Origin: Schmidtea polychroa
Lineage: Eukaryota
Direction of reading: 5' to 3'
Assembly (NCBI GenBank): GCA_044892525.1
Contig: CM097885.1
Span: 496,001 to 560,000 of the forward strand
Length of the DNA: 64,000 bases
Program-made: the position numbers and the translations under genes
Notes under the pieces: generated by a model
What the model was told of the DNA's origin: nothing
The model's database searches: none
The model's input: only the letters and a program-made list of their open reading frames with translations
Shown here: in pieces, positions 1 to 64,000 of the stretch
How positions within the stretch are numbered: position 1 is the stretch's first letter
How the letters are laid out: every line of letters starts with the position of its first letter

Positions 1-3000
1 ATAAATTTATGAATATTGCTTAATTTTGTTATTTTTAGTCATTTAAAATAATATTTAGCAAAGGTAATTTAGCAAAATATCATTTATCCACCCGATAACA
101 ATATTCCTTCAATAGATTAACTGATATTCAACCTATTTAATTTCTGGAAATATAATTAAAATCATAAATTTCCTTCATGAAAGTTAAATTTTCTTTAGTT
201 GTCGATGTCTAACTCTTTTAAGTCAATATTTTTGTTACCGTTATCTTCATAATGAATGTCCGTCTTTAAAATGTTAAATAAAATAATTTAAAGCAATAAC
301 CTTTGATATCAATTATCTCTAAATATTTCAAATATTGCATTGTCAAAACCAAGTAAATTAGTCATTACCCATTAATAAAACCGTGGATAATTAATAAAAA
401 CTGGTTCTGAAACATAAATTACTGTGCAATAACATTCATCACAACCTCTAAAACGATATAATTTCACAGGAACTATTCATAGCTGACTATTTCCCTTGAA
501 AATTTGATATTTTACCAATAAGAATATATAAATATTCAAAACATTAACCGATCCCTCACCAAATATCTTTACCCCTTAAAACACCTTAAATCGTATATAT
601 TACCATCTTAACCTTCACTAAATCCAACCGAATATAATTTCATCCACTTGTGCCCTTTAATAAATCTTAAAATCTATAGAAAATTCTTCAAAATATGAAT
701 TTTATTTAATTGTCACAGACATTCTTCCATTGAAATAATTTAGTAGCTAAATTCAAAGAGTCCACTAAAAGATCAAAATTCATTAAAATAAATATTTAAC
801 CACATGTGTCATCAAATACCTAACTAGAGATGATAATATCTCATTGATTGATCATAATTATAACCATTATAACATGATATATCTTTCAAACTAAATTTAG
901 GTATATTTTACAATAATTTTCAAGTAGATTTTAAATATATCATCATCGTGAAAAAATTAGATTGTTTCAACTTTAGATTTTCAATATTTTAAAGTTCATC
1001 AATGTGTAAATATTCTTAGAAAAATATATGAAAAAATTATTTAGTCAAATTATCATTACAAAGTCATCATCATCATCAAAATTAATAAAATATAGCAAAT
1101 TATCAAGAAATTAATTAAATTTATCTTAGAATTAACACTAAACCTTAAATATTCTTTCAATTAACATGAAATTCACAAAAAAATGTTAGTAAAATCCCGC
1201 TAACTCTAAAAAATTACCAATGAATTTAATGCCAAATAATAACCAAATATTTGCCTAAATAAAATCATTAAAACACACCAGTACCTTTACGACCAGTACC
1301 CTTACGACCAATACCCTTACGACCAATACCCTTACAAGCAGTACCCATAGAGGGAGAAAATATTTTGTCGGATAAACTCCGAGTATATATATAATAAAAC
1401 GAAATAACAATAACTCCATCAGTCAAATTATCACAAATTTTAATAAAAAATCTTATTCTAAAGTGGTAAGCAGCGTAAAATCGAAAGATAATTTTAATAA
1501 CACAGAGATAAAATTAACAATATTATTCTCAGGTGGTGAGAATCATCATTATTTTATGATTAATTAATAATGAAATTCAAAAAGGTGAAAATAAGGGTTT
1601 GAATTATTCATTAATGGAACGTAAATGTAAATATACCGAGAAGTGTCATAGATAAGATGGAAATATATTAATTGCATTTATTTAAAATTATTTCATGAAA
1701 TTCATAAAAATTTATAAAAATGATCACTTTAATAAAAAAAAATATTTAATTCAATGTTCAAAGAAATAGTTGTTGGGAGGATTAGTGGAAAATGGGGGGC
1801 TATAAGTGATGAGTATTTATAAATTATTTCTAATATATGAGTGACTAACGAATAATAATAATGTGATAAACAATTATTTTGATAAAGTATTTAATCCAAA
1901 AATGACAAACATACATAACAAATGGTATTTGACTAAGCAATTATGATAACTTTATATTTTAAATTTTGATTAACTCCTTTAATATTGAATTAATAATTAT
2001 GAGATTTACTATTTTACATTAAATATTTCAAAAACAGTTATTCTAAAAGATAATTTAAGATACATTACTCTTTTTAATCAAAATAATCTCTCAAAGTTAA
2101 GAAGGAAACAAAGTGTGTCAGAACACATACCCAGCATTAACTTTACTTAAATTTATGAAAACATCAAGTAAGCAATGATAATAGAGGGATAACAGACTCA
2201 AAAATAAAATATTCTTACCACCTGAGAATAATATTGTTAATTTTATCTCTGTGTTATTAAAATTATCTTTCGATTTTACGCTGCTTACCACTTTAGAATA
2301 AGATTTTTTATTAAAATTTGTGATAATTTGACTGATGGAGTTATTGTTATTTCGTTTTATTATATATATACTCGGAGTTTATCCGACAAAATATTTTCTC
2401 CCTCTATGGGTACTGCTTGTAAGGGTATTGGTCGTAAGGGTATTGGTCGTAAGGGTACTGGTCGTAAAGGTACTGGTGTGTTTTAATGATTTTATTTAGG
2501 CAAATATTTGGTTATTATTTGGCATTAAATTCATTGGTAATTTTTTAGAGTTAGCGGGATTTTACTAACATTTTTTTGTGAATTTCATGTTAATTGAAAG
2601 AATATTTAAGGTTTAGTGTTAATTCTAAGATAAATTTAATTAATTTCTTGATAATTTGCTATATTTTATTAATTTTGATGATGATGATGACTTTGTAATG
2701 ATAATTTGACTAAATAATTTTTTCATATATTTTTCTAAGAATATTTACACATTGATGAACTTTAAAATATTGAAAATCTAAAGTTGAAACAATCTAATTT
2801 TTTCACGATGATGATATATTTAAAATCTACTTGAAAATTATTGTAAAATATACCTAAATTTAGTTTGAAAGATATATCATGTTATAATGGTTATAATTAT
2901 GATCAATCAATGAGATATTATCATCTCTAGTTAGGTATTTGATGACACATGTGGTTAAATATTTATTTTAATGAATTTTGATCTTTTAGTGGACTCTTTG

Positions 3001-3753
3001 AATTTAGCTACTAAATTATTTCAATGGAAGAATGTCTGTGACAATTAAATAAAATTCATATTTTGAAGAATTTTCTATAGATTTTAAGATTTATTAAAGG
3101 GCACAAGTGGATGAAATTATATTCGGTTGGATTTAGTGAAGGTTAAGATGGTAATATATACGATTTAAGGTGTTTTAAGGGGTAAAGATATTTGGTGAGG
3201 GATCGGTTAATGTTTTGAATATTTATATATTCTTATTGATAAAATATCAAATTTTCAAGGGAAATAGTCAGCTATGAATAGTTCCTGTGAAATTATATCG
3301 TTTTAGAGGTTGTGATGAATGTTATTGCACAGTAATTTATGTTTCAGAACCAGTTTTTATTAATTATCCACGGTTTTATTAATGGGTAATGACTAATTTA
3401 CTTGGTTTTGACAATGCAATATTTGAAATATTTAGAGATAATTGATATCAAAGGTTATTGCTTTAAATTATTTTATTTAACATTTTAAAGACGGACATTC
3501 ATTATGAAGATAACGGTAACAAAAATATTGACTTAAAAGAGTTAGACATCGACAACTAAAGAAAATTTAACTTTCATGAAGGAAATTTATGATTTTAATT
3601 ATATTTCCAGAAATTAAATAGGTTGAATATCAGTTAATCTATTGAAGGAATATTGTTATCGGGTGGATAAATGATATTTTGCTAAATTACCTTTGCTAAA
3701 TATTATTTTAAATGACTAAAAATAACAAAATTAAGCAATATTCATAAATTTAT
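1..3753. repeat. Large near-perfect inverted repeat: arms 1-1543 and 2211-3753, 667-bp spacer; left arm probably continues before the window
   Basis: Position n pairs with 3754-n at every point checked, e.g. window start ATAAATTTATGAATATTGC vs GCAATATTCATAAATTTAT ending at 3753, and 1521-1543 vs 2211-2233. Only rare mismatches. Confidence 0.97.
1281..1383 (+). repeat. Copy of the TIR-like motif with 15-bp subrepeats
   Basis: (GTACCCTTACGACCA)n then CCCATAGAGGGAGAAAATATTTTGTCGGATAAACTCCGAG|TATA; mirror of 2371-2473. Confidence 0.9.
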
Positions 3754-4269
3754 CGCACAAAATGTCCATGTTTTGGTTACTCAAACATCTTAAATTTCTC
3801 GCAAAGATATATTACGTCTAATGATCATCTAATTAAATTAGAAAATAATTGTTACTTTATAATATATATTTCTAAATAATAGGCCCCTTAATTGGATAAA
3901 TGATAACCATATTTCTATTATGACTCCTTTAATTATTTTTGCCTCAAACAAATTTACTCCAAATGATAAAGAATTTAAAATTATCAATGAATAATGACCA
4001 TGTTTTTCTCATATTATTAACTATTGTAACGAACATTAGATGAATAAATTAATTTTTGCTTTAAATGACTACAAAGTTAACCAATAAATTAGTCGCTCGA
4101 CATAAGTGTAAAGTTACATTTAAAATATTCACGAATTTCTGATCATCTCACTAAATTACCTAAGAATTTCTAAATGATTAATATAGCCTTGCGACATGTT
4201 GAATGTGACCAGTACCCTTGCTAGCAATACCCATAGGGGGACAGAATATTTTGTCGGATAAACTAGGAG
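2371..4269. mobile_element. Putative non-autonomous TIR DNA transposon (~1.9 kb), TA-flanked
   Basis: Left end TA|CTCGGAGTTTATCCGACAAAATATTTTCTCCCTCTATGGGTACTGC. Right end GCAATACCCATAGGGGGACAGAATATTTTGTCGGATAAACTAGGAG|TA. Subterminal 15-bp GTACCCTTACGACCA units; no transposase ORF. Confidence 0.6.
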
Positions 4270-5648
4270 TATATGGTCTTTATTGATATATCAAAATACT
4301 GTTATTTATAAATCAACTAAAAATACTCAAAAATACTATATTATTTTACTGAATGATACCTTAAATGTTTTTAATATACATATTTCTAAAATAAATCAAC
4401 AGTTCAAACCAACAACATGTATGCAAGACCACCCATTGTTAATTTATTCCCAGTGACACGTCCCTCAAGAATACCGTGAGTGTTTTAACAAAACTGAGCT
4501 CAAAGAAACTTTCCAGATAACAACTCACCTGAATGTTTTGAACAAAAATGAGCGAAATTGAGAACAAACGATTAGATGGCGATTAAATTCTGGCCACAAC
4601 CCTAACAACATGAAAAATAAGATTTTCATTATTGAATTCGTTGTTTACTGCCTGGAAATACTAACAGAATATTTTTTAATTCAAAGAATCTTCATTATAA
4701 ATTTTGAATTTAAAAAATTAAATGAAGGATATATAAGTGTACATAAAATTATAATATTATATAAAATTATACTATATAATAATGTTAATGTTTAAATATG
4801 CTTAAATAACTAAATTGTTTAAATATTTTTAAATAACTAAATTAAATTATTTAAATTTAATTTATTTAAATATACTTTTGATATAACTTTATTTCTTTCG
4901 TTTTAGTATCCATAAAGTAAGCAAATAAAGAATTTACTACAATATTTTAATTATTTTACTTAGTAATGAAGAAAATGAATTATATGATTATGAAGAAGAT
5001 GAACCAGACAAAATGGTGAAACACTAAATGACTTATGTTCTGGATTTAGAAATTTCTTATTAAAACATGAATTATAGAAAAAAATGAACCAGACAAAATG
5101 GTGAAACACTAAAGGAGTTATAGTTCCGGATTTCTTAAATGAATTAGCTGATTGTGGGTGTCCTTCAACATGAATGTTTACTTAAATTATGTAAACTTTC
5201 AACGATTGTCAAGAAAAATGGGAAAAACCGATGTTTTAGCAATTAGATATTGTAAAGTACTACCTGAAGAATATTATTATTAATGTAAGACATGAATTAA
5301 TTCTTTAAAATATATATATTATATTTAGGTATCTGTGTTTTATGCTGGGAAATGACATTGAAAAAGTATACCACAAATAACAGTTGCCTAATTTATCAAG
5401 CCTGTGACGATAAAATGCTAGATAATGTAAGTTAATTGCTTTTAAATCAATATAAATTTTAGCAATGATAGTTGACGCCACATCAGAAACTAAGAAATAT
5501 GTCCAATTCGCAAGATGTATTCCAAATGGCCCGATGGAGATGATAATTTTGAGATAGAATACCAGCAGAAGAGCGAGAAAAATTTGTAAATTAAATATAA
5601 TAGGGTTGGGTGGGTCCTCTTTATCCCTTAATTAATATATATTTACAA

Positions 5649-5695
5649 GCTGATCGTCGTGGTGGGCGGTTGTAATCCAACTAGTGGGAGGCCTC
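5649..5695 (+). ncRNA. Possible 5' fragment (Alu domain) of 7SL/SRP RNA, pseudogenic
   Basis: GCTGATCGTCGTGGTGGGCGGTTGTAATCCAACTAGTGGGAGGCC resembles the metazoan 7SL 5' end (GTGG...TGTAATCC...GGGAGGC). No S domain is visible downstream. Confidence 0.4.
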
Positions 5696-6074
5696 TGTAA
5701 ATATATATTTGTGTTAGTGAAAACATTAATTAATTTAGTTATAGTGCCAATGACGCATGTATTTTGAAATTATACGTTTCGAATGTGCTGGTAGTTGACT
5801 ACCCATGCTAGGCGTAATGTTCCATACAGAAAACTATAATGCCCAGGTTCTTCTGACCCCACTTGGGGGAGGCACAGACGACCCTTGTGGACGCGAACAA
5901 ATATCCACCGTGTCTTTCAGGCACAGATATTTGATCACTGCTCATTAGGCCTGGCAATACTAAATGCATAAACTTTGCCTTGTCCTCTCTTGTCTTGATT
6001 TTTTATCGTTTAAATATAAAAGTGTGTGTGATAGGTTTTATTTACTAACCATAATTAATATACCCTTGCGATAT

Positions 6075-6146
6075 GTTGAGTGTGAGTAGTACCTTTGTGA
6101 GCAATACCCATAGGGGGACAGAATATTTTGTCGGATAGACTAGGAG
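6075..6146 (+). repeat. Solo copy of the TIR-like motif
   Basis: GCAATACCCATAGGGGGACAGAATATTTTGTCGGATAGACTAGGAG|TATA. Confidence 0.85.
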
Positions 6147-6308
6147 TATATACACCCATGTTAAACAAGGTATGTGTATATAGGATGTGTGTGTAAAATT
6201 ATCGCTCCTTATTGACAACTTCCTGTAAAGGCAAACACAGAATACTGCAAACATAATAATACTCTACCCCATAACTTAGTATGTAAAAATTATTTAAGGT
6301 TTTTTCAC

Positions 6309-6324
6309 TAATAATAATAATAAT

Positions 6325-6372
<48 letters not shown>

Positions 6373-6950
6373 GTTTAATGGGTTGTATATGTGTGTAAAA
6401 AATATTTGAGGTTTTCACTAATATTGATAATAATAATGGTTTATGAGTGTTTTTATGTTTTTGACTAATATTTGCAATAATAATAATGGTTAATGGGTTG
6501 TGTGTGTGTGTGTGTGTAGAAAATATTTTAGGTTTTCACTAATATTGATAATAATAATTGTTAGTGGGTTGTGTGAGTGTAAATAATATTTTAGGTTTTT
6601 GACTAATATTTGCAATAATAATAATAATAATAATAAGTTTAATGAGTTGTATGTGTGTGTGTAAAAATATTTTAGGTTTTCACTAATATTGATAATAATA
6701 ATGGTTAATGAGTTGTGTGTGTGTAAAAATATTTTAGGTTTTTAATATTGATAATAATAATAATAATGGTTAATGGGTTGTGTGTGTGTGTAAAAAATAT
6801 TTTATGTTTTCACTAATAATGATAATAATAATGGTTAATGAGTTGTGCATGTGTGTGTGTGTAGAAAATATTTTAGGTTTTTAATATTGATAATAATAAT
6901 AATGGTTGAGGGGTTGTGTGTGTAAACCATATTTTAGATTTTTCATTAAC

Positions 6951-7026
<76 letters not shown>

Positions 7027-7027
7027 T
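6309..7027. repeat. (AAT)n microsatellites bracketing a ~60-bp degenerate minisatellite
   Basis: AAT runs at ~6309-6371 and ~6950-7027. Between them, repeated AATAATAATGGTTAATGRGTTG(TG)nTAAAAATATTTTAGGTTTT units. Confidence 0.9.
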
Positions 7028-7109
7028 TCTTGGGAGTTGTAATAATAATTCTTTGAAAATATCTTAGTCATTATTAATAATACTAATAATACCCTAGCGA
7101 GTTGTTGAT

Positions 7110-7180
7110 TGTGAGCAGTACCCTGGTGATCAGTACCCTTGTGAGCAGTACCCATAGGGGGACAGAATATTTTGTCGGAT
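7110..7180 (+). repeat. Solo, end-truncated copy of the TIR-like motif
   Basis: GCAGTACCC 15-bp units then CCCATAGGGGGACAGAATATTTTGTCGGATA. Confidence 0.85.
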
Positions 7181-7199
7181 ATAGATTATATATAATAAT

Positions 7200-8324
7200 A
7201 ACAACTTCCACGCGTGCGTTAATATTTTAAAAGAAAATATTGAAAATTAAAAAATAATAATATGTAATCAACGATTTAAACAAATTATATTATTACGTAT
7301 TCGATAATTAAAACAAAAAATTATATAATCAATGATTAAAACAAAATTATATAATCTACGATTTAAACAAAATTAAATTATTATGTAATCGATAATTAAA
7401 ACAAAATTAATAGTTCGAAAAATAAGAGGCATCGTTCTAAAAATATGACGTAATCATTCTAAAAATAAGAGGCACCATTCTAAAAGTATGACGTAATCAT
7501 TCTAAAAATATTAGGCATCGTTCTAAAATTATGACGTAATCATTCTAAAAATATTAGGCCTCATTCTAAAAGTATAACGTAATCATTCTAAAAATATTAG
7601 GCATCATTCTAAAAATATTAGGCATCGTTCTAAAAATATTAGGCATCGTTCTAAAAATATTAGGCATCGTTCTAAAAATATGATGAGTCATTGTCTTTGT
7701 TCTAAAAATGTGATGAGTCATCGTATGATAAAAATATTAGGCATCGTTCTAAAAATGTGACGTAATCATTCTAAAAATATTAGGCATCGTTCTAAAAATA
7801 TTAGGCATCGTTGAGTGAGTCATTCTCCATGTTAATATTAATGATGTTGATACCTTCAATAGCTCATTCGAAAGGTCTTGGACCGAGCTTTAAGATGAGG
7901 TATCGTTCAATAAATTCAGATGATGGAAACATTAATTTTTGGGATGAAAAAAAGTAGGTCACCGCTGGACCAATTAATAATATTTTGAATAATAATAATA
8001 ATTTAACGTTGAAAAGATGGTGGACATCAATTTTTAATAACATTAAAACTATTAAAGATATATAAGATACCTATAGCTCATTCGAAAGGTCTTGGACTGA
8101 GCTTTAAGATGGGGTATCGTCCAATAAAATCTGTTGGCGGGAACATTAATTTTCTGGATGAAAAAAAGTAGGTCACCGCTGGACCAATTAATTTAAAAAA
8201 AATTACGTAATAGTTCTAAAAATATTAGGCATCGTTCTAAAAAAAAAATAAAATTTTTCAGACCGGGGGGGGGGTATATGTGGCCTGGCGGTGACCTGGT
8301 CTGGCGGTGACCAATCATACTACT
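7200..8324. mobile_element. Candidate Polinton terminal repeat (right end), orphan
   Basis: Ends ...GGGGGGTATATGTGGCCTGGCGGTGACCTGGTCTGGCGGTGACCAATCATACTACT|, which reads 5'-AGTAGT on the minus strand. The satellite resumes exactly at 8325. Internal 21-bp tandem array; left limit uncertain. Confidence 0.55.
7420..7815. repeat. 21-bp tandem minisatellite (AGGCATCGTTCTAAAAATATT with TGACGTAATCA variants)
   Basis: Directly visible, roughly 18 units. Confidence 0.92.
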
Positions 8325-9010
8325 CACCTACCAAGTACTAACCACCAGTTACCAACTACTAAGCATTAATTACCTACAACTAGTTACTAACAACTAGATA
8401 CCAAGTACATACAACCAGACACTAAGCATTATCAACCAAGTACTAACAACTAAATACTAAACACTAACAACCGACAATAACCAGGTACTAAGCATCATCA
8501 ACCAACTACTAAGTACCTACAACTAGTTACTAACAACTAACTACCAAGTACATACAACCAACAACAACTAGGTACCAGATACCAACTAGCTACCAAGTAC
8601 TAACAACCAGTTACCAACTACTAAGCATTAATTACCTACAACTAGTTACTAACAACTAGATACCAAGTACATACAACCAGACACTAAGCATTATCAACCA
8701 AGTACTAACAACTAAATACTAAACACTAACAACCGACAATAACTAGGTACTAAGCATCATCAACCAACTACTAAGTACCTACAACTAGTTACTAACAACC
8801 AGTTACCTGATACTAAGTACCTACAACCACCTACCAAGTACTAACAACCAGTTACCAACTACTAAGCATTAATTACCTACAACTAGTTACTAACAACTAG
8901 ATACCAAGTACATACAACCAACATCAACCAGGTACTAGATACCAAGTACTAACAACCAAGTAACCTACCTAGTAATAAGCACTGTCAACTAGATACCAAA
9001 CACTTACAAG
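8325..9010. repeat. A/C-rich satellite with a 262/241-bp higher-order period
   Basis: CTAAGCATTAATTACC recurs at 8359, 8621 and 8862; built from ACAACTAG/ACCAAGTACTA words. Confidence 0.9.
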
Positions 9011-9315
9011 CAGATGACCACATGAAATTATTGGTTAAATATGAAAATAAGGGTTATAATTAGTTGTTAAGTAAATTATGGTGTAAAATTAGGAAATAAA
9101 GAATAATTAGGTAAATTAAAGTAATAATTTTTAAAAAAGTAAATTAAGGTTCAAATTTTAAATTAAATAAGTAAATTAAAGTAATAATTTTTAAATAATT
9201 AATGTACTAAGTAAATTAAACTAAGATTTTTAAATTTATTATCAAAAGATTGAATAACCACCAACTTTTTTGAGAAATGTAATTTATAATGTAAATTTAA
9301 ATGGAAATTTAAATG

Positions 9316-9346
<31 letters not shown>

Positions 9347-9770
9347 TCAACAGTTACCAACAATCGGTTACTGATTATTTTTTAACTAGGTGCTAACAAA
9401 TACTTACAACATGATACCACGTACTAACTAACTCTCAAACAACCAGATACTTACAACTAGCTACTAAATATTCTTCACTGTATTTTATGAAATGTATTTT
9501 TTTAAATTAATTTTTTATACATCTACAAAAATATATATTTAATTACAATCATTAGAAAAACCTTTTCAAATTTAACAAAATTGTTGATTTTCATCAAAAA
9601 ACCACAACTCATCACCACGTGAAATTCAAAATAATTTAAATTACAATGAAAGACTAATGAATTCTAATTTACAAAACATTCTTCTTTTAAATGATAACTA
9701 CTGACTTATTATTGCAATGTAAAAATTGCATTCAATAAATACTTATTGTTGATCAGTTTTATTATATATA

Positions 9771-12691
9771 CTCTGAGTTTATCCGACAGGATGTTTTGAC
9801 CTCCTAAGGGTACAGGTCGTAAGGGTACAGGTCGTAAGGGTACTGGTCGTAGGGGTATTGGTAACACTCAACCACAACCTACCCATTAACTAGCTACTAA
9901 GTACTAACAACCAGTTACCTGATACCAACTACTAACAACCACCATCAAAACCCATCGAGAAATTAACAAATATCAACCTACAACTATATAACAACAATCA
10001 ATAAACAACACTGTACCAACTACCATATACAAGATACCAACAACTTAGTACCAACAATCAACTAACCACACATAAAAATAATAGCAATTAAATACAAAAT
10101 ACTCTTCATCACATACACTATTTTCTTATCAAAATCTAAAAAGTCAACCAACTACTTACAACCAACAACTATGTACTAACAAATTGATCTTTAAAAGCAA
10201 ATACTCATCACTTGAAAAATTAGATGGAAAATTAATTGAACTCAAGGCATCAATAACTTGATAAAAATTGATTAAATTATTGTAAAAAATCTATTTACTA
10301 ATTCCTCAATATATTCAAAAAATCAGTATGAATTCATTAAAATTATCAAAGTCAGCAATCTACAATAAAAATAATTATCATTAAATTCCAAAAGAGACTA
10401 GATAACTAATGATAACATCTAACAAACCAGTAAATTCATTTAAATAATTGGTATATTCAAGCGAATTCTCTAATAAAATCATCTAAAAAGAATCAAATTT
10501 CCCTGAAATAACTATATCTTTAAAGATTAGTATTTTATCGATAAATATCCTTAAAAGGTTATATATTTACCTCTGACTAATAAGATTGCTTAAAATCCCT
10601 TTAAATGACTATAATTCTAACTTTAATTCCTATTATCACGAATATTTCTTTATAAAACATGTAAAATCATTAACCCTAAAGAATTTATAAAATCTAATGA
10701 CAAAACCGGTTATAATAAAATTTTTGTTAATCACTGTAAATTTTTGTAAATCACTGTACTCGAAATTTAAAATAAATATAACTGACTAGGTCCCATTGAA
10801 AGATTAAATTTATCCATTCAATAAAATATATTTCTTCAAATGATCATTTTACCGATATTCAACCGATTTAATTACTAATTAAAATCAAGATTTCTTCCAA
10901 TAAAGATCAATTTTATTTAGTTGTTGTCGATGTTTTAAGTCCATATTTCTCAACTTTAACTTTTGTCATTCTCCCTCTTAAATAAAGATAAAAATAATTT
11001 AAAGTTGATATCAATCCCATTTATCTGTAAAGTTTTCATTGTCAAAACCAAGTAAATCGATCATTATCCCTACTTAATAATCCATAAATCTAAATTAATA
11101 TACAATGAATTAATCACAACCTAATAAAACAATATAATTATTATTGATACATAACTGACTAATTGATATTTCCCTTAAAACAATGATATTTTACCAACAT
11201 TACCCATGTAAATATTCAAAAGATTTCCATCTTAACCCATCCATCATTAAATTTAACCGACTACATCCCCTGAAAAGATCATATTTTCCCATCGAAACCC
11301 TTCCCTCATTAAAAGCAACCGACTATATCTTTCTTAAAATGAAATATTTCCCATATTAACCGACTATATCCCCATTAAAAAATCATATATTCCCACCTTA
11401 TCTGATCACTCATTAAATCTCACCGACAATATCCCATCTTAACCGATCTCTCACCAAATATTTCTACCCTTTTAAACATCTATCCGATTATATCCCTTAT
11501 TTTCCCTAAAGATTCCGCCCACTTGAGCCCTTTAATATATATCAATCCTCTTAAAATCCTCAGAGAAATTCAAAAATATGACTTTTAATTAATTGTTATA
11601 GAACCAGACAAATAATAAGAGCCCATTAAAAGATCAAAATTCACTAAATTTTCTACAAATATTTACCATCAAATACTGGAGATGATATATATTGTTTGAT
11701 CATAATTCTTCAGCTATTCAACCAATCATTTTCAAGCAATAACAGCAAACTAAATTTCTGTATATCCTACAATAATTATCAAGTAAATTTAAAGTCATTG
11801 ATAAAGTTGGTTTCTTAGCTTATGTTTTTTAAAGTGCATCAATGTGTAAATATTCTTAGAAAATTATTTAGTCAAATACATTACAAAGTTATCATCAAAA
11901 ATCACTTAATTATTAACCTAATTGTCAATGAAATTAATTTTTATTTAAAAACTATTCAATAAAATACAACTAATTATCAAGAAATTAATTAAATTTATCA
12001 ATTAAATTTATCAGTCAACATGAAAGTTTTAGAAAATTGTTCAATATCCTCATAAAAATTTATCATATCACTTGATTATTGTAAAAACTCTAATTATTAA
12101 CCTCATTGAAAATAATTTTTATTTAAAATAAAAAAAAAACAAGTCAATAAAAATACATCCAATTATCAAGAAATTAATTAAATTTATCTTAGAATTAGCA
12201 TTAAATTATTAAATATTCATTCAATAAACATCAAATTTGCAAAAATGTTAGAAATCCACAAAAATAATAGAAATTTACAAAAATAATAGAAATTCATAAA
12301 AATAATAGAAATTCACAAAATTGATAAAAATTCACAAAAAACGATAAAAATTCACAGGAATGATAGAAATTCACAAGAATGATAAAAATCCACAAGAATA
12401 ATAGAAATTCATAAAAATGATAGATATCCACAAAAATTACTGATATTCACAAAAAATGATAGAAATTCATAAAAATGATAGAAATTCACAAAAAAGATAG
12501 AAATTTACTTGAATAAAACCATCAACTCTAAAAATTATCAATGAATGCCTTAAACAACAAATTTGCTTAAATTCAAATAAAAGCATTAAATACCTTTACG
12601 ACTAATACACTTACGACATGTTGAATGTGAGTAGTACCCTTGTGAGCAATACCCATAGGGGGACAGAATATTTTGTCGGATAAACTCAGAG
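9771..12691. mobile_element. Second putative TA-flanked non-autonomous TIR element (~2.9 kb), same family
   Basis: TATA|CTCTGAGTTTATCCGACAGG... and ...TTTTGTCGGATAAACTCAGAG|TATA. Interior 10800-12690 is a diverged homolog of ~80-1383. Confidence 0.55.
12250..12505. repeat. ~19-bp tandem minisatellite (AAAAATGATAGAAATTCAC)
   Basis: About a dozen visible units. Confidence 0.88.
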
Positions 12692-14723
12692 TATATATTA
12701 ATTAACTCATTTTTCATTGAATCAGTAAAATTATCATAAATTTCGATAAAAATTCTAATGTGGTAAGCAATGTAAAGAGAAATATTCTTTAAACTTTGAT
12801 AAAATTAACAATTAAGGTGGTAAGAATCATTAAAGTGAGGAAATTATTCATTACTCGATTCAAATGGGTGAAAATAATTGGTAGAATAATTCATTAATGG
12901 AGGTAAATAATGAGAAGTGGCATAGATAAGAAGAAGGTTGATAAAAATGTAAATATATTAATTGAATTTATTTAAAATTATTTCATAAAATTCATAAATT
13001 TAATAAAAAAAAAACTTTTAAGACAAATATTTGTGGGGAATAATTAATCAAAATCGGGGGGATATTAGTAATTAATTAATGGAAAATCGGGAATCGGGGG
13101 TAATATAGGGATTAAATAGTGGAAAATCGTGGGAATATAAGTGATAATAATTAGTGGGGTATTGAGAATCGGGGAATATAAGTGAGAAGGATATGTAATT
13201 TAAACTATTTTATTACATAACAAGCCGCGACTAGTTTATTACATAACAAGCCGTGACTAGTTTATTACATAACAATCTGTGAATAGTATTTTATTGAAAT
13301 TATTGATTAGGTCTTTTTTTTTTAATTTTTGAATAGGTACTTTAATACCTTAATAATTTAAATGTTTTGATTTACACTAATTAATTTCTAAATCAATTAC
13401 CCTTTTCAATCAATATAAGTTAATATTCAAATATAAGTCTTCGAAAATATAAATTTTATAAGTAAAGCTTTTTTAAATAAATTTAAATAAGAAATTAATT
13501 TATTACCAATTATATACTTTTAAACTTATTTATGGAATAAAACATTAGAAATAAAAAAGTTTTTGTTGTATAAGTACTTGCAATAATAGCTATATATTAT
13601 TAAATTTATCTACTAGATCTTATCTTATTAATTTATTATCTTAGTTGATTCAACTTGAATGATCAGCATTTTTTTTTTATTTATTGGATGATTAGAATTT
13701 TTTCTTGTCCATTAATTAAATTTTTATGATATTTATTTCGAATAATTTAAATTTTTTACAATAATTTAATCAATTTTTATCAAGTTATTGATGCCTTGAG
13801 TTCAATTAATTTTCCATCTAATTTTTCAAGTGATGAGTATTTGCTTTTAAAGATCAATTTGTTAGTACATAGTTGTTGGTTGTAAGTAGTTGGTTGACTT
13901 TTTAGATTTTGATAAGAAAATAGTGTATGTGATGAAGAGTATTTTGTATTTAATTGCTATTATTTTTATGTGTGGTTAGTTGATTGTTGGTACTAAGTTG
14001 TTGGTATCTTGTATATGGTAGTTGGTACAGTGTTGTTTATTGATTGTTGTTATATAGTTGTAGGTTGATATTTGTTAATTTCTCGATGGGTTTTGATGGT
14101 GGTTGTTAGTAGTTGGTATCAGGTAACTGGTTGTTAGTACTTAGTAGCTAGTTAATGGGTAGGTTGTGGTTGAGTGTTACCAATACCCCTACGACTAGTA
14201 CCTTTACGACCAGTACCCTTGCGACCAGTACCCTTACGACCTGTACCCTTACGACCTGTACCCTTAAGAGGTCAAAACATCCTGTCGGATAAACTCAGAG
14301 TATATATAATAAAACTGATCAACAATAAGTATTTATTGAATGCAATTTTTACATTGCAATAATAAGTCAGTAGTTATCATTTAAAAGAAGAATGTTTTGT
14401 AAATTAGAATTCATTAGTCTTTCATTGTAATTTAAATTATTTTGAATTTCACGTGGTGATGAGTTGTGGTTTTTTGATGAAAATCAACATTTTTGTTAAA
14501 TTTGAAAAGGTTTTTCTAATGATTGTAATTAAATATATATTTTTGTAGATGTATAAAAAATTAATTTAAAAAAATACATTTCATAAAATCAGTGAAGAAT
14601 ATTTAGTAGCTAGTTGTAAGTATCTGGTTGTTTGAGAGTTAGTTAGTACGTGGTATCATGTTGTAAGTATTTGTTAGCACCTAGTTAAAAAATAATCAGT
14701 AACCGATTGTTGGTAACTGTTGA

Positions 14724-14754
<31 letters not shown>

Positions 14755-15059
14755 CATTTAAATTTCCATTTAAATTTACATTATAAATTACATTTCTCAA
14801 AAATGTTGGTGGTTATTCAATCTTTTGATAATAAATTTAAAAATCTTAGTTTAATTTACTTAGTACATTAATTATTTAAAAATTATTACTTTAATTTACT
14901 TATTTAATTTAAAATTTGAACCTTAATTTACTTTTTTAAAAATTATTACTTTAATTTACCTAATTATTCTTTATTTCTTAATTTTACACCATAATTTACT
15001 TAACAACTAATTATAACCCTTATTTTCATATTTAACCAATAATTTCATGTGGTCATCTG

Positions 15060-17650
15060 CTTGTAAGTGTTTGGTATCTAGTTGACAGTGCTTATTACTA
15101 GGTAAGTTACTTGGTTGTTAGTACTTGGTATCTAGTACCTGGTTGATGTTGGTTGTATGTACTTGGTATCTAGTTGTTAGTAACTAGTTGTAGGTAATTA
15201 ATGCTTAGTAGTTGGTAACTGGTTGTTAGTACTTGGTAGGTGGTTGTAGGTACTTAGTATCAGGTAACTGGTTGTTAGTAACTAGTTGTAGGTACTTAGT
15301 AGTTGGTTGATGATGCTTAGTACCTAGTTATTGTCGGTTGTTAGTGTTTAGTATTTAGTTGTTAGTACTTGGTTGATAATGCTTAGTGTCTGGTTGTATG
15401 TACTTGGTATCTAGTTGTTAGTAACTAGTTGTAGGTAATTAATGCTTAGTAGTTGGTAACTGGTTGTTAGTACTTGGTAGCTAGTTGGTATCTGGTACCT
15501 AGTTGTTGTTGGTTGTATGTACTTGGTAGTTAGTTGTTAGTAACTAGTTGTAGGTACTTAGTAGTTGGTTGATGATGCTTAGTACCTGGTTATTGTCGGT
15601 TGTTAGTGTTTAGTATTTAGTTGTTAGTACTTGGTTGATAATGCTTAGTGTCTGGTTGTATGTACTTGGTATCTAGTTGTTAGTAACTAGTTGTAGGTAA
15701 TTAATGCTTAGTAGTTGGTAACTGGTTGTTAGTACTTGGTAGCTAGTTGGTATCTGGTACCTAGTTGTTGTTGGTTGTATGTACTTGGTAGTTAGTTGTT
15801 AGTAACTAGTTGTAGGTACTTAGTAGTTGGTTGATGATGCTTAGTACCTGGTTATTGTCGGTTGTTAGTGTTTAGTATTTAGTTGTTAGTACTTGGTTGA
15901 TAATGCTTAGTGTCTGGTTGTATGTACTTGGTATCTAGTTGTTAGTAACTAGTTGTAGGTAATTAATGCTTAGTAGTTGGTAACTGGTTGTTAGTAACTA
16001 GTTGTAGGTTGATAAGGCTTAGTACCTGGTTGTTGACGGTTGTTAGTCCTTGGTATCAGGTAACTGGTTGTTAGTATCTAGTTGTAGGTTGTAGGTACTT
16101 AGTAGTTGGTAATTAATGCTTAGTAGCTGGTTGTTAGTATTTAGTTGTTTGAGACCTAGTTGTTAGTATCTAGTTGTAAGTATCTGGTAACTAGTTGGTT
16201 GTTGGTACTTAGTAGGTGGTATCTGATACCTGTTTGGTTGCTTGTTTTTGGTTGTTAGTACTTGTTAGGTGGTTGTAGGTACTTAGTATCAGGTAACTAG
16301 TTGTTAGTAACTAGTTGTAGGCACTTGGTATCTGGTAATTTGTTGTAGGTACTTCGTTGTTTTTTGTTGTTAGTACTTAGTAGTTGGTTGTAGGTACTTG
16401 GTATCAGGTAACTGGTTGTTAGTAACTAATTGTAAGTACTTGGTAGCAGGTAACTAGTTGTTAGTAACTAGTTGTAAGTACTTGGTAGTTGGTAGTAAGT
16501 ACTTGGTTGATGTTTGTTGTAAGTACTTGGTATCTAGTACCTAGCTGGTTGTTTTTGGTTGTTAGTACTTAGTAGTTGGTTGTAAGTATTTGGTATCAGG
16601 TAACTGGTAGTTAGTAACTAGTTGTAGGTACTTAGTAGTTGGTTGATGATGCTTAGTACCTGGTTATTGTCGGTTGTAAGTACTTGGTATCTAGTACCTA
16701 GTTGGTTGGTTGTTAGTAACTAGTTGTAGGTACTTGGTAGCAGGTAACTGGTTGTTAGTATCTAGTTGTAGGTTGTAGGTACTTAGTAGTTAGTTGATGA
16801 TGCTTAGTACCTGGTTGATGTTGGTTGTAAGTACTTGGTGTCTAGTTGTTAGTAACTAGTTGTAGGTAATTGATGCTTAGTAGTTGGTAACTGGTTGTTA
16901 GTATTTAGTTGTTTGAGACCTAGTTGTTAGTACTTGGTAGCTAGTTAATGGGTAGGTGGTTGTATGTACTTAGTAGCAGGTAACTGGTTGTTAGTACTTG
17001 GTAGTTGTAGGTATCTGGTTGTTAGTACTTGGTAGTTGGTTGGTTGCTGTTAGCTGGTTGTAGTTAATTAATGCTTAGTAGTTGGTAACTGGTTGTTAGT
17101 ACTTGGTAGGTGGTAGCTAGTTGGTTGTTTGTTTTTGGTTGTTAGTACTTGGTAGTTGGTTGGTTGCTGTTAGCTGGTTGTAGTTAATTAATGCTTAGTA
17201 GTTGGTAACTGGTTGTTAGTACTTGGTAGGTGGTAGCTAGTTGGTTGTTAGTACTTGGTAGGTGGTAGCTAGTTGGTTGTAGGTAGCAGGTAACTGGTTG
17301 TAGCTAGTTAATGGGTAGGTGGTTGTAGGTACTTAGTAGTTGGTAATTAATGCTTAGTACCTGGTTGATGTTGGTTAATAATGCTTAGTACTTGGTTGTT
17401 GTCGGTTGTGAGTACTTGGTATCTAGTACCTAGTTGGTTGGTTGTTGTTGGTTGTGAGTACTTGGTATCTAGTTGTAGGTTGTAGCTAGGTAATTGGTAG
17501 GTGGTTGTATGTACTTGGTAGTTAGTTGTAAGTACTTGGTACCTAGTTGGTTGGTTGTTTTGTTGTATGTACTTGGTAACAGGTAACTGGTTGTAGGTAT
17601 CTGGTTGGTAATACATATTCGTAAGTTACTGGTTGTTGGTACTAAGTTGT
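15060..17650. repeat. G/T-rich satellite (reverse complement of the 8325-9010 satellite), degenerating rightwards
   Basis: GTAATTAATGCTTAG spaced about 241, 262 and 262 bp apart, then scrambled GGTTGTTAGTACTTGGTA words. Confidence 0.92.
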
Positions 17651-17849
17651 TGATTTGTTGTTGAATTATTATTAAAATTTGACTTTGAAAAATATTTCAT
17701 AAAAATTTCCATTAAAAATTACTTAAAAAATTATTTCATAAAAATTTCCATTAAAAATTACTTAAAAATTATTTCATTAAAATTTTCATTAAAAAATTTC
17801 AATTCTCAAACACCTTCAACTTTTTGTAATTAAATTTTTAAAATCTTAC

Positions 17850-18435
17850 TTTAATTTACTTATTTAAAATTTTTTACCATTGATTACTTAATATAAAAAT
17901 TATTACTTTAATTTACTTATTTAAAATTTTTTACCATTGATTACTTAATTTTAAAATTTGGACCTTAATTAACTTATTTAGACCATAATTTACTTTAATT
18001 TAATTTTTAGAACCATTATTTACTTTAATTTAATTTTTAGAACCATTATTTACTTTAATTTAATTTTTAGAACTATTATTTACTTTAATTTAATTTTTAG
18101 AACCATTATTTACTTTAATTTAAAAATTTGAACCTTAATTAACTTTAATTTAATTTTTTAGAACCATAATTTACTTTAATTTAAATTTTTGGATCATTAT
18201 TTACTGTAATTTAATTTTTTAGATCCATAATTTACTTTAATTTAAATTTTTGGACCATAATTTACTGTAATTCAAAAATTTTGGCCATAATTTACTGTAA
18301 TTGAAAAATTTGAGCCATAATTTACTGTAATTTAATTTTTTAGGACCATTATTTACTTTAATTGAAAAATTGGGACCATAATTTACTGTAATTTAATTTT
18401 TTAGGACCATTATTTACTTTAATTGAAAAATTTAC
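17850..18435. repeat. ~30-bp tandem repeat (CCATAATTTACTTTAATTTAATTTTTAGAA); related arrays at ~20880-21285, ~23560-23790 and their duplicates
   Basis: Near-identical consecutive units at 17980-18130. Confidence 0.9.
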
Positions 18436-19190
18436 CACGTTTTTAGTGTAGACCACCTATTTCTCAGGACCAAGGAGACTCACCTCACTATAGTCTGAAA
18501 AATCCTTGGCTTTTTTAGTGTAGACCAGCTTTTTGTATTGAAAATATCCTGAGACCTTAAATTACCATGCTTTTTTAGTGTAGACCAGCTTTTTGTATTG
18601 AAAATATCCCGAGACCTTAAATTACCATGCTTTTTTAGTGTAGACCACCTATTTCTCAGGACCAAGGAGACTCACCTCACTATAGTCTGAAAAATCCTTG
18701 GCTTTTTTATTGATAGTAGGATTTTTGTATAGAAAAAAATTTTTTGTATTGAAAATCCCAGGACCATCGAGACCCCTTCACTATAGCGTGAATAATCCAG
18801 GCTTTTTTATTGGTAGTCGGATTTTTGTATAGAAAATTTTATTTGTATTGAAAATCCCAGGACCATCGTTTTTGTATAGAAAAATTTTTTTTGTATTGAA
18901 AATCCCAGGACCATCGAGACCCCCTTACTATAGTGTGAATAATCCATGCTTTTTTAGTGGTAGTCGGATTTTTGTATTGAAAAATTTTTTTTTGTATTGA
19001 AAATCCCAGGACCATCGTTTTTGTATTGAAAAAACTTTTTTGTATTGAAAATCCCAGGACCATCAAGACCCCTCACTATAGTCTGAAAAATTGCGTAATC
19101 AAAAGTTGCAGCAAAAAAATTACGGCAGCAGAACCCCCCCCCCCCCCCGGGGGGGGGGTCATTGCTGCCGTAGGCTACTATCTACCTACT
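18436..19190. mobile_element. Second candidate Polinton terminal repeat (right end) with internal repeats
   Basis: Repeats of TTTTTAGTGTAGACCA and TTGTATTGAAAATCCCAGGACCATCG, then a C15-G10 hairpin. Ends GGCTACTATCTACCTACT| (5'-AGTAG on minus) exactly where a pPolB-like relic is cut. Confidence 0.5.
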
Positions 19191-19916
19191 TCCAACTCCT
19201 TCCTAACTCAGTAATATTAGTAATTTTCTCATTTAATTCTTTAATGCCTTCATCAAAAAATGATGCAGTTAAAGGCTTTGCATAATTTGAGATATTATTA
19301 ACCCTTATTTCCCCGTCTTTTTCAAATTCGATTGTTATTCCGAATTGAATTTTGACGGAGCCTTATTCGTTAATAATATCTCGTAATTTTATTATTAGTT
19401 GTTCAGGAAATATTACTTCTTTTATATTTAGGTCGCTGTATTTAAGCTTAATATTTGATGGGTACCTCTTAAATCTCTTTGTACTGTCGGTACATTTCCA
19501 CCTATTTGTATTATATTTAATCCATCCCAAGAATCAAAGGAAGTGAATAATCCATCATTGGATTCAACAACAAATCCGACCTGCGATTCAACAAAAGGCC
19601 ATCCGACCTGGGATTCAACAACCAATCCATCATTGGATTCAACAAAAGACAATCCGACCTGGAATTCAACAAAAGACAATCCAGCCTGGGATTCAACCTC
19701 TAATCCGACCTGGGATTCAAAAGAAGAAGTATCTAATTTAATTTTTTTATTTGTATTATTTTTTTCTATAGTTGAGGGTCTTTTAAAAACACTATCTTTT
19801 TTAAAATTAAACCTATCTAAATGATTTTTATGTTTATTATAAAAAACGCTAGTCTTACATACGGGACATATAAAATAAGTTTTATTATAATATTTTTTCG
19901 TGTAATAATTCTCCAT
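19191..19916 (-). pseudogene. Decayed N-terminal region of a Polinton-type pPolB (Zn finger, repeats, pre-exonuclease region)
   Basis: ORF 19428-19916 has CPVC...H..H. A shifted frame continues IINE*GSVKIQFGITIEFEKDG...IKELNEKITNITELGRSW, resembling the 'E.GSGW' region upstream of Polinton pPolB exonuclease domains. Confidence 0.55.
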
Positions 19917-22224
19917 TATAGAATGGCAATTATTATCATGTTCTTTCGATGAACAATAATTTGGATAAAGTATACCTATAAAATAAAAATTTAATAAAAA
20001 TATATAATTTAAATGAAATATTTTAATAAATGTTTACGCAAAAATTTGCAAATTATTATTATTTTACAAATTTTATTTACTAAAAAATAAAAATTTACTA
20101 AATTAAAAATATTAACATTTACTTATTTAAAATTAAAAAACCAATCAATAAAAATGCATCCAATTATCAAGAAATTAATTAAATTTATCTTAGAACTAAC
20201 TTAAAATTTTTAAATATTCATTCTGTCCACATGAAATTCATGAAAATGATAAAAATTCACAAAAACCATCAACTCTAAAAAAAAAATTACTAAGGAATAC
20301 CTTAAACACAAATATTTATCTAAATAATCTTTCAAATTAATTCATTAAAATTGAAGACAACACGCTCTATTTCGTCATTACATTCAATTAAAATTAAATA
20401 AATCAAGATAAGAACTTTGATAAAAAATATTATTCTAAAATGGTAAGAATTAACACTGTAGTGTTAAATGAAAAGGTAATTATTCTTTAAATCTAATTAT
20501 AATTATAATCATAATTTTCTTTAATTTAACCGTTTATTTACTTAATTTAGTCCTTGTTTACCGAATATAGAAGTTTAAAATATAGACCATTGATTACTTT
20601 AATTTAAAAATGTATCCCTTAATTTAAATAATTTCCATCTAAAATTATTTCAAAAAAATTTTTTTTCTAAAATTGTCATTGAAAAATATTTCATAAAAAT
20701 TTTCATTAAAAATTATCTTAAAAATTATTCCATAAAAATTTCCATCTAAAATTACTTAAAAAATTATTTCATAAAAATTTTCATTAAAAAATTTCAATTC
20801 TCAAACACCTTCTATTATTTTGTTAATAAATTTAAAATCTTACTTTAATTTGCTTATTACATTACTTATTTAAAAATTATTACTTTAATTTACTTATTTA
20901 AAATATTTGACCATTGATTACTTAATTTAAAAATTAGGACCTTTATTAACTTTAATTTAATTTTTTAGAACCTTAATTTACTTTAATTTTAAATTTTGAC
21001 CTTTAATTAACTTTAATTCAAAATTTGGACCTTAATTTACTTTAATTGAAAATTTTAGACCTTAATTTACTTAATTGAAATTTTAGACCTTAATTTACTT
21101 AAGTTTAAAAATATATACCATAATTTACTTTACTTTTAAATTTTAGACCATAATTTACTTAATTGAAAATTTTAGACCTAATTTAATTTAAATGAAAATT
21201 TTAGACCTTAATTTACTTAATTGAAATTTTAGACCTTAATTTACTTAAGTTTAAAAATATATACCATAATTTACTGTAATTGAAAAATTCGAGCGACTAA
21301 TTTATTGGTTAACTTTGCAGTCATATAAAGCAAAAATTAATTTATTCATCTAATGTTCGTTACAATAGTTAATAATATGAGAAAAATATGGTCATTATTC
21401 ATTGATAATTTTAAATTCTTTATCATTTGGAGTAAATTTGTTTGAGGCAAAAATAATTAAAAGAGTCATAATAGAAATATGGTTATCATTTAACCAATTA
21501 ATGGGCTTATTAGTTAGAAATATATATATTATAAAGTAACAATTATTTTCTAATTTAATTAGTAGATCATTAGACGTAATATATCTTTGCGAGAAATTTA
21601 AAATGTTTGAGTAACCAAAACATGGATATTTTGTGCGATAAATTTATGAATATTGGTTGATTTTGTTATTTTTAGTCATTTAAAATAATATTTAGGAAAG
21701 GTAATTTAGCAAAATATCGTTGTAAGATTTATCCACCCGATAACAATATTCCTTCAATAGATTAACTGATATTCAACCTATTTAATTTCTGGAAATATAA
21801 TTAAAATCATAAATTTCCTTCAATAAAGTTAAATCAAAAACGCAAGAGACGATCAAGCAAATCAAGAATTAAAAAATAAACACATTGCAGAAACAGAATT
21901 TATATAAAGTCAAACCCTGACTCCTCCAACAGATTCAAGTCTAAATAAAATTCAATCAAAAGCAATAACACTGGTAAGTAGGACTCCAACCCACTTTCAA
22001 GGTCATGAAATATGTCCAGATCAAATATAGGTCAATTGAATCATTTATTTTTAAATTAACATTTTCTTTATTTACTTCTTTTTAATTTTTTCTTTTTAAT
22101 TATATTAATTAATTATTTTATTTTGTTTTATTTTAATTCCTTACTTTAGTTAATTTTTAATTTATTACATTAATTAATTTCTTAGTTTATTAATATTTTA
22201 TTTTAATTACTTACGCTATTTAAA

Positions 22225-22297
<73 letters not shown>

Positions 22298-22996
22298 TAT
22301 TTTATTTATTTCTTTATTTTTTCTTAAATTTTACATTTACATTATATTCTAACAAGAGAGTTAATTATAACAATAATATTTCAATTTGTATAAAATTTTA
22401 ATTAGTAATTATTCAATTTGAATAAAATATTTATTAGAAATTATTTAATTTATTATAAAATAAAACGCTGTGTTAATTTTAAATAAACTGGATATTAATT
22501 TTTTGGAAAAAATAAATAAATAAAATAGTCTAAAAGGTTAAATTATGGTCTAAAATTTAAAATTTAAAAATTGAAAATTGAAAATTAATATCTAAACTAA
22601 TCAAACTAAATCAAACGCTATAACCTTAATTCAAGAATTCACTAAAGTAGATCAGAAGATATTAATTATCAAAATGTAACAAAGACTCTGAAATTCATCA
22701 AATTTATCTAATGACCTGGTGATATTCAATACCATTCTCAAGAATGCTAAAGTCGGGAATTCTTTGAATTTAACAAATAAATAAAAAATTAAATAAAAAA
22801 TTATTGTTGATTATAGTTTATCATTAATTATTTTTTTGTTAGGGGTTGTAAAGAAAATACTTTGTCAACACAAGATTTTTAAACTTATTAACAAAAAGTT
22901 GGAATAATAGTCAGTAATTGAGAATTGAAATTTTTTAATGAAAATCTTTAATAGAAATGTTTTAAGATAATTTTTAATGATAATAAAAAGAAAGAA

Positions 22997-23272
22997 CCTT
23001 ATTTAATGCTATATCCTCTATAGCACTTAAAAAACTCTCGACGCAATCTAAACCTATGAACTGTTGATAAGATTTAGATCCATCAAAGTTATTTACAAGT
23101 AAAAGACCAGAAGATATTGGCATGTGTCGTTTGAAATGAACATTATCAGAAGGTAAAATAGCCTCAAAATCGGCATCAACTACAAAAGGAGGAGTTACTG
23201 TTTTCGACCAGTCAGTAAACTGTAATAATTTATTTTGAGGGAAGGTGTAAATAGTTGTTCCTAACTGATTTT
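22997..23272 (-). pseudogene. pPolB exonuclease-I fragment (not in the ORF track)
   Basis: Manual translation: NQLGTTIYTFPQNKLLQFTDWSKTVTPPFVVDADFEAILPSDNVHFKRHMPISSG...FIGLDCVESFL, matching the PFVVYADFE-type ExoI motif. Confidence 0.8.
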
Positions 23273-24559
23273 TTATGTGTTTAGTTAATGTTTATATGTT
23301 TTGTTATGTGTCTAGTTATTTTTATGTGTTTAGTTAATTTTTATGTGTTGTATAGTATTTGGTTGAAATAATAATATTATTATTAATCTATAAAAAAAAA
23401 TTTCATTAAAAAAATTTACTTAAAAATTAATCCACTAAAATTTTCGTTGAAAATTATCTTAAAAAATTTTTATTAAAGATTTTCATTAAAAAATTTTTCA
23501 ATTCTTAATTACTGACTATTATTCCAACTTTTTGTTAATAAATTTAAAAATCTTACTTTAATTTTCTTATTACTTTAATTAAAAAATTTGAAACTTAATT
23601 TACTTATTTCAGCCCATTGATTACCAAATATATCTATTAATTTACTTTAATTCAAAAATCTTAGCCCATAATTTACTATATTTCAATTTTTAGACCCTTA
23701 ATTTACTGTAATTCAATTTTTGAACCATCATTTACTTTAATTTTAAATTTAAGAACCATAATTTACTTTAGTTTAAAAATTTGAACCTTTATTAACTAAT
23801 AAAAGTTAAATTATCATTTTCAATTAATATTTTACAAACATAAAATTACAATATTTGAAATTCTAAATATCTCTATTAACATGTTTGCAATTAATTTTAA
23901 AAATACAAAAATTTTACAAAATTTTCAAATTGAATATTAAATATTTTTTTAATTTGCATTTGATAATGTTTATTCTTAATAAGATTTTCCCATGAGAAAA
24001 TTCATATTTGTTTAAATGCAAAACTTTAAATTTAATTCTATAAAAAAAAATTATTTTTCAAGACGTCTAAAAGCTCTAGGACAAGAAGAAAATACAGTTT
24101 AGAAAGGTAGTGAGTGAATTTCCTAATGAATTACAGAAGGGTATAGGACAAAGTTCCAGTTCTCTATTCTCAATTTATCATCAATCAGCAGCAACATTGA
24201 CAAAGTTTATCTTAAACAAGCTGCAAATTTATATATAAAATTACATAAAGATTGTTGATAAATTGTTAAAGTTTTAATAATATATTTCGAATAATAAAAA
24301 TTTCCCTTGATAAAATTCTGAATATGAAATAAATATTAAAAATTATATTAAAATTTAAAACTGTAAAAATTTTAAATTTTATTTATAAATTTCATTTTTA
24401 AATTGTTTTATTAATCAATTTATTAGAAAATAATCTTAATGAAGCATTTTAAGTATTATTTTAGTTTTAACTAATTTTTCTAAATTTTATTTAAATTTAT
24501 TTTTGTAGTCGTTTATGATATGGAGGCCTTTAAGCAGTTAGTCTTAGTTAACGTAGCTC

Positions 24560-25520
24560 TCTTTGCTGGAAATAATACAAATTACCTTTTACCTTGACTG
24601 CATTGATGGAGGTGCTACTCGTCATGAACCTACCTCATGCAGTTATCCATTTGTATGCCGAATGTCCTTTACCGTCAAACTTCCTGTGGCTTCGTCATAA
24701 TCGTTCTTATTGGTCTAACAATGTACCGCACTACGTCGATCCCTCTTATAAGGTTTCTGAATTTCAACATTTCGCTCTTATCATAGCCCATTTTTGACTG
24801 CTTTGGTGACAACATTAGAGTGCCTTCTTTTATTTTTTACCTTTTTAGGATCTGACCTTCACAGTGGATACATAAAGATTTTCAGCAAAAGCCTCAGCGA
24901 TATGTCCTTGTAATTTCATTTATTTCCATTTTCAGCGTAGATTAGACTAGTAATGTCGTGTAATTCTGAACACTTCTCATGCTTTCTTTCTTTATTTTCA
25001 ATTTCTAGTTTATTATTTACATCCATCATTTTTATTTTTATTCTGATATTGCATTTATTATTTCTATGTAGATAGTTTAATACCTAAATCGGTATTCCTT
25101 ACTAAATCGAAAGGTTTAAGCGGTCCTTACACATGCATCATACTGATCCCAGTTGGTGTATAAAATAAACTGCATTGATGAAGGTTCGAACCTTCATCAT
25201 TTTCTCTCTTGCAGTCAGTCATTTGTGTGGACCTTGTATTTCTTTGTCTTTTTTGCCAGATCCTCTATCTCAGTGGTAGATAATCCTTAGTATTGTGTAT
25301 ATTTACTTTACCAATTTACTTTTACCAACTGTGCTTTAACAGCTTCGTACTCGGCCAGTGAGCTTATCCTTTCATCCCTGCACTCTTCAATTCGCCTATC
25401 ACGCTTCGCAAATAGAACCTCTGCTACTTGTTTGAATCCTTTCTGTGCATTCGAACCCCAACGGCAACTACTTACTCTTGCCGCTAGTATCTTTTTAAGT
25501 GTCCTAGTTAAAACTGAGCA
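24560..25520 (-). pseudogene. Heavily deleted, diverged R2-like retrotransposon relics (copies at ~34797-35757 and ~54387-55347)
   Basis: 25340-25520 aligns in pieces to the RT ORF (CCTATCACGCTTCGCAAATAG; TTCTGTGCATTCGAACCCCA). Linker-like peptides FMTSSTSINAVKVKGNL and MMKVRTFINAV. Confidence 0.65.
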
Positions 25521-26700
25521 CGCTCTTCCTCTATTTTTGAAGGCTTTCTTAAATCGGCATCCAAGCTAGTTCGCTGGTCATGTTTTCGGTTATTGGGAGT
25601 CATTTCCCAATATTTTTGATTTCAAGCTTTGGCTGGGTGCTTTGTTTTGCCTGTGTTTTAATAGAATGGGAATAGGTACCTTTTCTTGGAGAGATGCCTT
25701 TTCAGGAATGGGGATGTTGAAGTGATGGACTCCTTCTCCTGGTAGTATTCCTCACTATATCTGCTTATGTTTTTGATGTAGCTTCTTTTTCATTCATTCT
25801 GTTTTCGTCTAAGTACCTAATGATATAGATAAATATTGGAACTGGGGCATAATTTATTCATAATCCGAAGGCTTCAATGGTTATACGTCAGCTGCCTCCT
25901 GGCTTCTCTGATAAAGTTCTCTTTTTCTCCTTGGAATTGCCGCCTATTTCTGCGCAGTGCTAGGAATCTTATATTGGAGTGATTCTCCGAAGCACTGGTA
26001 AACGGCGGGAGTTATATTGTAACGATTGTTTTTGGAATATTGCATGTAATATTTTTACGGAAAAGAGGTGCTAGGAAGTGATTCTCCTAAGCGTTGGGAA
26101 ACGGCGGGAGTAATCTGGTAATAATTTGAGTTTCTGAATAACATTAAAGAAATATTTTCACGGTAAAAAAGGGGACCTCCATCCGGCATTGGATCATCCT
26201 CCTGCAGCAGAATTATCTTTTTCATTTTCCTTAACTTTTAATTTTTCTATTTCTTTAAGCTTTTTATAGAAAACTTTATTATCCTTTTCTATATTTGAAA
26301 ATTTTACATTATTAAAAGCGAAAATATCATTAATACCGCAATTTTGATTATTAATTACCGTTATTTTAGCTTTCGGATAATTTTGAAATAATAAATATGG
26401 CATTTTCATGCTTTTCCTTGTCATCGGGCGAGATTTTTTTCCAATCGGCCAGTGTGATTCCATCAAGTCCTGGAGCAGTGTTTTGGAGTACTGAGAAGAT
26501 TTATTATTTAGGATCTTCGTTATCTCCCTTACTACAAGGGACTTGGGATGTAGACCAGTCGTCCACCGTAAACACTACTTTAACCACTGGAACAATCATG
26601 TGAGTCATATCAAATGTCTTAAGTGAATAAGGAAGTTTGGAATTAGAGTCGAACGAACGAACTATATAGTCGCGAAGTCCAGCTAAGTGCTCATTTATTT

Positions 26701-28166
26701 TTAATCCATTGGCGTCTCTTGTAGGAACAACGGTTTATTCCATTTTGCCAATTGTGACCTGACCGCTTCGTTCTCGGCCAATAAGCTTATCCTCTCATCC
26801 CTGCACTCATCAATACGTCTAAGCCTATCACGCTTCGCAAATAGTACCTCTGCCAACAGGGCTGGCACACCCAGCCCCCCCATTTTTAATTTTACTATTT
26901 ATAAATGATGAACAAGTATCGGTTGGCAGGTGTAACCATTTGCGAACCGCGCCTCTAGTCATTTTATCCAATACCCCTAGTTCGGTGGTATCGGTTTCCC
27001 CCAGCATAGCCTCATGTAAGATACCTGGTATCAAAAAGTCACTAAGCACCTCTAACTTTTGTTGCGGCTTAATAGGTGCCCTCGTAATATACTCAAGACG
27101 TTTAGTATAAAGATTGGATAGCTTTTTAGTAGTGCGACCAAGGGCTCCAAATTGGATCCCCAAATACTTATAGTAGTAGTCAGCTGACAAGGCAGGGAAC
27201 TCTTCCCCATCAGCACTTACCTTTTCGTTAGTAACCATCCATTTTTTCTGCTTGCCGTCCCATCGCGCTATAATGGAGGCACTCTTACTTGGATTAACAC
27301 TAAGGCCATTAGAAGCCAATTCATTTAAAACCGTTGTTAACAGGTGTTCTAACCCCGCTTTGGTTTCACTAACTATTACTAAGTCGTCGGCATACGCCAA
27401 AATGGGATAGGTTATTCCCCCCAACTTATAGCCAATACCAGTTTCAAATGCTTTCTGGATGGCGAGATCGATTACATTGTTGAACAGCGCGGGTGAAAGC
27501 GGGTCGCCCTGTTTCACCCCCCTGTTAAACTTTGCCCCAATGCCATCGACCGTAGTTGTAGCATTGTTATAGCTCTCTTTAACCAACCTTAAAAGCAATT
27601 CGGGATAACCCGCTAGTTTCGCCGCTCTCATGATACTATCATGATTCACAGAATCGAAGGCCTTTTTCATATCGACAAAGGCAATTGCTACATTCCTAAA
27701 TTTAGTTCGCGCATCAGAAAGGATGCAATCCAGCAAAGTGGTGTTTTCAAGGCACCCATCCACTGGCTTAAACCCCTTCTGTGCATTCGAACCCCAGCGA
27801 CAACTACTTACTCTTGCCTCCAAGATCTTATTAAGTGTCCTAGTTAACACTGAGTTAACGGAAATAGGCCTATAGTCCCCTGGACTTTTGGGGTTTTCAA
27901 CTTTTGGGATTAATGAGGTTCGTGCTGTCTTTAATACTGGGGGTAAATGTCCTAGAGCTAATATAAGATTAAACAACTTGAAGAGCGCAGCATGCGGTAT
28001 AGTTATCAAGGCCTTCGCGCTAATGCCTTCAGGACCACTAGCCGTTTTCAATTTCATCTTTTGCACAGCAGCTGCGATCTCCTCTAATGAGATATGTGCA
28101 GCTACTGTGTGCAGCTCCATGCCCATCCCCTTCCTCTTGTCTTCTAACTCTTTAAACACTGCTTTA
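26701..28166 (-). pseudogene. R2-like non-LTR reverse transcriptase, truncated; internal deletion and +1 C frameshift at ~26875-26881
   Basis: SGPEGI, DYRPISV, QKGF, DGCLEN, FVDMKKAFDSV, GVKQGDPLSP, YADDL, YKYLG; no endonuclease domain. Confidence 0.93.
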
Positions 28167-28329
28167 TATTAAAAAAAAAAAAAAAAAAAAAAAATCAAAT
28201 TTTATTTTAATCAATTGACGGCACTTGGCCAAGAAGGGGAGAACTTCTCACCCTTAGAGTTCTGTAGCTTTTAATTCAATGACCGATGGATACCAGAGTT
28301 ATAAACTCAGGTATCAGAACGTGGGTTTC

Positions 28330-28800
28330 CAAATGGGTTGGAGTAATTGGAGTATTTGGAGTAATAGGAGCAGTTGGAGTAATTGGAGCAGTTGGAGTAA
28401 TTGTAGCAATTGGAGTAATTGTAGCAGTTGGAGCAATTGTAGCAGTTGGAGTAATTGGAGCAGTTGGAGTTGGAAATCGTCATTTAGTTGGGAGAAAGAT
28501 GGTGTCAGATTTATGGATTCTGCAATATTGGTAACATTATCGTGGTAGAGTTTTGGGAAGTCATCATCGTAGGAGTTTTCAGTAGTTTAAAGATTTGGTG
28601 CAAGTGTTCAGAATTTAGAGGTTTGGATTGGTCTTGATAGGTGGAGGTGATCGATATTGCAAGATTATTGATGTTGGTGTATATTTCACTGTTTGGATTG
28701 ATTGTAGTAGTTGGCGTGAATGGAGCAGTTGGAGCAAATAGAGCGGTTGTAGTAAATGGAGCAGTTGGAGCAGTTGGAGTAAATGGAGCAGTTGGGGAGT
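28330..28800. repeat. 9-bp low-complexity repeats (GGAGCAGTT/GGAGTAATT; PTAPIT on minus); copies at ~39050-39510 and ~58155-58625
   Basis: Visible 9-bp periodicity. Possibly a decayed Pro/Thr-rich retroelement N-terminus. Confidence 0.8.
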
Positions 28801-29046
28801 TGGTTGAATTAGAGAGTTTAGATATTTATATAGTTGATTAATAATAGTTAATAATATAGATAATAACCATAAAACACAAATAGAATAGGATAATGCTCTG
28901 AGTACATATTATATACGAAATATCTGGAATTCAAGATTGGTTTAATAAGAGACAAAGAAAATTGTAAAAGGGTGATATATAGTAACCATAGAATACAAAT
29001 AAATAAAAGATGCTTTGGCTACAAAAAGATAGATATATAAGTATAA

Positions 29047-30296
29047 TTAATTTTTATATATATGTTGACGATATATTTGGTAGCTGCTATTGATTGCAGC
29101 TACACATGCTATTTTGGCTAGCTCCTTTATTTCATTATTGGATAGGCCAATAATTTTAAGTATCGAGTCATTATTTTTGTCCCATGAGCCAAGGGTGCCA
29201 ACTACGAGGGCATGTAGAGTGTATGGGCATTTATGGAGTCTACCAATTTCCTCTCCTAGTTCCTTATATTTATTATAGTTTTTTCTCCTAGAGTTGTCGT
29301 AGTTTTCTCTGTTACGCTTAGACTTTAGAAGAAGATCGGGCTTAAGGGTGGAGTTGGTACCTTCAGGTATTTTCTCTATGTCTACTTCATAGTTAACAGA
29401 TATAAGGAAGTTTGCCACAGTTTCTAGGACATTATCATGCTTATTTCGTCTTGCATTAATACGTGCTTGGCAATGATTGAAGATGTGTGCAGGTGTTTCC
29501 GGGTGGGCATGGCAGTGCCGGCAGAGTATAGATTTATTAGTCTTTAGGCGGTGTGGTGAGTAGTTCAGTTTTAGAAGGTTGTTGCGTGCGCGAATAAGAA
29601 AAAGGAATTGGGCATCAGGAAGGATGTCACTTTTAAAGAAATAGTCGGCAATGTTGCTTTCGCTAATTGCCTTTGCCATATAGCCCTGGCATTTCATCGC
29701 ACACCAACGTTCAGCATGGATAAGGCCAATAATGGAGTGCAGTTCAGCTGACGTTCTATCCACATTACCCAGGGAGAAGTAATTGATACGACTCTTATAT
29801 TTTATTTCAAGCTGTAGAAGATCCTCAAGCATTATGATTTTCGTAGATATACCGTATTTAAGAAGCAGACGTCGGGCCAATTTTTTAAATTTCGAGAAGA
29901 TGGAGAATGTTGGGTAGGTTTTAGAGAGTTGGCCATTCAGCCAGGACAGTGCAACATTTAAATCTCCTTGTCCTCTAGCCTCGATAAGTTCGGCAGTAAT
30001 GAGAGTCTTAAAGTTAAGATCGCTAGAATTTAATGCCCTAATAAGCTGTACAATGCTTTGAATAAGGTATTCTTCAATGGAAGATACAAGTCCAAGTCCT
30101 CCAAGCTTGCAAGCTGCATATAAGAAGTTGTCATTCAGTTGCATTATCTTATCTCCGATGGATCTTTTAATACCCTGTTTAATTTGCAGGTCAAATCCAT
30201 ATTGTTGTATTTCAGAGTTACGAAGGATGTTGCGGGGAGAGTCTAGAATGTTATGGTTTATAACACAGTTTCTAAAGGTAAAGTTCAAGCGAGAGT
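29047..30296 (-). pseudogene. 3' part of a NeSL/Utopia-like RLE retrotransposon ORF, cut by the unit junction
   Basis: GGLGL, CRHC...ETPAHIFNHC knuckle, RRNKHDNV, KPDLL, KYKEL, VGTLGSW. Confidence 0.9.
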
Positions 30297-32472
30297 TTAC
30301 GCAAAAATTTGCAAATTATTATTATTTTACAAATTTTATTTACTAAAAAATAAAAATTTACTAAATTAAAAATATTAACATTTACTTATTTAAAATTAAA
30401 AAACCAATCAATAAAAATGCATCCAATTATCAAGAAATTAATTAAATTTATCTTAGAACTAACTTAAAATTTTTAAATATTCATTCTGTCCACATGAAAT
30501 TCATGAAAATGATAAAAATTCACAAAAACCATCAACTCTAAAAAAAAAATTACTAAGGAATACCTTAAACACAAATATTTATCTAAATAATCTTTCAAAT
30601 TAATTCATTAAAATTGAAGACAACACGCTCTATTTCGTCATTACATTCAATTAAAATTAAATAAATCAAGATAAGAACTTTGATAAAAAATATTATTCTA
30701 AAATGGTAAGAATTAACACTGTAGTGTTAAATGAAAAGGTAATTATTCTTTAAATCTAATTATAATTATAATCATAATTTTCTTTAATTTAACCGTTTAT
30801 TTACTTAATTTAGTCCTTGTTTACCGAATATAGAAGTTTAAAATATAGACCATTGATTACTTTAATTTAAAAATGTATCCCTTAATTTAAATAATTTCCA
30901 TCTAAAATTTTTTCAAAAAAATTTTTTTTCTAAAATTGTCATTGAAAAATATTTCATAAAAATTTTCATTAAAAATTATCTTAAAAATTATTCCATAAAA
31001 ATTTCCATCTAAAATTACTTAAAAAAATATTTCATAAAAATTTTCATTAAAAAATTTCAATTCTCAAACACCTTCTATTATTTTGTTAATAAATTTAAAA
31101 TCTTACTTTAATTTGCTTATTACATTACTTATTTAAAAATTATTACTTTAATTTACTTATTTAAAATATTTGACCATTGATTACTTAATTTAAAAATTAG
31201 GACCTTTATTAACTTTAATTTAATTTTTTAGAACCTTAATTTACTTTAATTTTAAATTTTGACCTTTAATTAACTTTAATTCAAAATTTGGACCTTAATT
31301 TACTTTAATTGAAAATTTTAGACCTTAATTTACTTAATTGAAATTTTAGACCTTAATTTACTTAAGTTTAAAAATATATACCATAATTTACTTTACTTTT
31401 AAATTTTAGACCATAATTTACTTAATTGAAAATTTTAGACCTAATTTAATTTAAATGAAAATTTTAGACCTTAATTTACTTAATTGAAATTTTAGACCTT
31501 AATTTACTTAAGTTTAAAAATATATACCATAATTTACTGTAATTGAAAAATTCGAGCGACTAATTTATTGGTTAACTTTGCAGTCATTTAAAGCAAAAAT
31601 TAATTTATTCATCTAATGTTCGTTACAATAGTTAATAATATGAGAAAAATATGGTCATTATTCATTGATAATTTTAAATTCTTTATCATTTGGAGTAAAT
31701 TTGTTTGAGGCAAAAATAATTAAAAGAGTCATAATAGAAATATGGTTATCATTTAACCAATTAATGGGCTTATTAGTTAGAAATATATATATTATAAAGT
31801 AACAATTATTTTCTAATTTAATTAGTAGATCATTAGACGTAATATATCTTTGCGAGAAATTTAAAATGTTTGAGTAACCAAAACATGGATATTTTGTGCG
31901 ATAAATTTATGAATATTGGTTGATTTTGTTATTTTTAGTCATTTAAAATAATATTTAGCAAAGGTAATTTAGCAAAATATCCACCCGATAACAATATTCC
32001 TTCAATAGATTAACTGATATTCAACCTATTTAATTTCTGGAAATATAATTAAAATCATAAATTTCCTTCAATAAAGTTAAATCAAAAACGCAAGAGACGA
32101 TCAAGCAAATCAAGAATTAAAAAATAAACACATTGCAGAAACAGAATTTATATAAAGTCAAACCCTGACTCCTCCAACAGATTCAAGTCTAAATAAAATT
32201 CAATCAAAAGCAATAACACTGGTAAGTAGGACTCCAACCCACTTTCAAGGTCATGAAATATGTCCAGATCAAATATAGGTCAATTGAATCATTTATTTTT
32301 AAATTAACATTTTCTTTATTTACTTCTTTTTAATTTTTTCTTTTTAATTATATTAATTAATTATTTTATTTTGTTTTATTTTAATTACTTACTTTAGTTA
32401 ATTTTTAATTTATTACATTAATTAATTTCTTAGTTTATTAATATTTTATTTTAATTACTTACGCTATTTAAA

Positions 32473-32533
<61 letters not shown>

Positions 32534-33232
32534 TATTTTATTTATTTCTTTATTTTTTCTTAAATTTTACATTTACATTATATTCTAACAAGAGAGTTAA
32601 TTATAACAATAATATTTCAATTTGTATAAAATTTTAATTAGTAATTATTCAATTTGAATAAAATATTTATTAGAAATTATTTAATTTATTATAAAATAAA
32701 ACGCTGTGTTAATTTTAAATAAACTGGATATTAATTTTTTGGAAAAAATAAATAAATAAAATAGTCTAAAAGGTTAAATTATGGTCTAAAATTTAAAATT
32801 TAAAAATTGAAAATTGAAAATTAATATCTAAACTAATCAAACTAAATCAAACGCTATAACCTTAATTCAAGAATTCACTAAAGTAGATCAGAAGATATTA
32901 ATTATCAAAATGTAACAAAGACTCTGAAATTCATCAAATTTATCTAATGACCTGGTGATATTCAATACCATTCTCAAGAATGCTAAAGTCGGGAATTCTT
33001 TGAATTTAACAAATAAATAAAAAATTAAATAAAAAATTATTGTTGATTATAGTTTATCATTAATTATTTTTTTGTTAGGGGTTGTAAAGAAAATACTTTG
33101 TCAACACAAGATTTTTAAACTTATTAACAAAAAGTTGGAATAATAGTCAGTAATTGAGAATTGAAATTTTTTAATGAAAATCTTTAATAGAAATGTTTTA
33201 AGATAATTTTTAATGATAATAAAAAGAAAGAA

Positions 33233-33508
33233 CCTTATTTAATGCTATATCCTCTATAGCACTTAAAAAACTCTCGACGCAATCTAAACCTATGAACTGT
33301 TGATAAGATTTTGATCCATCAAAGTTATTTACAAGTAAAAGACCAGAAGATATTGGCATGTGTCATTTGAAATGAACATTATCAGAAGGTAAAATAGCCT
33401 CAAAATCGGCATCAACTACAAAAGGAGGAGTTACTGTTTTCGACCAGTCAGTAAACTGTAATAATTTATTTTGAGGGAAGGTGTAAATAGTTGTTCCTAA
33501 CTGATTTT
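33233..33508 (-). pseudogene. pPolB ExoI fragment, U2 copy
   Basis: Near-identical to 22997-23272. Confidence 0.8.
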
Positions 33509-36500
33509 TTATGTGTTTAGTTAATGTTTATATGTTTTGTTATGTGTCTAGTTATTTTTATGTGTTTAGTTAATTTTTATGTGTTGTATAGTATTTGGTT
33601 GAAATAATAATATTATTATTAATCTATAAAAAAAAATTTCATTAAAAAAATTTACTTAAAAAATTAATCCACTAAAATTTTCGTTGAAAATTATCTTAAA
33701 AAATTTTTATTAAAGATTTTCATTAAAAAATTTTTCAATTCTTAATTACTGACTATTATTCCAACTTTTTGTTAATAAATTTAAAAATCTTACTTTAATT
33801 TTCTTATTACTTTAATTAAAAAATTTGAAACTTAATTTACTTATTTCAGCCCATTGATTACCAAATATATCTATTAATTTACTTTAATTCAAAAATCTTA
33901 GCCCATAATTTACTATATTTCAATTTTTAGACCCTTAATTTACTGTAATTCAATTTTTGAACCATCATTTACTTTAATTTTAAATTTAAGAACCATAATT
34001 TACTTTAGTTTAAAAATTTGAACCTTTATTAACTAATAAAAGTTAAATTATCATTTTCAATTAATATTTTACAAACATAAAATTACAATATTTGAAATTC
34101 TAAATATCTCTATTAACATGTTTGCAATTAATTTTAAAAATACAAAAATTTTACAAAATTTTCAAATTGAATATTAAATATTTTTTTAATTTGCATTTGA
34201 TAATGTTTATTCTTAATAAGATTTTCCCATGAGAAAATTCATATTTGTTTAAATGCAAAACTTTAAATTTAATTCTATAAAAAAAAATTATTTTTCAAGA
34301 CGTCTAAAAGCTCTAGGACAAGAAGAAAATACAGTTTAGAAAGGTAGTGAGTGAATTTCCTAATGAATTACAGAAGGGTATAGGACAAAGTTCCAGTTCT
34401 CTATTCTCAATTTATCATCAATCAGCAGCAACATTGACAAAGTTTATCTTAAACAAGCTGCAAATTTATATATAAAATTACATAAAAATTGTTGATAAAT
34501 TGTTAAAGTTTTAATAATATATTTCGAATAATAAAAATTTCCCTTGATAAAATTCTGAATATGAAATAAATATTAAAAATTATATTAAAATTTAAAACTG
34601 TAAAAATTTTAAATTTTATTTATAAATTTCATTTTTAAATTGTTTTATTAATCAATTTATTAGAAAATAATCTTAATGAAGCATTTTAAGTATTATTTTA
34701 GTTTTAACTAATTTTTCTAAATTTTATTTAAATTTATTTTTGTAGTCGTTTATGATATGGAGGCCTTTAAGCAGTTAGTCTTAGTTAACGTAGCTCTCTT
34801 TGCTGGAAATAATACAAATTACCTTTTACCTTGACTGCATTGATGGAGGTGCTACTCGTCATGAACCTACCTCATGCAGTTATCCATTTGTATGCCGAAT
34901 GTCCTTTACCGTCAAACTTCCTGTGGCTTCGTCATAATCGTTCTTATTGGTCTAACAATGTACCGCACTACGTCGATCCCTCTTATAAGGTTTCTGAATT
35001 TCAACATTTTGCTCTTATCATAGCCCATTTTTGACTGCTTTGGTGACAACATTAGAGTGCCTTCTTTTATTTTTTACCTTTTTAGGATCTGACCTTCACA
35101 GTGGATACATAAAGATTTTCAGCAAAAGCCTCAGCGATATGTCCTTGTAATTTCATTTATTTCCATTTTCAGCGTAGATTAGACTAGTAATGTCGTGTAA
35201 TTCTGAACACTTCTCATGCTTTCTTTCTTTATTTTCAATTTCTAGTTTATTATTTACATCCATCATTTTTATTTTTATTCTGATATTGCATTTATTATTT
35301 CTATGTAGATAGTTTAATACCTAAATCGGTATTCCTTACTAAATCGAAAGGTTTAAGCGGTCCTTACACATGCATCATACTGATCCCAGTTGGTGTATAA
35401 AATAAACTGCATTAATGAAGGTTCGAACCTTCATCGTTTTCTCTCTTGCAGTCAGTCATTTGTGTGGACCTTGTATTTCTTTGTCTTTTTTGCCAGATCC
35501 TCTATCTCAGTGGTAGATAATCCTTAGTATTGTGTATATTTACTTTACCAATTTACTTTTACCAACTGTGCTTTAACAGCTTCGTACTCGGCCAGTGAGC
35601 TTATCCTTTCATCCCTGCACTCTTCAATTCGCCTATCACGCTTCGCAAATAGAACCTCTGCTACTTGTTTGAATTCTTTCTGTGCATTCGAACCCCAACG
35701 GCAACTACTTACTCTTGCCGCTAGTATCTTTTTAAGTGTCCTAGTTAAAACTGAGCACGCTCTTCCTCTATTTTTGAAGGCTTTCTTAAATCGGCATCCA
35801 AGCTAGTTCGCTGGTCATGTTTTCGGTTATTGGGAGTCATTTCCCAATATTTTTGATTTCAAGCTTTGGCTGGGTGCTTTGTTTTGCCTGTGTTTTAATA
35901 GAATGGGAATAGGTACCTTTTCTCGGAGAGATGCTTTTTCAGGAATGGTGATGTTGAAGTGATGGACTCCTTCTCCTGGTAGTATTCCTCACTATATCTG
36001 CTTATGTTTTTGATGTAGCTTCTTTTGCATTCATTCTGTTTTCGTCTAAGTACCTAATGATATAGATAAATATTGGAACTGGGGCATAATTTATTCATAA
36101 TCCGAAGGCTTCAATGGTTATACGTCAGCTGCCTCCTGGCTTCTCTGATAAAGTTCTCTTTTTCTCCTTGGAATTGCCGCCTATTTCTACGCAGTGCTAG
36201 GAATCTTATATTGGAGTGATTCTCCGAAGCACTGGTAAACGGCGGGAGTTATATTGTAACGATTGTTTTTGGAATATTGCATGTAATATTTTTACGGAAA
36301 AGAGGTGCTAGGAAGTGATTCTCCTAAGTGCTGGGAAACGGCGGGAGTAATCTGGTAATAATTTGAGTTTCTGAATAACATTAAAGAAATATTTTCACGG
36401 TAAAAAAGGGGACCTCCATCCGGCATTGGATCATCCTCCTGCAGCAGAATTATCTTTTTCATTTTCCTTAACTTTTAATTTTTCTATTTCTTTAAGCTTT

Positions 36501-36937
36501 TTATAGAAAACTTTATTATCCTTTTCTATATTTGAAAATTTTACATTATTAAAAGCGAAAATATCATTAATACCGCAATTTTGATTATTAATTACCGTTA
36601 TTTTAGCTTTCGGATAATTTTGAAATAATAAATATGGCATTTTCATGCTTTTCCTTGTCATCGGGCGAGATTTTTTTCCAATCGGCCAGTGTGATTCCAT
36701 CAAGTCCTGGAGCAGTGTTTTGGAGTACTGAGAAGATTTATTATTTAGGATCTTCGTTATCTCCCTTACTACAAGGGACTTGGGATGTAGACCAGTCGTC
36801 CACCGTAAACACTACTTTAACCACTGGAACAATCATGTGAGTCATATCAAATGTCTTAAGTGAATAAGGAAGTTTGGAATTAGAGTCGAACGAACGAACT
36901 ATATAGTCGCGAAGTCCAGCTAAGTGCTCATTTATTT

Positions 36938-38887
36938 TTAATCCATTGGCGTCTCTTGTAGGAACAACGGTTTATTCCATTTTGCCAATTGTGACCTGAC
37001 CGCTTCGTTCTCGGCCAATAAGCTTATCCTCTCATCCCTGCACTCATCAATACGTCTAAGCCTATAACGCTTCGCAAATAGTACCTCTGCCAACAGGGCT
37101 GGCACACCCAGCCCCCCATTTTTAATTTTACTATTTATAAATGATGAACAAGTATCGGTTGGCAGGTGTAACCATTTGCGAACCGCGCCTCTAGTCATTT
37201 TATCCAATACCCCTAGTTCGGTGGTATCGGTTTCCCCCAGCATAGCCTCATGTAAGATACCTGGTATCAAAAAGTCACTAAGCACCTCTAACTTTTGTTG
37301 CGGCTTAATAGGTGCCCTCGTAATATACTCAAGACGTTTAGTATAAAGATTGGATAGCTTTTTAGTAGTGCGACCAAGGGCTCCAAATTGGATCCCCAAA
37401 TACTTATAGTAGTAGTCAGCTGACAAGGCAGGGAACTCTTCCCCATCAGCACTTACCTTTTCGTTAGTAACCATCCATTTTTTCTGCTTGCCGTCCCATC
37501 GCGCTATAATGGAGGCACTCTTACTTGGATTAACACTAAGGCCATTAGAAGCCAATTCATTTAAAACCGTTGTTAACAGGTGTTCTAACCCCGCTTTGGT
37601 TTCACTAACTATTACTAAGTCGTCGGCATACGCCAAAATGGGATAGGTTATTCCCCCCAACTTATAGCCAATACCAGTTTCAAATGCTTTCTGGATGGCG
37701 AGATCGATTACATTGTTGAACAGCGCGGGTGAAAGCGGGTCGCCCTGTTTCACCCCCCTGTTAAACTTTGCCCCAATGCCATCGACCGTAGTTGTAGCAT
37801 TGTTATAGCTCTCTTTAACCAACCTTAAAAGCAATTCGGGATAACCCGCTAGTTTCGCCGCTCTCATGATACTATCATGATTCACAGAATCGAAGGCCTT
37901 TTTCATATCGACAAAGGCAATTGCTACATTCCTAAATTTAGTTCGCGCATCAGAAAGGATGCAATCCAGCAAAGTGGTGTTTTCAAGGCACCCATCCACT
38001 GGCTTAAACCCCTTCTGTGCATTCGAACCCCAGCGACAACTACTTACTCTTGCCTCCAAGATCTTATTAAGTGTCCTAGTTAACACTGAGTTAACGGAAA
38101 TAGGCCTATAGTCCCCTGGACTTTTGGGGTTTTCAACTTTTGGGATTAATGAGGTTCGTGCTGTCTTTAATACTGGGGGTAAATGTCCTAGAGCTAATAT
38201 AAGATTAAACAACTTGAAGAGCGCAGCATGCGGTATAGTTATCAAGGCCTTCGCGCTAATGCCTTCAGGACCACTAGCCGTTTTCAATTTCATCTTTTGC
38301 ACAGCAGCTGCGATCTCCTCTAATGAGATGTGTGCAGCTACTGACTTATCCTCAGTTGTCCTCTGGACAGGCCGGGTATCGGGTTCAGACTCTTTTTCGA
38401 AAACCTGTTTCCAATAGTCCCCTCTACCCGGCATTGGATCATCCTCCAACAGCAGACTATCCAGCTTACCTTCAAGGATAGTGCTAGCGGCCGCACTTCG
38501 ATCCTTCTGGAATAATCTCTGCAAAGCACCATAAATAGCTCTCTTCCTAGCTATCTTTATGTGCTTTTTAACCTTTGTACCATCCACGGGGACCTGGTAC
38601 GTTTGGTTAAACTTGTTTTTCCTCTTTTTGAGTTTTACTTGAAACTGCTTAGTTACTGATAAGCAATATTCACTGATATACAATAAACTCGTTGAGAATT
38701 TTCATCTTCAGTAAGGATGATCCTATCCAGTTGGTCCTCATGCCAAATGCTATGACCCTTGCTTCGAGGGAATTTCCTTAAAATAGTCATGATGTCTGGA
38801 GATGGACTCGGGGCTTGTGGGTTCTCCATCGCCTGCTCCATGCCCATCCCCTTCCTCTTGTCTTCTAACTCTTTAAACACTGCTTTA
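36938..38887 (-). pseudogene. R2-like non-LTR retrotransposon RT, longest copy (581-aa ORF plus a frameshifted upstream piece); 5' and 3' truncated
   Basis: R2-type pre-RT motif RKRAIYGALQRLFQKDRS, full RT motif set, thumb KPQQKL...WLHLP...GGLG; stops before the CCHC/RLE region. Confidence 0.93.
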
Positions 38888-39757
38888 TATTAAAAAAAAA
38901 AAAAAAAAAAAAAATCAAATTTTATTTTAATCAATTGACGGCACTTGGCCAAGAAGGGGAGAACTTCTCACCCTTAGAGTTCTGTAGCTTTTAATTCAAT
39001 GACCGATGGATACCAGAGTTATAAACTCAGGTATCAGAACGTGGGTTTCCAAATGGGTTGGAGTATTTGGAGTAATAGGAGCAGTTGGAGTAGTTGGAGT
39101 AATTGGAGCAGTTGGAGTAATTGTAGCAATTGGAGTAATTGTAGCAGTTGGAGCAATTGTAGCAGTTGGAGTAATTGGAGCAGTTGGGGTTGGAAATCGT
39201 CATTTAGTTGGGAGAAAGATGGTGTCAGATTTATGGATTCTGCAATAGTGGTAACATTATCGTGGTAGAGTTTTGGGAAGTCATCATCGTAGGAGTTTTC
39301 AGTAGTTTAAAGATTTGGTGCAAGTGTTCAGAATTTAGAGGTTTGGATTGGTCTTGATAGGTGGAGGTGATCGATATTGCAAGATTATTGATGTTGGTGT
39401 ATATTTCACTGTTTGGATTGATTGTAGTAGTTGGCGTGAATGGAGCAGTTGGAGCAAATAGAGCGGTTGGAGTAAATGGAGCAGTTGGAGTAAATGGAGC
39501 AGTTGGGGAGTTGGTTGAATTAGAGAGTTTAGATATTTATATAGTTGATTAATAATAGTTAATAATATAGATAATAACCATAAAACACAAATAGAATAGG
39601 ATAATGCTCTGAGTACATATTATATACGAAATATCTGGAATTCAAGATTGGTTTAATAAGAGACAAAGAAAATTGTAAAAGGGTGATATATAGTAACCAT
39701 AGAATACATATAAATAAAAGATGCTTTGGCTACAAAAAGATAGATATATAAGTATAA

Positions 39758-42748
39758 TTAATTTTTATATATATGTTGACGATATATTTGGTAGCTGCTA
39801 TTGATTGCAGCTACACATGCTATTTTGGCTAGCTCCTTTATTTCTTTATTGGATAGGCCAATAATTTTAAGTATCGAGTCATTATTTTTGTCCCATGAGC
39901 CAAGGGTGCCAACTACGAGGGCATGTAGAGTGTATGGGCATTTATGGAGTCTACCAATTTCCTCTCCTAGTTCCTTATATTTATTATAGTTGTTTCTCCT
40001 AGAGTTGTCGTAGTTTTCTCTGTTACGCTTAGACTTTAGAAGAAGATCGGGCTTAAGGGTGGAGTTGGTACCTTCAGGTATTTTCTCTATGTCTACTTCA
40101 TAGTTAACAGATATAAGGAAGTTTGCCACAGTTTCTAGGACATTATCATGCTTATTTCGTCTTGCATTAATACGTGCTTGGCAATGATTGAAGATGTGTG
40201 CAGGTGTTTCCGGGTGGGCATGGCAGTGCCGGCAGAGTATAGATTTATTAGTCTTTAGGCGGTGTGGTGAGTAGTTCAGTTTTAGAAGGTTGTTGCGTGC
40301 GGGAATAAGAAAAAGGAATTGGGCATCAGGAAGGATGTCACTTTTAAAGAAATAGTCGGCAATGTTGCTTTCGCTAATTGCCTTTGCCATATAGCCCTGG
40401 CATTTCATCGCACACCAACGTTCAGCATGGATAAGGCCAATAATGGAGTGCAGTTCAGCTGACGTTCTATCCACATTACCCAGGGTGAAGTAATTGATAC
40501 GACTCTTATATTTTATTTCAAGCTGTAGAAGATCCTCAAGCATTATGATTTTCGTAGATATACCGTATTTAAGAAGCAGACGTCGGGCCAATTTTTTAAA
40601 TTTCGAGAAGATGGAGAATGTTGGGTAGGTTTTAGAGAGTTGGCCATTCAGCCAGGACAGTGCAACATTTAAATCTCCTTGTCCTCTAGCCTCGATAAGT
40701 TCGGCAGTAATGAGAGTCTTAAAGTTAAGATCGCTAGAATTTAATGCCCTAATAAGCTGTACAATGCTTTGAATAAGGTATTCTTCAATGGAAGATACAA
40801 GTCCAAGTCCTCCAAGCTTGCAAGCTGCATATAAGAAGTTGTCATTCAGTTGCATTATCTTATCTCCGATGGATCTTTTAATACCCTGTTTAATTTGCAG
40901 GTCAAATCCATATTGTTGTATTTCAGAGTTACGAAGGATGTTGCGGGGAGAGTCTAGAATGTTATGGTTTATAACACAGTTTCTAAAGGTAAAGCGAGAG
41001 TGGATGAAGACTTTAAAGGCGTTAATTTTTTGCGAGGGGTGTAATTTTGTTTGTGTCCTGAATTGCAGAGTCAAGTCTTTCTTTGATGCAGTGTTTAGAT
41101 ATCTGTACATATTAGAATCATCAATTTTTGGTAGGGTTTCGCCGTAGAGTAGAATGGGTTGGTAGCTGCAGTCGTGGTCAACGTGGAAGTATCCAGATTT
41201 CGAAGGTTTAAAACGCAGATTAACTTTTGTTGCAAGGGAGACAGTAAGAGATAGGGCCGACTTGATGTTGGGGTAAGAATCAGATATGAGTACTATATCA
41301 TCAGCATATGCAAGGATGCTAATGTTGTGATTATGAAAAAGAAATGGATGAGTTTGTAATACACTGCGGAGTATGAAATCAATGGATAGACAGAACAGAG
41401 TCATGGACAAGGGGCAGCCTTGTTTCACGCCTTTATAAATTGGTGTATAATCAGATTTTTCACCTTCACAATCGAAGTAAGTTTGTACATTGTTGTACAT
41501 GTCTTGAAGAAGAGCAATAGTAGTGGGGTGGAGACCCATCTCCGAAAGAGTGTGCCAGATGAGTTCGTGTGGGATAGATCCAAAGGCATCTGCTATATCC
41601 AGCCAGACGATATGCAGGTCAGGAAGGTATCAGGAAGGGGACGTTTGACAATTTCGCTTTCAGAGAAGGTAGCCTCAAATTCTTGCGATTCAAGAATTGG
41701 GTGCAAGTTGTTCACATTTCCAGGGGGGCTATCCTGTATCTGGGACATCACAAGCGGAGTGGGGATATTGCCTGGATACACATAAGGTTCTGGGTGAAAT
41801 TCGAGGATATGTTGTCTAATAAGGTGATGGGAGATCCATGATCCACAAAAGCAGTATATTTCCTCGTCAGGGTAAAAGATAAGTTTTTTATGTTTGACCT
41901 TTATGTGGTTAATAATGGTCATGAGGGGGTGTCGATGTCAAAGATGGTTTTACATTTATTGCGATTTTTACTATAGTTGAAGCATATGAGGTTATTGGAG
42001 GGTGAAATCCGGATTTCAGCGCGGCTCATATATTCCAGGTCGCATTGGTCTATGTGTTGAAATTGGGTGATGTGATTATAAATTTGTTTGAAAGTTATTG
42101 GATTAGGTGCATATTTATTCTCACCAGGAGTTCTACATTGAATGCAATCGATAAGAGTATTTTCGTCAATTTTTAGTCTATGAAAGTCCCACGCGTGCTT
42201 AAAGATTTTTTTGCGATTAATGACAGAAACAGGACTGCAAAGTGTTGTCCTGCATTTGGACCTGCATTCGATTTTGCCTCTACCATTAAGTTTGAGAAGA
42301 ATTTTGTTATCAAGTTCACTCTCATCTGCTGTTTTTGGACGAAGGTATTGCGCGTGTGTTTGGCCAATGTTATGGGAGTGAGGTATTTAGGAGATGGGGC
42401 AGGGATATTATTCGCAATCACTTGTATTTTTTTATTAAATACTTCCATTTGTGATTGTATTCTTAATGCCTCTTGGATTTCGTTGCATTCAGATTCAGAA
42501 GGAGTAGGTGCGGTGACTTTAGGTGTACTGCTAAGCTCAATAGCGTTGGTAGTTTTAGATTGAATAAGTTCAGGCGTATTATGAAGAGAGGCAGTTGTCA
42601 TAGGATGTAGGTCAGTGTTGTTGTCGGGAGAGGAAGAGGCTGTGGGCTGGAGAGGTGATTCTTGGTCGATAGAGGTTACACTGCTGCTCGATAGATTCAC
42701 ATCATCTATGTCCGAGTTAAAAAGATCATTGTTTGGCTGGGGATTTAC
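39758..42748 (-). mobile_element. NeSL/Utopia-like RLE non-LTR retrotransposon, internally deleted and frameshifted
   Basis: In frame upstream of the 593-aa ORF: LHIVWLDIADAFGSIPHEL. Then GVKQGCPLS, AYADD, PSQKINAFKVF, CCHC, KPD, VGTLGSW. N-terminal C2H2-like fingers (CFCG...HILEFH). RT domains 0-2 are missing at ~41625. Confidence 0.88.
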
Positions 42749-42749
42749 A

Positions 42750-42909
42750 ATAAGCTTATCCTCTCATCCCTGCACTCTTCAATACGTCTAAGCCTATCAC
42801 GCTTCGCAAATAGTACCTCTGCCAACAAGGCTGGCACACCCAGCCCCCCATTTTTAATTTTACTATTTATAAATGATGAACAAGTATCGGTTGGCAGGTG
42901 TAACCATTT
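42750..42909 (-). pseudogene. 160-bp fragment of the R2-like RT thumb
   Basis: Near-identical to ~37018-37177. Confidence 0.9.
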
Positions 42910-42939
42910 TGATGTTAACTATAGTAGAGAAATACCAAA

Positions 42940-43572
42940 TGATTGCTTATAATAACGTGGATAAGGAATCAGCTTGATGGTCCCATGACACAATAAAGGC
43001 ATTCGTTTACTCTTTCGCCATGAAAAAATCTACCATCTTTGTTGACCCTTATGTTGATAACTTTCTAATCCAGCATAATTACAAAACCTTCTTCTCCTCC
43101 TTCCCCTTCAAAGACTTCGCAGAGTGGAACGAAATTATTATGCCAATGTCAAATGGCAAAGACAACTGGTTTTTCTTTTATCTTGATAAGCGGAAAACTA
43201 TTTTACCTACAAAATACCTGACGATAATATTAAAAAATACCTCCCACTTATTAAAGGTTTAATAACTAATTTAAATAACGACAATATGGACCATGAAACA
43301 GCCCTTAATGAAATGGAAAAAAAGAAAATTAAAAAACCAGCAGACATTGTCCATAAAAAAACCAGGGCTAAAAATGAACTGCTTTGCATTAAAAAATTCA
43401 AATATAAAACAAAACCTAAAGAGGAGATCACGAAGATCCTAAATAATAAATCTTCTCACAACTCCAAAACACTGCTCCAGGACTTGATGGAATCACACTG
43501 GCCGATTGGAAGAAAATCTCGCCCGATGACAAGGAAAAGCTAAAATAACGGTAATTAATAATCAAAATTGCG
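42940..43572 (+). pseudogene. Relic of a third non-LTR element: Ulp1-like protease remnant plus RT domain-0 remnant
   Basis: WSHDTIKAF...IFVDP...EIIMPMSNGKDNWFFFYLD has C48-like spacing, but the catalytic His position reads N. Later NTAPGLDGITLADWKKISP. 43430-43572 is inversely repeated at ~26335-26515 and its copies. Confidence 0.55.
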
Positions 43573-43599
43573 GTATTTATTCCAACAAGGGATTTAGGT

Positions 43600-43965
43600 T
43601 TATCCAGTGACTGATTCATTTTTCTCAGATAAAATTTGTTCTGTAATCGGGAAATTCAAGGATGAGAATAAAGGAAATCAATATAAAGAATGGGTGTTTC
43701 TTCGACCCAAGTGCTACTCACTCCAAGGCGATAAAACACTCTAAAAGCCAAAGGAATAAGACTTACAAATTCTAATATCACCCATGAAGCTTATAAAAAA
43801 AGTGTATACTGATGGTGGAACAGTGAGCATCCCAAAAAAAAATAGGAAGTGTCAATCATCAGTTGTATACTTTCATGACAGAAAAATGAGCTCTCCAATG
43901 TTTGGACGATAAAAGGTATTGGTACAATTGTAATGAAAGCTATGCCTACGGTCACTATAAGATTC
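43600..43965 (+). pseudogene. C-terminal pPolB fragment with frameshifts
   Basis: Manual translation: VIGKFKDENKGNQYKEWVFLRPKCYS / LKAKGI / CLDDKRYWYNCNESYAYGHYKI. Confidence 0.85.
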
Positions 43966-45076
43966 GTCACATGCATATTGCAACTTCTATGTCTAGAAAT
44001 GAATGCAAATCGAAACAAGGACTTTAACAATTAAATTTATGTGAATAATAAAATATATATTGTGAATTATTTGACTTCGTTAATTAAAATATGTTTTATC
44101 ATTTAATAATTCATTTGTCCAATTAATTTAGATAATTAGTTTTAAGTAAGAATTATTATTTATCATGAAAAACTTTGCTTTGTTTTGAAAAATTAATGCC
44201 CATTTTATTTTAAATAAACACAGCTTTATTAGTAGTGTGGTTATATACCCAACCAAAACAGCCCTCCCAACAAAACATGCCTCCAAATCACTTAAGCTAT
44301 TAGAAAAACAACCTAAAACTTTTACTTTTATAGTATTTTAACCCTATATTTTGAAAACAACCACCCTTAATGACTCTAACTGTTTTAATCTTTAAAGCCT
44401 CAAACTCAAAAGCATCAAACTAAAAAGAGAATAGAAAAGAAAATGGCATTATGAAAAAGTTAGAGGGCTATTTGATCTTTATCAGATTATTGATTTTAAA
44501 TTATATAAATTAAAAAATAAATGAAAAATAGTAAAACTGCTCTGAGGGGACAGTGGTATTTTTTTTTTTTTTCACTGTCCCCTCAACAGTTTTTTTTGAT
44601 CCGGTTCATTTTTTTTATTTATCAACCTCTTTCGTTTATCGAATCTCTTCCAATATACAAGCTGGCCAGACTCATACATCAGAATCAATCCGATAATAGC
44701 AGCACACCTTATTATTCGCTTCTCGCTCGAATACGATTTCATCGGCGTTTTAAGTGTGCTGCTCGAAAGTACAAATGAATTCGAAAGCGAATTCGAAAGA
44801 GGTCCGAAAACAACTGAGAAATAAATGTGCACATTAAAGAATCGATCCGGGGGTGTTCGAAAGACAGGTGGCGATAATTACCGGTTCGCCACCATCACCC
44901 GTTTCAATATTTTTTTTTTCATATTTATGTTTAAAAAATAATTAATTAATAAAAAAATAAAATAAAATAAAATAAATAAAATAAAATATACAAGTACTTT
45001 ATAAATATAAGATACCCACACTATTTTCAATATTATTTTCAAATTTTTAATATTATTTTATGTTGAAAAAAAAACT

Positions 45077-45149
45077 AACCTCAGATGTGATTTGAACCGC
45101 TAGCATTTTGAACCACTGTGTCAGTCTAGCCCACTGCGCCATCAAGGTT
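45077..45149 (-). ncRNA. tRNA-like RNA polymerase III unit (73 nt)
   Basis: Minus strand: AACCTTGA-TGGCGCAGTGG (A box)...GGTTCAAATC (B box)...TGAGGTT-AG-T9. The ends pair, but the D and T stems are imperfect. Confidence 0.6.
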
Positions 45150-45253
45150 TGGATTTTTTGTCATTTTTTAAATTTTTATTATAAAAAATGAATAATATAA
45201 ATCTTAAAAAATAAAATGAAAACAGGGTATCCAATAAAAATTTTTTTCTAAAA

Positions 45254-45886
45254 ATGAATTGTAATATTTGCAATAAAGTTTTTAAAAATAAAACTGGATT
45301 AATTTCTCACTTAAAATCGAAAGCTCATTTATTAAAAGAAAATAATTTTAATGATACAAATTCAAAACTTTGTCTTAAATGTAAAGGAAGATTTCTACAT
45401 TCTGGATATAATAAACATTTTGAAAATTGTATCGGGAAAAATAGAGAAATATTTACATGTCCTCATTGTAACTTTTCAACAAAACTAAATTTCTATTATT
45501 TAGAACATATAAAAGAATGTAAAAATAAAAAACAAAATTCTGACGATGAGGAATGTCATTCAGAAGGAGAGCCTGATCATGTTGAAAGAGAAAAATATAA
45601 CTGGGATAATTTTAATCATATAGATGAATTTCAATTAAAAATTAATGGGCCTGCAACTCCTGGAGAATATATAAATAAAAATAAAAAAAATATTAAAAAT
45701 TCTTTCACTGATTCTTTAAAAAATTATAAGCCGACAAGGTATAATGTTATAAAATATAAAATTATAATCAAAGCAAAATACTGGCGAGGAGCAGAAGAAA
45801 AGACAACACCCTTAGATGTTGAAATGGAATACCTTTTAAATATTTATTTTCAATTAAAGGATTTGATAAAACCATCAAAGAAATAA
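45254..45886 (+). CDS. Zinc-finger protein; probable N-terminal part of pPolB
   Basis: CNICNKVF...HLKSKAH, CLKC...HFENC, CPHC...HIKEC. Overlaps the open pPolB frame from 45823. Confidence 0.8.
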   Translation: MNCNICNKVFKNKTGLISHLKSKAHLLKENNFNDTNSKLCLKCKGRFLHSGYNKHFENCIGKNREIFTCPHCNFSTKLNFYYLEHIKECKNKKQNSDDEECHSEGEPDHVEREKYNWDNFNHIDEFQLKINGPATPGEYINKNKKNIKNSFTDSLKNYKPTRYNVIKYKIIIKAKYWRGAEEKTTPLDVEMEYLLNIYFQLKDLIKPSKK

Positions 45887-48800
45887 TTAAAGCAGCAGAA
45901 GCAAAACAAGAGGAAGTAGAAAATGAATTAGGAGATTCAAACTTAGTATTCAACTCTTTCCAAACTTTAGTGATTGATTATTGGAGAGGATTACCACCCA
46001 ATCCTAAATCTTATATTTCTACACCCTTTAAATCTAAAAATGTTATAAATGTACAGAATAATGATAACAAATGTTTCATCTGGTCAATACTTGCACATTT
46101 ACATCCTCAAGCAACAAATCCCCAAAGAGTTTCAAAATACAAACAATATGAAAATGAATTAATATTTCCCAAAGGATTCAAACACCCAATGAAACTAGAA
46201 GACATTCCAGAATTTGAAAAATTAAATAATCTTAAACTTAATATTTATGAACATGTTATAGGGAAAGAAATTATTCCAATTTATATTTCAGATAGTGGAA
46301 CCAAGGATAACGGAGCACAGGACAATGAGATATATCTTTTAATCTTGGAACAAGAAAATAATCAACATTATGTTTTAATAAAAAACTTTCAAGCTTTTAG
46401 ATCTCCAGAGAATCCAACTAGTGGAGGAGGAACATGTAAAAGATGTCTTCATTATTCAACAACTAAAAACTCTATGATTAAACATACAAGATTTTGTGAA
46501 AAAGATGATCCAGCTTTAATTAAAATGCCTAATAATCCCAAGATGTATTTTAAAAACTTTTCAAATTTACTACAAACAGTTGGAGTTCTTTATGGTGACT
46601 TTGAATCTATAAACCATAAACAAGATTTGGTTTATCAATATTTAAAAATAATAGAAAAAAATAAACTCATGGATTTATGGAACTCCTCAGGAGAGAAGAT
46701 GAAACCAGAGAGGATGAAAGCCTTTCTAAGAAAAAGAAATAAACCTAATAGTGTTAAAAAAACTAAACAATTATCATCTGCTTATAAATTATTATTTAAA
46801 AGTAATTATCCTGAACTCATAGAATCTAGAGAATATTCAATTCTAGGAGGTACCCCTGAAGAAGTCTTGAATCATTTTACTAAAAATATAAATGATCTAG
46901 AACATGAAATATTTAAAATATTAAAAACAAAGTATCCTCAAAATATTTCTAATCAACAACAACAAGAATATGAAAATACTTCCAACTGTTGGATGTGTAA
47001 ACAGAATATTCTTCCTGATGAAAAAGTTATAGATCATGATCATTTAAAAAAGGAAAATAATTATCGAGGAGCAGCTCATAAAAATTGCAATCTTAATTGC
47101 CATACTCCTAAATTTATACCTGTTATATTTCATAATCTTTTTGGATATGACATACATCTATTTATTAAACACCTCGCAGCAAATGCTAAAAACTCTTTCA
47201 AAGTTATCGGCTTAACAAAGGAAAAATATAAATCAATTGAATATGGAAAATTAAAATTTATAGACTCGTTAAACTTTCTCCAAATGTCTTTAGATGCAGT
47301 AGCAAAAACAATGAAAGCAGAAAATTTTAAAATCACTGGAGAATTCTTGGAAAAAAATAATATTCCTCTAGAAGAATATCCTACATGTTTAGCAAAAGGA
47401 ATATATCCTTATGACTATGTTGACTCGTTTGAAAGATATAATGAAACAAGTCTTCCTAGCCAAGAAGATTTCTATTCACAACTTCAAAAAAATCATATTA
47501 CAAATCAAGAATATTCTCGAGCAAATAAAATGTGGGAATTATTCAAGTGTAAAACTTTAGGAGAATATACAAGTATGTATTTATCCTTGGATGTTTATAT
47601 TCTAGCAGATTGCTTTGAAGAATTTACAAAATCTTTTGTTCTTAAACCCTATAATTATATAACTGCACCCTCTTTAGCTTGGGATACTATGTTATATACC
47701 ATTTGGACTTCAAATATAGAAGATGCTGATAAAATTATAGATCTTTTAACTAACCTCGATATGTTTAACCAAATTAAAACAAACATTAGAGGAGGAGTCT
47801 CTTCAGTAATGGGGAATAGAGAAATAAAAGCTAGAAATGCAATAACTACTAGCCGAAGACTATCTAAACACCCTGATGATCCATATATGAAAATTAACAA
47901 TGAGGAATTAAAAGAATTATTAGAAACAATGAAAAATCCTATATTTATACTTTATATAGATGCAACAGCTTTATATTCAGGAATTATGACTCAATATTTA
48001 CCAATGAGTGATTTCACTGAAATAGAGAACCCAACAGATGACCTTATGAAAGAAATACTTTCAACATCGAAAGATTCTCCAATAGGTTACTTTATAGAAT
48101 GTGACCTCGACTATCCAGATGATATAAAATCAGGAACAAGATATTTTCCTTTAGTTCCCATAAGAAGAAAGATTGATATCAACGAACTTCCTGAATGGCA
48201 AATCTCACAAGATAAACCTCCAACAATGAAACTTCTTTGTGATCAAACAGATCGAAGGTTTTATCTTTGTCACTATAGACTCCTCCAATTTTATCTCTCA
48301 CGAGGAATGATATTAAAAAAAGTTCATAGTGTCATAAGATTTAAACAAGCTCCATTCATGAAAGCTTTTATCGAGGAGAACATTAGGTGTCGAAACATTG
48401 CAAAAAGAGAAGGTAACCTTTTTAAAGATAATAATTATAAACTTTTAAACAATTCAGTCTTTGGGAAAACAATGGAGAATGTTGATAAATATACTCATAT
48501 TGAACTCCTAACAAATACTACCAAAGATATTAAGCGTTATAATCGCATGCTAGGAAAGCCTACATTTAAAAACGCACAAGTATTTTCTGAAAATCATACT
48601 GCAGTAGAATTAAAAAATTATGAGAAAACATATAACAAACCAATATTTATAGGGTTTACAATTTTAGAACTTTCAAAATTACAAATGTATGAAACATATT
48701 ATAACATCTTACAACCTATATACGGAGCAAATATATCAATGCATGCAATGGATACAGATTCAATGTTTTTAACAATAAGAACTCATGATTTACAAAAAGA

Positions 48801-49563
48801 TATGAAAGAAAATCCTATACTTTCAAATTTAATAAATTCATCTGGAGAACTATTTTCGTTTAAAGATGAAAAACCTTTTACTCCTATAGAAAATGGAATA
48901 TTTATTCGTGCTAAACAATATTCATACGAAACATTTAGAAACCCTGAATTTATAACTAGATCATTTATATTTAAAACTCCAGAAACAGAAGAAACCATTA
49001 CACATAGATATCCTATATTTCCTAAAGGACCAGAGGGACAAGAAGAAAAACCTGTAAAGGATAACAGATGTAAAGGAATACAGAGAGTGGTGGCAAAGAA
49101 TCTTTCTCATCAAGATTATATAGATACATTGAATCCAAATCATAAAGATAAAATTGATGAAATACATCAACTTAAAAGTGAAAACCATGATATTCACTTG
49201 ATAGAATCTCAAAAAGTATCATTATCAAATTATGATGATAAGAGATTCATACTAAGTGATTTAAAGACAACTCTACCTATTGGAAATAATTTAATTCCTA
49301 TAATAAAAAATCTAGAAAAGTTGAATAAGTTATATGATACAAAGATTACTGATCTTGATATTTATAATGTTGAAATTATTTATCCCGAGAGAGAAATCGA
49401 GAAACCTTTATATTCTCAAGTTTTTAATCCTATATGTTTAGAACTTAAATATTTTAATACTGATCCTGAATATATAAAAGGTCTAAGTGATAAAGAATTT
49501 AAAGATCATAAATTAATGATTCATAGGTTGGCTTTAACCATAACTGAAACCAACGATATTTAA
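45823..49563 (+). CDS. polB: Protein-primed family B DNA polymerase (pPolB) with endonuclease VII-like insert
   Basis: DNKCFIWSILA; ExoI YGDFES; CWMC...DHDH...RGAAH..CN; ExoII FHNLFGYD; KGIYPYDY; ExoIII YLSLDV; YIDATALY; KLLNNSVFGKT; MDTDS; YDDKR. The frame is open from 45823 and the track start at 45970 is GTG. Confidence 0.97.
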   Translation, partial: NGIPFKYLFSIKGFDKTIKEIIKAAEAKQEEVENELGDSNLVFNSFQTLVIDYWRGLPPNPKSYISTPFKSKNVINVQNNDNKCFIWSILAHLHPQATNPQRVSKYKQYENELIFPKGFKHPMKLEDIPEFEKLNNLKLNIYEHVIGKEIIPIYISDSGTKDNGAQDNEIYLLILEQENNQHYVLIKNFQAFRSPENPTSGGGTCKRCLHYSTTKNSMIKHTRFCEKDDPALIKMPNNPKMYFKNFSNLLQTVGVLYGDFESINHKQDLVYQYLKIIEKNKLMDLWNSSGEKMKPERMKAFLRKRNKPNSVKKTKQLSSAYKLLFKSNYPELIESREYSILGGTPEEVLNHFTKNINDLEHEIFKILKTKYPQNISNQQQQEYENTSNCWMCKQNILPDEKVIDHDHLKKENNYRGAAHKNCNLNCHTPKFIPVIFHNLFGYDIHLFIKHLAANAKNSFKVIGLTKEKYKSIEYGKLKFIDSLNFLQMSLDAVAKTMKAENFKITGEFLEKNNIPLEEYPTCLAKGIYPYDYVDSFERYNETSLPSQEDFYSQLQKNHITNQEYSRANKMWELFKCKTLGEYTSMYLSLDVYILADCFEEFTKSFVLKPYNYITAPSLAWDTMLYTIWTSNIEDADKIIDLLTNLDMFNQIKTNIRGGVSSVMGNREIKARNAITTSRRLSKHPDDPYMKINNEELKELLETMKNPIFILYIDATALYSGIMTQYLPMSDFTEIENPTDDLMKEILSTSKDSPIGYFIECDLDYPDDIKSGTRYFPLVPIRRKIDINELPEWQISQDKPPTMKLLCDQTDRRFYLCHYRLLQFYLSRGMILKKVHSVIRFKQAPFMKAFIEENIRCRNIAKREGNLFKDNNYKLLNNSVFGKTMENVDKYTHIELLTNTTKDIKRYNRMLGKPTFKNAQVFSENHTAVELKNYEKTYNKPIFIGFTILELSKLQMYETYYNILQPIYGANISMHAMDTDSMFLTIRTHDLQKDMKENPILSNLINSSGELFSFKDEKPFTPIENGIFIRAKQYSYETFRNPEFITRSFIFKTPETEETITHRYPIFPKGPEGQEEKPVKDNRCKGIQRVVAKNLSHQDYIDTLNPNHKDKIDEIHQLKSENHDIHLIESQKVSLSNYDDKRFILSDLKTTLPIGNNLIPIIKNLEKLNKLYDTKITDLDIYNVEIIYPEREIEKPLYSQVFNPICLELKYFNTDPEYIKGLSDKEFKDHKLMIHRLALTITETNDI

Positions 49564-49641
49564 TTTTTTAATAATAAAATGTCGACAATTAATTTAAGCA
49601 ACTATAGCAACCTGATCTACTTTTTTAAAAATACACCCATT

Positions 49642-50202
49642 TTATAAGTAAGAATTCTTTAACCATTTTTCTCGAGATGTTTTTTTATTACTTATAACAT
49701 TAGCCACCATGCCCTCCCTTTTTAATCTTATAACCTCATTCTTTATATCTTGTATTATTTGATTTGATTTCATTATTTCTTCGTCTGTCAGGATTCCATC
49801 TTCCAAAGCTTTTAATTGAAATAAAAATAATTTAGAGATTCCTAATTCTATTGATAAACAAACTTCTCTATATAAACTTTTCTTTTTAGAAGTATAAGAT
49901 AATGAAACTATTTCAGTTAAGAAACCATCAGCCACAGAAATACTTCCAAGTATTACAGGTGCAAGAGTAACAACTGGTAAAGTTATGGGTAAAATAACTG
50001 TTAATATTGCAGATGCAAATCCTAAAGAATAACCTATAACTTTTAAAACTGTATTCCCTTTATTCCATCTATTTTTAATTTTTTTATAATGCTTTAATAA
50101 ATCTTGTAAATGTAAGGTTTCTGATTTAAATTCTTTTACTCTCATAATTTCAAGTTCTGTGGGAGCCGAGGCCTTGGAAGAATAATATCCTGATGATCTC
50201 AA
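49642..50202 (-). CDS. Polinton/adintovirus conserved membrane-associated protein (GasderminX-like)
   Basis: Hydrophobic hairpin VIGYSLGFASAILTVILPITLPVVTLAPVILG and C-terminal ALEDGILTDEE. Track start is TTG; the frame extends upstream without an ATG. Confidence 0.65.
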   Translation of the reverse strand: MRSSGYYSSKASAPTELEIMRVKEFKSETLHLQDLLKHYKKIKNRWNKGNTVLKVIGYSLGFASAILTVILPITLPVVTLAPVILGSISVADGFLTEIVSLSYTSKKKSLYREVCLSIELGISKLFLFQLKALEDGILTDEEIMKSNQIIQDIKNEVIRLKREGMVANVISNKKTSREKWLKNSYL

Positions 50203-50246
50203 TTCTGGGTAAATTTTTTCTTCTCTTACTTCTTCCTTTTTAATAT

Positions 50247-51257
50247 TTAAAAAAATAAGACTTTATTCTTCTGAGCACCATCTGGCACCAATACTCGGAT
50301 ATCAAAAGAAACTCTTGTTGAGAGGATATCTTTATACAATTCTCTCAATGCTTTACGAACTTCATCAACATCAACCTTTTTTTCATAAAATATTAAATCT
50401 ATATATTGTACAAGTGAACTAGAAAAATGAATATTCTTACTTTTAACTTTATGTAGTCCATGTGAATGAGTATTAACATACCAATCTCCGTGTGGTAAAT
50501 CATAACTAGTCATTATAACATCACCCTTTTCAAGCTTACTATTATAATCACATTTCACAAACCATTTCATTCTTTCATTATCATCATCAAACAAAAAGAA
50601 ATAAGGATCAATAATTTTTACAACCATAAAAACACCCCATTCTTTACTGTTTGTTGTTATTAAACTTGGTTCTATAAAATGTTTATATGTATGGGGTAAT
50701 AATGTTTTATTCTGTTCTAATTCAGCAGCTCTTTTTCTAATACTATGTGTGGTGTTAATGTGTGTTCCATGAGACTCTAAATTTGAAATTCTTTTATTAA
50801 ATGATGTAATCATCTCATTTATTATTTTATATATTGTATTAAATTTAGTATTCATAATTTGTTTATCTTTAGAATTTAATATAGCAGTATTTAATTTTAC
50901 AACTTGTTCAGTTAACAGACTTTGTAACTTGTCAAATTTATCATTAAATCGTTGTTCGATATTATTAAGCTTTGATTCCATTGAATCAATGTTTGTTGTT
51001 AATGAACTTTCAATTCTTGTTGTTGTTAAATCAGTAAAATTTTTAACACCATCAACATATTTTTTATTAACTGCATCAGCTTCATCAGTTGGTAAAGATA
51101 AATCTTTTATCTTGTGTCCATTTAAATTTAAATCTCCTTTCATTGAATCACCTCTTTCATTAATATATTTATTTTCTGTTAAAGTTAATATTTCTTCTGT
51201 ATTAAACCCTGTTTTTATTGTTCTACCACCTCTATTACATGGAATATAAGAACTCAT
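50247..51257 (-). CDS. Putative virion fibre-like protein
   Basis: GDSMKGDLNLNGHKIKDL..PTDEADAVNKKYVD fibre-type repeat, coiled coil, unique C-terminal head; adjacent to penton. Confidence 0.65.
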   Translation of the reverse strand: MSSYIPCNRGGRTIKTGFNTEEILTLTENKYINERGDSMKGDLNLNGHKIKDLSLPTDEADAVNKKYVDGVKNFTDLTTTRIESSLTTNIDSMESKLNNIEQRFNDKFDKLQSLLTEQVVKLNTAILNSKDKQIMNTKFNTIYKIINEMITSFNKRISNLESHGTHINTTHSIRKRAAELEQNKTLLPHTYKHFIEPSLITTNSKEWGVFMVVKIIDPYFFLFDDDNERMKWFVKCDYNSKLEKGDVIMTSYDLPHGDWYVNTHSHGLHKVKSKNIHFSSSLVQYIDLIFYEKKVDVDEVRKALRELYKDILSTRVSFDIRVLVPDGAQKNKVLFF

Positions 51258-51281
51258 TTATTAATAATTTAAAATGAATCT

Positions 51282-52046
51282 TCAAACCTGTTTCAAATGT
51301 AAATACATTGAAATCTCTTCTCCATTAAAATCAATCAATTCTCCTTCTTGATTAAGAATTTTAAAATTAATATCCATTATATATTTTCTACATAAAGGTA
51401 AATAATTTGGAGGATTCATTCTTTCAACTATTTTATATCCCATAGGAACTGTGTTTGAGGGAAAGGAATATAAAACATTTGTTTGTTTACCATTATTATA
51501 AAAACCTGTTATACAATCGCAATGAATATTTATTGTGTTTGTATTTATTATTTTTATAATATTTTCTGATGTTATTATTTTATCTTCTTTTATTGTTATA
51601 TCCATAGGTTTAAATCCTAAAACTGTGTGAAAGAAACAATTATCTAAAAAACTAATTTTTAAATTCTTCAAAGTCATTACACATTTTGAAGTTGGTATAT
51701 CCATTTTAATTTTAATACCTTCATTTGTTTTTTTAGAAAGTATATCATTTAAATCTTTTATCTCATATGCCCCAGGTTCTATTGTTATAATTTCTGGTTT
51801 ATGCCCATCACGAGTTTGAATAGTAAATTTATTATTATCTTTAGTTATATTAAAAATAGTATTATAAGCACAAAACCATAATAGCCCCAATTCATAATTT
51901 AAATTTTGATCTAATTTAATTGAATCTTGAAAGTTTATAGTAAAGTCTGATTCTTTTGAATTTATAGATAAAGTTCTTGAATATTTATCTGACATTATGT
52001 TTACCATTTTTTTTAAATTATCTTCCGGAGGCTTGTGAAGCTCCAT
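51282..52046 (-). CDS. Minor capsid protein (penton, single jelly roll)
   Basis: DFTINF...YELGL...YNTIFNI...NNKF...PGAYEI.DLN...INIHCD.I.G.Y.NG...IDFNGE pattern typical of Polinton pentons. Confidence 0.85.
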   Translation of the reverse strand: MELHKPPEDNLKKMVNIMSDKYSRTLSINSKESDFTINFQDSIKLDQNLNYELGLLWFCAYNTIFNITKDNNKFTIQTRDGHKPEIITIEPGAYEIKDLNDILSKKTNEGIKIKMDIPTSKCVMTLKNLKISFLDNCFFHTVLGFKPMDITIKEDKIITSENIIKIINTNTINIHCDCITGFYNNGKQTNVLYSFPSNTVPMGYKIVERMNPPNYLPLCRKYIMDINFKILNQEGELIDFNGEEISMYLHLKQV

Positions 52047-52094
52047 TTCTTTAGTAGTAAATTCATATAGTAAAAATCCTTATAGTAAAAATCC

Positions 52095-52559
52095 TTATAG
52101 TAGAGATTCTAGATCATTATAAATTTCTTGAATTATAGATTCAAAATCCTGCGTATGCCCCTTTCCCTCTTCCTTATTCAATCTATACAAAACATATAAA
52201 CTTAAAATACCACATATTTTAGTATTCAAAGGTTGAACTTGTAAAGAGTTAAAAGTATAACCATTTGGGGAATCAATCGGAGAACCCCTCAAGAGATAAT
52301 CTTCAACTTCTTTAGTAGGTTTAATCCCAAAAGAATCAAAGTAGATAGATTTCTTATATATACAAACCCAATGAGATCCTTTTTCATTTGAATTTTGATA
52401 ATTGATTATTATATTCAGGGGACTCTCCAGACTTGATAATTCATCATTCATTAATATTTTAATTTTTAAATTTAAATAATTTGCATAATCTTTTAAATCA
52501 AAATTTGTTTTTGCATTTATTCCAAATGTTTTTAAAAAATCTAATATTGAAGGAGTCAT
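52095..52559 (-). CDS. Adenain-like cysteine protease (capsid maturation)
   Basis: GSHWVC, YFDSFG, Q...ICG: His/Asp/Gln/Cys all intact. Confidence 0.92.
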   Translation of the reverse strand: MTPSILDFLKTFGINAKTNFDLKDYANYLNLKIKILMNDELSSLESPLNIIINYQNSNEKGSHWVCIYKKSIYFDSFGIKPTKEVEDYLLRGSPIDSPNGYTFNSLQVQPLNTKICGILSLYVLYRLNKEEGKGHTQDFESIIQEIYNDLESLL

Positions 52560-52581
52560 TTTGTATTTTAAAACTTCGTAT

Positions 52582-53320
52582 TTATAACTTCGTATACTTA
52601 TTAAATTTATCTTTTGAAATTATTCCTTGTTTTAACAAATCTTTAGAAATCTTTAAAATATCAGAATCTAAATTATTATGTCCTGCTTTCCTTGCAGCTA
52701 ATAGTTTTCTTAATTCAATAAAAAGATTGATGGGATTTGGTTTACCACCTTCACTAATTAATCCCTCTCCCTCTGTAACAACATAACCCTTTTCATTTTT
52801 ATTTAAATAATTCTTTAAATCTTGAATATATTTTGCTTTAGAACTAGCTCTTATTAATCTTATTAAATTTAAATATTTTTTAATTTCTTCAACATCATCT
52901 GAAGAATATCCACAAAGTAATCTATAAAAATCATCTGTAAATTCAAAGTCTAAATATTCATTATTATAAACATTTTGTGAATGAATACGTGATTTATTTT
53001 CTGAATTTGAATATAAAGTAAAGTTTTGTTTATTAATTGTTATTATTTGATATCCTTCAGTATTAGTATTAAATGTGGGTCTAATTGAAGGAGGTAAATC
53101 ATCTCTAATTTTAGGATCAACTTTAAGAGGTTTTGTTTTTAAAAACATTTCTTCTTCTTCCACATTAGAAATTCTTCTGCGTTTTCTTTGATTTCTTTCA
53201 GGATGGTTTTCACTGGATTCTTTTTCTTTATCCTGCCACTCTAGTTCTTTTATTTTTTGTTTTTTATCTTCTAACTCTTTAAATTTTGCTTGCTCATTGA
53301 AATCTTCCAAATCTTCCAAA
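52582..53320 (-). CDS. Conserved Polinton hypothetical protein, 5'-truncated
   Basis: C-terminal GEGL...NPINLFIELRKLLAARKAGHNN...LLKQGII pattern. The track start (TTG at 53328) lies in the duplication junction. Confidence 0.7.
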
Positions 53321-56300
53321 TTTTTCAATTCTTAATTACTGACTATTATTCCAACTTTTTGTTAATAAATTTAAAAATCTTACTTTAATTTTCTTATTAC
53401 TTTAATTAAAAAATTTGAAACTTAATTTACTTATTTCAGCCCATTGATTACCAAATATATCTATTAATTTACTTTAATTCAAAAATCTTAGCCCATAATT
53501 TACTATATTTCAATTTTTAGACCCTTAATTTACTGTAATTCAATTTTTGAACCATCATTTACTTTAATTTTAAATTTAAGAACCATAATTTACTTTAGTT
53601 TAAAAATTTGAACCTTTATTAACTAATAAAAGTTAAATTATCATTTTCAATTAATATTTTACAAACATAAAATTACAATATTTGAAATTCTAAATATCTC
53701 TATTAACATGTTTGCAATTAATTTTAAAAATACAAAAATTTTACAAAATTTTCAAATTGAATATTATATATTTTTTTAATTTGCATTTGATAATGTTTAT
53801 TCTTAATAAGATTTTCCCATGAGAAAATTCATATTTGTTTAAATGCAAAACTTTAAATTTAATTCTATAAAAAAAAATTATTTTTCAAGACGTCTAAAAG
53901 CTCTAGGACAAGAAGAAAATACAGTTTAGAAAGGTAGTGAATGAATTTCCTAATGAATTACAGAAGGGTATAGGACAAAGTTCCAGTTCTCTATTCTCAA
54001 TTTATCATCAATCAGCAGCAACATTGACAAAGTTTATCTTAAACAAGCTGCAAATTTATATATAAAATTACATAAAAATTGTTGATAAATTGTTAAAGTT
54101 TTAATAATATATTTCGAATAATAAAAATTTCCCTTGATAAAATTCTGAATATGAAATAAATATTAAAAATTATATTAAAATTTAAAACTGTAAAAATTTT
54201 AAATTTTATTTATAAATTTCATTTTTAAATTGTTTTATTAATCAATTTATTAGAAAATAATCTTAATGAAGCATTTTAAGTATTATTTTAGTTTTAACTA
54301 ATTTTTCTAAATTTTATTTAAATTTATTTTTGTAGTCGTTTATGATATGGAGGCCTTTAAGCAGTTAGTCTTAGTTAACGTAGCTCTCTTTGCTGGAAAT
54401 AATACAAATTACCTTTTACCTTGACTGCATTGATGGAGGTGCTACTCGTCATGAACCTACCTCATGCAGTTATCCATTTGTATGCCGAATGTCCTTTACC
54501 GTCAAACTTCCTGTGGCTTCGTCATAATCGTTCTTATTGGTCTAACAATGTACCGCACTACGTCGATCCCTCTTATAAGGTTTCTGAATTTCAACATTTT
54601 GCTCTTATCATAGCCCATTTTTGACTGCTTTGGTGACAACATTAGAGTGCCTTCTTTTATTTTTTACCTTTTTAGGATCTGACCTTCACAGTGGATACAT
54701 AAAGATTTTCAGCAAAAGCCTCAGCGATATGTCCTTGTAATTTCATTTATTTCCATTTTCAGCGTAGATTAGACTAGTAATGTCGTGTAATTCTGAACAC
54801 TTCTCATGCTTTCTTTCTTTATTTTCAATTTCTAGTTTATTATTTACATCCATCATTTTTATTTTTATTCAGATATTGCATTTATTATTTCTATGTAGAT
54901 AGTTTAATACCTAAATCGGTATTCCTTACTAAATCGAAAGGTTTAAGCGGTCCTTACACATGCATCATACTGATCCCAGTTGGTGTATAAAATAAACTGC
55001 ATTGATGAAGGTTCGAACCTTCATCGTTTTCTCTCTTGCAGTCAGTCATTTGTGTGGACCTTGTATTTCTTTGTCTTTTTTGCCAGATCCTCTATCTCAG
55101 TGGTAGATAATCCTTAGTATTGTGTATATTTACTTTACCAATTTACTTTTACCAACTGTGCTTTAACAGCTTCGTACTCGGCCAGTGAGCTTATCCTTTC
55201 ATCCCTGCACTCTTCAATTCGCCTATCACGCTTCGCAAATAGAACCTCTGCTACTTGTTTGAATTCTTTCTGTGCATTCGAACCCCAACGGCAACTACTT
55301 ACTCTTGCCGCTAGTATCTTTTTAAGTGTCCTAGTTAAAACTGAGCACGCTCTTCCTCTATTTTTGAAGGCTTTCTTAAATCGGCATCCAAGCTAGTTCG
55401 CTGGTCATGTTTTCGGTTATTGGGAGTCATTTCCCAATATTTTTGATTTCAAGCTTTGGCTGGGTGCTTTGTTTTGCCTGTGTTTTAATAGAATGGGAAT
55501 AGGTACCTTTTCTCGGAGAGATGCTTTTTCAGGAATGGTGATGTTGAAGTGATGGACTCCTTCTCCTGGTAGTATTCCTCACTATATCTGCTTATGTTTT
55601 TGATGTAGCTTCTTTTGCATTCATTCTGTTTTCGTCTAAGTACCTAATGATATAGATAAATATTGGAACTGGGGCATAATTTATTCATAATCCGAAGGCT
55701 TCAATGGTTATACGTCAGCTGCCTCCTGGCTTCTCTGATAAAGTTCTCTTTTTCTCCTTGGAATTGCCGCCTATTTCTGCGCAGTGCTAGGAATCTTATA
55801 TTGGAGTGATTCTCCGAAGCACTGGTAAACGGCGGGAGTTATATTGTAACGATTGTTTTTGGAATATTGCATGTAATATTTTTACGGAAAAGAGGTGCTA
55901 GGAAGTGATTCTCCTAAGCGCTGGGAAACGGCGGGAGTAATCTGGTAATAATTTGAGTTTCTGAATAACATTAAAGAAATATTTTCACGGTAAAAAAGGG
56001 GACCTCCATCCGGCATTGGATCATCCTCCTGCAGCAGAATTATCTTTTTCATTTTCCTTAACTTTTAATTTTTCTATTTCTTTAAGCTTTTTATAGAAAA
56101 CTTTATTATCCTTTTCTATATTTGAAAATTTTACATTATTAAAAGCGAAAATATCATTAATACCGCAATTTTGATTATTAATTACCGTTATTTTAGCTTT
56201 CGGATAATTTTGAAATAATAAATATGGCATTTTCATGCTTTTCCTTGTCATCGGGCGAGATTTTTTTCCAATCGGCCAGTGTGATTCCATCAAGTCCTGG

Positions 56301-59300
56301 AGCAGTGTTTTGGAGTACTGAGAAGATTTATTATTTAGGATCTTCGTTATCTCCCTTACTACAAGGGACTTGGGATGTAGACCAGTCGTCCACCGTAAAC
56401 ACTACTTTAACCACTGGAACAATCATGTGAGTCATATCAAATGTCTTAAGTGAATAAGGAAGTTTGGAATTAGAGTCGAACGAACGAACTATATAGTCGC
56501 GAAGTCCAGCTAAGTGCTCATTTATTTTTAATCCATTGGCGTCTCTTGTAGGAACAACGGTTTATTCCATTTTGCCAATTGTGACCTGACCGCTTCGTTC
56601 TCGGCCAATAAGCTTATCCTCTCATCCCTGCACTCATCAATACGTCTAAGCCTATCACGCTTCGCAAATAGTACCTCTGCCAACAGGGCTGGCACACCCA
56701 GCCCCCCATTTTTAATTTTACTATTTATAAATGATGAACAAGTATCGGTTGGCAGGTGTAACCATTTGCGAACCGCGCCTCTAGTCATTTTATCCAATAC
56801 CCCTAGTTCGGTGGTATCGGTTTCCCCCAGCATAGCCTCATGTAAGATACCTGGTATCAAAAAGTCACTAAGCACCTCTAACTTTTGTTGCGGCTTAATA
56901 GGTGCCCTCGTAATATACTCAAGACGTTTAGTATAAAGATTGGATAGCTTTTTAGTAGTGCGACCAAAGGCTCCAAATTGGATCCCCAAATACTTATAGT
57001 AGTAGTCAGCTGACAAGGCATGGAACTCTTCCCCATCAGCACTTACCTTTTCGTTAGTAACCATCCATTTTTTCTGCTTGCCGTCCCATCGCGCTATAAT
57101 GGAGGCACTCTTACTTGGATTAACACTAAGGCCATTAGAAGCCAATTCATTTAAAACCGTTGTTAACAGGTGTTCTAACCCCGCTTTGGTTTCACTAACT
57201 ATTACTAAGTCGTCGGCATACGCCAAAATGGGATAGGTTATTCCCCCCAACTTATAGCCAATACCAGTTTCAAATGCTTTCTGGATGGCGAGATCGATTA
57301 CATTGTTGAACAGCGTGGGTGAAAGCGGGTCGCCCTGTTTCACCCCCCTGTTAAACTTTGCCCCAATGCCATCGACCGTAGTTGTAGCATTGTTATAGCT
57401 CTCTTTAACCAACCTTAAAAGCAATTCGGGATAACCCGCTAGTTTCGCCGCTCTCATGATACTATCATGATTCACAGAATCGAAGGCCTTTTTCATATCG
57501 ACAAAGGCAATTGCTACATTCCTAAATTTAGTTCGCGCATCAGAAAGGATGCAATCCAGCAAAGTGGTGTTTTCAAGGCACCCATCCACTGGCTTAAACC
57601 CCTTCTGTGCATTCGAACCCCAGCGACAACTACTTACTCTTGCCTCCAAGATCTTATTAAGTGTCCTAGTTAACACTGAGTTAACGGAAATAGGCCTATA
57701 GTCCCCTGGACTTTTGGGGTTTTCAACTTTTGGGATTAATGAGGTTCGTGCTGTCTTTAATACTGGGGGTAAATGTCCTAGAGCTAATATAAGATTAAAC
57801 AACTTGAAGAGCGCAGCATGCGGTATAGTTATCAAGGCCTTCGCGCTAATGCCTTCAGGACCACTAGCCGTTTTCAATTTCATCTTTTGCACAGCAGCTG
57901 CGATCTCCTCTAATGAGATATGTGCAGCTACTGTGTGCAGCTCCATGCCCATCCCCTTCCTCTTGTCTTCTAACTCTTTAAACACTGCTTTATATTAAAA
58001 AAAAAAAAAAAAAAAAAAAATCAAATTTTATTTTAATCAATTGACGGCACTTGGCCAAGAAGGGGAGAACTTCTCACCCTTAGAGTTCTGTAGCTTTTAA
58101 TTCAATGACCGATGGATACCAGAGTTATAAACTCAGGTATCAGAACGTGGGTTTCCAAATGGGTTGGAGTAATTGGAGTATTTGGAGTAATAGGAGCAGT
58201 TGGAGTAATTGGAGCAGTTGGAGTAATTGTAGCAATTGGAGTAATTGTAGCAGTTGGAGCAATTGTAGCAGTTGGAGTAATTGGAGCAGTTGGAGTTGGA
58301 AATCGTCATTTATTTGGGAGAAAGATGGTGTCAGATTTATGGATTCTGCAATATTGGTAACATTATCGTGGTAGAGTTTTGGGAAGTCATCATCGTAGGA
58401 GTTTTCAGTAGTTTAAAGATTTGGTGCAAGTGTTCAGAATTTAGAGGTTTGGATTGGTCTTGATAGGTGGAGGTGATCGATATTGCAAGATTATTGATGT
58501 TGGTGTATATTTCACTGTTTGGATTGATTGTAGTAGTTGGCGTGAATGGAGCAGTTGGAGCAAATAGAGCGGTTGTAGTAAATGGAGCAGTTGGAGCAGT
58601 TGGAGTAAATGGAGCAGTTGGGGAGTTGGTTGAATTAGAGAGTTTAGATATTTATATAGTTGATTAATAATAGTTAATAATATAGATAATAACCATAAAA
58701 CACAAATAGAATAGGATAATGCTCTGAGTACATATTATATACGAAATATCTGGAATTCAAGATTGGTTTAATAAGAGACAAAGAAAATTGTAAAAGGGTG
58801 ATATATAATAACCATAGAATACAAATAAATAAAAGATGCTTTGGCTACAAAAAGATAGATATATAAGTATAATTAATTTTTATATATATGTTGACGATAT
58901 ATTTGGTAGCTGCTATTGATTGCAGCTACACATGCTATTTTGGCTAGCTCCTTTATTTCATTATTGGATAGGCCAATAATTTTAAGTATCGAGTCATTAT
59001 TTTTGTCCCATGAGCCAAGGGTGCCAACTACGAGGGCATGTAGAGTGTATGGGCATTTATGGAGTCTACCAATTTCCTCTCCTAGTTCCTTATATTTATT
59101 ATAGTTTTTTCTCCTAGAGTTGTCGTAGTTTTCTCTGTTACGCTTAGACTTTAGAAGAAGATCGGGCTTAAGGGTGGAGTTGGTACCTTCAGGTATTTTC
59201 TCTATGTCTACTTCATAGTTAACAGATATAAGGAAGTTTGCCACAGTTTCTAGGACATTATCATGCTTATTTCGTCTTGCATTAATACGTGCTTGGCAAT

Positions 59301-60120
59301 GATTGAAGATGTGTGCAGGTGTTTCCGGGTGGGCATGGCAGTGCCGGCAGAGTATAGATTTATTAGTCTTTAGGCGGTGTGGTGAGTAGTTCAGTTTTAG
59401 AAGGTTGTTGCGTGCGCGAATAAGAAAAAGGAATTGGGCATCAGGAAGGATGTCACTTTTAAAGAAATAGTCGGCAATGTTGCTTTCGCTAATTGCCTTT
59501 GCCATATAGCCCTGGCATTTCATCGCACACCAACGTTCAGCATGGATAAGGCCAATAATGGAGTGCAGTTCAGCTGACGTTCTATCCACATTACCCAGGG
59601 AGAAGTAATTGATACGACTCTTATATTTTATTTCAAGCTGTAGAAGATCCTCAAGCATTATGATTTTCGTAGATATACCGTATTTAAGAAGCAGACGTCA
59701 GGCCAATTTTTTAAATTTCGAGAAGATGGAGAATGTTGGGTAGGTTTTAGAGAGTTGGCCATTCAGCCAGGACAGTGCAACATTTAAATCTCCTTGTCCT
59801 CTAGCCTCGATAAGTTCGGCAGTAATGAGAGTCTTAAAGTTAAGATCGCTAGAATTTAATGCCCTAATAAGCTGTACAATGCTTTGAATAAGGTATTCTT
59901 CAATGGAAGATACAAGTCCAAGTCCTCCAAGCTTGCAAGCTGCATATAAGAAGTTGTCATTCAGTTGCATTATCTTATCTCCGATGGATCTTTTAATACC
60001 CTGTTTAATTTGCAGGTCAAATCCATATTGTTGTATTTCAGAGTTACGAAGGATGTTGCGGGGAGAGTCTAGAATGTTATGGTTTATAACACAGTTTCTA
60101 AAGGTAAAGTTCAAGCGAGA
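53318..60120. repeat. Partial unit U3 (copy of ~23492-30294)
   Basis: Offset ~29827. Shares the R2 deletion and the end junction with U1. Confidence 0.97.
56528..57992 (-). pseudogene. R2-like RT, U3 copy (485-aa open frame)
   Basis: Same motifs and internal deletion as U1, without the U1 frameshift. Confidence 0.93.
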
Positions 60121-60122
60121 GT
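58873..60122 (-). pseudogene. NeSL/Utopia-like 3' fragment, U3 copy with a premature stop at 59698-59700
   Basis: CGA>TGA relative to U1/U2. Confidence 0.9.
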
Positions 60123-62298
60123 TTACGCAAAAATTTGCAAATTATTATTATTTTACAAATTTTATTTACTAAAAAATAAAAATTTACTAAATTAAAAATA
60201 TTAACATTTACTTATTTAAAATTAAAAAACCAATCAATAAAAATGCATCCAATTATCAAGAAATTAATTAAATTTATCTTAGAACTAACTTAAAATTTTT
60301 AAATATTCATTCTGTCCACATGAAATTCATGAAAATGATAAAAATTCACAAAAACCATCAACTCTAAAAAAAAAATTACTAAGGAATACCTTAAACACAA
60401 ATATTTATCTAAATAATCTTTCAAATTAATTCATTAAAATTGAAGACAACACGCTCTATTTCGTCATTACATTCAATTAAAATTAAATAAATCAAGATAA
60501 GAACTTTGATAAAAAATATTATTCTAAAATGGTAAGAATTAACACTGTAGTGTTAAATGAAAAGGTAATTATTCTTTAAATCTAATTATAATTATAATCA
60601 TAATTTTCTTTAATTTAACCGTTTATTTACTTAATTTAGTCCTTGTTTACCGAATATAGAAGTTTAAAATATAGACCATTGATTACTTTAATTTAAAAAT
60701 GTATCCCTTAATTTAAATAATTTCCATCTAAAATTATTTCAAAAAAATTTTTTTTCTAAAATTGTCATTGAAAAATATTTCATAAAAATTTTCATTAAAA
60801 ATTATCTTAAAAATTATTCCATAAAAATTTCCATCTAAAATTACTTAAAAAATTATTTCATAAAAATTTTCATTAAAAAATTTCAATTCTCAAACACCTT
60901 CTATTATTTTGTTAATAAATTTAAAATCTTACTTTAATTTGCTTATTACATTACTTATTTAAAAATTATTACTTTAATTTACTTATTTAAAATATTTGAC
61001 CATTGATTACTTAATTTAAAAATTAGGACCTTTATTAACTTTAATTTAATTTTTTAGAACCTTAATTTACTTTAATTTTAAATTTTGACCTTTAATTAAC
61101 TTTAATTCAAAATTTGGACCTTAATTTACTTTAATTGAAAATTTTAGACCTTAATTTACTTAATTGAAATTTTAGACCTTAATTTACTTAAGTTTAAAAA
61201 TATATACCATAATTTACTTTACTTTTAAATTTTAGACCATAATTTACTTAATTGAAAATTTTAGACCTAATTTAATTTAAATGAAAATTTTAGACCTTAA
61301 TTTACTTAATTGAAATTTTAGACCTTAATTTACTTAAGTTTAAAAATATATACCATAATTTACTGTAATTGAAAAATTCGAGCGACTAATTTATTGGTTA
61401 ACTTTGCAGTCATTTAAAGCAAAAATTAATTTATTCATCTAATGTTCGTTACAATAGTTAATAATATGAGAAAAATATGGTCATTATTCATTGATAATTT
61501 TAAATTCTTTATCATTTGGAGTAAATTTGTTTGAGGCAAAAATAATTAAAAGAGTCATAATAGAAATATGGTTATCATTTAACCAATTAATGGGCTTATT
61601 AGTTAGAAATATATATATTATAAAGTAACAATTATTTTCTAATTTAATTAGTAGATCATTAGACGTAATATATCTTTGCGAGAAATTTAAAATGTTTGAG
61701 TAACCAAAACATGGATATTTTGTGCGATAAATTTATGAATATTGGTTGATTTTGTTATTTTTAGTCATTTAAAATAATATTTAGCAAAGGTAATTTAGCA
61801 AAATATCCACCCGATAACAATATTCCTTCAATAGATTAACTGATATTCAACCTATTTAATTTCTGGAAATATAATTAAAATCATAAATTTCCTTCAATAA
61901 AGTTAAATCAAAAACGCAAGAGACGATCAAGCAAATCAAGAATTAAAAAATAAACACATTGCAGAAACAGAATTTATATAAAGTCAAACCCTGACTCCTC
62001 CAACAGATTCAAGTCTAAATAAAATTCAATCAAAAGCAATAACACTGGTAAGTAGGACTCCAACCCACTTTCAAGGTCATGAAATATGTCCAGATCAAAT
62101 ATAGGTCAATTGAATCATTTATTTTTAAATTAACATTTTCTTTATTTACTTCTTTTTAATTTTTTCTTTTTAATTATATTAATTAATTATTTTATTTTGT
62201 TTTATTTTAATTACTTACTTTAGTTAATTTTTAATTTATTACATTAATTAATTTCTTAGTTTATTAATATTTTATTTTAATTACTTACGCTATTTAAA

Positions 62299-62362
<64 letters not shown>

Positions 62363-64000
62363 TATTTTATTTATTTCTTTATTTTTTCTTAAATTTTACA
62401 TTCATTATATTCTAACAAGAGAGTTAATTATAACAATAATATTTCAATTTGTATAAAATTTTAATTAGTAATTATTCAATTTGAATAAAATATTTATTAG
62501 AAATTATTTAATTTATTATAAAATAAAACGCTGTGTTAATTTTAAATAAACTGGATATTAATTTTTTGGAAAAAATAAATAAATAAAATAGTCTAAAAGG
62601 TTAAATTATGGTCTAAAATTTAAAATTTAAAAATTGAAAATTGAAAATTAATATCTAAACTAATCAAACTAAATCAAACGCTATAACCTTAATTCAAGAA
62701 TTCACTAAAGTAGATCAGAAGATATTAATTATCAAAATGTAACAAAGACTCTGAAATTCATCAAATTTATCTAATGACCTGGTGATATTCAATACCATTC
62801 TCAAGAATGCTAAAGTCGGGAATTCTTTGAATTTAACAAATAAATAAAAAATTAAATAAAAAATTATTGTTGATTATAGTTTATCATTAATTATTTTTTT
62901 GTTAGGGGTTGTAAAGAAAATACTTTGTCAACACAAGATTTTTAAACTTATTAACAAAAAGTTGGAATAATAGTCAGTAATTGAGAATTGAAATTTTTTA
63001 ATGAAAATCTTTAATAGAAATGTTTTAAGATAATTTTTAATGATAATAAAAAGAAAGAACCTTATTTAATGCTATATCCTCTATAGCACTTAAAAAACTC
63101 TCGACGCAATCTAAACCTATGAACTGTTGATAAGATTTAGATCCATCAAAGTTATTTACAAGTAAAAGACCAGAAGATATTGGCATGTGTCGTTTGAAAT
63201 GAACATTATCAGAAGGTAAAATAGCCTCAAAATCGGCATCAACTACAAAAGGAGGAGTTACTGTTTTCGACCAGTCAGTAAACTGTAATAATTTATTTTG
63301 AGGGAAGGTGTAAATAGTTGTTCCTAACTGATTTTTTATGTGTTTAGTTAATGTTTATATGTTTTGTTATGTGTCTAGTTATTTTTATGTGTTTAGTTAA
63401 TTTTTATGTGTTGTATAGTATTTGGTTGAAATAATAATATTATTATTAATCTATAAAAAAAAATTTCATTAAAAAAATTTACTTAAAAAATTAATCCACT
63501 AAAATTTTCGTTGAAAATTATCTTAAAAAATTTTTATTAAAGATTTTCATTAAAAAATTTTTCAATTCTTAATTACTGACTATTATTCCAACTTTTTGTT
63601 AATAAATTTAAAAATCTTACTTTAATTTTCTTATTACTTTAATTAAAAAATTTGAAACTTAATTTACTTATTTCAGCCCATTGATTACCAAATATATCTA
63701 TTAATTTACTTTAATTCAAAAATCTTAGCCCATAATTTACTATATTTCAATTTTTAGACCCTTAATTTACTGTAATTCAATTTTTGAACCATCATTTACT
63801 TTAATTTTAAATTTAAGAACCATAATTTACTTTAGTTTAAAAATTTGAACCTTTATTAACTAATAAAAGTTAAATTATCATTTTCAATTAATATTTTACA
63901 AACATAAAATTACAATATTTGAAATTCTAAATATCTCTATTAACATGTTTGCAATTAATTTTAAAAATACAAAAATTTTACAAAATTTTCAAATTGAATA
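60121..64000. repeat. Unit U4 (start), runs off the window; includes a pPolB ExoI fragment at ~63060-63335
   Basis: Offset ~29826 to U2. Shares with U2 the short deletion at AAAATAT^CCACCCG. Confidence 0.97.

What the first reader, a model, noticed from the sequence alone, without database searches (positions are those of the whole stretch)
45066..45149. tRNA-sized Pol III transcription unit inside the Polinton, divergent from pPolB
Seen (minus strand): A box TGGCGCAGTGG at tRNA-like spacing, B box GGTTCAAATC (plus a second GGTTCAAAAT), complementary ends AACCTTG/TGAGGTT, a small ACTG-ACA-CAGT hairpin and an immediate T9 terminator, ~100 bp from the Zn-finger ATG. It is not a canonical cloverleaf. 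Known: adenoviruses, relatives of Polintons, encode Pol III VA RNAs. Inference: a virus-encoded small RNA or a TFIIIC-bound insulator that keeps the element open in heterochromatin.
Basis: partly seen in the sequence, partly recalled or inferred. Interest (0 to 1): 0.75.

Follow-up and report, generated by a model that had tools for sequence, protein, structure and literature searches.

The report
Broken tRNA genes capping Polinton ends
A virus-like jumping element carries, at both ends, decayed tRNA genes that keep the signals for RNA polymerase III but not the tRNA fold, related to repeats in the host's ribosomal-DNA spacer, probably as chromatin boundaries beside its own promoters.

Summary
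The motifs are real and not chance (5 of 2,000 shuffles). The unit is not a SINE. It is the innermost part of the Polinton terminal inverted repeat, present at both ends, facing outward, in 1–3 tandem copies (20 of 20 sampled sites; 1,578 unit matches against 1,531 termini). Diverged subfamilies keep the A box, the B box, exact tRNA spacing and the T run, while interiors and most stems decay (0.83–0.85 against 0.35–0.39 identity). Many elements add two more pseudo-tRNAs beside the capsid gene; one passes Rfam's tRNA threshold. These two recur almost unchanged in the host rDNA spacer. An earlier scan note on this genome gave that spacer lead. Best reading (0.5): a captured TFIIIC/Pol III landing pad acting in cis as a boundary next to the terminal promoters. 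A VA-like RNA gets 0.2 and neutral hitch-hiking 0.2. Transcription and binding are untested. None of my ten paper searches returned such a unit in a Polinton repeat; analogues are Cassandra/Ajax, Pokey and foamy-virus LTRs.

The parts
44231..53331 (+). Left 9.1 kb of a ~15-kb Polinton/Maverick, cut off on the right by a 10.2-kb tandem array of an RT-bearing retrotransposon
   Evidence: Left boundary at 44230/44231 in nearly all loci that reach it; array junction near 53318; integrase, PLA2-like domain and double-jelly-roll capsid on the right half of another copy
44231..45172 (.). Left terminal inverted repeat (942 bp with one unit here; about 1,170 bp in two-unit copies)
   Evidence: Right ends match the window only over 44231-45172/45221; 6-bp target duplication in 5 of 5 end pairs where both termini were found, of 7 tried
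44534..44895 (.). GC-richer conserved core of the terminal repeat with two strong hairpins, downstream of the unit
   Evidence: 22-mer has 3,140 matches genome-wide and marks the repeats of the subfamilies checked; function not studied
44942..45172 (-). About 230-bp tandem module holding the unit; one copy here, 1/2/3 copies in 7/11/2 of 20 sampled ends
45066..45074 (-). T9 Pol III terminator
   Evidence: T7-T9 in types A, D and F, only T4 runs in the one type-E copy held
45077..45083 (-). 3' arm of the acceptor-like stem
   Evidence: 6 of 7 pairs incl. G-U here; 1 of 7 and 4 of 7 in type D
45089..45098 (-). B box at exact tRNA spacing
   Evidence: unchanged in types A-D and F
45105..45114 (-). 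Proximal B-like duplicate; misses the last consensus C; variable copy number
   Evidence: absent in D, E, F
45115..45125 (-). 4-bp hairpin, not conserved
   Evidence: broken without compensation in several variants
45131..45141 (-). A box
   Evidence: one R-position change between A and D
45143..45149 (-). 5' arm of the acceptor-like stem
45150..45172 (-). Leader shared by types A-D; the inner boundary of the terminal repeat lies about 31 bp upstream of the A box
45254..45886 (+). Zn-finger N-terminal part of pPolB, divergent from the unit
   Evidence: Pfam zf-met; aligns to the N-terminus of a single-ORF pPolB relative, E 3e-16
45823..49563 (+). pPolB polymerase frame
   Evidence: PF03175

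Best explanation
The unit is a tRNA-derived type-2 Pol III promoter module that this Polinton lineage took, most likely from the pseudo-tRNA subrepeats of the host rDNA spacer, and fixed at the inner edge of both terminal repeats. TFIIIC binds the A and B boxes and loads TFIIIB just upstream, back-to-back with the promoter of the first interior gene (pPolB on the left; a small ORF and the capsid gene on the right). The complex works in cis as a boundary: it keeps the terminal promoters nucleosome-poor, hinders heterochromatin spreading in from the host flank, and blocks Pol II from running across the inverted repeats. A ~90-nt transcript ending at the T run is probably made, but its fold matters little. 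Shown: position, orientation, copy number, box/spacing/terminator conservation, near-identity of E and F with the spacer. Inferred: direction of capture, factor binding, transcription, boundary action.
For: Both ends, outward: 20 of 20 sampled sites in repeat context; 9 of 27 clusters form outward pairs 12.4-17 kb apart against 0 of 22 inward (first 100 rows minus 15 satellite rows). Conserved in a diverged subfamily: type D lies divergent from a capsid start that is 18 of 24 aa identical and shares leader and homology outside the boxes with the window unit (z 5.3). Four types: A box 0.83, B box 0.85, interior 0.35-0.36, tail 0.39; T8-T54 45-46 nt in all 7 units, anticodon stem 2 of 5 pairs in all 7 against 5 of 5 in 3 host tRNAs. 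A second acquisition (E, F) sits directly upstream of and divergent from the capsid gene; 33 of 55 F sites have the repeat core outward, 1 the other way. The host uses the same geometry: 35 of 40 listed 5.8S genes have unit G 5.2-5.5 kb upstream, antisense, with F repeats behind it. tDNAs and TFIIIC sites act as barriers, insulators and blocks to divergent Pol II transcription (PMC4228148, passages). Polintons are piRNA and H3K9me3 targets in a planarian (PMC8532177, passages; relevant only if the host is similar, not tested).
Against: No binding or expression data. The acceptor-like stem partly persists (5-6 of 7 pairs in 5 of 7 units; chance of >=6 about 1.5%), and terminators are kept, which a pure TFIIIC site would not need. 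The window type is not itself significantly similar to E or F outside the boxes (z 1.5 and 1.1); the link runs through the outer and D types (z 3.0-3.6), and host tRNA-Lys scores as high against D, E and F, so kinship of type A with the spacer is probable, not shown. E/F are missing in 12 of 13 fetched right ends, and the E copy held has a damaged B box. No unit was listed within 10 kb of 3 (canonical B box) or 2 (CAA form) listed copies of the second large Polinton family, so the module looks dispensable for Polintons in this genome. Only 2 of 4 testable type-D sites have an exact repeat core beside them, and only 1 outward pair appears among 35 D sites.
Confidence: 0.5

Rival explanations
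1. Trans-acting small RNA of the VA/TMER kind: each unit yields a ~75-90-nt Pol III RNA that titrates La, Dicer, Argonaute or PIWI proteins, or is processed through a tRNA-like terminal stem.
For: Terminator kept at a fixed place; about 2,900 A-type units with exact boxes and T run (1,442 forward matches, doubled); several different units in a row resemble the TMER set (PMC8223928, passages); Pol III units in terminal repeats are proven for foamy-virus LTRs (PMC3993851, passages); acceptor-like pairing partly kept.
Against: No shared or above-chance fold in 5 variants; hairpin and tail change without compensation; type D loses the terminal stem; no miRNA-like hairpin inside the predicted transcript.
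Confidence: 0.2
2. Neutral cargo: spacer pieces were captured repeatedly, then spread by terminal-repeat homogenisation and copy-number slippage; the boxes look conserved because they were conserved in the host source.
For: E is identical over 51 nt and F differs at one position between element and spacer rows, so recent capture happens; E/F are optional; earlier notes report other Pol III-type pieces in Polinton relatives here (not tested); Pokey carries spacer repeats with no shown use (PMC10946416 section 11).
Against: Types A-D share a leader and a position that E and F lack, which points to one capture followed by divergence inside the elements, and there the boxes stayed while interior and tail changed; no A-type row was listed in the rDNA stretch at the start of C1; the orientation is the same in both captures.
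Confidence: 0.2
3. rDNA mimicry or reverse donation: the modules tether the integrated or free genome to nucleolar or tDNA clusters, or disguise the ends as self; alternatively the spacer repeats are old Polinton ends fixed in the rDNA unit.
For: Same repeats and ~240-bp period in spacer and element; a Polinton terminus lies 4.9 kb from a 5.8S gene at the start of C1.
Against: Elements are dispersed over the chromosomes, not confined to rDNA; the spacer holds a further type (G) that I did not find at element ends, which fits the spacer as the source.
Confidence: 0.1

Closest known systems
Cassandra (plants) and Ajax (ribbon worms) LTR/TRIM retrotransposons
   Same: A host Pol III internal promoter fixed inside the terminal repeats of a mobile element (PMC10946416 section 11)
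   Different: Those carry the 5S (type 1) promoter in direct repeats of non-autonomous retroelements; here type-2 tRNA promoters, tandem, in inverted repeats of a virus-like DNA element, facing outward
Pokey (piggyBac, Daphnia)
   Same: DNA transposon with ~200-bp repeats derived from the rDNA spacer upstream of its gene (PMC10946416 section 11)
   Different: Pokey inserts in 28S rDNA and its repeats are internal; the passages read do not describe them as Pol III promoters
Foamy-virus LTR Pol III miRNA cassettes; MHV68 TMERs; adenovirus VA RNA
   Same: Virus-borne type-2 Pol III units with A box, B box and T run, several in a row (PMC3993851, PMC8223928, passages; VA biology recalled)
   Different: Those RNAs are shown to be made and have defined folds or miRNA hairpins; here no fold is conserved, no Rfam match was found and transcription is untested
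tDNA / ETC-site chromatin boundaries (yeast, incl. tRNA pseudogene ETC9)
   Same: Decayed tRNA gene retaining TFIIIC signals next to a divergent Pol II promoter (PMC4228148, passages)
   Different: Host loci in single copy; here carried by a mobile element in thousands of copies; binding untested
tRNA genes of Polinton-like and MELD viruses
   Same: tRNA sequence inside a Polinton-class element (PMC12220804, PMC8502044, passages)
   Different: Those are rare ARAGORN-callable or predicted tRNA genes, read as codon helpers in PMC12220804; here cloverleaves are broken and the units are terminal and regular

Membership tests
Polinton/Maverick (host element) | Protein-primed PolB | tested here: met
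   PF03175
Polinton/Maverick (host element) | rve integrase and double-jelly-roll capsid | tested here: met
   PF00665 and PF21738 on the right half of another copy; missing from the truncated window copy
Polinton/Maverick (host element) | Long terminal inverted repeats with 5-6-bp target duplication | tested here: met
   (5 of 5 complete pairs, two being one duplicated locus)
Type-2 Pol III transcription unit | A box, B box GWTCRANNC at tRNA spacing, downstream T run | tested here: met
   B consensus from PMC4228148; A consensus recalled
Type-2 Pol III transcription unit | TFIIIC/Pol III occupancy and a discrete transcript | not testable with these tools
   only contig runs of uncertain kind were offered
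Functional tRNA gene | Cloverleaf with paired D, anticodon and T stems | tested here: not met
   D 1/4, anticodon 2/5, T 2/5 pairs; ARAGORN and Rfam negative. Sister unit F passes RF00005 (32.4 > 29 bits, GCA loop) but has a broken anticodon stem
tRNA-derived SINE | Dispersed copies with unrelated flanks, in excess of the carrier element | tested here: not met
   20 of 20 sampled and 30 of 30 top hits in element context; counts match termini
Adenovirus VA RNA / TMER | Conserved stable fold or miRNA hairpin; family match | tested here: not met
Adenovirus VA RNA / TMER | Abundant expression and antagonism of host RNA defence | not testable with these tools
   needs RNA and functional data
rDNA-spacer-derived TE module (Pokey type) | Same sequence once per rDNA repeat and inside the element | tested here: met
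   for sister units F and E (one spacer row)
rDNA-spacer-derived TE module (Pokey type) | The window's own type A traces to the spacer | tested here: inconclusive
   indirect via outer and D types; direct z 1.1-1.5; host tRNA-Lys scores similarly
tDNA/TFIIIC chromatin boundary | Barrier or enhancer-blocking activity that depends on the B box | not testable with these tools
   only geometry and conservation were examined

The most novel reading that the evidence does not exclude
This Polinton lineage has twice pirated the host's rDNA-spacer pseudo-tRNA modules and runs them as an active counter-silencing system: Pol III-loaded caps insulate both ends and draw the element into the nucleolar/tDNA compartment, while thousands of copies pour out VA-like RNAs that blunt PIWI silencing. 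It would be a Pol III system in a Polinton and a living model of how VA/TMER-type genes arise from tRNA relics.
Probability: 0.2. Interest if true: 0.85.

Novelty: new variant of a known kind. Interest (0 to 1): 0.57.

Why it matters
Polintons are relatives of adenoviruses (recalled), but their long terminal repeats are nearly unannotated. A regular, conserved Pol III cassette there gives a concrete, testable way for a very high-copy element (about 3,100 terminal repeats) to stay expressible under heterochromatin silencing, and an intermediate between tRNA relic and viral Pol III RNA. It also shows that this host's rDNA spacer carries antisense pseudo-tRNA subrepeats upstream of the rRNA genes, a layout worth study in itself, and that these thousands of sites will inflate tRNA annotation and compete for TFIIIC.

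Tried and rejected
Functional or suppressor tRNA: rejected; a relaxed ARAGORN call of type E as tRNA-SeC(TCA) has weak stems and internal T4 runs. tRNA-Trp as direct parent: best of 3 host isotypes (score 52 against 25+-4; 6 of 1,000 box-kept shuffles) but z only 1.9 outside the boxes and not seen for other types; dropped. Only 3 isotypes were aligned and a fourth seen in rows. Capture of a host tRNA-array monomer: spacers of the 3 arrays do not match the repeat. SINE: rejected (44 of 58 unit sites have an exact terminus outward, 14 none, 0 the wrong way). Expression: no RNA holder listed; four contig runs of guessed kind were laid and cannot show start, end, strand or level; no conclusion drawn. 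Relatives elsewhere: viral contigs gave nothing; 32 metagenome loci had no A-B-T pattern but almost none includes an element end, so uninformative. A G-like variant outside rDNA has only 2 sites. Type H is confined to 20 sites at the start of C1, 19 in one satellite. The GC-rich repeat core as a spacer piece: no exact match listed in the first 33 kb of C1; inexact matches not seen. Literature: ten searches; Polinton + VA RNA + adenovirus gave 0 papers; no listing showed a Pol III unit in Polinton repeats. I did not search for pseudo-tRNAs in rDNA spacers, and Repbase reports and subscription papers are not covered. No supplements were read; those of PMC12220804 (tables of non-coding RNAs) could bear on novelty.

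Full report
Observation. It is not a tRNA by ARAGORN or Rfam and folds no better than shuffles (z +0.45). The distal B box fits GWTCRANNC (PMC4228148, passage) and lies 45 nt from the A-box T, as in three host tRNAs (45-46). The proximal B-like copy lacks the final C and varies from none to two copies.

Context. A Polinton starts at 44231, carries pPolB and is cut at about 53,320 by a 10.2-kb tandem retrotransposon array. Another copy supplies integrase, a PLA2-like domain and capsid. The 'Zn-finger ORF' is the pPolB N-terminus; the frame continues in 20 of 29 copies and is broken in this one. Right ends match the window over 44231-45172 only, which defines the terminal inverted repeat; 5 of 7 end pairs had both termini and all 5 show a 6-bp target duplication, two being one duplicated locus. 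The unit is therefore the innermost module of the repeat, faces outward at both ends, and its ~230-bp module is present 1, 2 or 3 times in 7, 11 and 2 of 20 ends.

Not a SINE. Every fifth of the first 100 listed sites (of 1,578; control 0) was fetched: 20 of 20 lie in repeat context, as do 30 of 30 top hits. The terminal 22-mer has 1,531 matches. Of 58 unit sites in the shared range, 44 have an exact terminus outward, 14 none, and none the wrong way.

Conservation across subfamilies. Loose ends pointed to variants, and one search listed types B, C and D. All 6 B/C clusters and 2 of 4 D sites in range have the repeat core outward. One D unit lies about 150 bp from, and divergent to, a capsid start 18 of 24 aa identical to that of the window family. 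A generic A box/B box search gave 20,927 matches against 1,963 controls (the total includes host tRNA and rDNA copies). Its first 100 rows held no canonical tRNA but clusters of different units about 240 bp apart; 9 of 27 clusters form outward pairs 12.4-17 kb apart and 0 of 22 inward pairs (15 satellite rows left out). One fetched right end (L038, capsid 98.6% identical) carries types E and F between the capsid start and a small ORF; 12 of 13 fetched right ends do not. F passes Rfam's tRNA threshold with a GCA (Cys) loop, which shows that F, at least, descends from a tRNA gene. Over four types the A box is 0.83 and the B box 0.85 identical, against 0.35-0.36 inside and 0.39 in the tail; the spacing is 45-46 nt in all 7 units; the anticodon stem has 2 of 5 pairs in all 7. 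Five variants share no fold. Against a purely DNA-level reading, the acceptor-like stem keeps 5-6 of 7 pairs in 5 of 7 units (chance of 6 or more about 1.5%), although D loses it.

Link to rDNA. I tested this on the units. Type G has 692 exact matches, and 35 of 40 listed 5.8S genes have it 5.2-5.5 kb upstream, antisense. An F variant one letter from the element's has 1,482 matches, the first 100 lying singly or in 243-bp tandems behind G. E appears in one spacer row identical to the element rows. The element's F variant is dispersed, with the repeat core outward in 33 of 55 sites. So E and F moved recently between spacer and element. The window type is homologous to D outside the boxes (z 5.3), and D and the outer type to E and F (z 3.0-3.6), but the direct score is weak (z 1.1-1.5) and host tRNA-Lys scores as well against D, E and F. 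An older capture from the same source is probable, not shown. Direction is inferred from the extra type G in the spacer.

Mechanism. Shown: terminal position, outward orientation, back-to-back placement with the first interior gene at both ends, retention of boxes, spacing and terminator with loss of fold, and a second acquisition in the same geometry. From established knowledge: tDNAs and TFIIIC sites, including a tRNA pseudogene, act as barriers, insulators and blocks to divergent Pol II transcription (PMC4228148, passages); Polintons are silenced by nuclear PIWI in a planarian (PMC8532177, passages). Inferred: TFIIIC/TFIIIB assemble on the units and protect the terminal promoters in cis (0.5). 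Rivals: a VA/TMER-like RNA (0.2), neutral hitch-hiking (0.2), nucleolar mimicry or reverse donation (0.1). Results against generality: no unit was listed near 2-3 copies of the second large Polinton family. The ends of that family were not read, so this stays open.

Comparison and novelty. It works like a tDNA boundary, and it is a type-2 Pol III unit by sequence; it is not a tRNA, SINE or VA RNA by the features tested. Closest analogues: Cassandra/Ajax and Pokey (PMC10946416, section 11 and passages), foamy-virus LTR units (PMC3993851, passages), TMERs (PMC8223928, passages), and scattered tRNA genes in Polinton-like viruses (PMC12220804 and PMC8502044, passages). Ten searches (listings only, apart from the papers named) showed no Pol III cassette in Polinton repeats; the library lacks most subscription papers and Repbase reports, and I read no supplements. 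Verdict: real, systematic, a new variant of a known kind; function untested; interest 0.57.

Noticed in passing
G000 rDNA repeats, e.g. C1:12251-13268, C115, C202: The host rDNA spacer carries a row of pseudo-tRNA A/B-box subrepeats (G, E, F, F, F; ~240-bp period), antisense and 5.2-6.3 kb upstream of 5.8S, in about 690 repeats.
   Followed up: partly
G000 C4:55.02 Mb, C1:13.54 Mb, C4:76.66 Mb, C140, C333: Host tRNA genes stand in very long tandem arrays (847 Trp matches; periods 268-424 bp); 36,306 generic A/B matches of the canonical type against 1,248 controls.
   Followed up: no
window 44534-44895: GC-richer repeat core with two strong hairpins, shared by the subfamilies checked (3,140 matches); 10-20-fold deeper than its surroundings in laid contig runs of uncertain kind, with many differing letters.
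   Followed up: partly
window ~20000-41000 and 53318-64000: Head-to-tail array (10.24-kb period) of a non-LTR retrotransposon with RT and zinc-binding domain near the contig start; the Polinton fragment sits within it.
   Followed up: no
window 43600-44000: Stop-ridden remnant that looks like the C-terminus of another pPolB (by eye, motifs recalled); flank and element are duplicated 32 kb away (L001).
   Followed up: no
L038:974-1230; L052:4640-4930: Small ORF rich in charged residues between the capsid start and the right terminal repeat, read towards the unit and ending in or near it.
   Followed up: no
G000 C1:145883-168321: 1,245-bp satellite with a Cys-like A/B-box unit (type H) related to F; 19 of its 20 sites are here.
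   Followed up: partly
G000, one search list: A second, very abundant Polinton family with a different pPolB (8,821 first-look candidates); several hits form divergent pairs 7-10 kb apart.
   Followed up: partly
window 1-3753 and 8317-15753: Long near-perfect inverted repeats (1.5 kb; about 2 kb built of short subrepeats).
   Followed up: no

What the first reader, a model, noticed from the sequence alone, without database searches (positions are those of the whole stretch)
44231..53320. Largely intact left half of a Polinton/adintovirus-like endogenous virus
Seen: long uninterrupted ORFs with intact pPolB and protease catalytic motifs, amid otherwise decayed DNA. Known: Polintons also encode a double-jelly-roll major capsid, an FtsK/A32 ATPase and an RVE integrase; none is in this window. 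Inference: a young, possibly virion-forming element whose other half was separated by the duplication breakpoint.
Basis: partly seen in the sequence, partly recalled or inferred. Interest (0 to 1): 0.8.

Follow-up and report, generated by a model that had tools for sequence, protein, structure and literature searches.

The report
Truncated copy of young, abundant Polinton
This is a broken-off duplicate of one copy of a virus-like jumping element of a well-known kind; the copy itself is defective, but its family is very young, very numerous and still keeps its capsid genes in good order.

Summary
Confirmed as a Polinton/Maverick (adintovirus-type) left end, but not intact and not an orphan. Window 44231-53310 is the first 9.1 kb of a ~15-kb element: 940-bp TIR, pPolB with an OTU-like domain, penton (fold match), adenain protease (profile match) and three unassigned ORFs. 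Its pPolB is split by a frameshift private to this insertion. The same insertion, with both TIRs, TSD TTTATT on both sides, and ATPase, PLA2-integrase and double-jelly-roll capsid genes, lies 32.1 kb downstream; the window piece is the upstream product of a ~30-kb tandem duplication that broke inside the element. That neighbour is defective too. The family matters more than this copy: 920 exact termini, 1,037 polymerase motifs and 1,695 ATPase motifs in a 781-Mb genome; 98 of 98 scored capsid hits are open. Capsid and ATPase show dN/dS about 0.13-0.15 between subfamilies. Each TIR carries a Pol III-type A-box/B-box unit; the scan noted similar units in Polintons of other genomes. Virions, transcription and read support for the junction were not shown. 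New member of a known kind.

The parts
44225..44230 (+). 6-bp target-site duplication TTTATT (left copy)
   Evidence: Same 6 bp flank both ends of the downstream twin at G000:C1:572358-589416; another insertion shows its own 6-bp TSD, AATTTG
44231..45172 (+). Left terminal inverted repeat, about 940 bp, starting AGTAGT
   Evidence: Matches right ends in L023, L024, L026 in reverse at 94.6-99.3%; 920 exact terminal 24-mers in the genome, 0 in control
45066..45152 (-). Pol III-type unit inside the TIR: A box (45141-45131), B box (to 45089), T run; points outward, away from pPolB
   Evidence: Only match in the window; 0 of 2000 TIR shuffles; 2,967 genome matches, 0 in control; boxes conserved in 15 aligned units. 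Box consensus is recalled. No tRNA or Rfam call; folding z 0.34; transcription untested
45254..45886 (+). C2H2 zinc-finger N-terminal part of pPolB, cut off from the rest by a frameshift near 45,820
   Evidence: Pfam zf-met E 1.4e-6; same domain begins the single sibling pPolB frame; the window's allele occurs 3 times in the genome, all in this insertion and its twin
45823..49563 (+). Main pPolB frame, 1,246 codons: OTU-like domain, HNH/endonuclease VII-like insert (about 47030), Exo I-III, Pol A-C
   Evidence: OTU-like fold: best VIA match OTUD1 Z 7.9, rmsd 3.0, 105 aligned, Foldseek E 0.034, Cys84/His182 invariant in 24 homologues; 4 of 24 homologues carry PF02945
49642..50238 (-). 198-aa ORF with a central hydrophobic stretch; probable membrane-active accessory virion protein (inference)
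   Evidence: Hydropathy peak residues 64-102; Atlas look-alikes score 0.93, unnamed, low recognition value; dN/dS 0.20-0.35
50247..51257 (-). 336-aa ORF, fibre/spike candidate: phage tail-fibre-like motif, coiled coil, lineage-specific C-terminus
   Evidence: PHROG 2710 tail fibre E 8.4e-8 over residues 35-94; only 2 homologues at similar length; not folded
51282..52046 (-). Penton (minor capsid protein, single jelly roll), 254 aa
   Evidence: AlphaFold model pLDDT 84.9; Foldseek mavirus penton E 1.5e-11; VIA Z 12.7, rmsd 5.9, 223 aligned
52095..52559 (-). Adenain-type cysteine protease, 154 aa
   Evidence: Profile of 93 homologues hits adenovirus proteinase 1avp E 1e-9; 34 of 93 members match Peptidase_C5, the window protein alone does not; triad conserved
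52582..53310 (-). 3' part of a 293-aa ORF of unknown function; its start is lost at the breakpoint
   Evidence: Full-length in siblings; no Pfam hit
53300..53328 (+). Duplication junction: element ends at 53310, short local tandem repeat, then repeat DNA from 53318; the joined sites share 9 of 11 bases
   Evidence: only this place matches across the junction among 43 listed matches
53318..64000 (+). Start of the second unit of the tandem duplication (copy of 23491-34173), running on to the twin element outside the window
   Evidence: 99.7% over 10,686 bp; window 34000-41539 and 43600-44230 recur at G000:C1:564030-571569 and 571727-572357 at 100%

Best explanation
A member of a recently expanded Polinton/Maverick family inserted by its RVE integrase into another repeat, making a 6-bp TSD (shown). 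It then acquired a frameshift in pPolB (shown: private to this insertion and its twin). Later a ~30-kb segment starting near window 23491 and ending 9.08 kb inside the element was duplicated in tandem (arrangement shown), probably by a replication template switch or end joining at short similar sequences (inferred). The upstream unit ends in this truncated left part; the downstream unit keeps both ends. This copy cannot replicate or excise itself. The family works as Polintons are thought to: pPolB copies a linear genome from its TIR ends, integrase inserts it, and MCP, penton, ATPase and protease can package it (established model for the class; activity here inferred from open frames and purifying selection).
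For: Sibling copies 98-99% identical, all starting at the same base with different flanks. TIR pairs about 15 kb apart. ATPase PF04665 E 4.1e-8, integrase rve E 9.4e-12 with PLA2-like domain E 3.9e-9, DJR capsid E 6.3e-26. Twin at +32,127 bp shares the left flank, is 99.9% identical and ends ACTACT then TTTATT. Frameshift allele seen 3 times, only in these copies. dN/dS between subfamilies: MCP 0.13 (P about 1e-9 to 1e-11), ATPase 0.13-0.15, protease 0.27-0.28, pPolB 0.20-0.36.
Against: No read-level check of the junction, in a region full of near-identical local duplications, so a mis-assembly is not excluded. Selection values rest on pairwise comparison with 5 hand-picked loci; penton is weaker (0.45-0.50 in two comparisons, 0.78 and 0.99 not significant in two); among near-identical copies pN/pS was 0.33-2.7. 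The ATPase Walker A ends in Asn instead of Ser/Thr in 100 of 100 listed of 1,695 matches. No relative was confirmed in the viral contig collection.
Confidence: 0.85

Rival explanations
1. The truncated copy is an assembly artefact: a false tandem duplication in a repeat-rich chromosome end.
For: Units are 99.7-100% identical; the twin has a further 2.4-kb internal duplication and there is an extra ~4-kb local repeat.
Against: The junction has a short local repeat and microhomeology, as expected of DNA repair; the units differ by about 8 substitutions or gaps in 11 kb and by about 1.9 kb of retrotransposon DNA.
Confidence: 0.12
2. The family spreads purely as an intracellular transposon; capsid genes look intact only because the burst is recent.
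For: Near-identical copies show weak selection; 5 of 16 top sibling loci already have broken pPolB; non-canonical Walker A; one of two extra loci lacks 2.5 kb of pPolB. No particle data.
Against: MCP and ATPase are the most constrained genes between subfamilies. PMC8097293 (passages) reads such constraint as evidence of virion formation.
Confidence: 0.35
3. The split pPolB is a programmed -1 ribosomal frameshift, so the gene is functional.
For: The two frames overlap by about 60 bases in the -1 relation, with a slippery-looking heptamer.
Against: 11 of 16 siblings have one frame; the window allele occurs only in this insertion and its twin.
Confidence: 0.02

Closest known systems
Polinton/Maverick elements (polintoviruses)
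   Same: AGTAGT...ACTACT ends, 6-bp TSD, TIRs, size within the 12.7-24.6 kb range of vertebrate Mavericks (PMC8097293 section 7); pPolB, RVE integrase, A32/FtsK ATPase, adenain, MCP and penton (PMC6431247 and PMC4028283 passages).
   Different: Copy number: 1,037 polymerase and 1,695 ATPase motifs against a vertebrate median of 8, maximum 287, and at most 38 intact; counting methods differ. Gene order differs from the vertebrate two-module plan. Walker A ends in Asn. Pol III-type unit in the TIR.
Adintoviruses, Alpha and Beta (PMC8502044 passages)
   Same: OTU-like domain in front of PolB, hexon, penton, adenain, FtsK, integrase, a PLA2-like domain and a pX-like small protein (Adeno_PX E 0.044, weak).
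   Different: PLA2 is fused to the integrase N-terminus instead of forming PLA2X with pX; pPolB has extra N-terminal C2H2 fingers. Alpha or Beta not resolved.
Nematode Polintons with exchanged pPolB (bioRxiv 10.1101/2023.08.22.554363 passages)
   Same: One sister locus (L032) shares the structural genes at 96% DNA identity but has a pPolB only 64.5% identical; HNH-like insert in pPolB.
   Different: The exchange here is between related polymerases, not across the 16%-identity pPolB1/pPolB2 divide; no fusogen was identified.
Planarian Maverick expansions
   Same: DNA/Maverick expansion reported in Dugesia (bioRxiv 10.64898/2025.12.11.693146 passages); Polintons are piRNA targets in Schmidtea (PMC8532177 passages).
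   Different: The passages seen give no gene-level or virion analysis. That this host is a flatworm is a lead from an earlier scan note, not tested here.

Membership tests
Polinton/Maverick | Protein-primed family B polymerase with Exo and Pol motifs | tested here: met
   PF03175 above cut-off; motifs; frameshifted in this copy, one frame in 11 of 16 siblings
Polinton/Maverick | RVE integrase | tested here: met
   Not in the window; rve E 9.4e-12 in sibling L023; split frames in the twin
Polinton/Maverick | TIRs ending (AGT)2//(ACT)2 and 6-bp TSD | tested here: met
   TSD checked at both ends for 2 of 2 insertions examined
Polinton/Maverick | A32/FtsK packaging ATPase | tested here: met
   PF04665 E 4.1e-8 and 2.7e-9 in siblings; Walker A ends in Asn
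Polinton/Maverick | Adenain-like protease | tested here: met
Polinton/Maverick | Double-jelly-roll MCP and single-jelly-roll penton | tested here: met
   MCP PF21738 E 6.3e-26 in sibling; penton fold in window
Adintovirus | OTU domain at the PolB N-terminus | tested here: met
   OTU domains fill the top of both fold searches, each score modest (Z 7.9; E 0.034); Cys and His invariant
Adintovirus Alpha or Beta | PolB class and matching accessory genes (PLA2X versus GasderminX/Cupiennin) | tested here: inconclusive
   Weak PF03175 score (48-49 bits); PLA2 present but fused to integrase; 198-aa ORF unassigned; no tree with named references was built
Active polintovirus | Virions or free linear genome | not testable with these tools
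   Only indirect: dN/dS, open MCP frames
Adenovirus VA RNA or tRNA gene | Match to RNA family model or cloverleaf | tested here: not met
   ARAGORN 0 genes; none of 8 Rfam matches reaches a gathering score and none is VA or tRNA
Type 2 Pol III gene | A box, B box, T-run terminator, and a transcript | tested here: inconclusive
   Boxes and T run present far above chance; transcript not testable

The most novel reading that the evidence does not exclude
The family is a polintovirus that still spreads through particles in this animal, has reached over a thousand near-identical copies, exchanges polymerase genes between subfamilies, and makes a short VA-like Pol III RNA from each TIR. It would then be an unusually favourable place to observe a Maverick virion; PMC8097293 (abstract listing) states such particles had not been observed.
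Probability: 0.2. Interest if true: 0.8.

Novelty: new member of a known kind. Interest (0 to 1): 0.36.

Why it matters
The window piece is an ordinary dead fragment. The family is a large, very recent Polinton burst (roughly 2-3% of the genome if most motif hits are full length; an estimate, not a measurement) whose capsid and packaging genes are under purifying selection. That makes the old question of whether integrated animal Mavericks form virions easier to test by observation. The TIR-borne Pol III-type unit and the PLA2-integrase fusion were not found described in my searches, but these were narrow and no supplements were read.

Tried and rejected
Programmed frameshift in pPolB: rejected. 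Orphan half-element: rejected, both ends exist 32 kb downstream. Locus G000:C1:1335921 as the lost right half: rejected, it is an inverted, truncated polymerase-side end, 99.1% identical. Single-sequence searches for penton in PDB, Pfam and PHROGs gave nothing; only the fold search did. The pPolB profile found no PDB sequence at E 0.01. TIR unit: no tRNA, no Rfam family, no unusual folding. IMG/VR scan with MCP: 1 stretch matched a pattern, none confirmed. Sequencing runs: 20 of 24 listed rows hold part of the element, no RNA holder listed; this says nothing on expression, and no reads were laid, so the junction lacks read support. Atlas gave no named family for the 198-aa or 336-aa ORF. No trimer model of the 336-aa ORF was obtained. 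In one search the pPolB row had a frame error and was redone. In one search L002 dropped out because it lacks the exact motif used; its frame is.

Full report
Observation. The element begins at 44231 with AGTAGT directly after TTTATT. A plus-strand polymerase frame runs 45823-49563 and faces five minus-strand ORFs of 198, 336, 254 and 154 aa plus a truncated one. From 53318 the window repeats its own 23491-34173 at 99.7%. The coordinates are essentially right, but the polymerase is split: the zinc-finger N-terminus (45254-45886) lies in another frame from the rest.

Gene identities. pPolB matches PF03175 (E 4.8e-13) and has all six Exo and Pol motifs. Its N-terminal 256 codons, folded with 23 homologues, match OTU domains at the top of both searches, with modest scores (Z 7.9, rmsd 3.0, 105 aligned; E 0.034). 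The 254-aa ORF had no sequence hit, but its model (pLDDT 84.9, 38 of 43 available sequences aligned) matches mavirus penton (E 1.5e-11; Z 12.7). The 154-aa ORF is an adenain: a profile of 93 sequences (the query and 92 of 150 listed hits) finds adenovirus proteinase at E 1e-9, with His, Asp, Gln and Cys conserved. The 336-aa ORF has a tail-fibre-like motif and may be a fibre; the 198-aa ORF has a membrane-like stretch. Both remain inferences.

The family. The genome search returned 22 matches, the long ones 98-99% identical, starting at the same base with different flanks. Siblings continue past the breakpoint into a 293-aa ORF, a pX-like basic protein, an A32-type ATPase, an integrase with an N-terminal PLA2-like domain and a double-jelly-roll MCP, and end in a ~940-bp inverted repeat. 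One sibling insertion has TSD AATTTG at both ends. Among the first 100 listed termini, 29 pairs lie 10-25 kb apart, median 14,940 bp, 23 of them 14-16 kb. Exact-match counts are 920 termini, 1,037 polymerase motif-C sites and 1,695 ATPase Walker A sites, each with 0 in the reversed control. All 98 scored MCP hits, the best of 3,263 candidates, are open and 99-100% identical; this is a top slice, not a proportion.

What happened at this locus. A right TIR followed by TTTATT occurs 4 times, one at G000:C1:589416. The left end with the same 200-bp flank recurs at C1:572358, 32,127 bp downstream. That twin is 99.9% identical, has TTTATT on both sides and carries the right-hand genes. The DNA upstream of the window copy recurs upstream of the twin at 100%. 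So a ~30-kb tandem duplication ended 9.08 kb inside the element. At the junction the element stops at 53310, a short local repeat follows, and the two joined sites share 9 of 11 bases, which fits template switching or end joining (inference). The frameshift allele occurs three times: here and twice in the twin, which has an internal 2.4-kb duplication. It therefore predates the duplication and is not a programmed shift; 11 of 16 sibling loci have one long frame and 5 are broken elsewhere (some of these loci duplicate one insertion). The twin also has split penton and integrase frames. No reads were laid, so mis-assembly keeps about 12%.

Is the family a virus? Pairwise comparison with five sister loci chosen by position (L027-L029, L031, L032) gives dN/dS 0.13 for MCP, 0.13-0.15 for ATPase, 0.27-0.28 for protease, 0.20-0.36 for pPolB and 0.45-0.50 for penton in the two most diverged pairs; two penton pairs and one integrase pair are not significant. 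Near-identical copies give 0.33-2.7, as expected when post-insertion decay dominates. PMC8097293 (passages) uses such selection as an argument for particles, with far lower values (about 0.001) from tree models. Against: the Walker A ends in Asn, no relative was confirmed among viral contigs, and there is no particle or RNA evidence. I put past or present particle use by the lineage at about 0.6 and present activity at about 0.2.

TIR unit. On the minus strand at 45141-45066 an A box, a B box and a T run follow in Pol III order (consensus recalled). The pattern is absent from 2000 TIR shuffles and 300 element shuffles and occurs 2,967 times in the genome. It is neither a tRNA nor an Rfam family and does not fold unusually. 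It may give a short RNA or only bind TFIIIC as a boundary. Earlier scan notes report similar units in this genome and two others; they are leads, not support. Two paper searches found no description (0 papers, 8 general listings, not read).

Comparison. All defining Polinton features are met at family level (PMC8097293 section 7 and passages; PMC4028283 and PMC6431247 passages). The adintovirus OTU feature is met; Alpha or Beta is unresolved (PMC8502044 passages; its supplementary gene maps were not seen and may already show a PLA2-integrase fusion). PLA2 and endonuclease VII-like domains are known in Mavericks (PMC3671162 and PMC5803895 passages). Maverick expansion in planarians is in print, as is piRNA control of Polintons there.

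Verdict. A real, correctly recognised Polinton left end, but a defective duplicate of a defective insertion. New member of a known kind. Interest 0.36, carried by the family's copy number, youth, constrained capsid genes and TIR unit, not by this copy.

Noticed in passing
window 45066-45152 (-) and both TIRs of siblings: Pol III-type A-box/B-box/T-run unit, 2,967 matches in the genome; tandemly doubled about 233 bp apart in L010, L015, L016, L017; variants are mosaic blocks.
   Followed up: partly
L023:1291-2700 (-): Integrase carries an N-terminal parvovirus-type PLA2-like domain (PF08398 E 3.9e-9); same frame length in L024, L027, L029.
   Followed up: partly
L007:1-771 (-) and family: ATPase Walker A reads GSSGCGKN; Asn in 100 of 100 listed of 1,695 matches.
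   Followed up: partly
L032:5354-9499 (-): Sister element with 96% identical structural genes but a pPolB only 64.5% identical, suggesting polymerase exchange.
   Followed up: partly
L031:4544-4909: Sister element with both TIR units but about 2.5 kb of pPolB missing; such copies may explain why ATPase motifs outnumber polymerase motifs.
   Followed up: partly
L030:3842-8501 (G000:C1 near 1,335,921): A polymerase-side end sits in inverted orientation at the same target site and flank as the twin's right end: either a flip through the TIRs or a second insertion at the same site.
   Followed up: partly
window 43600-44230: The host target is itself a young repeat end, found in inverted pairs 2.7-12 kb apart and in tandem arrays near the chromosome end.
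   Followed up: no
window 39758-41539 (-), 56528-57952 (-) and copies: Two non-LTR retrotransposon RT ORFs (RVT_1) inside a ~10.2-kb unit repeated at 20032, 30295 and 53318 onward; parts recur on small contigs at 96%.
   Followed up: no
window 1-3753 and 8328-15742: Long near-perfect inverted repeats (1,555 bp at 99.7%; about 2 kb at 98%) and short-period satellites.
   Followed up: no
L029, L028, L031 penton and 336-aa ORF: Penton and fibre candidate diverge much faster between subfamilies (64-82% aa identity) than MCP (97%), as expected of vertex or receptor-facing proteins.
   Followed up: partly
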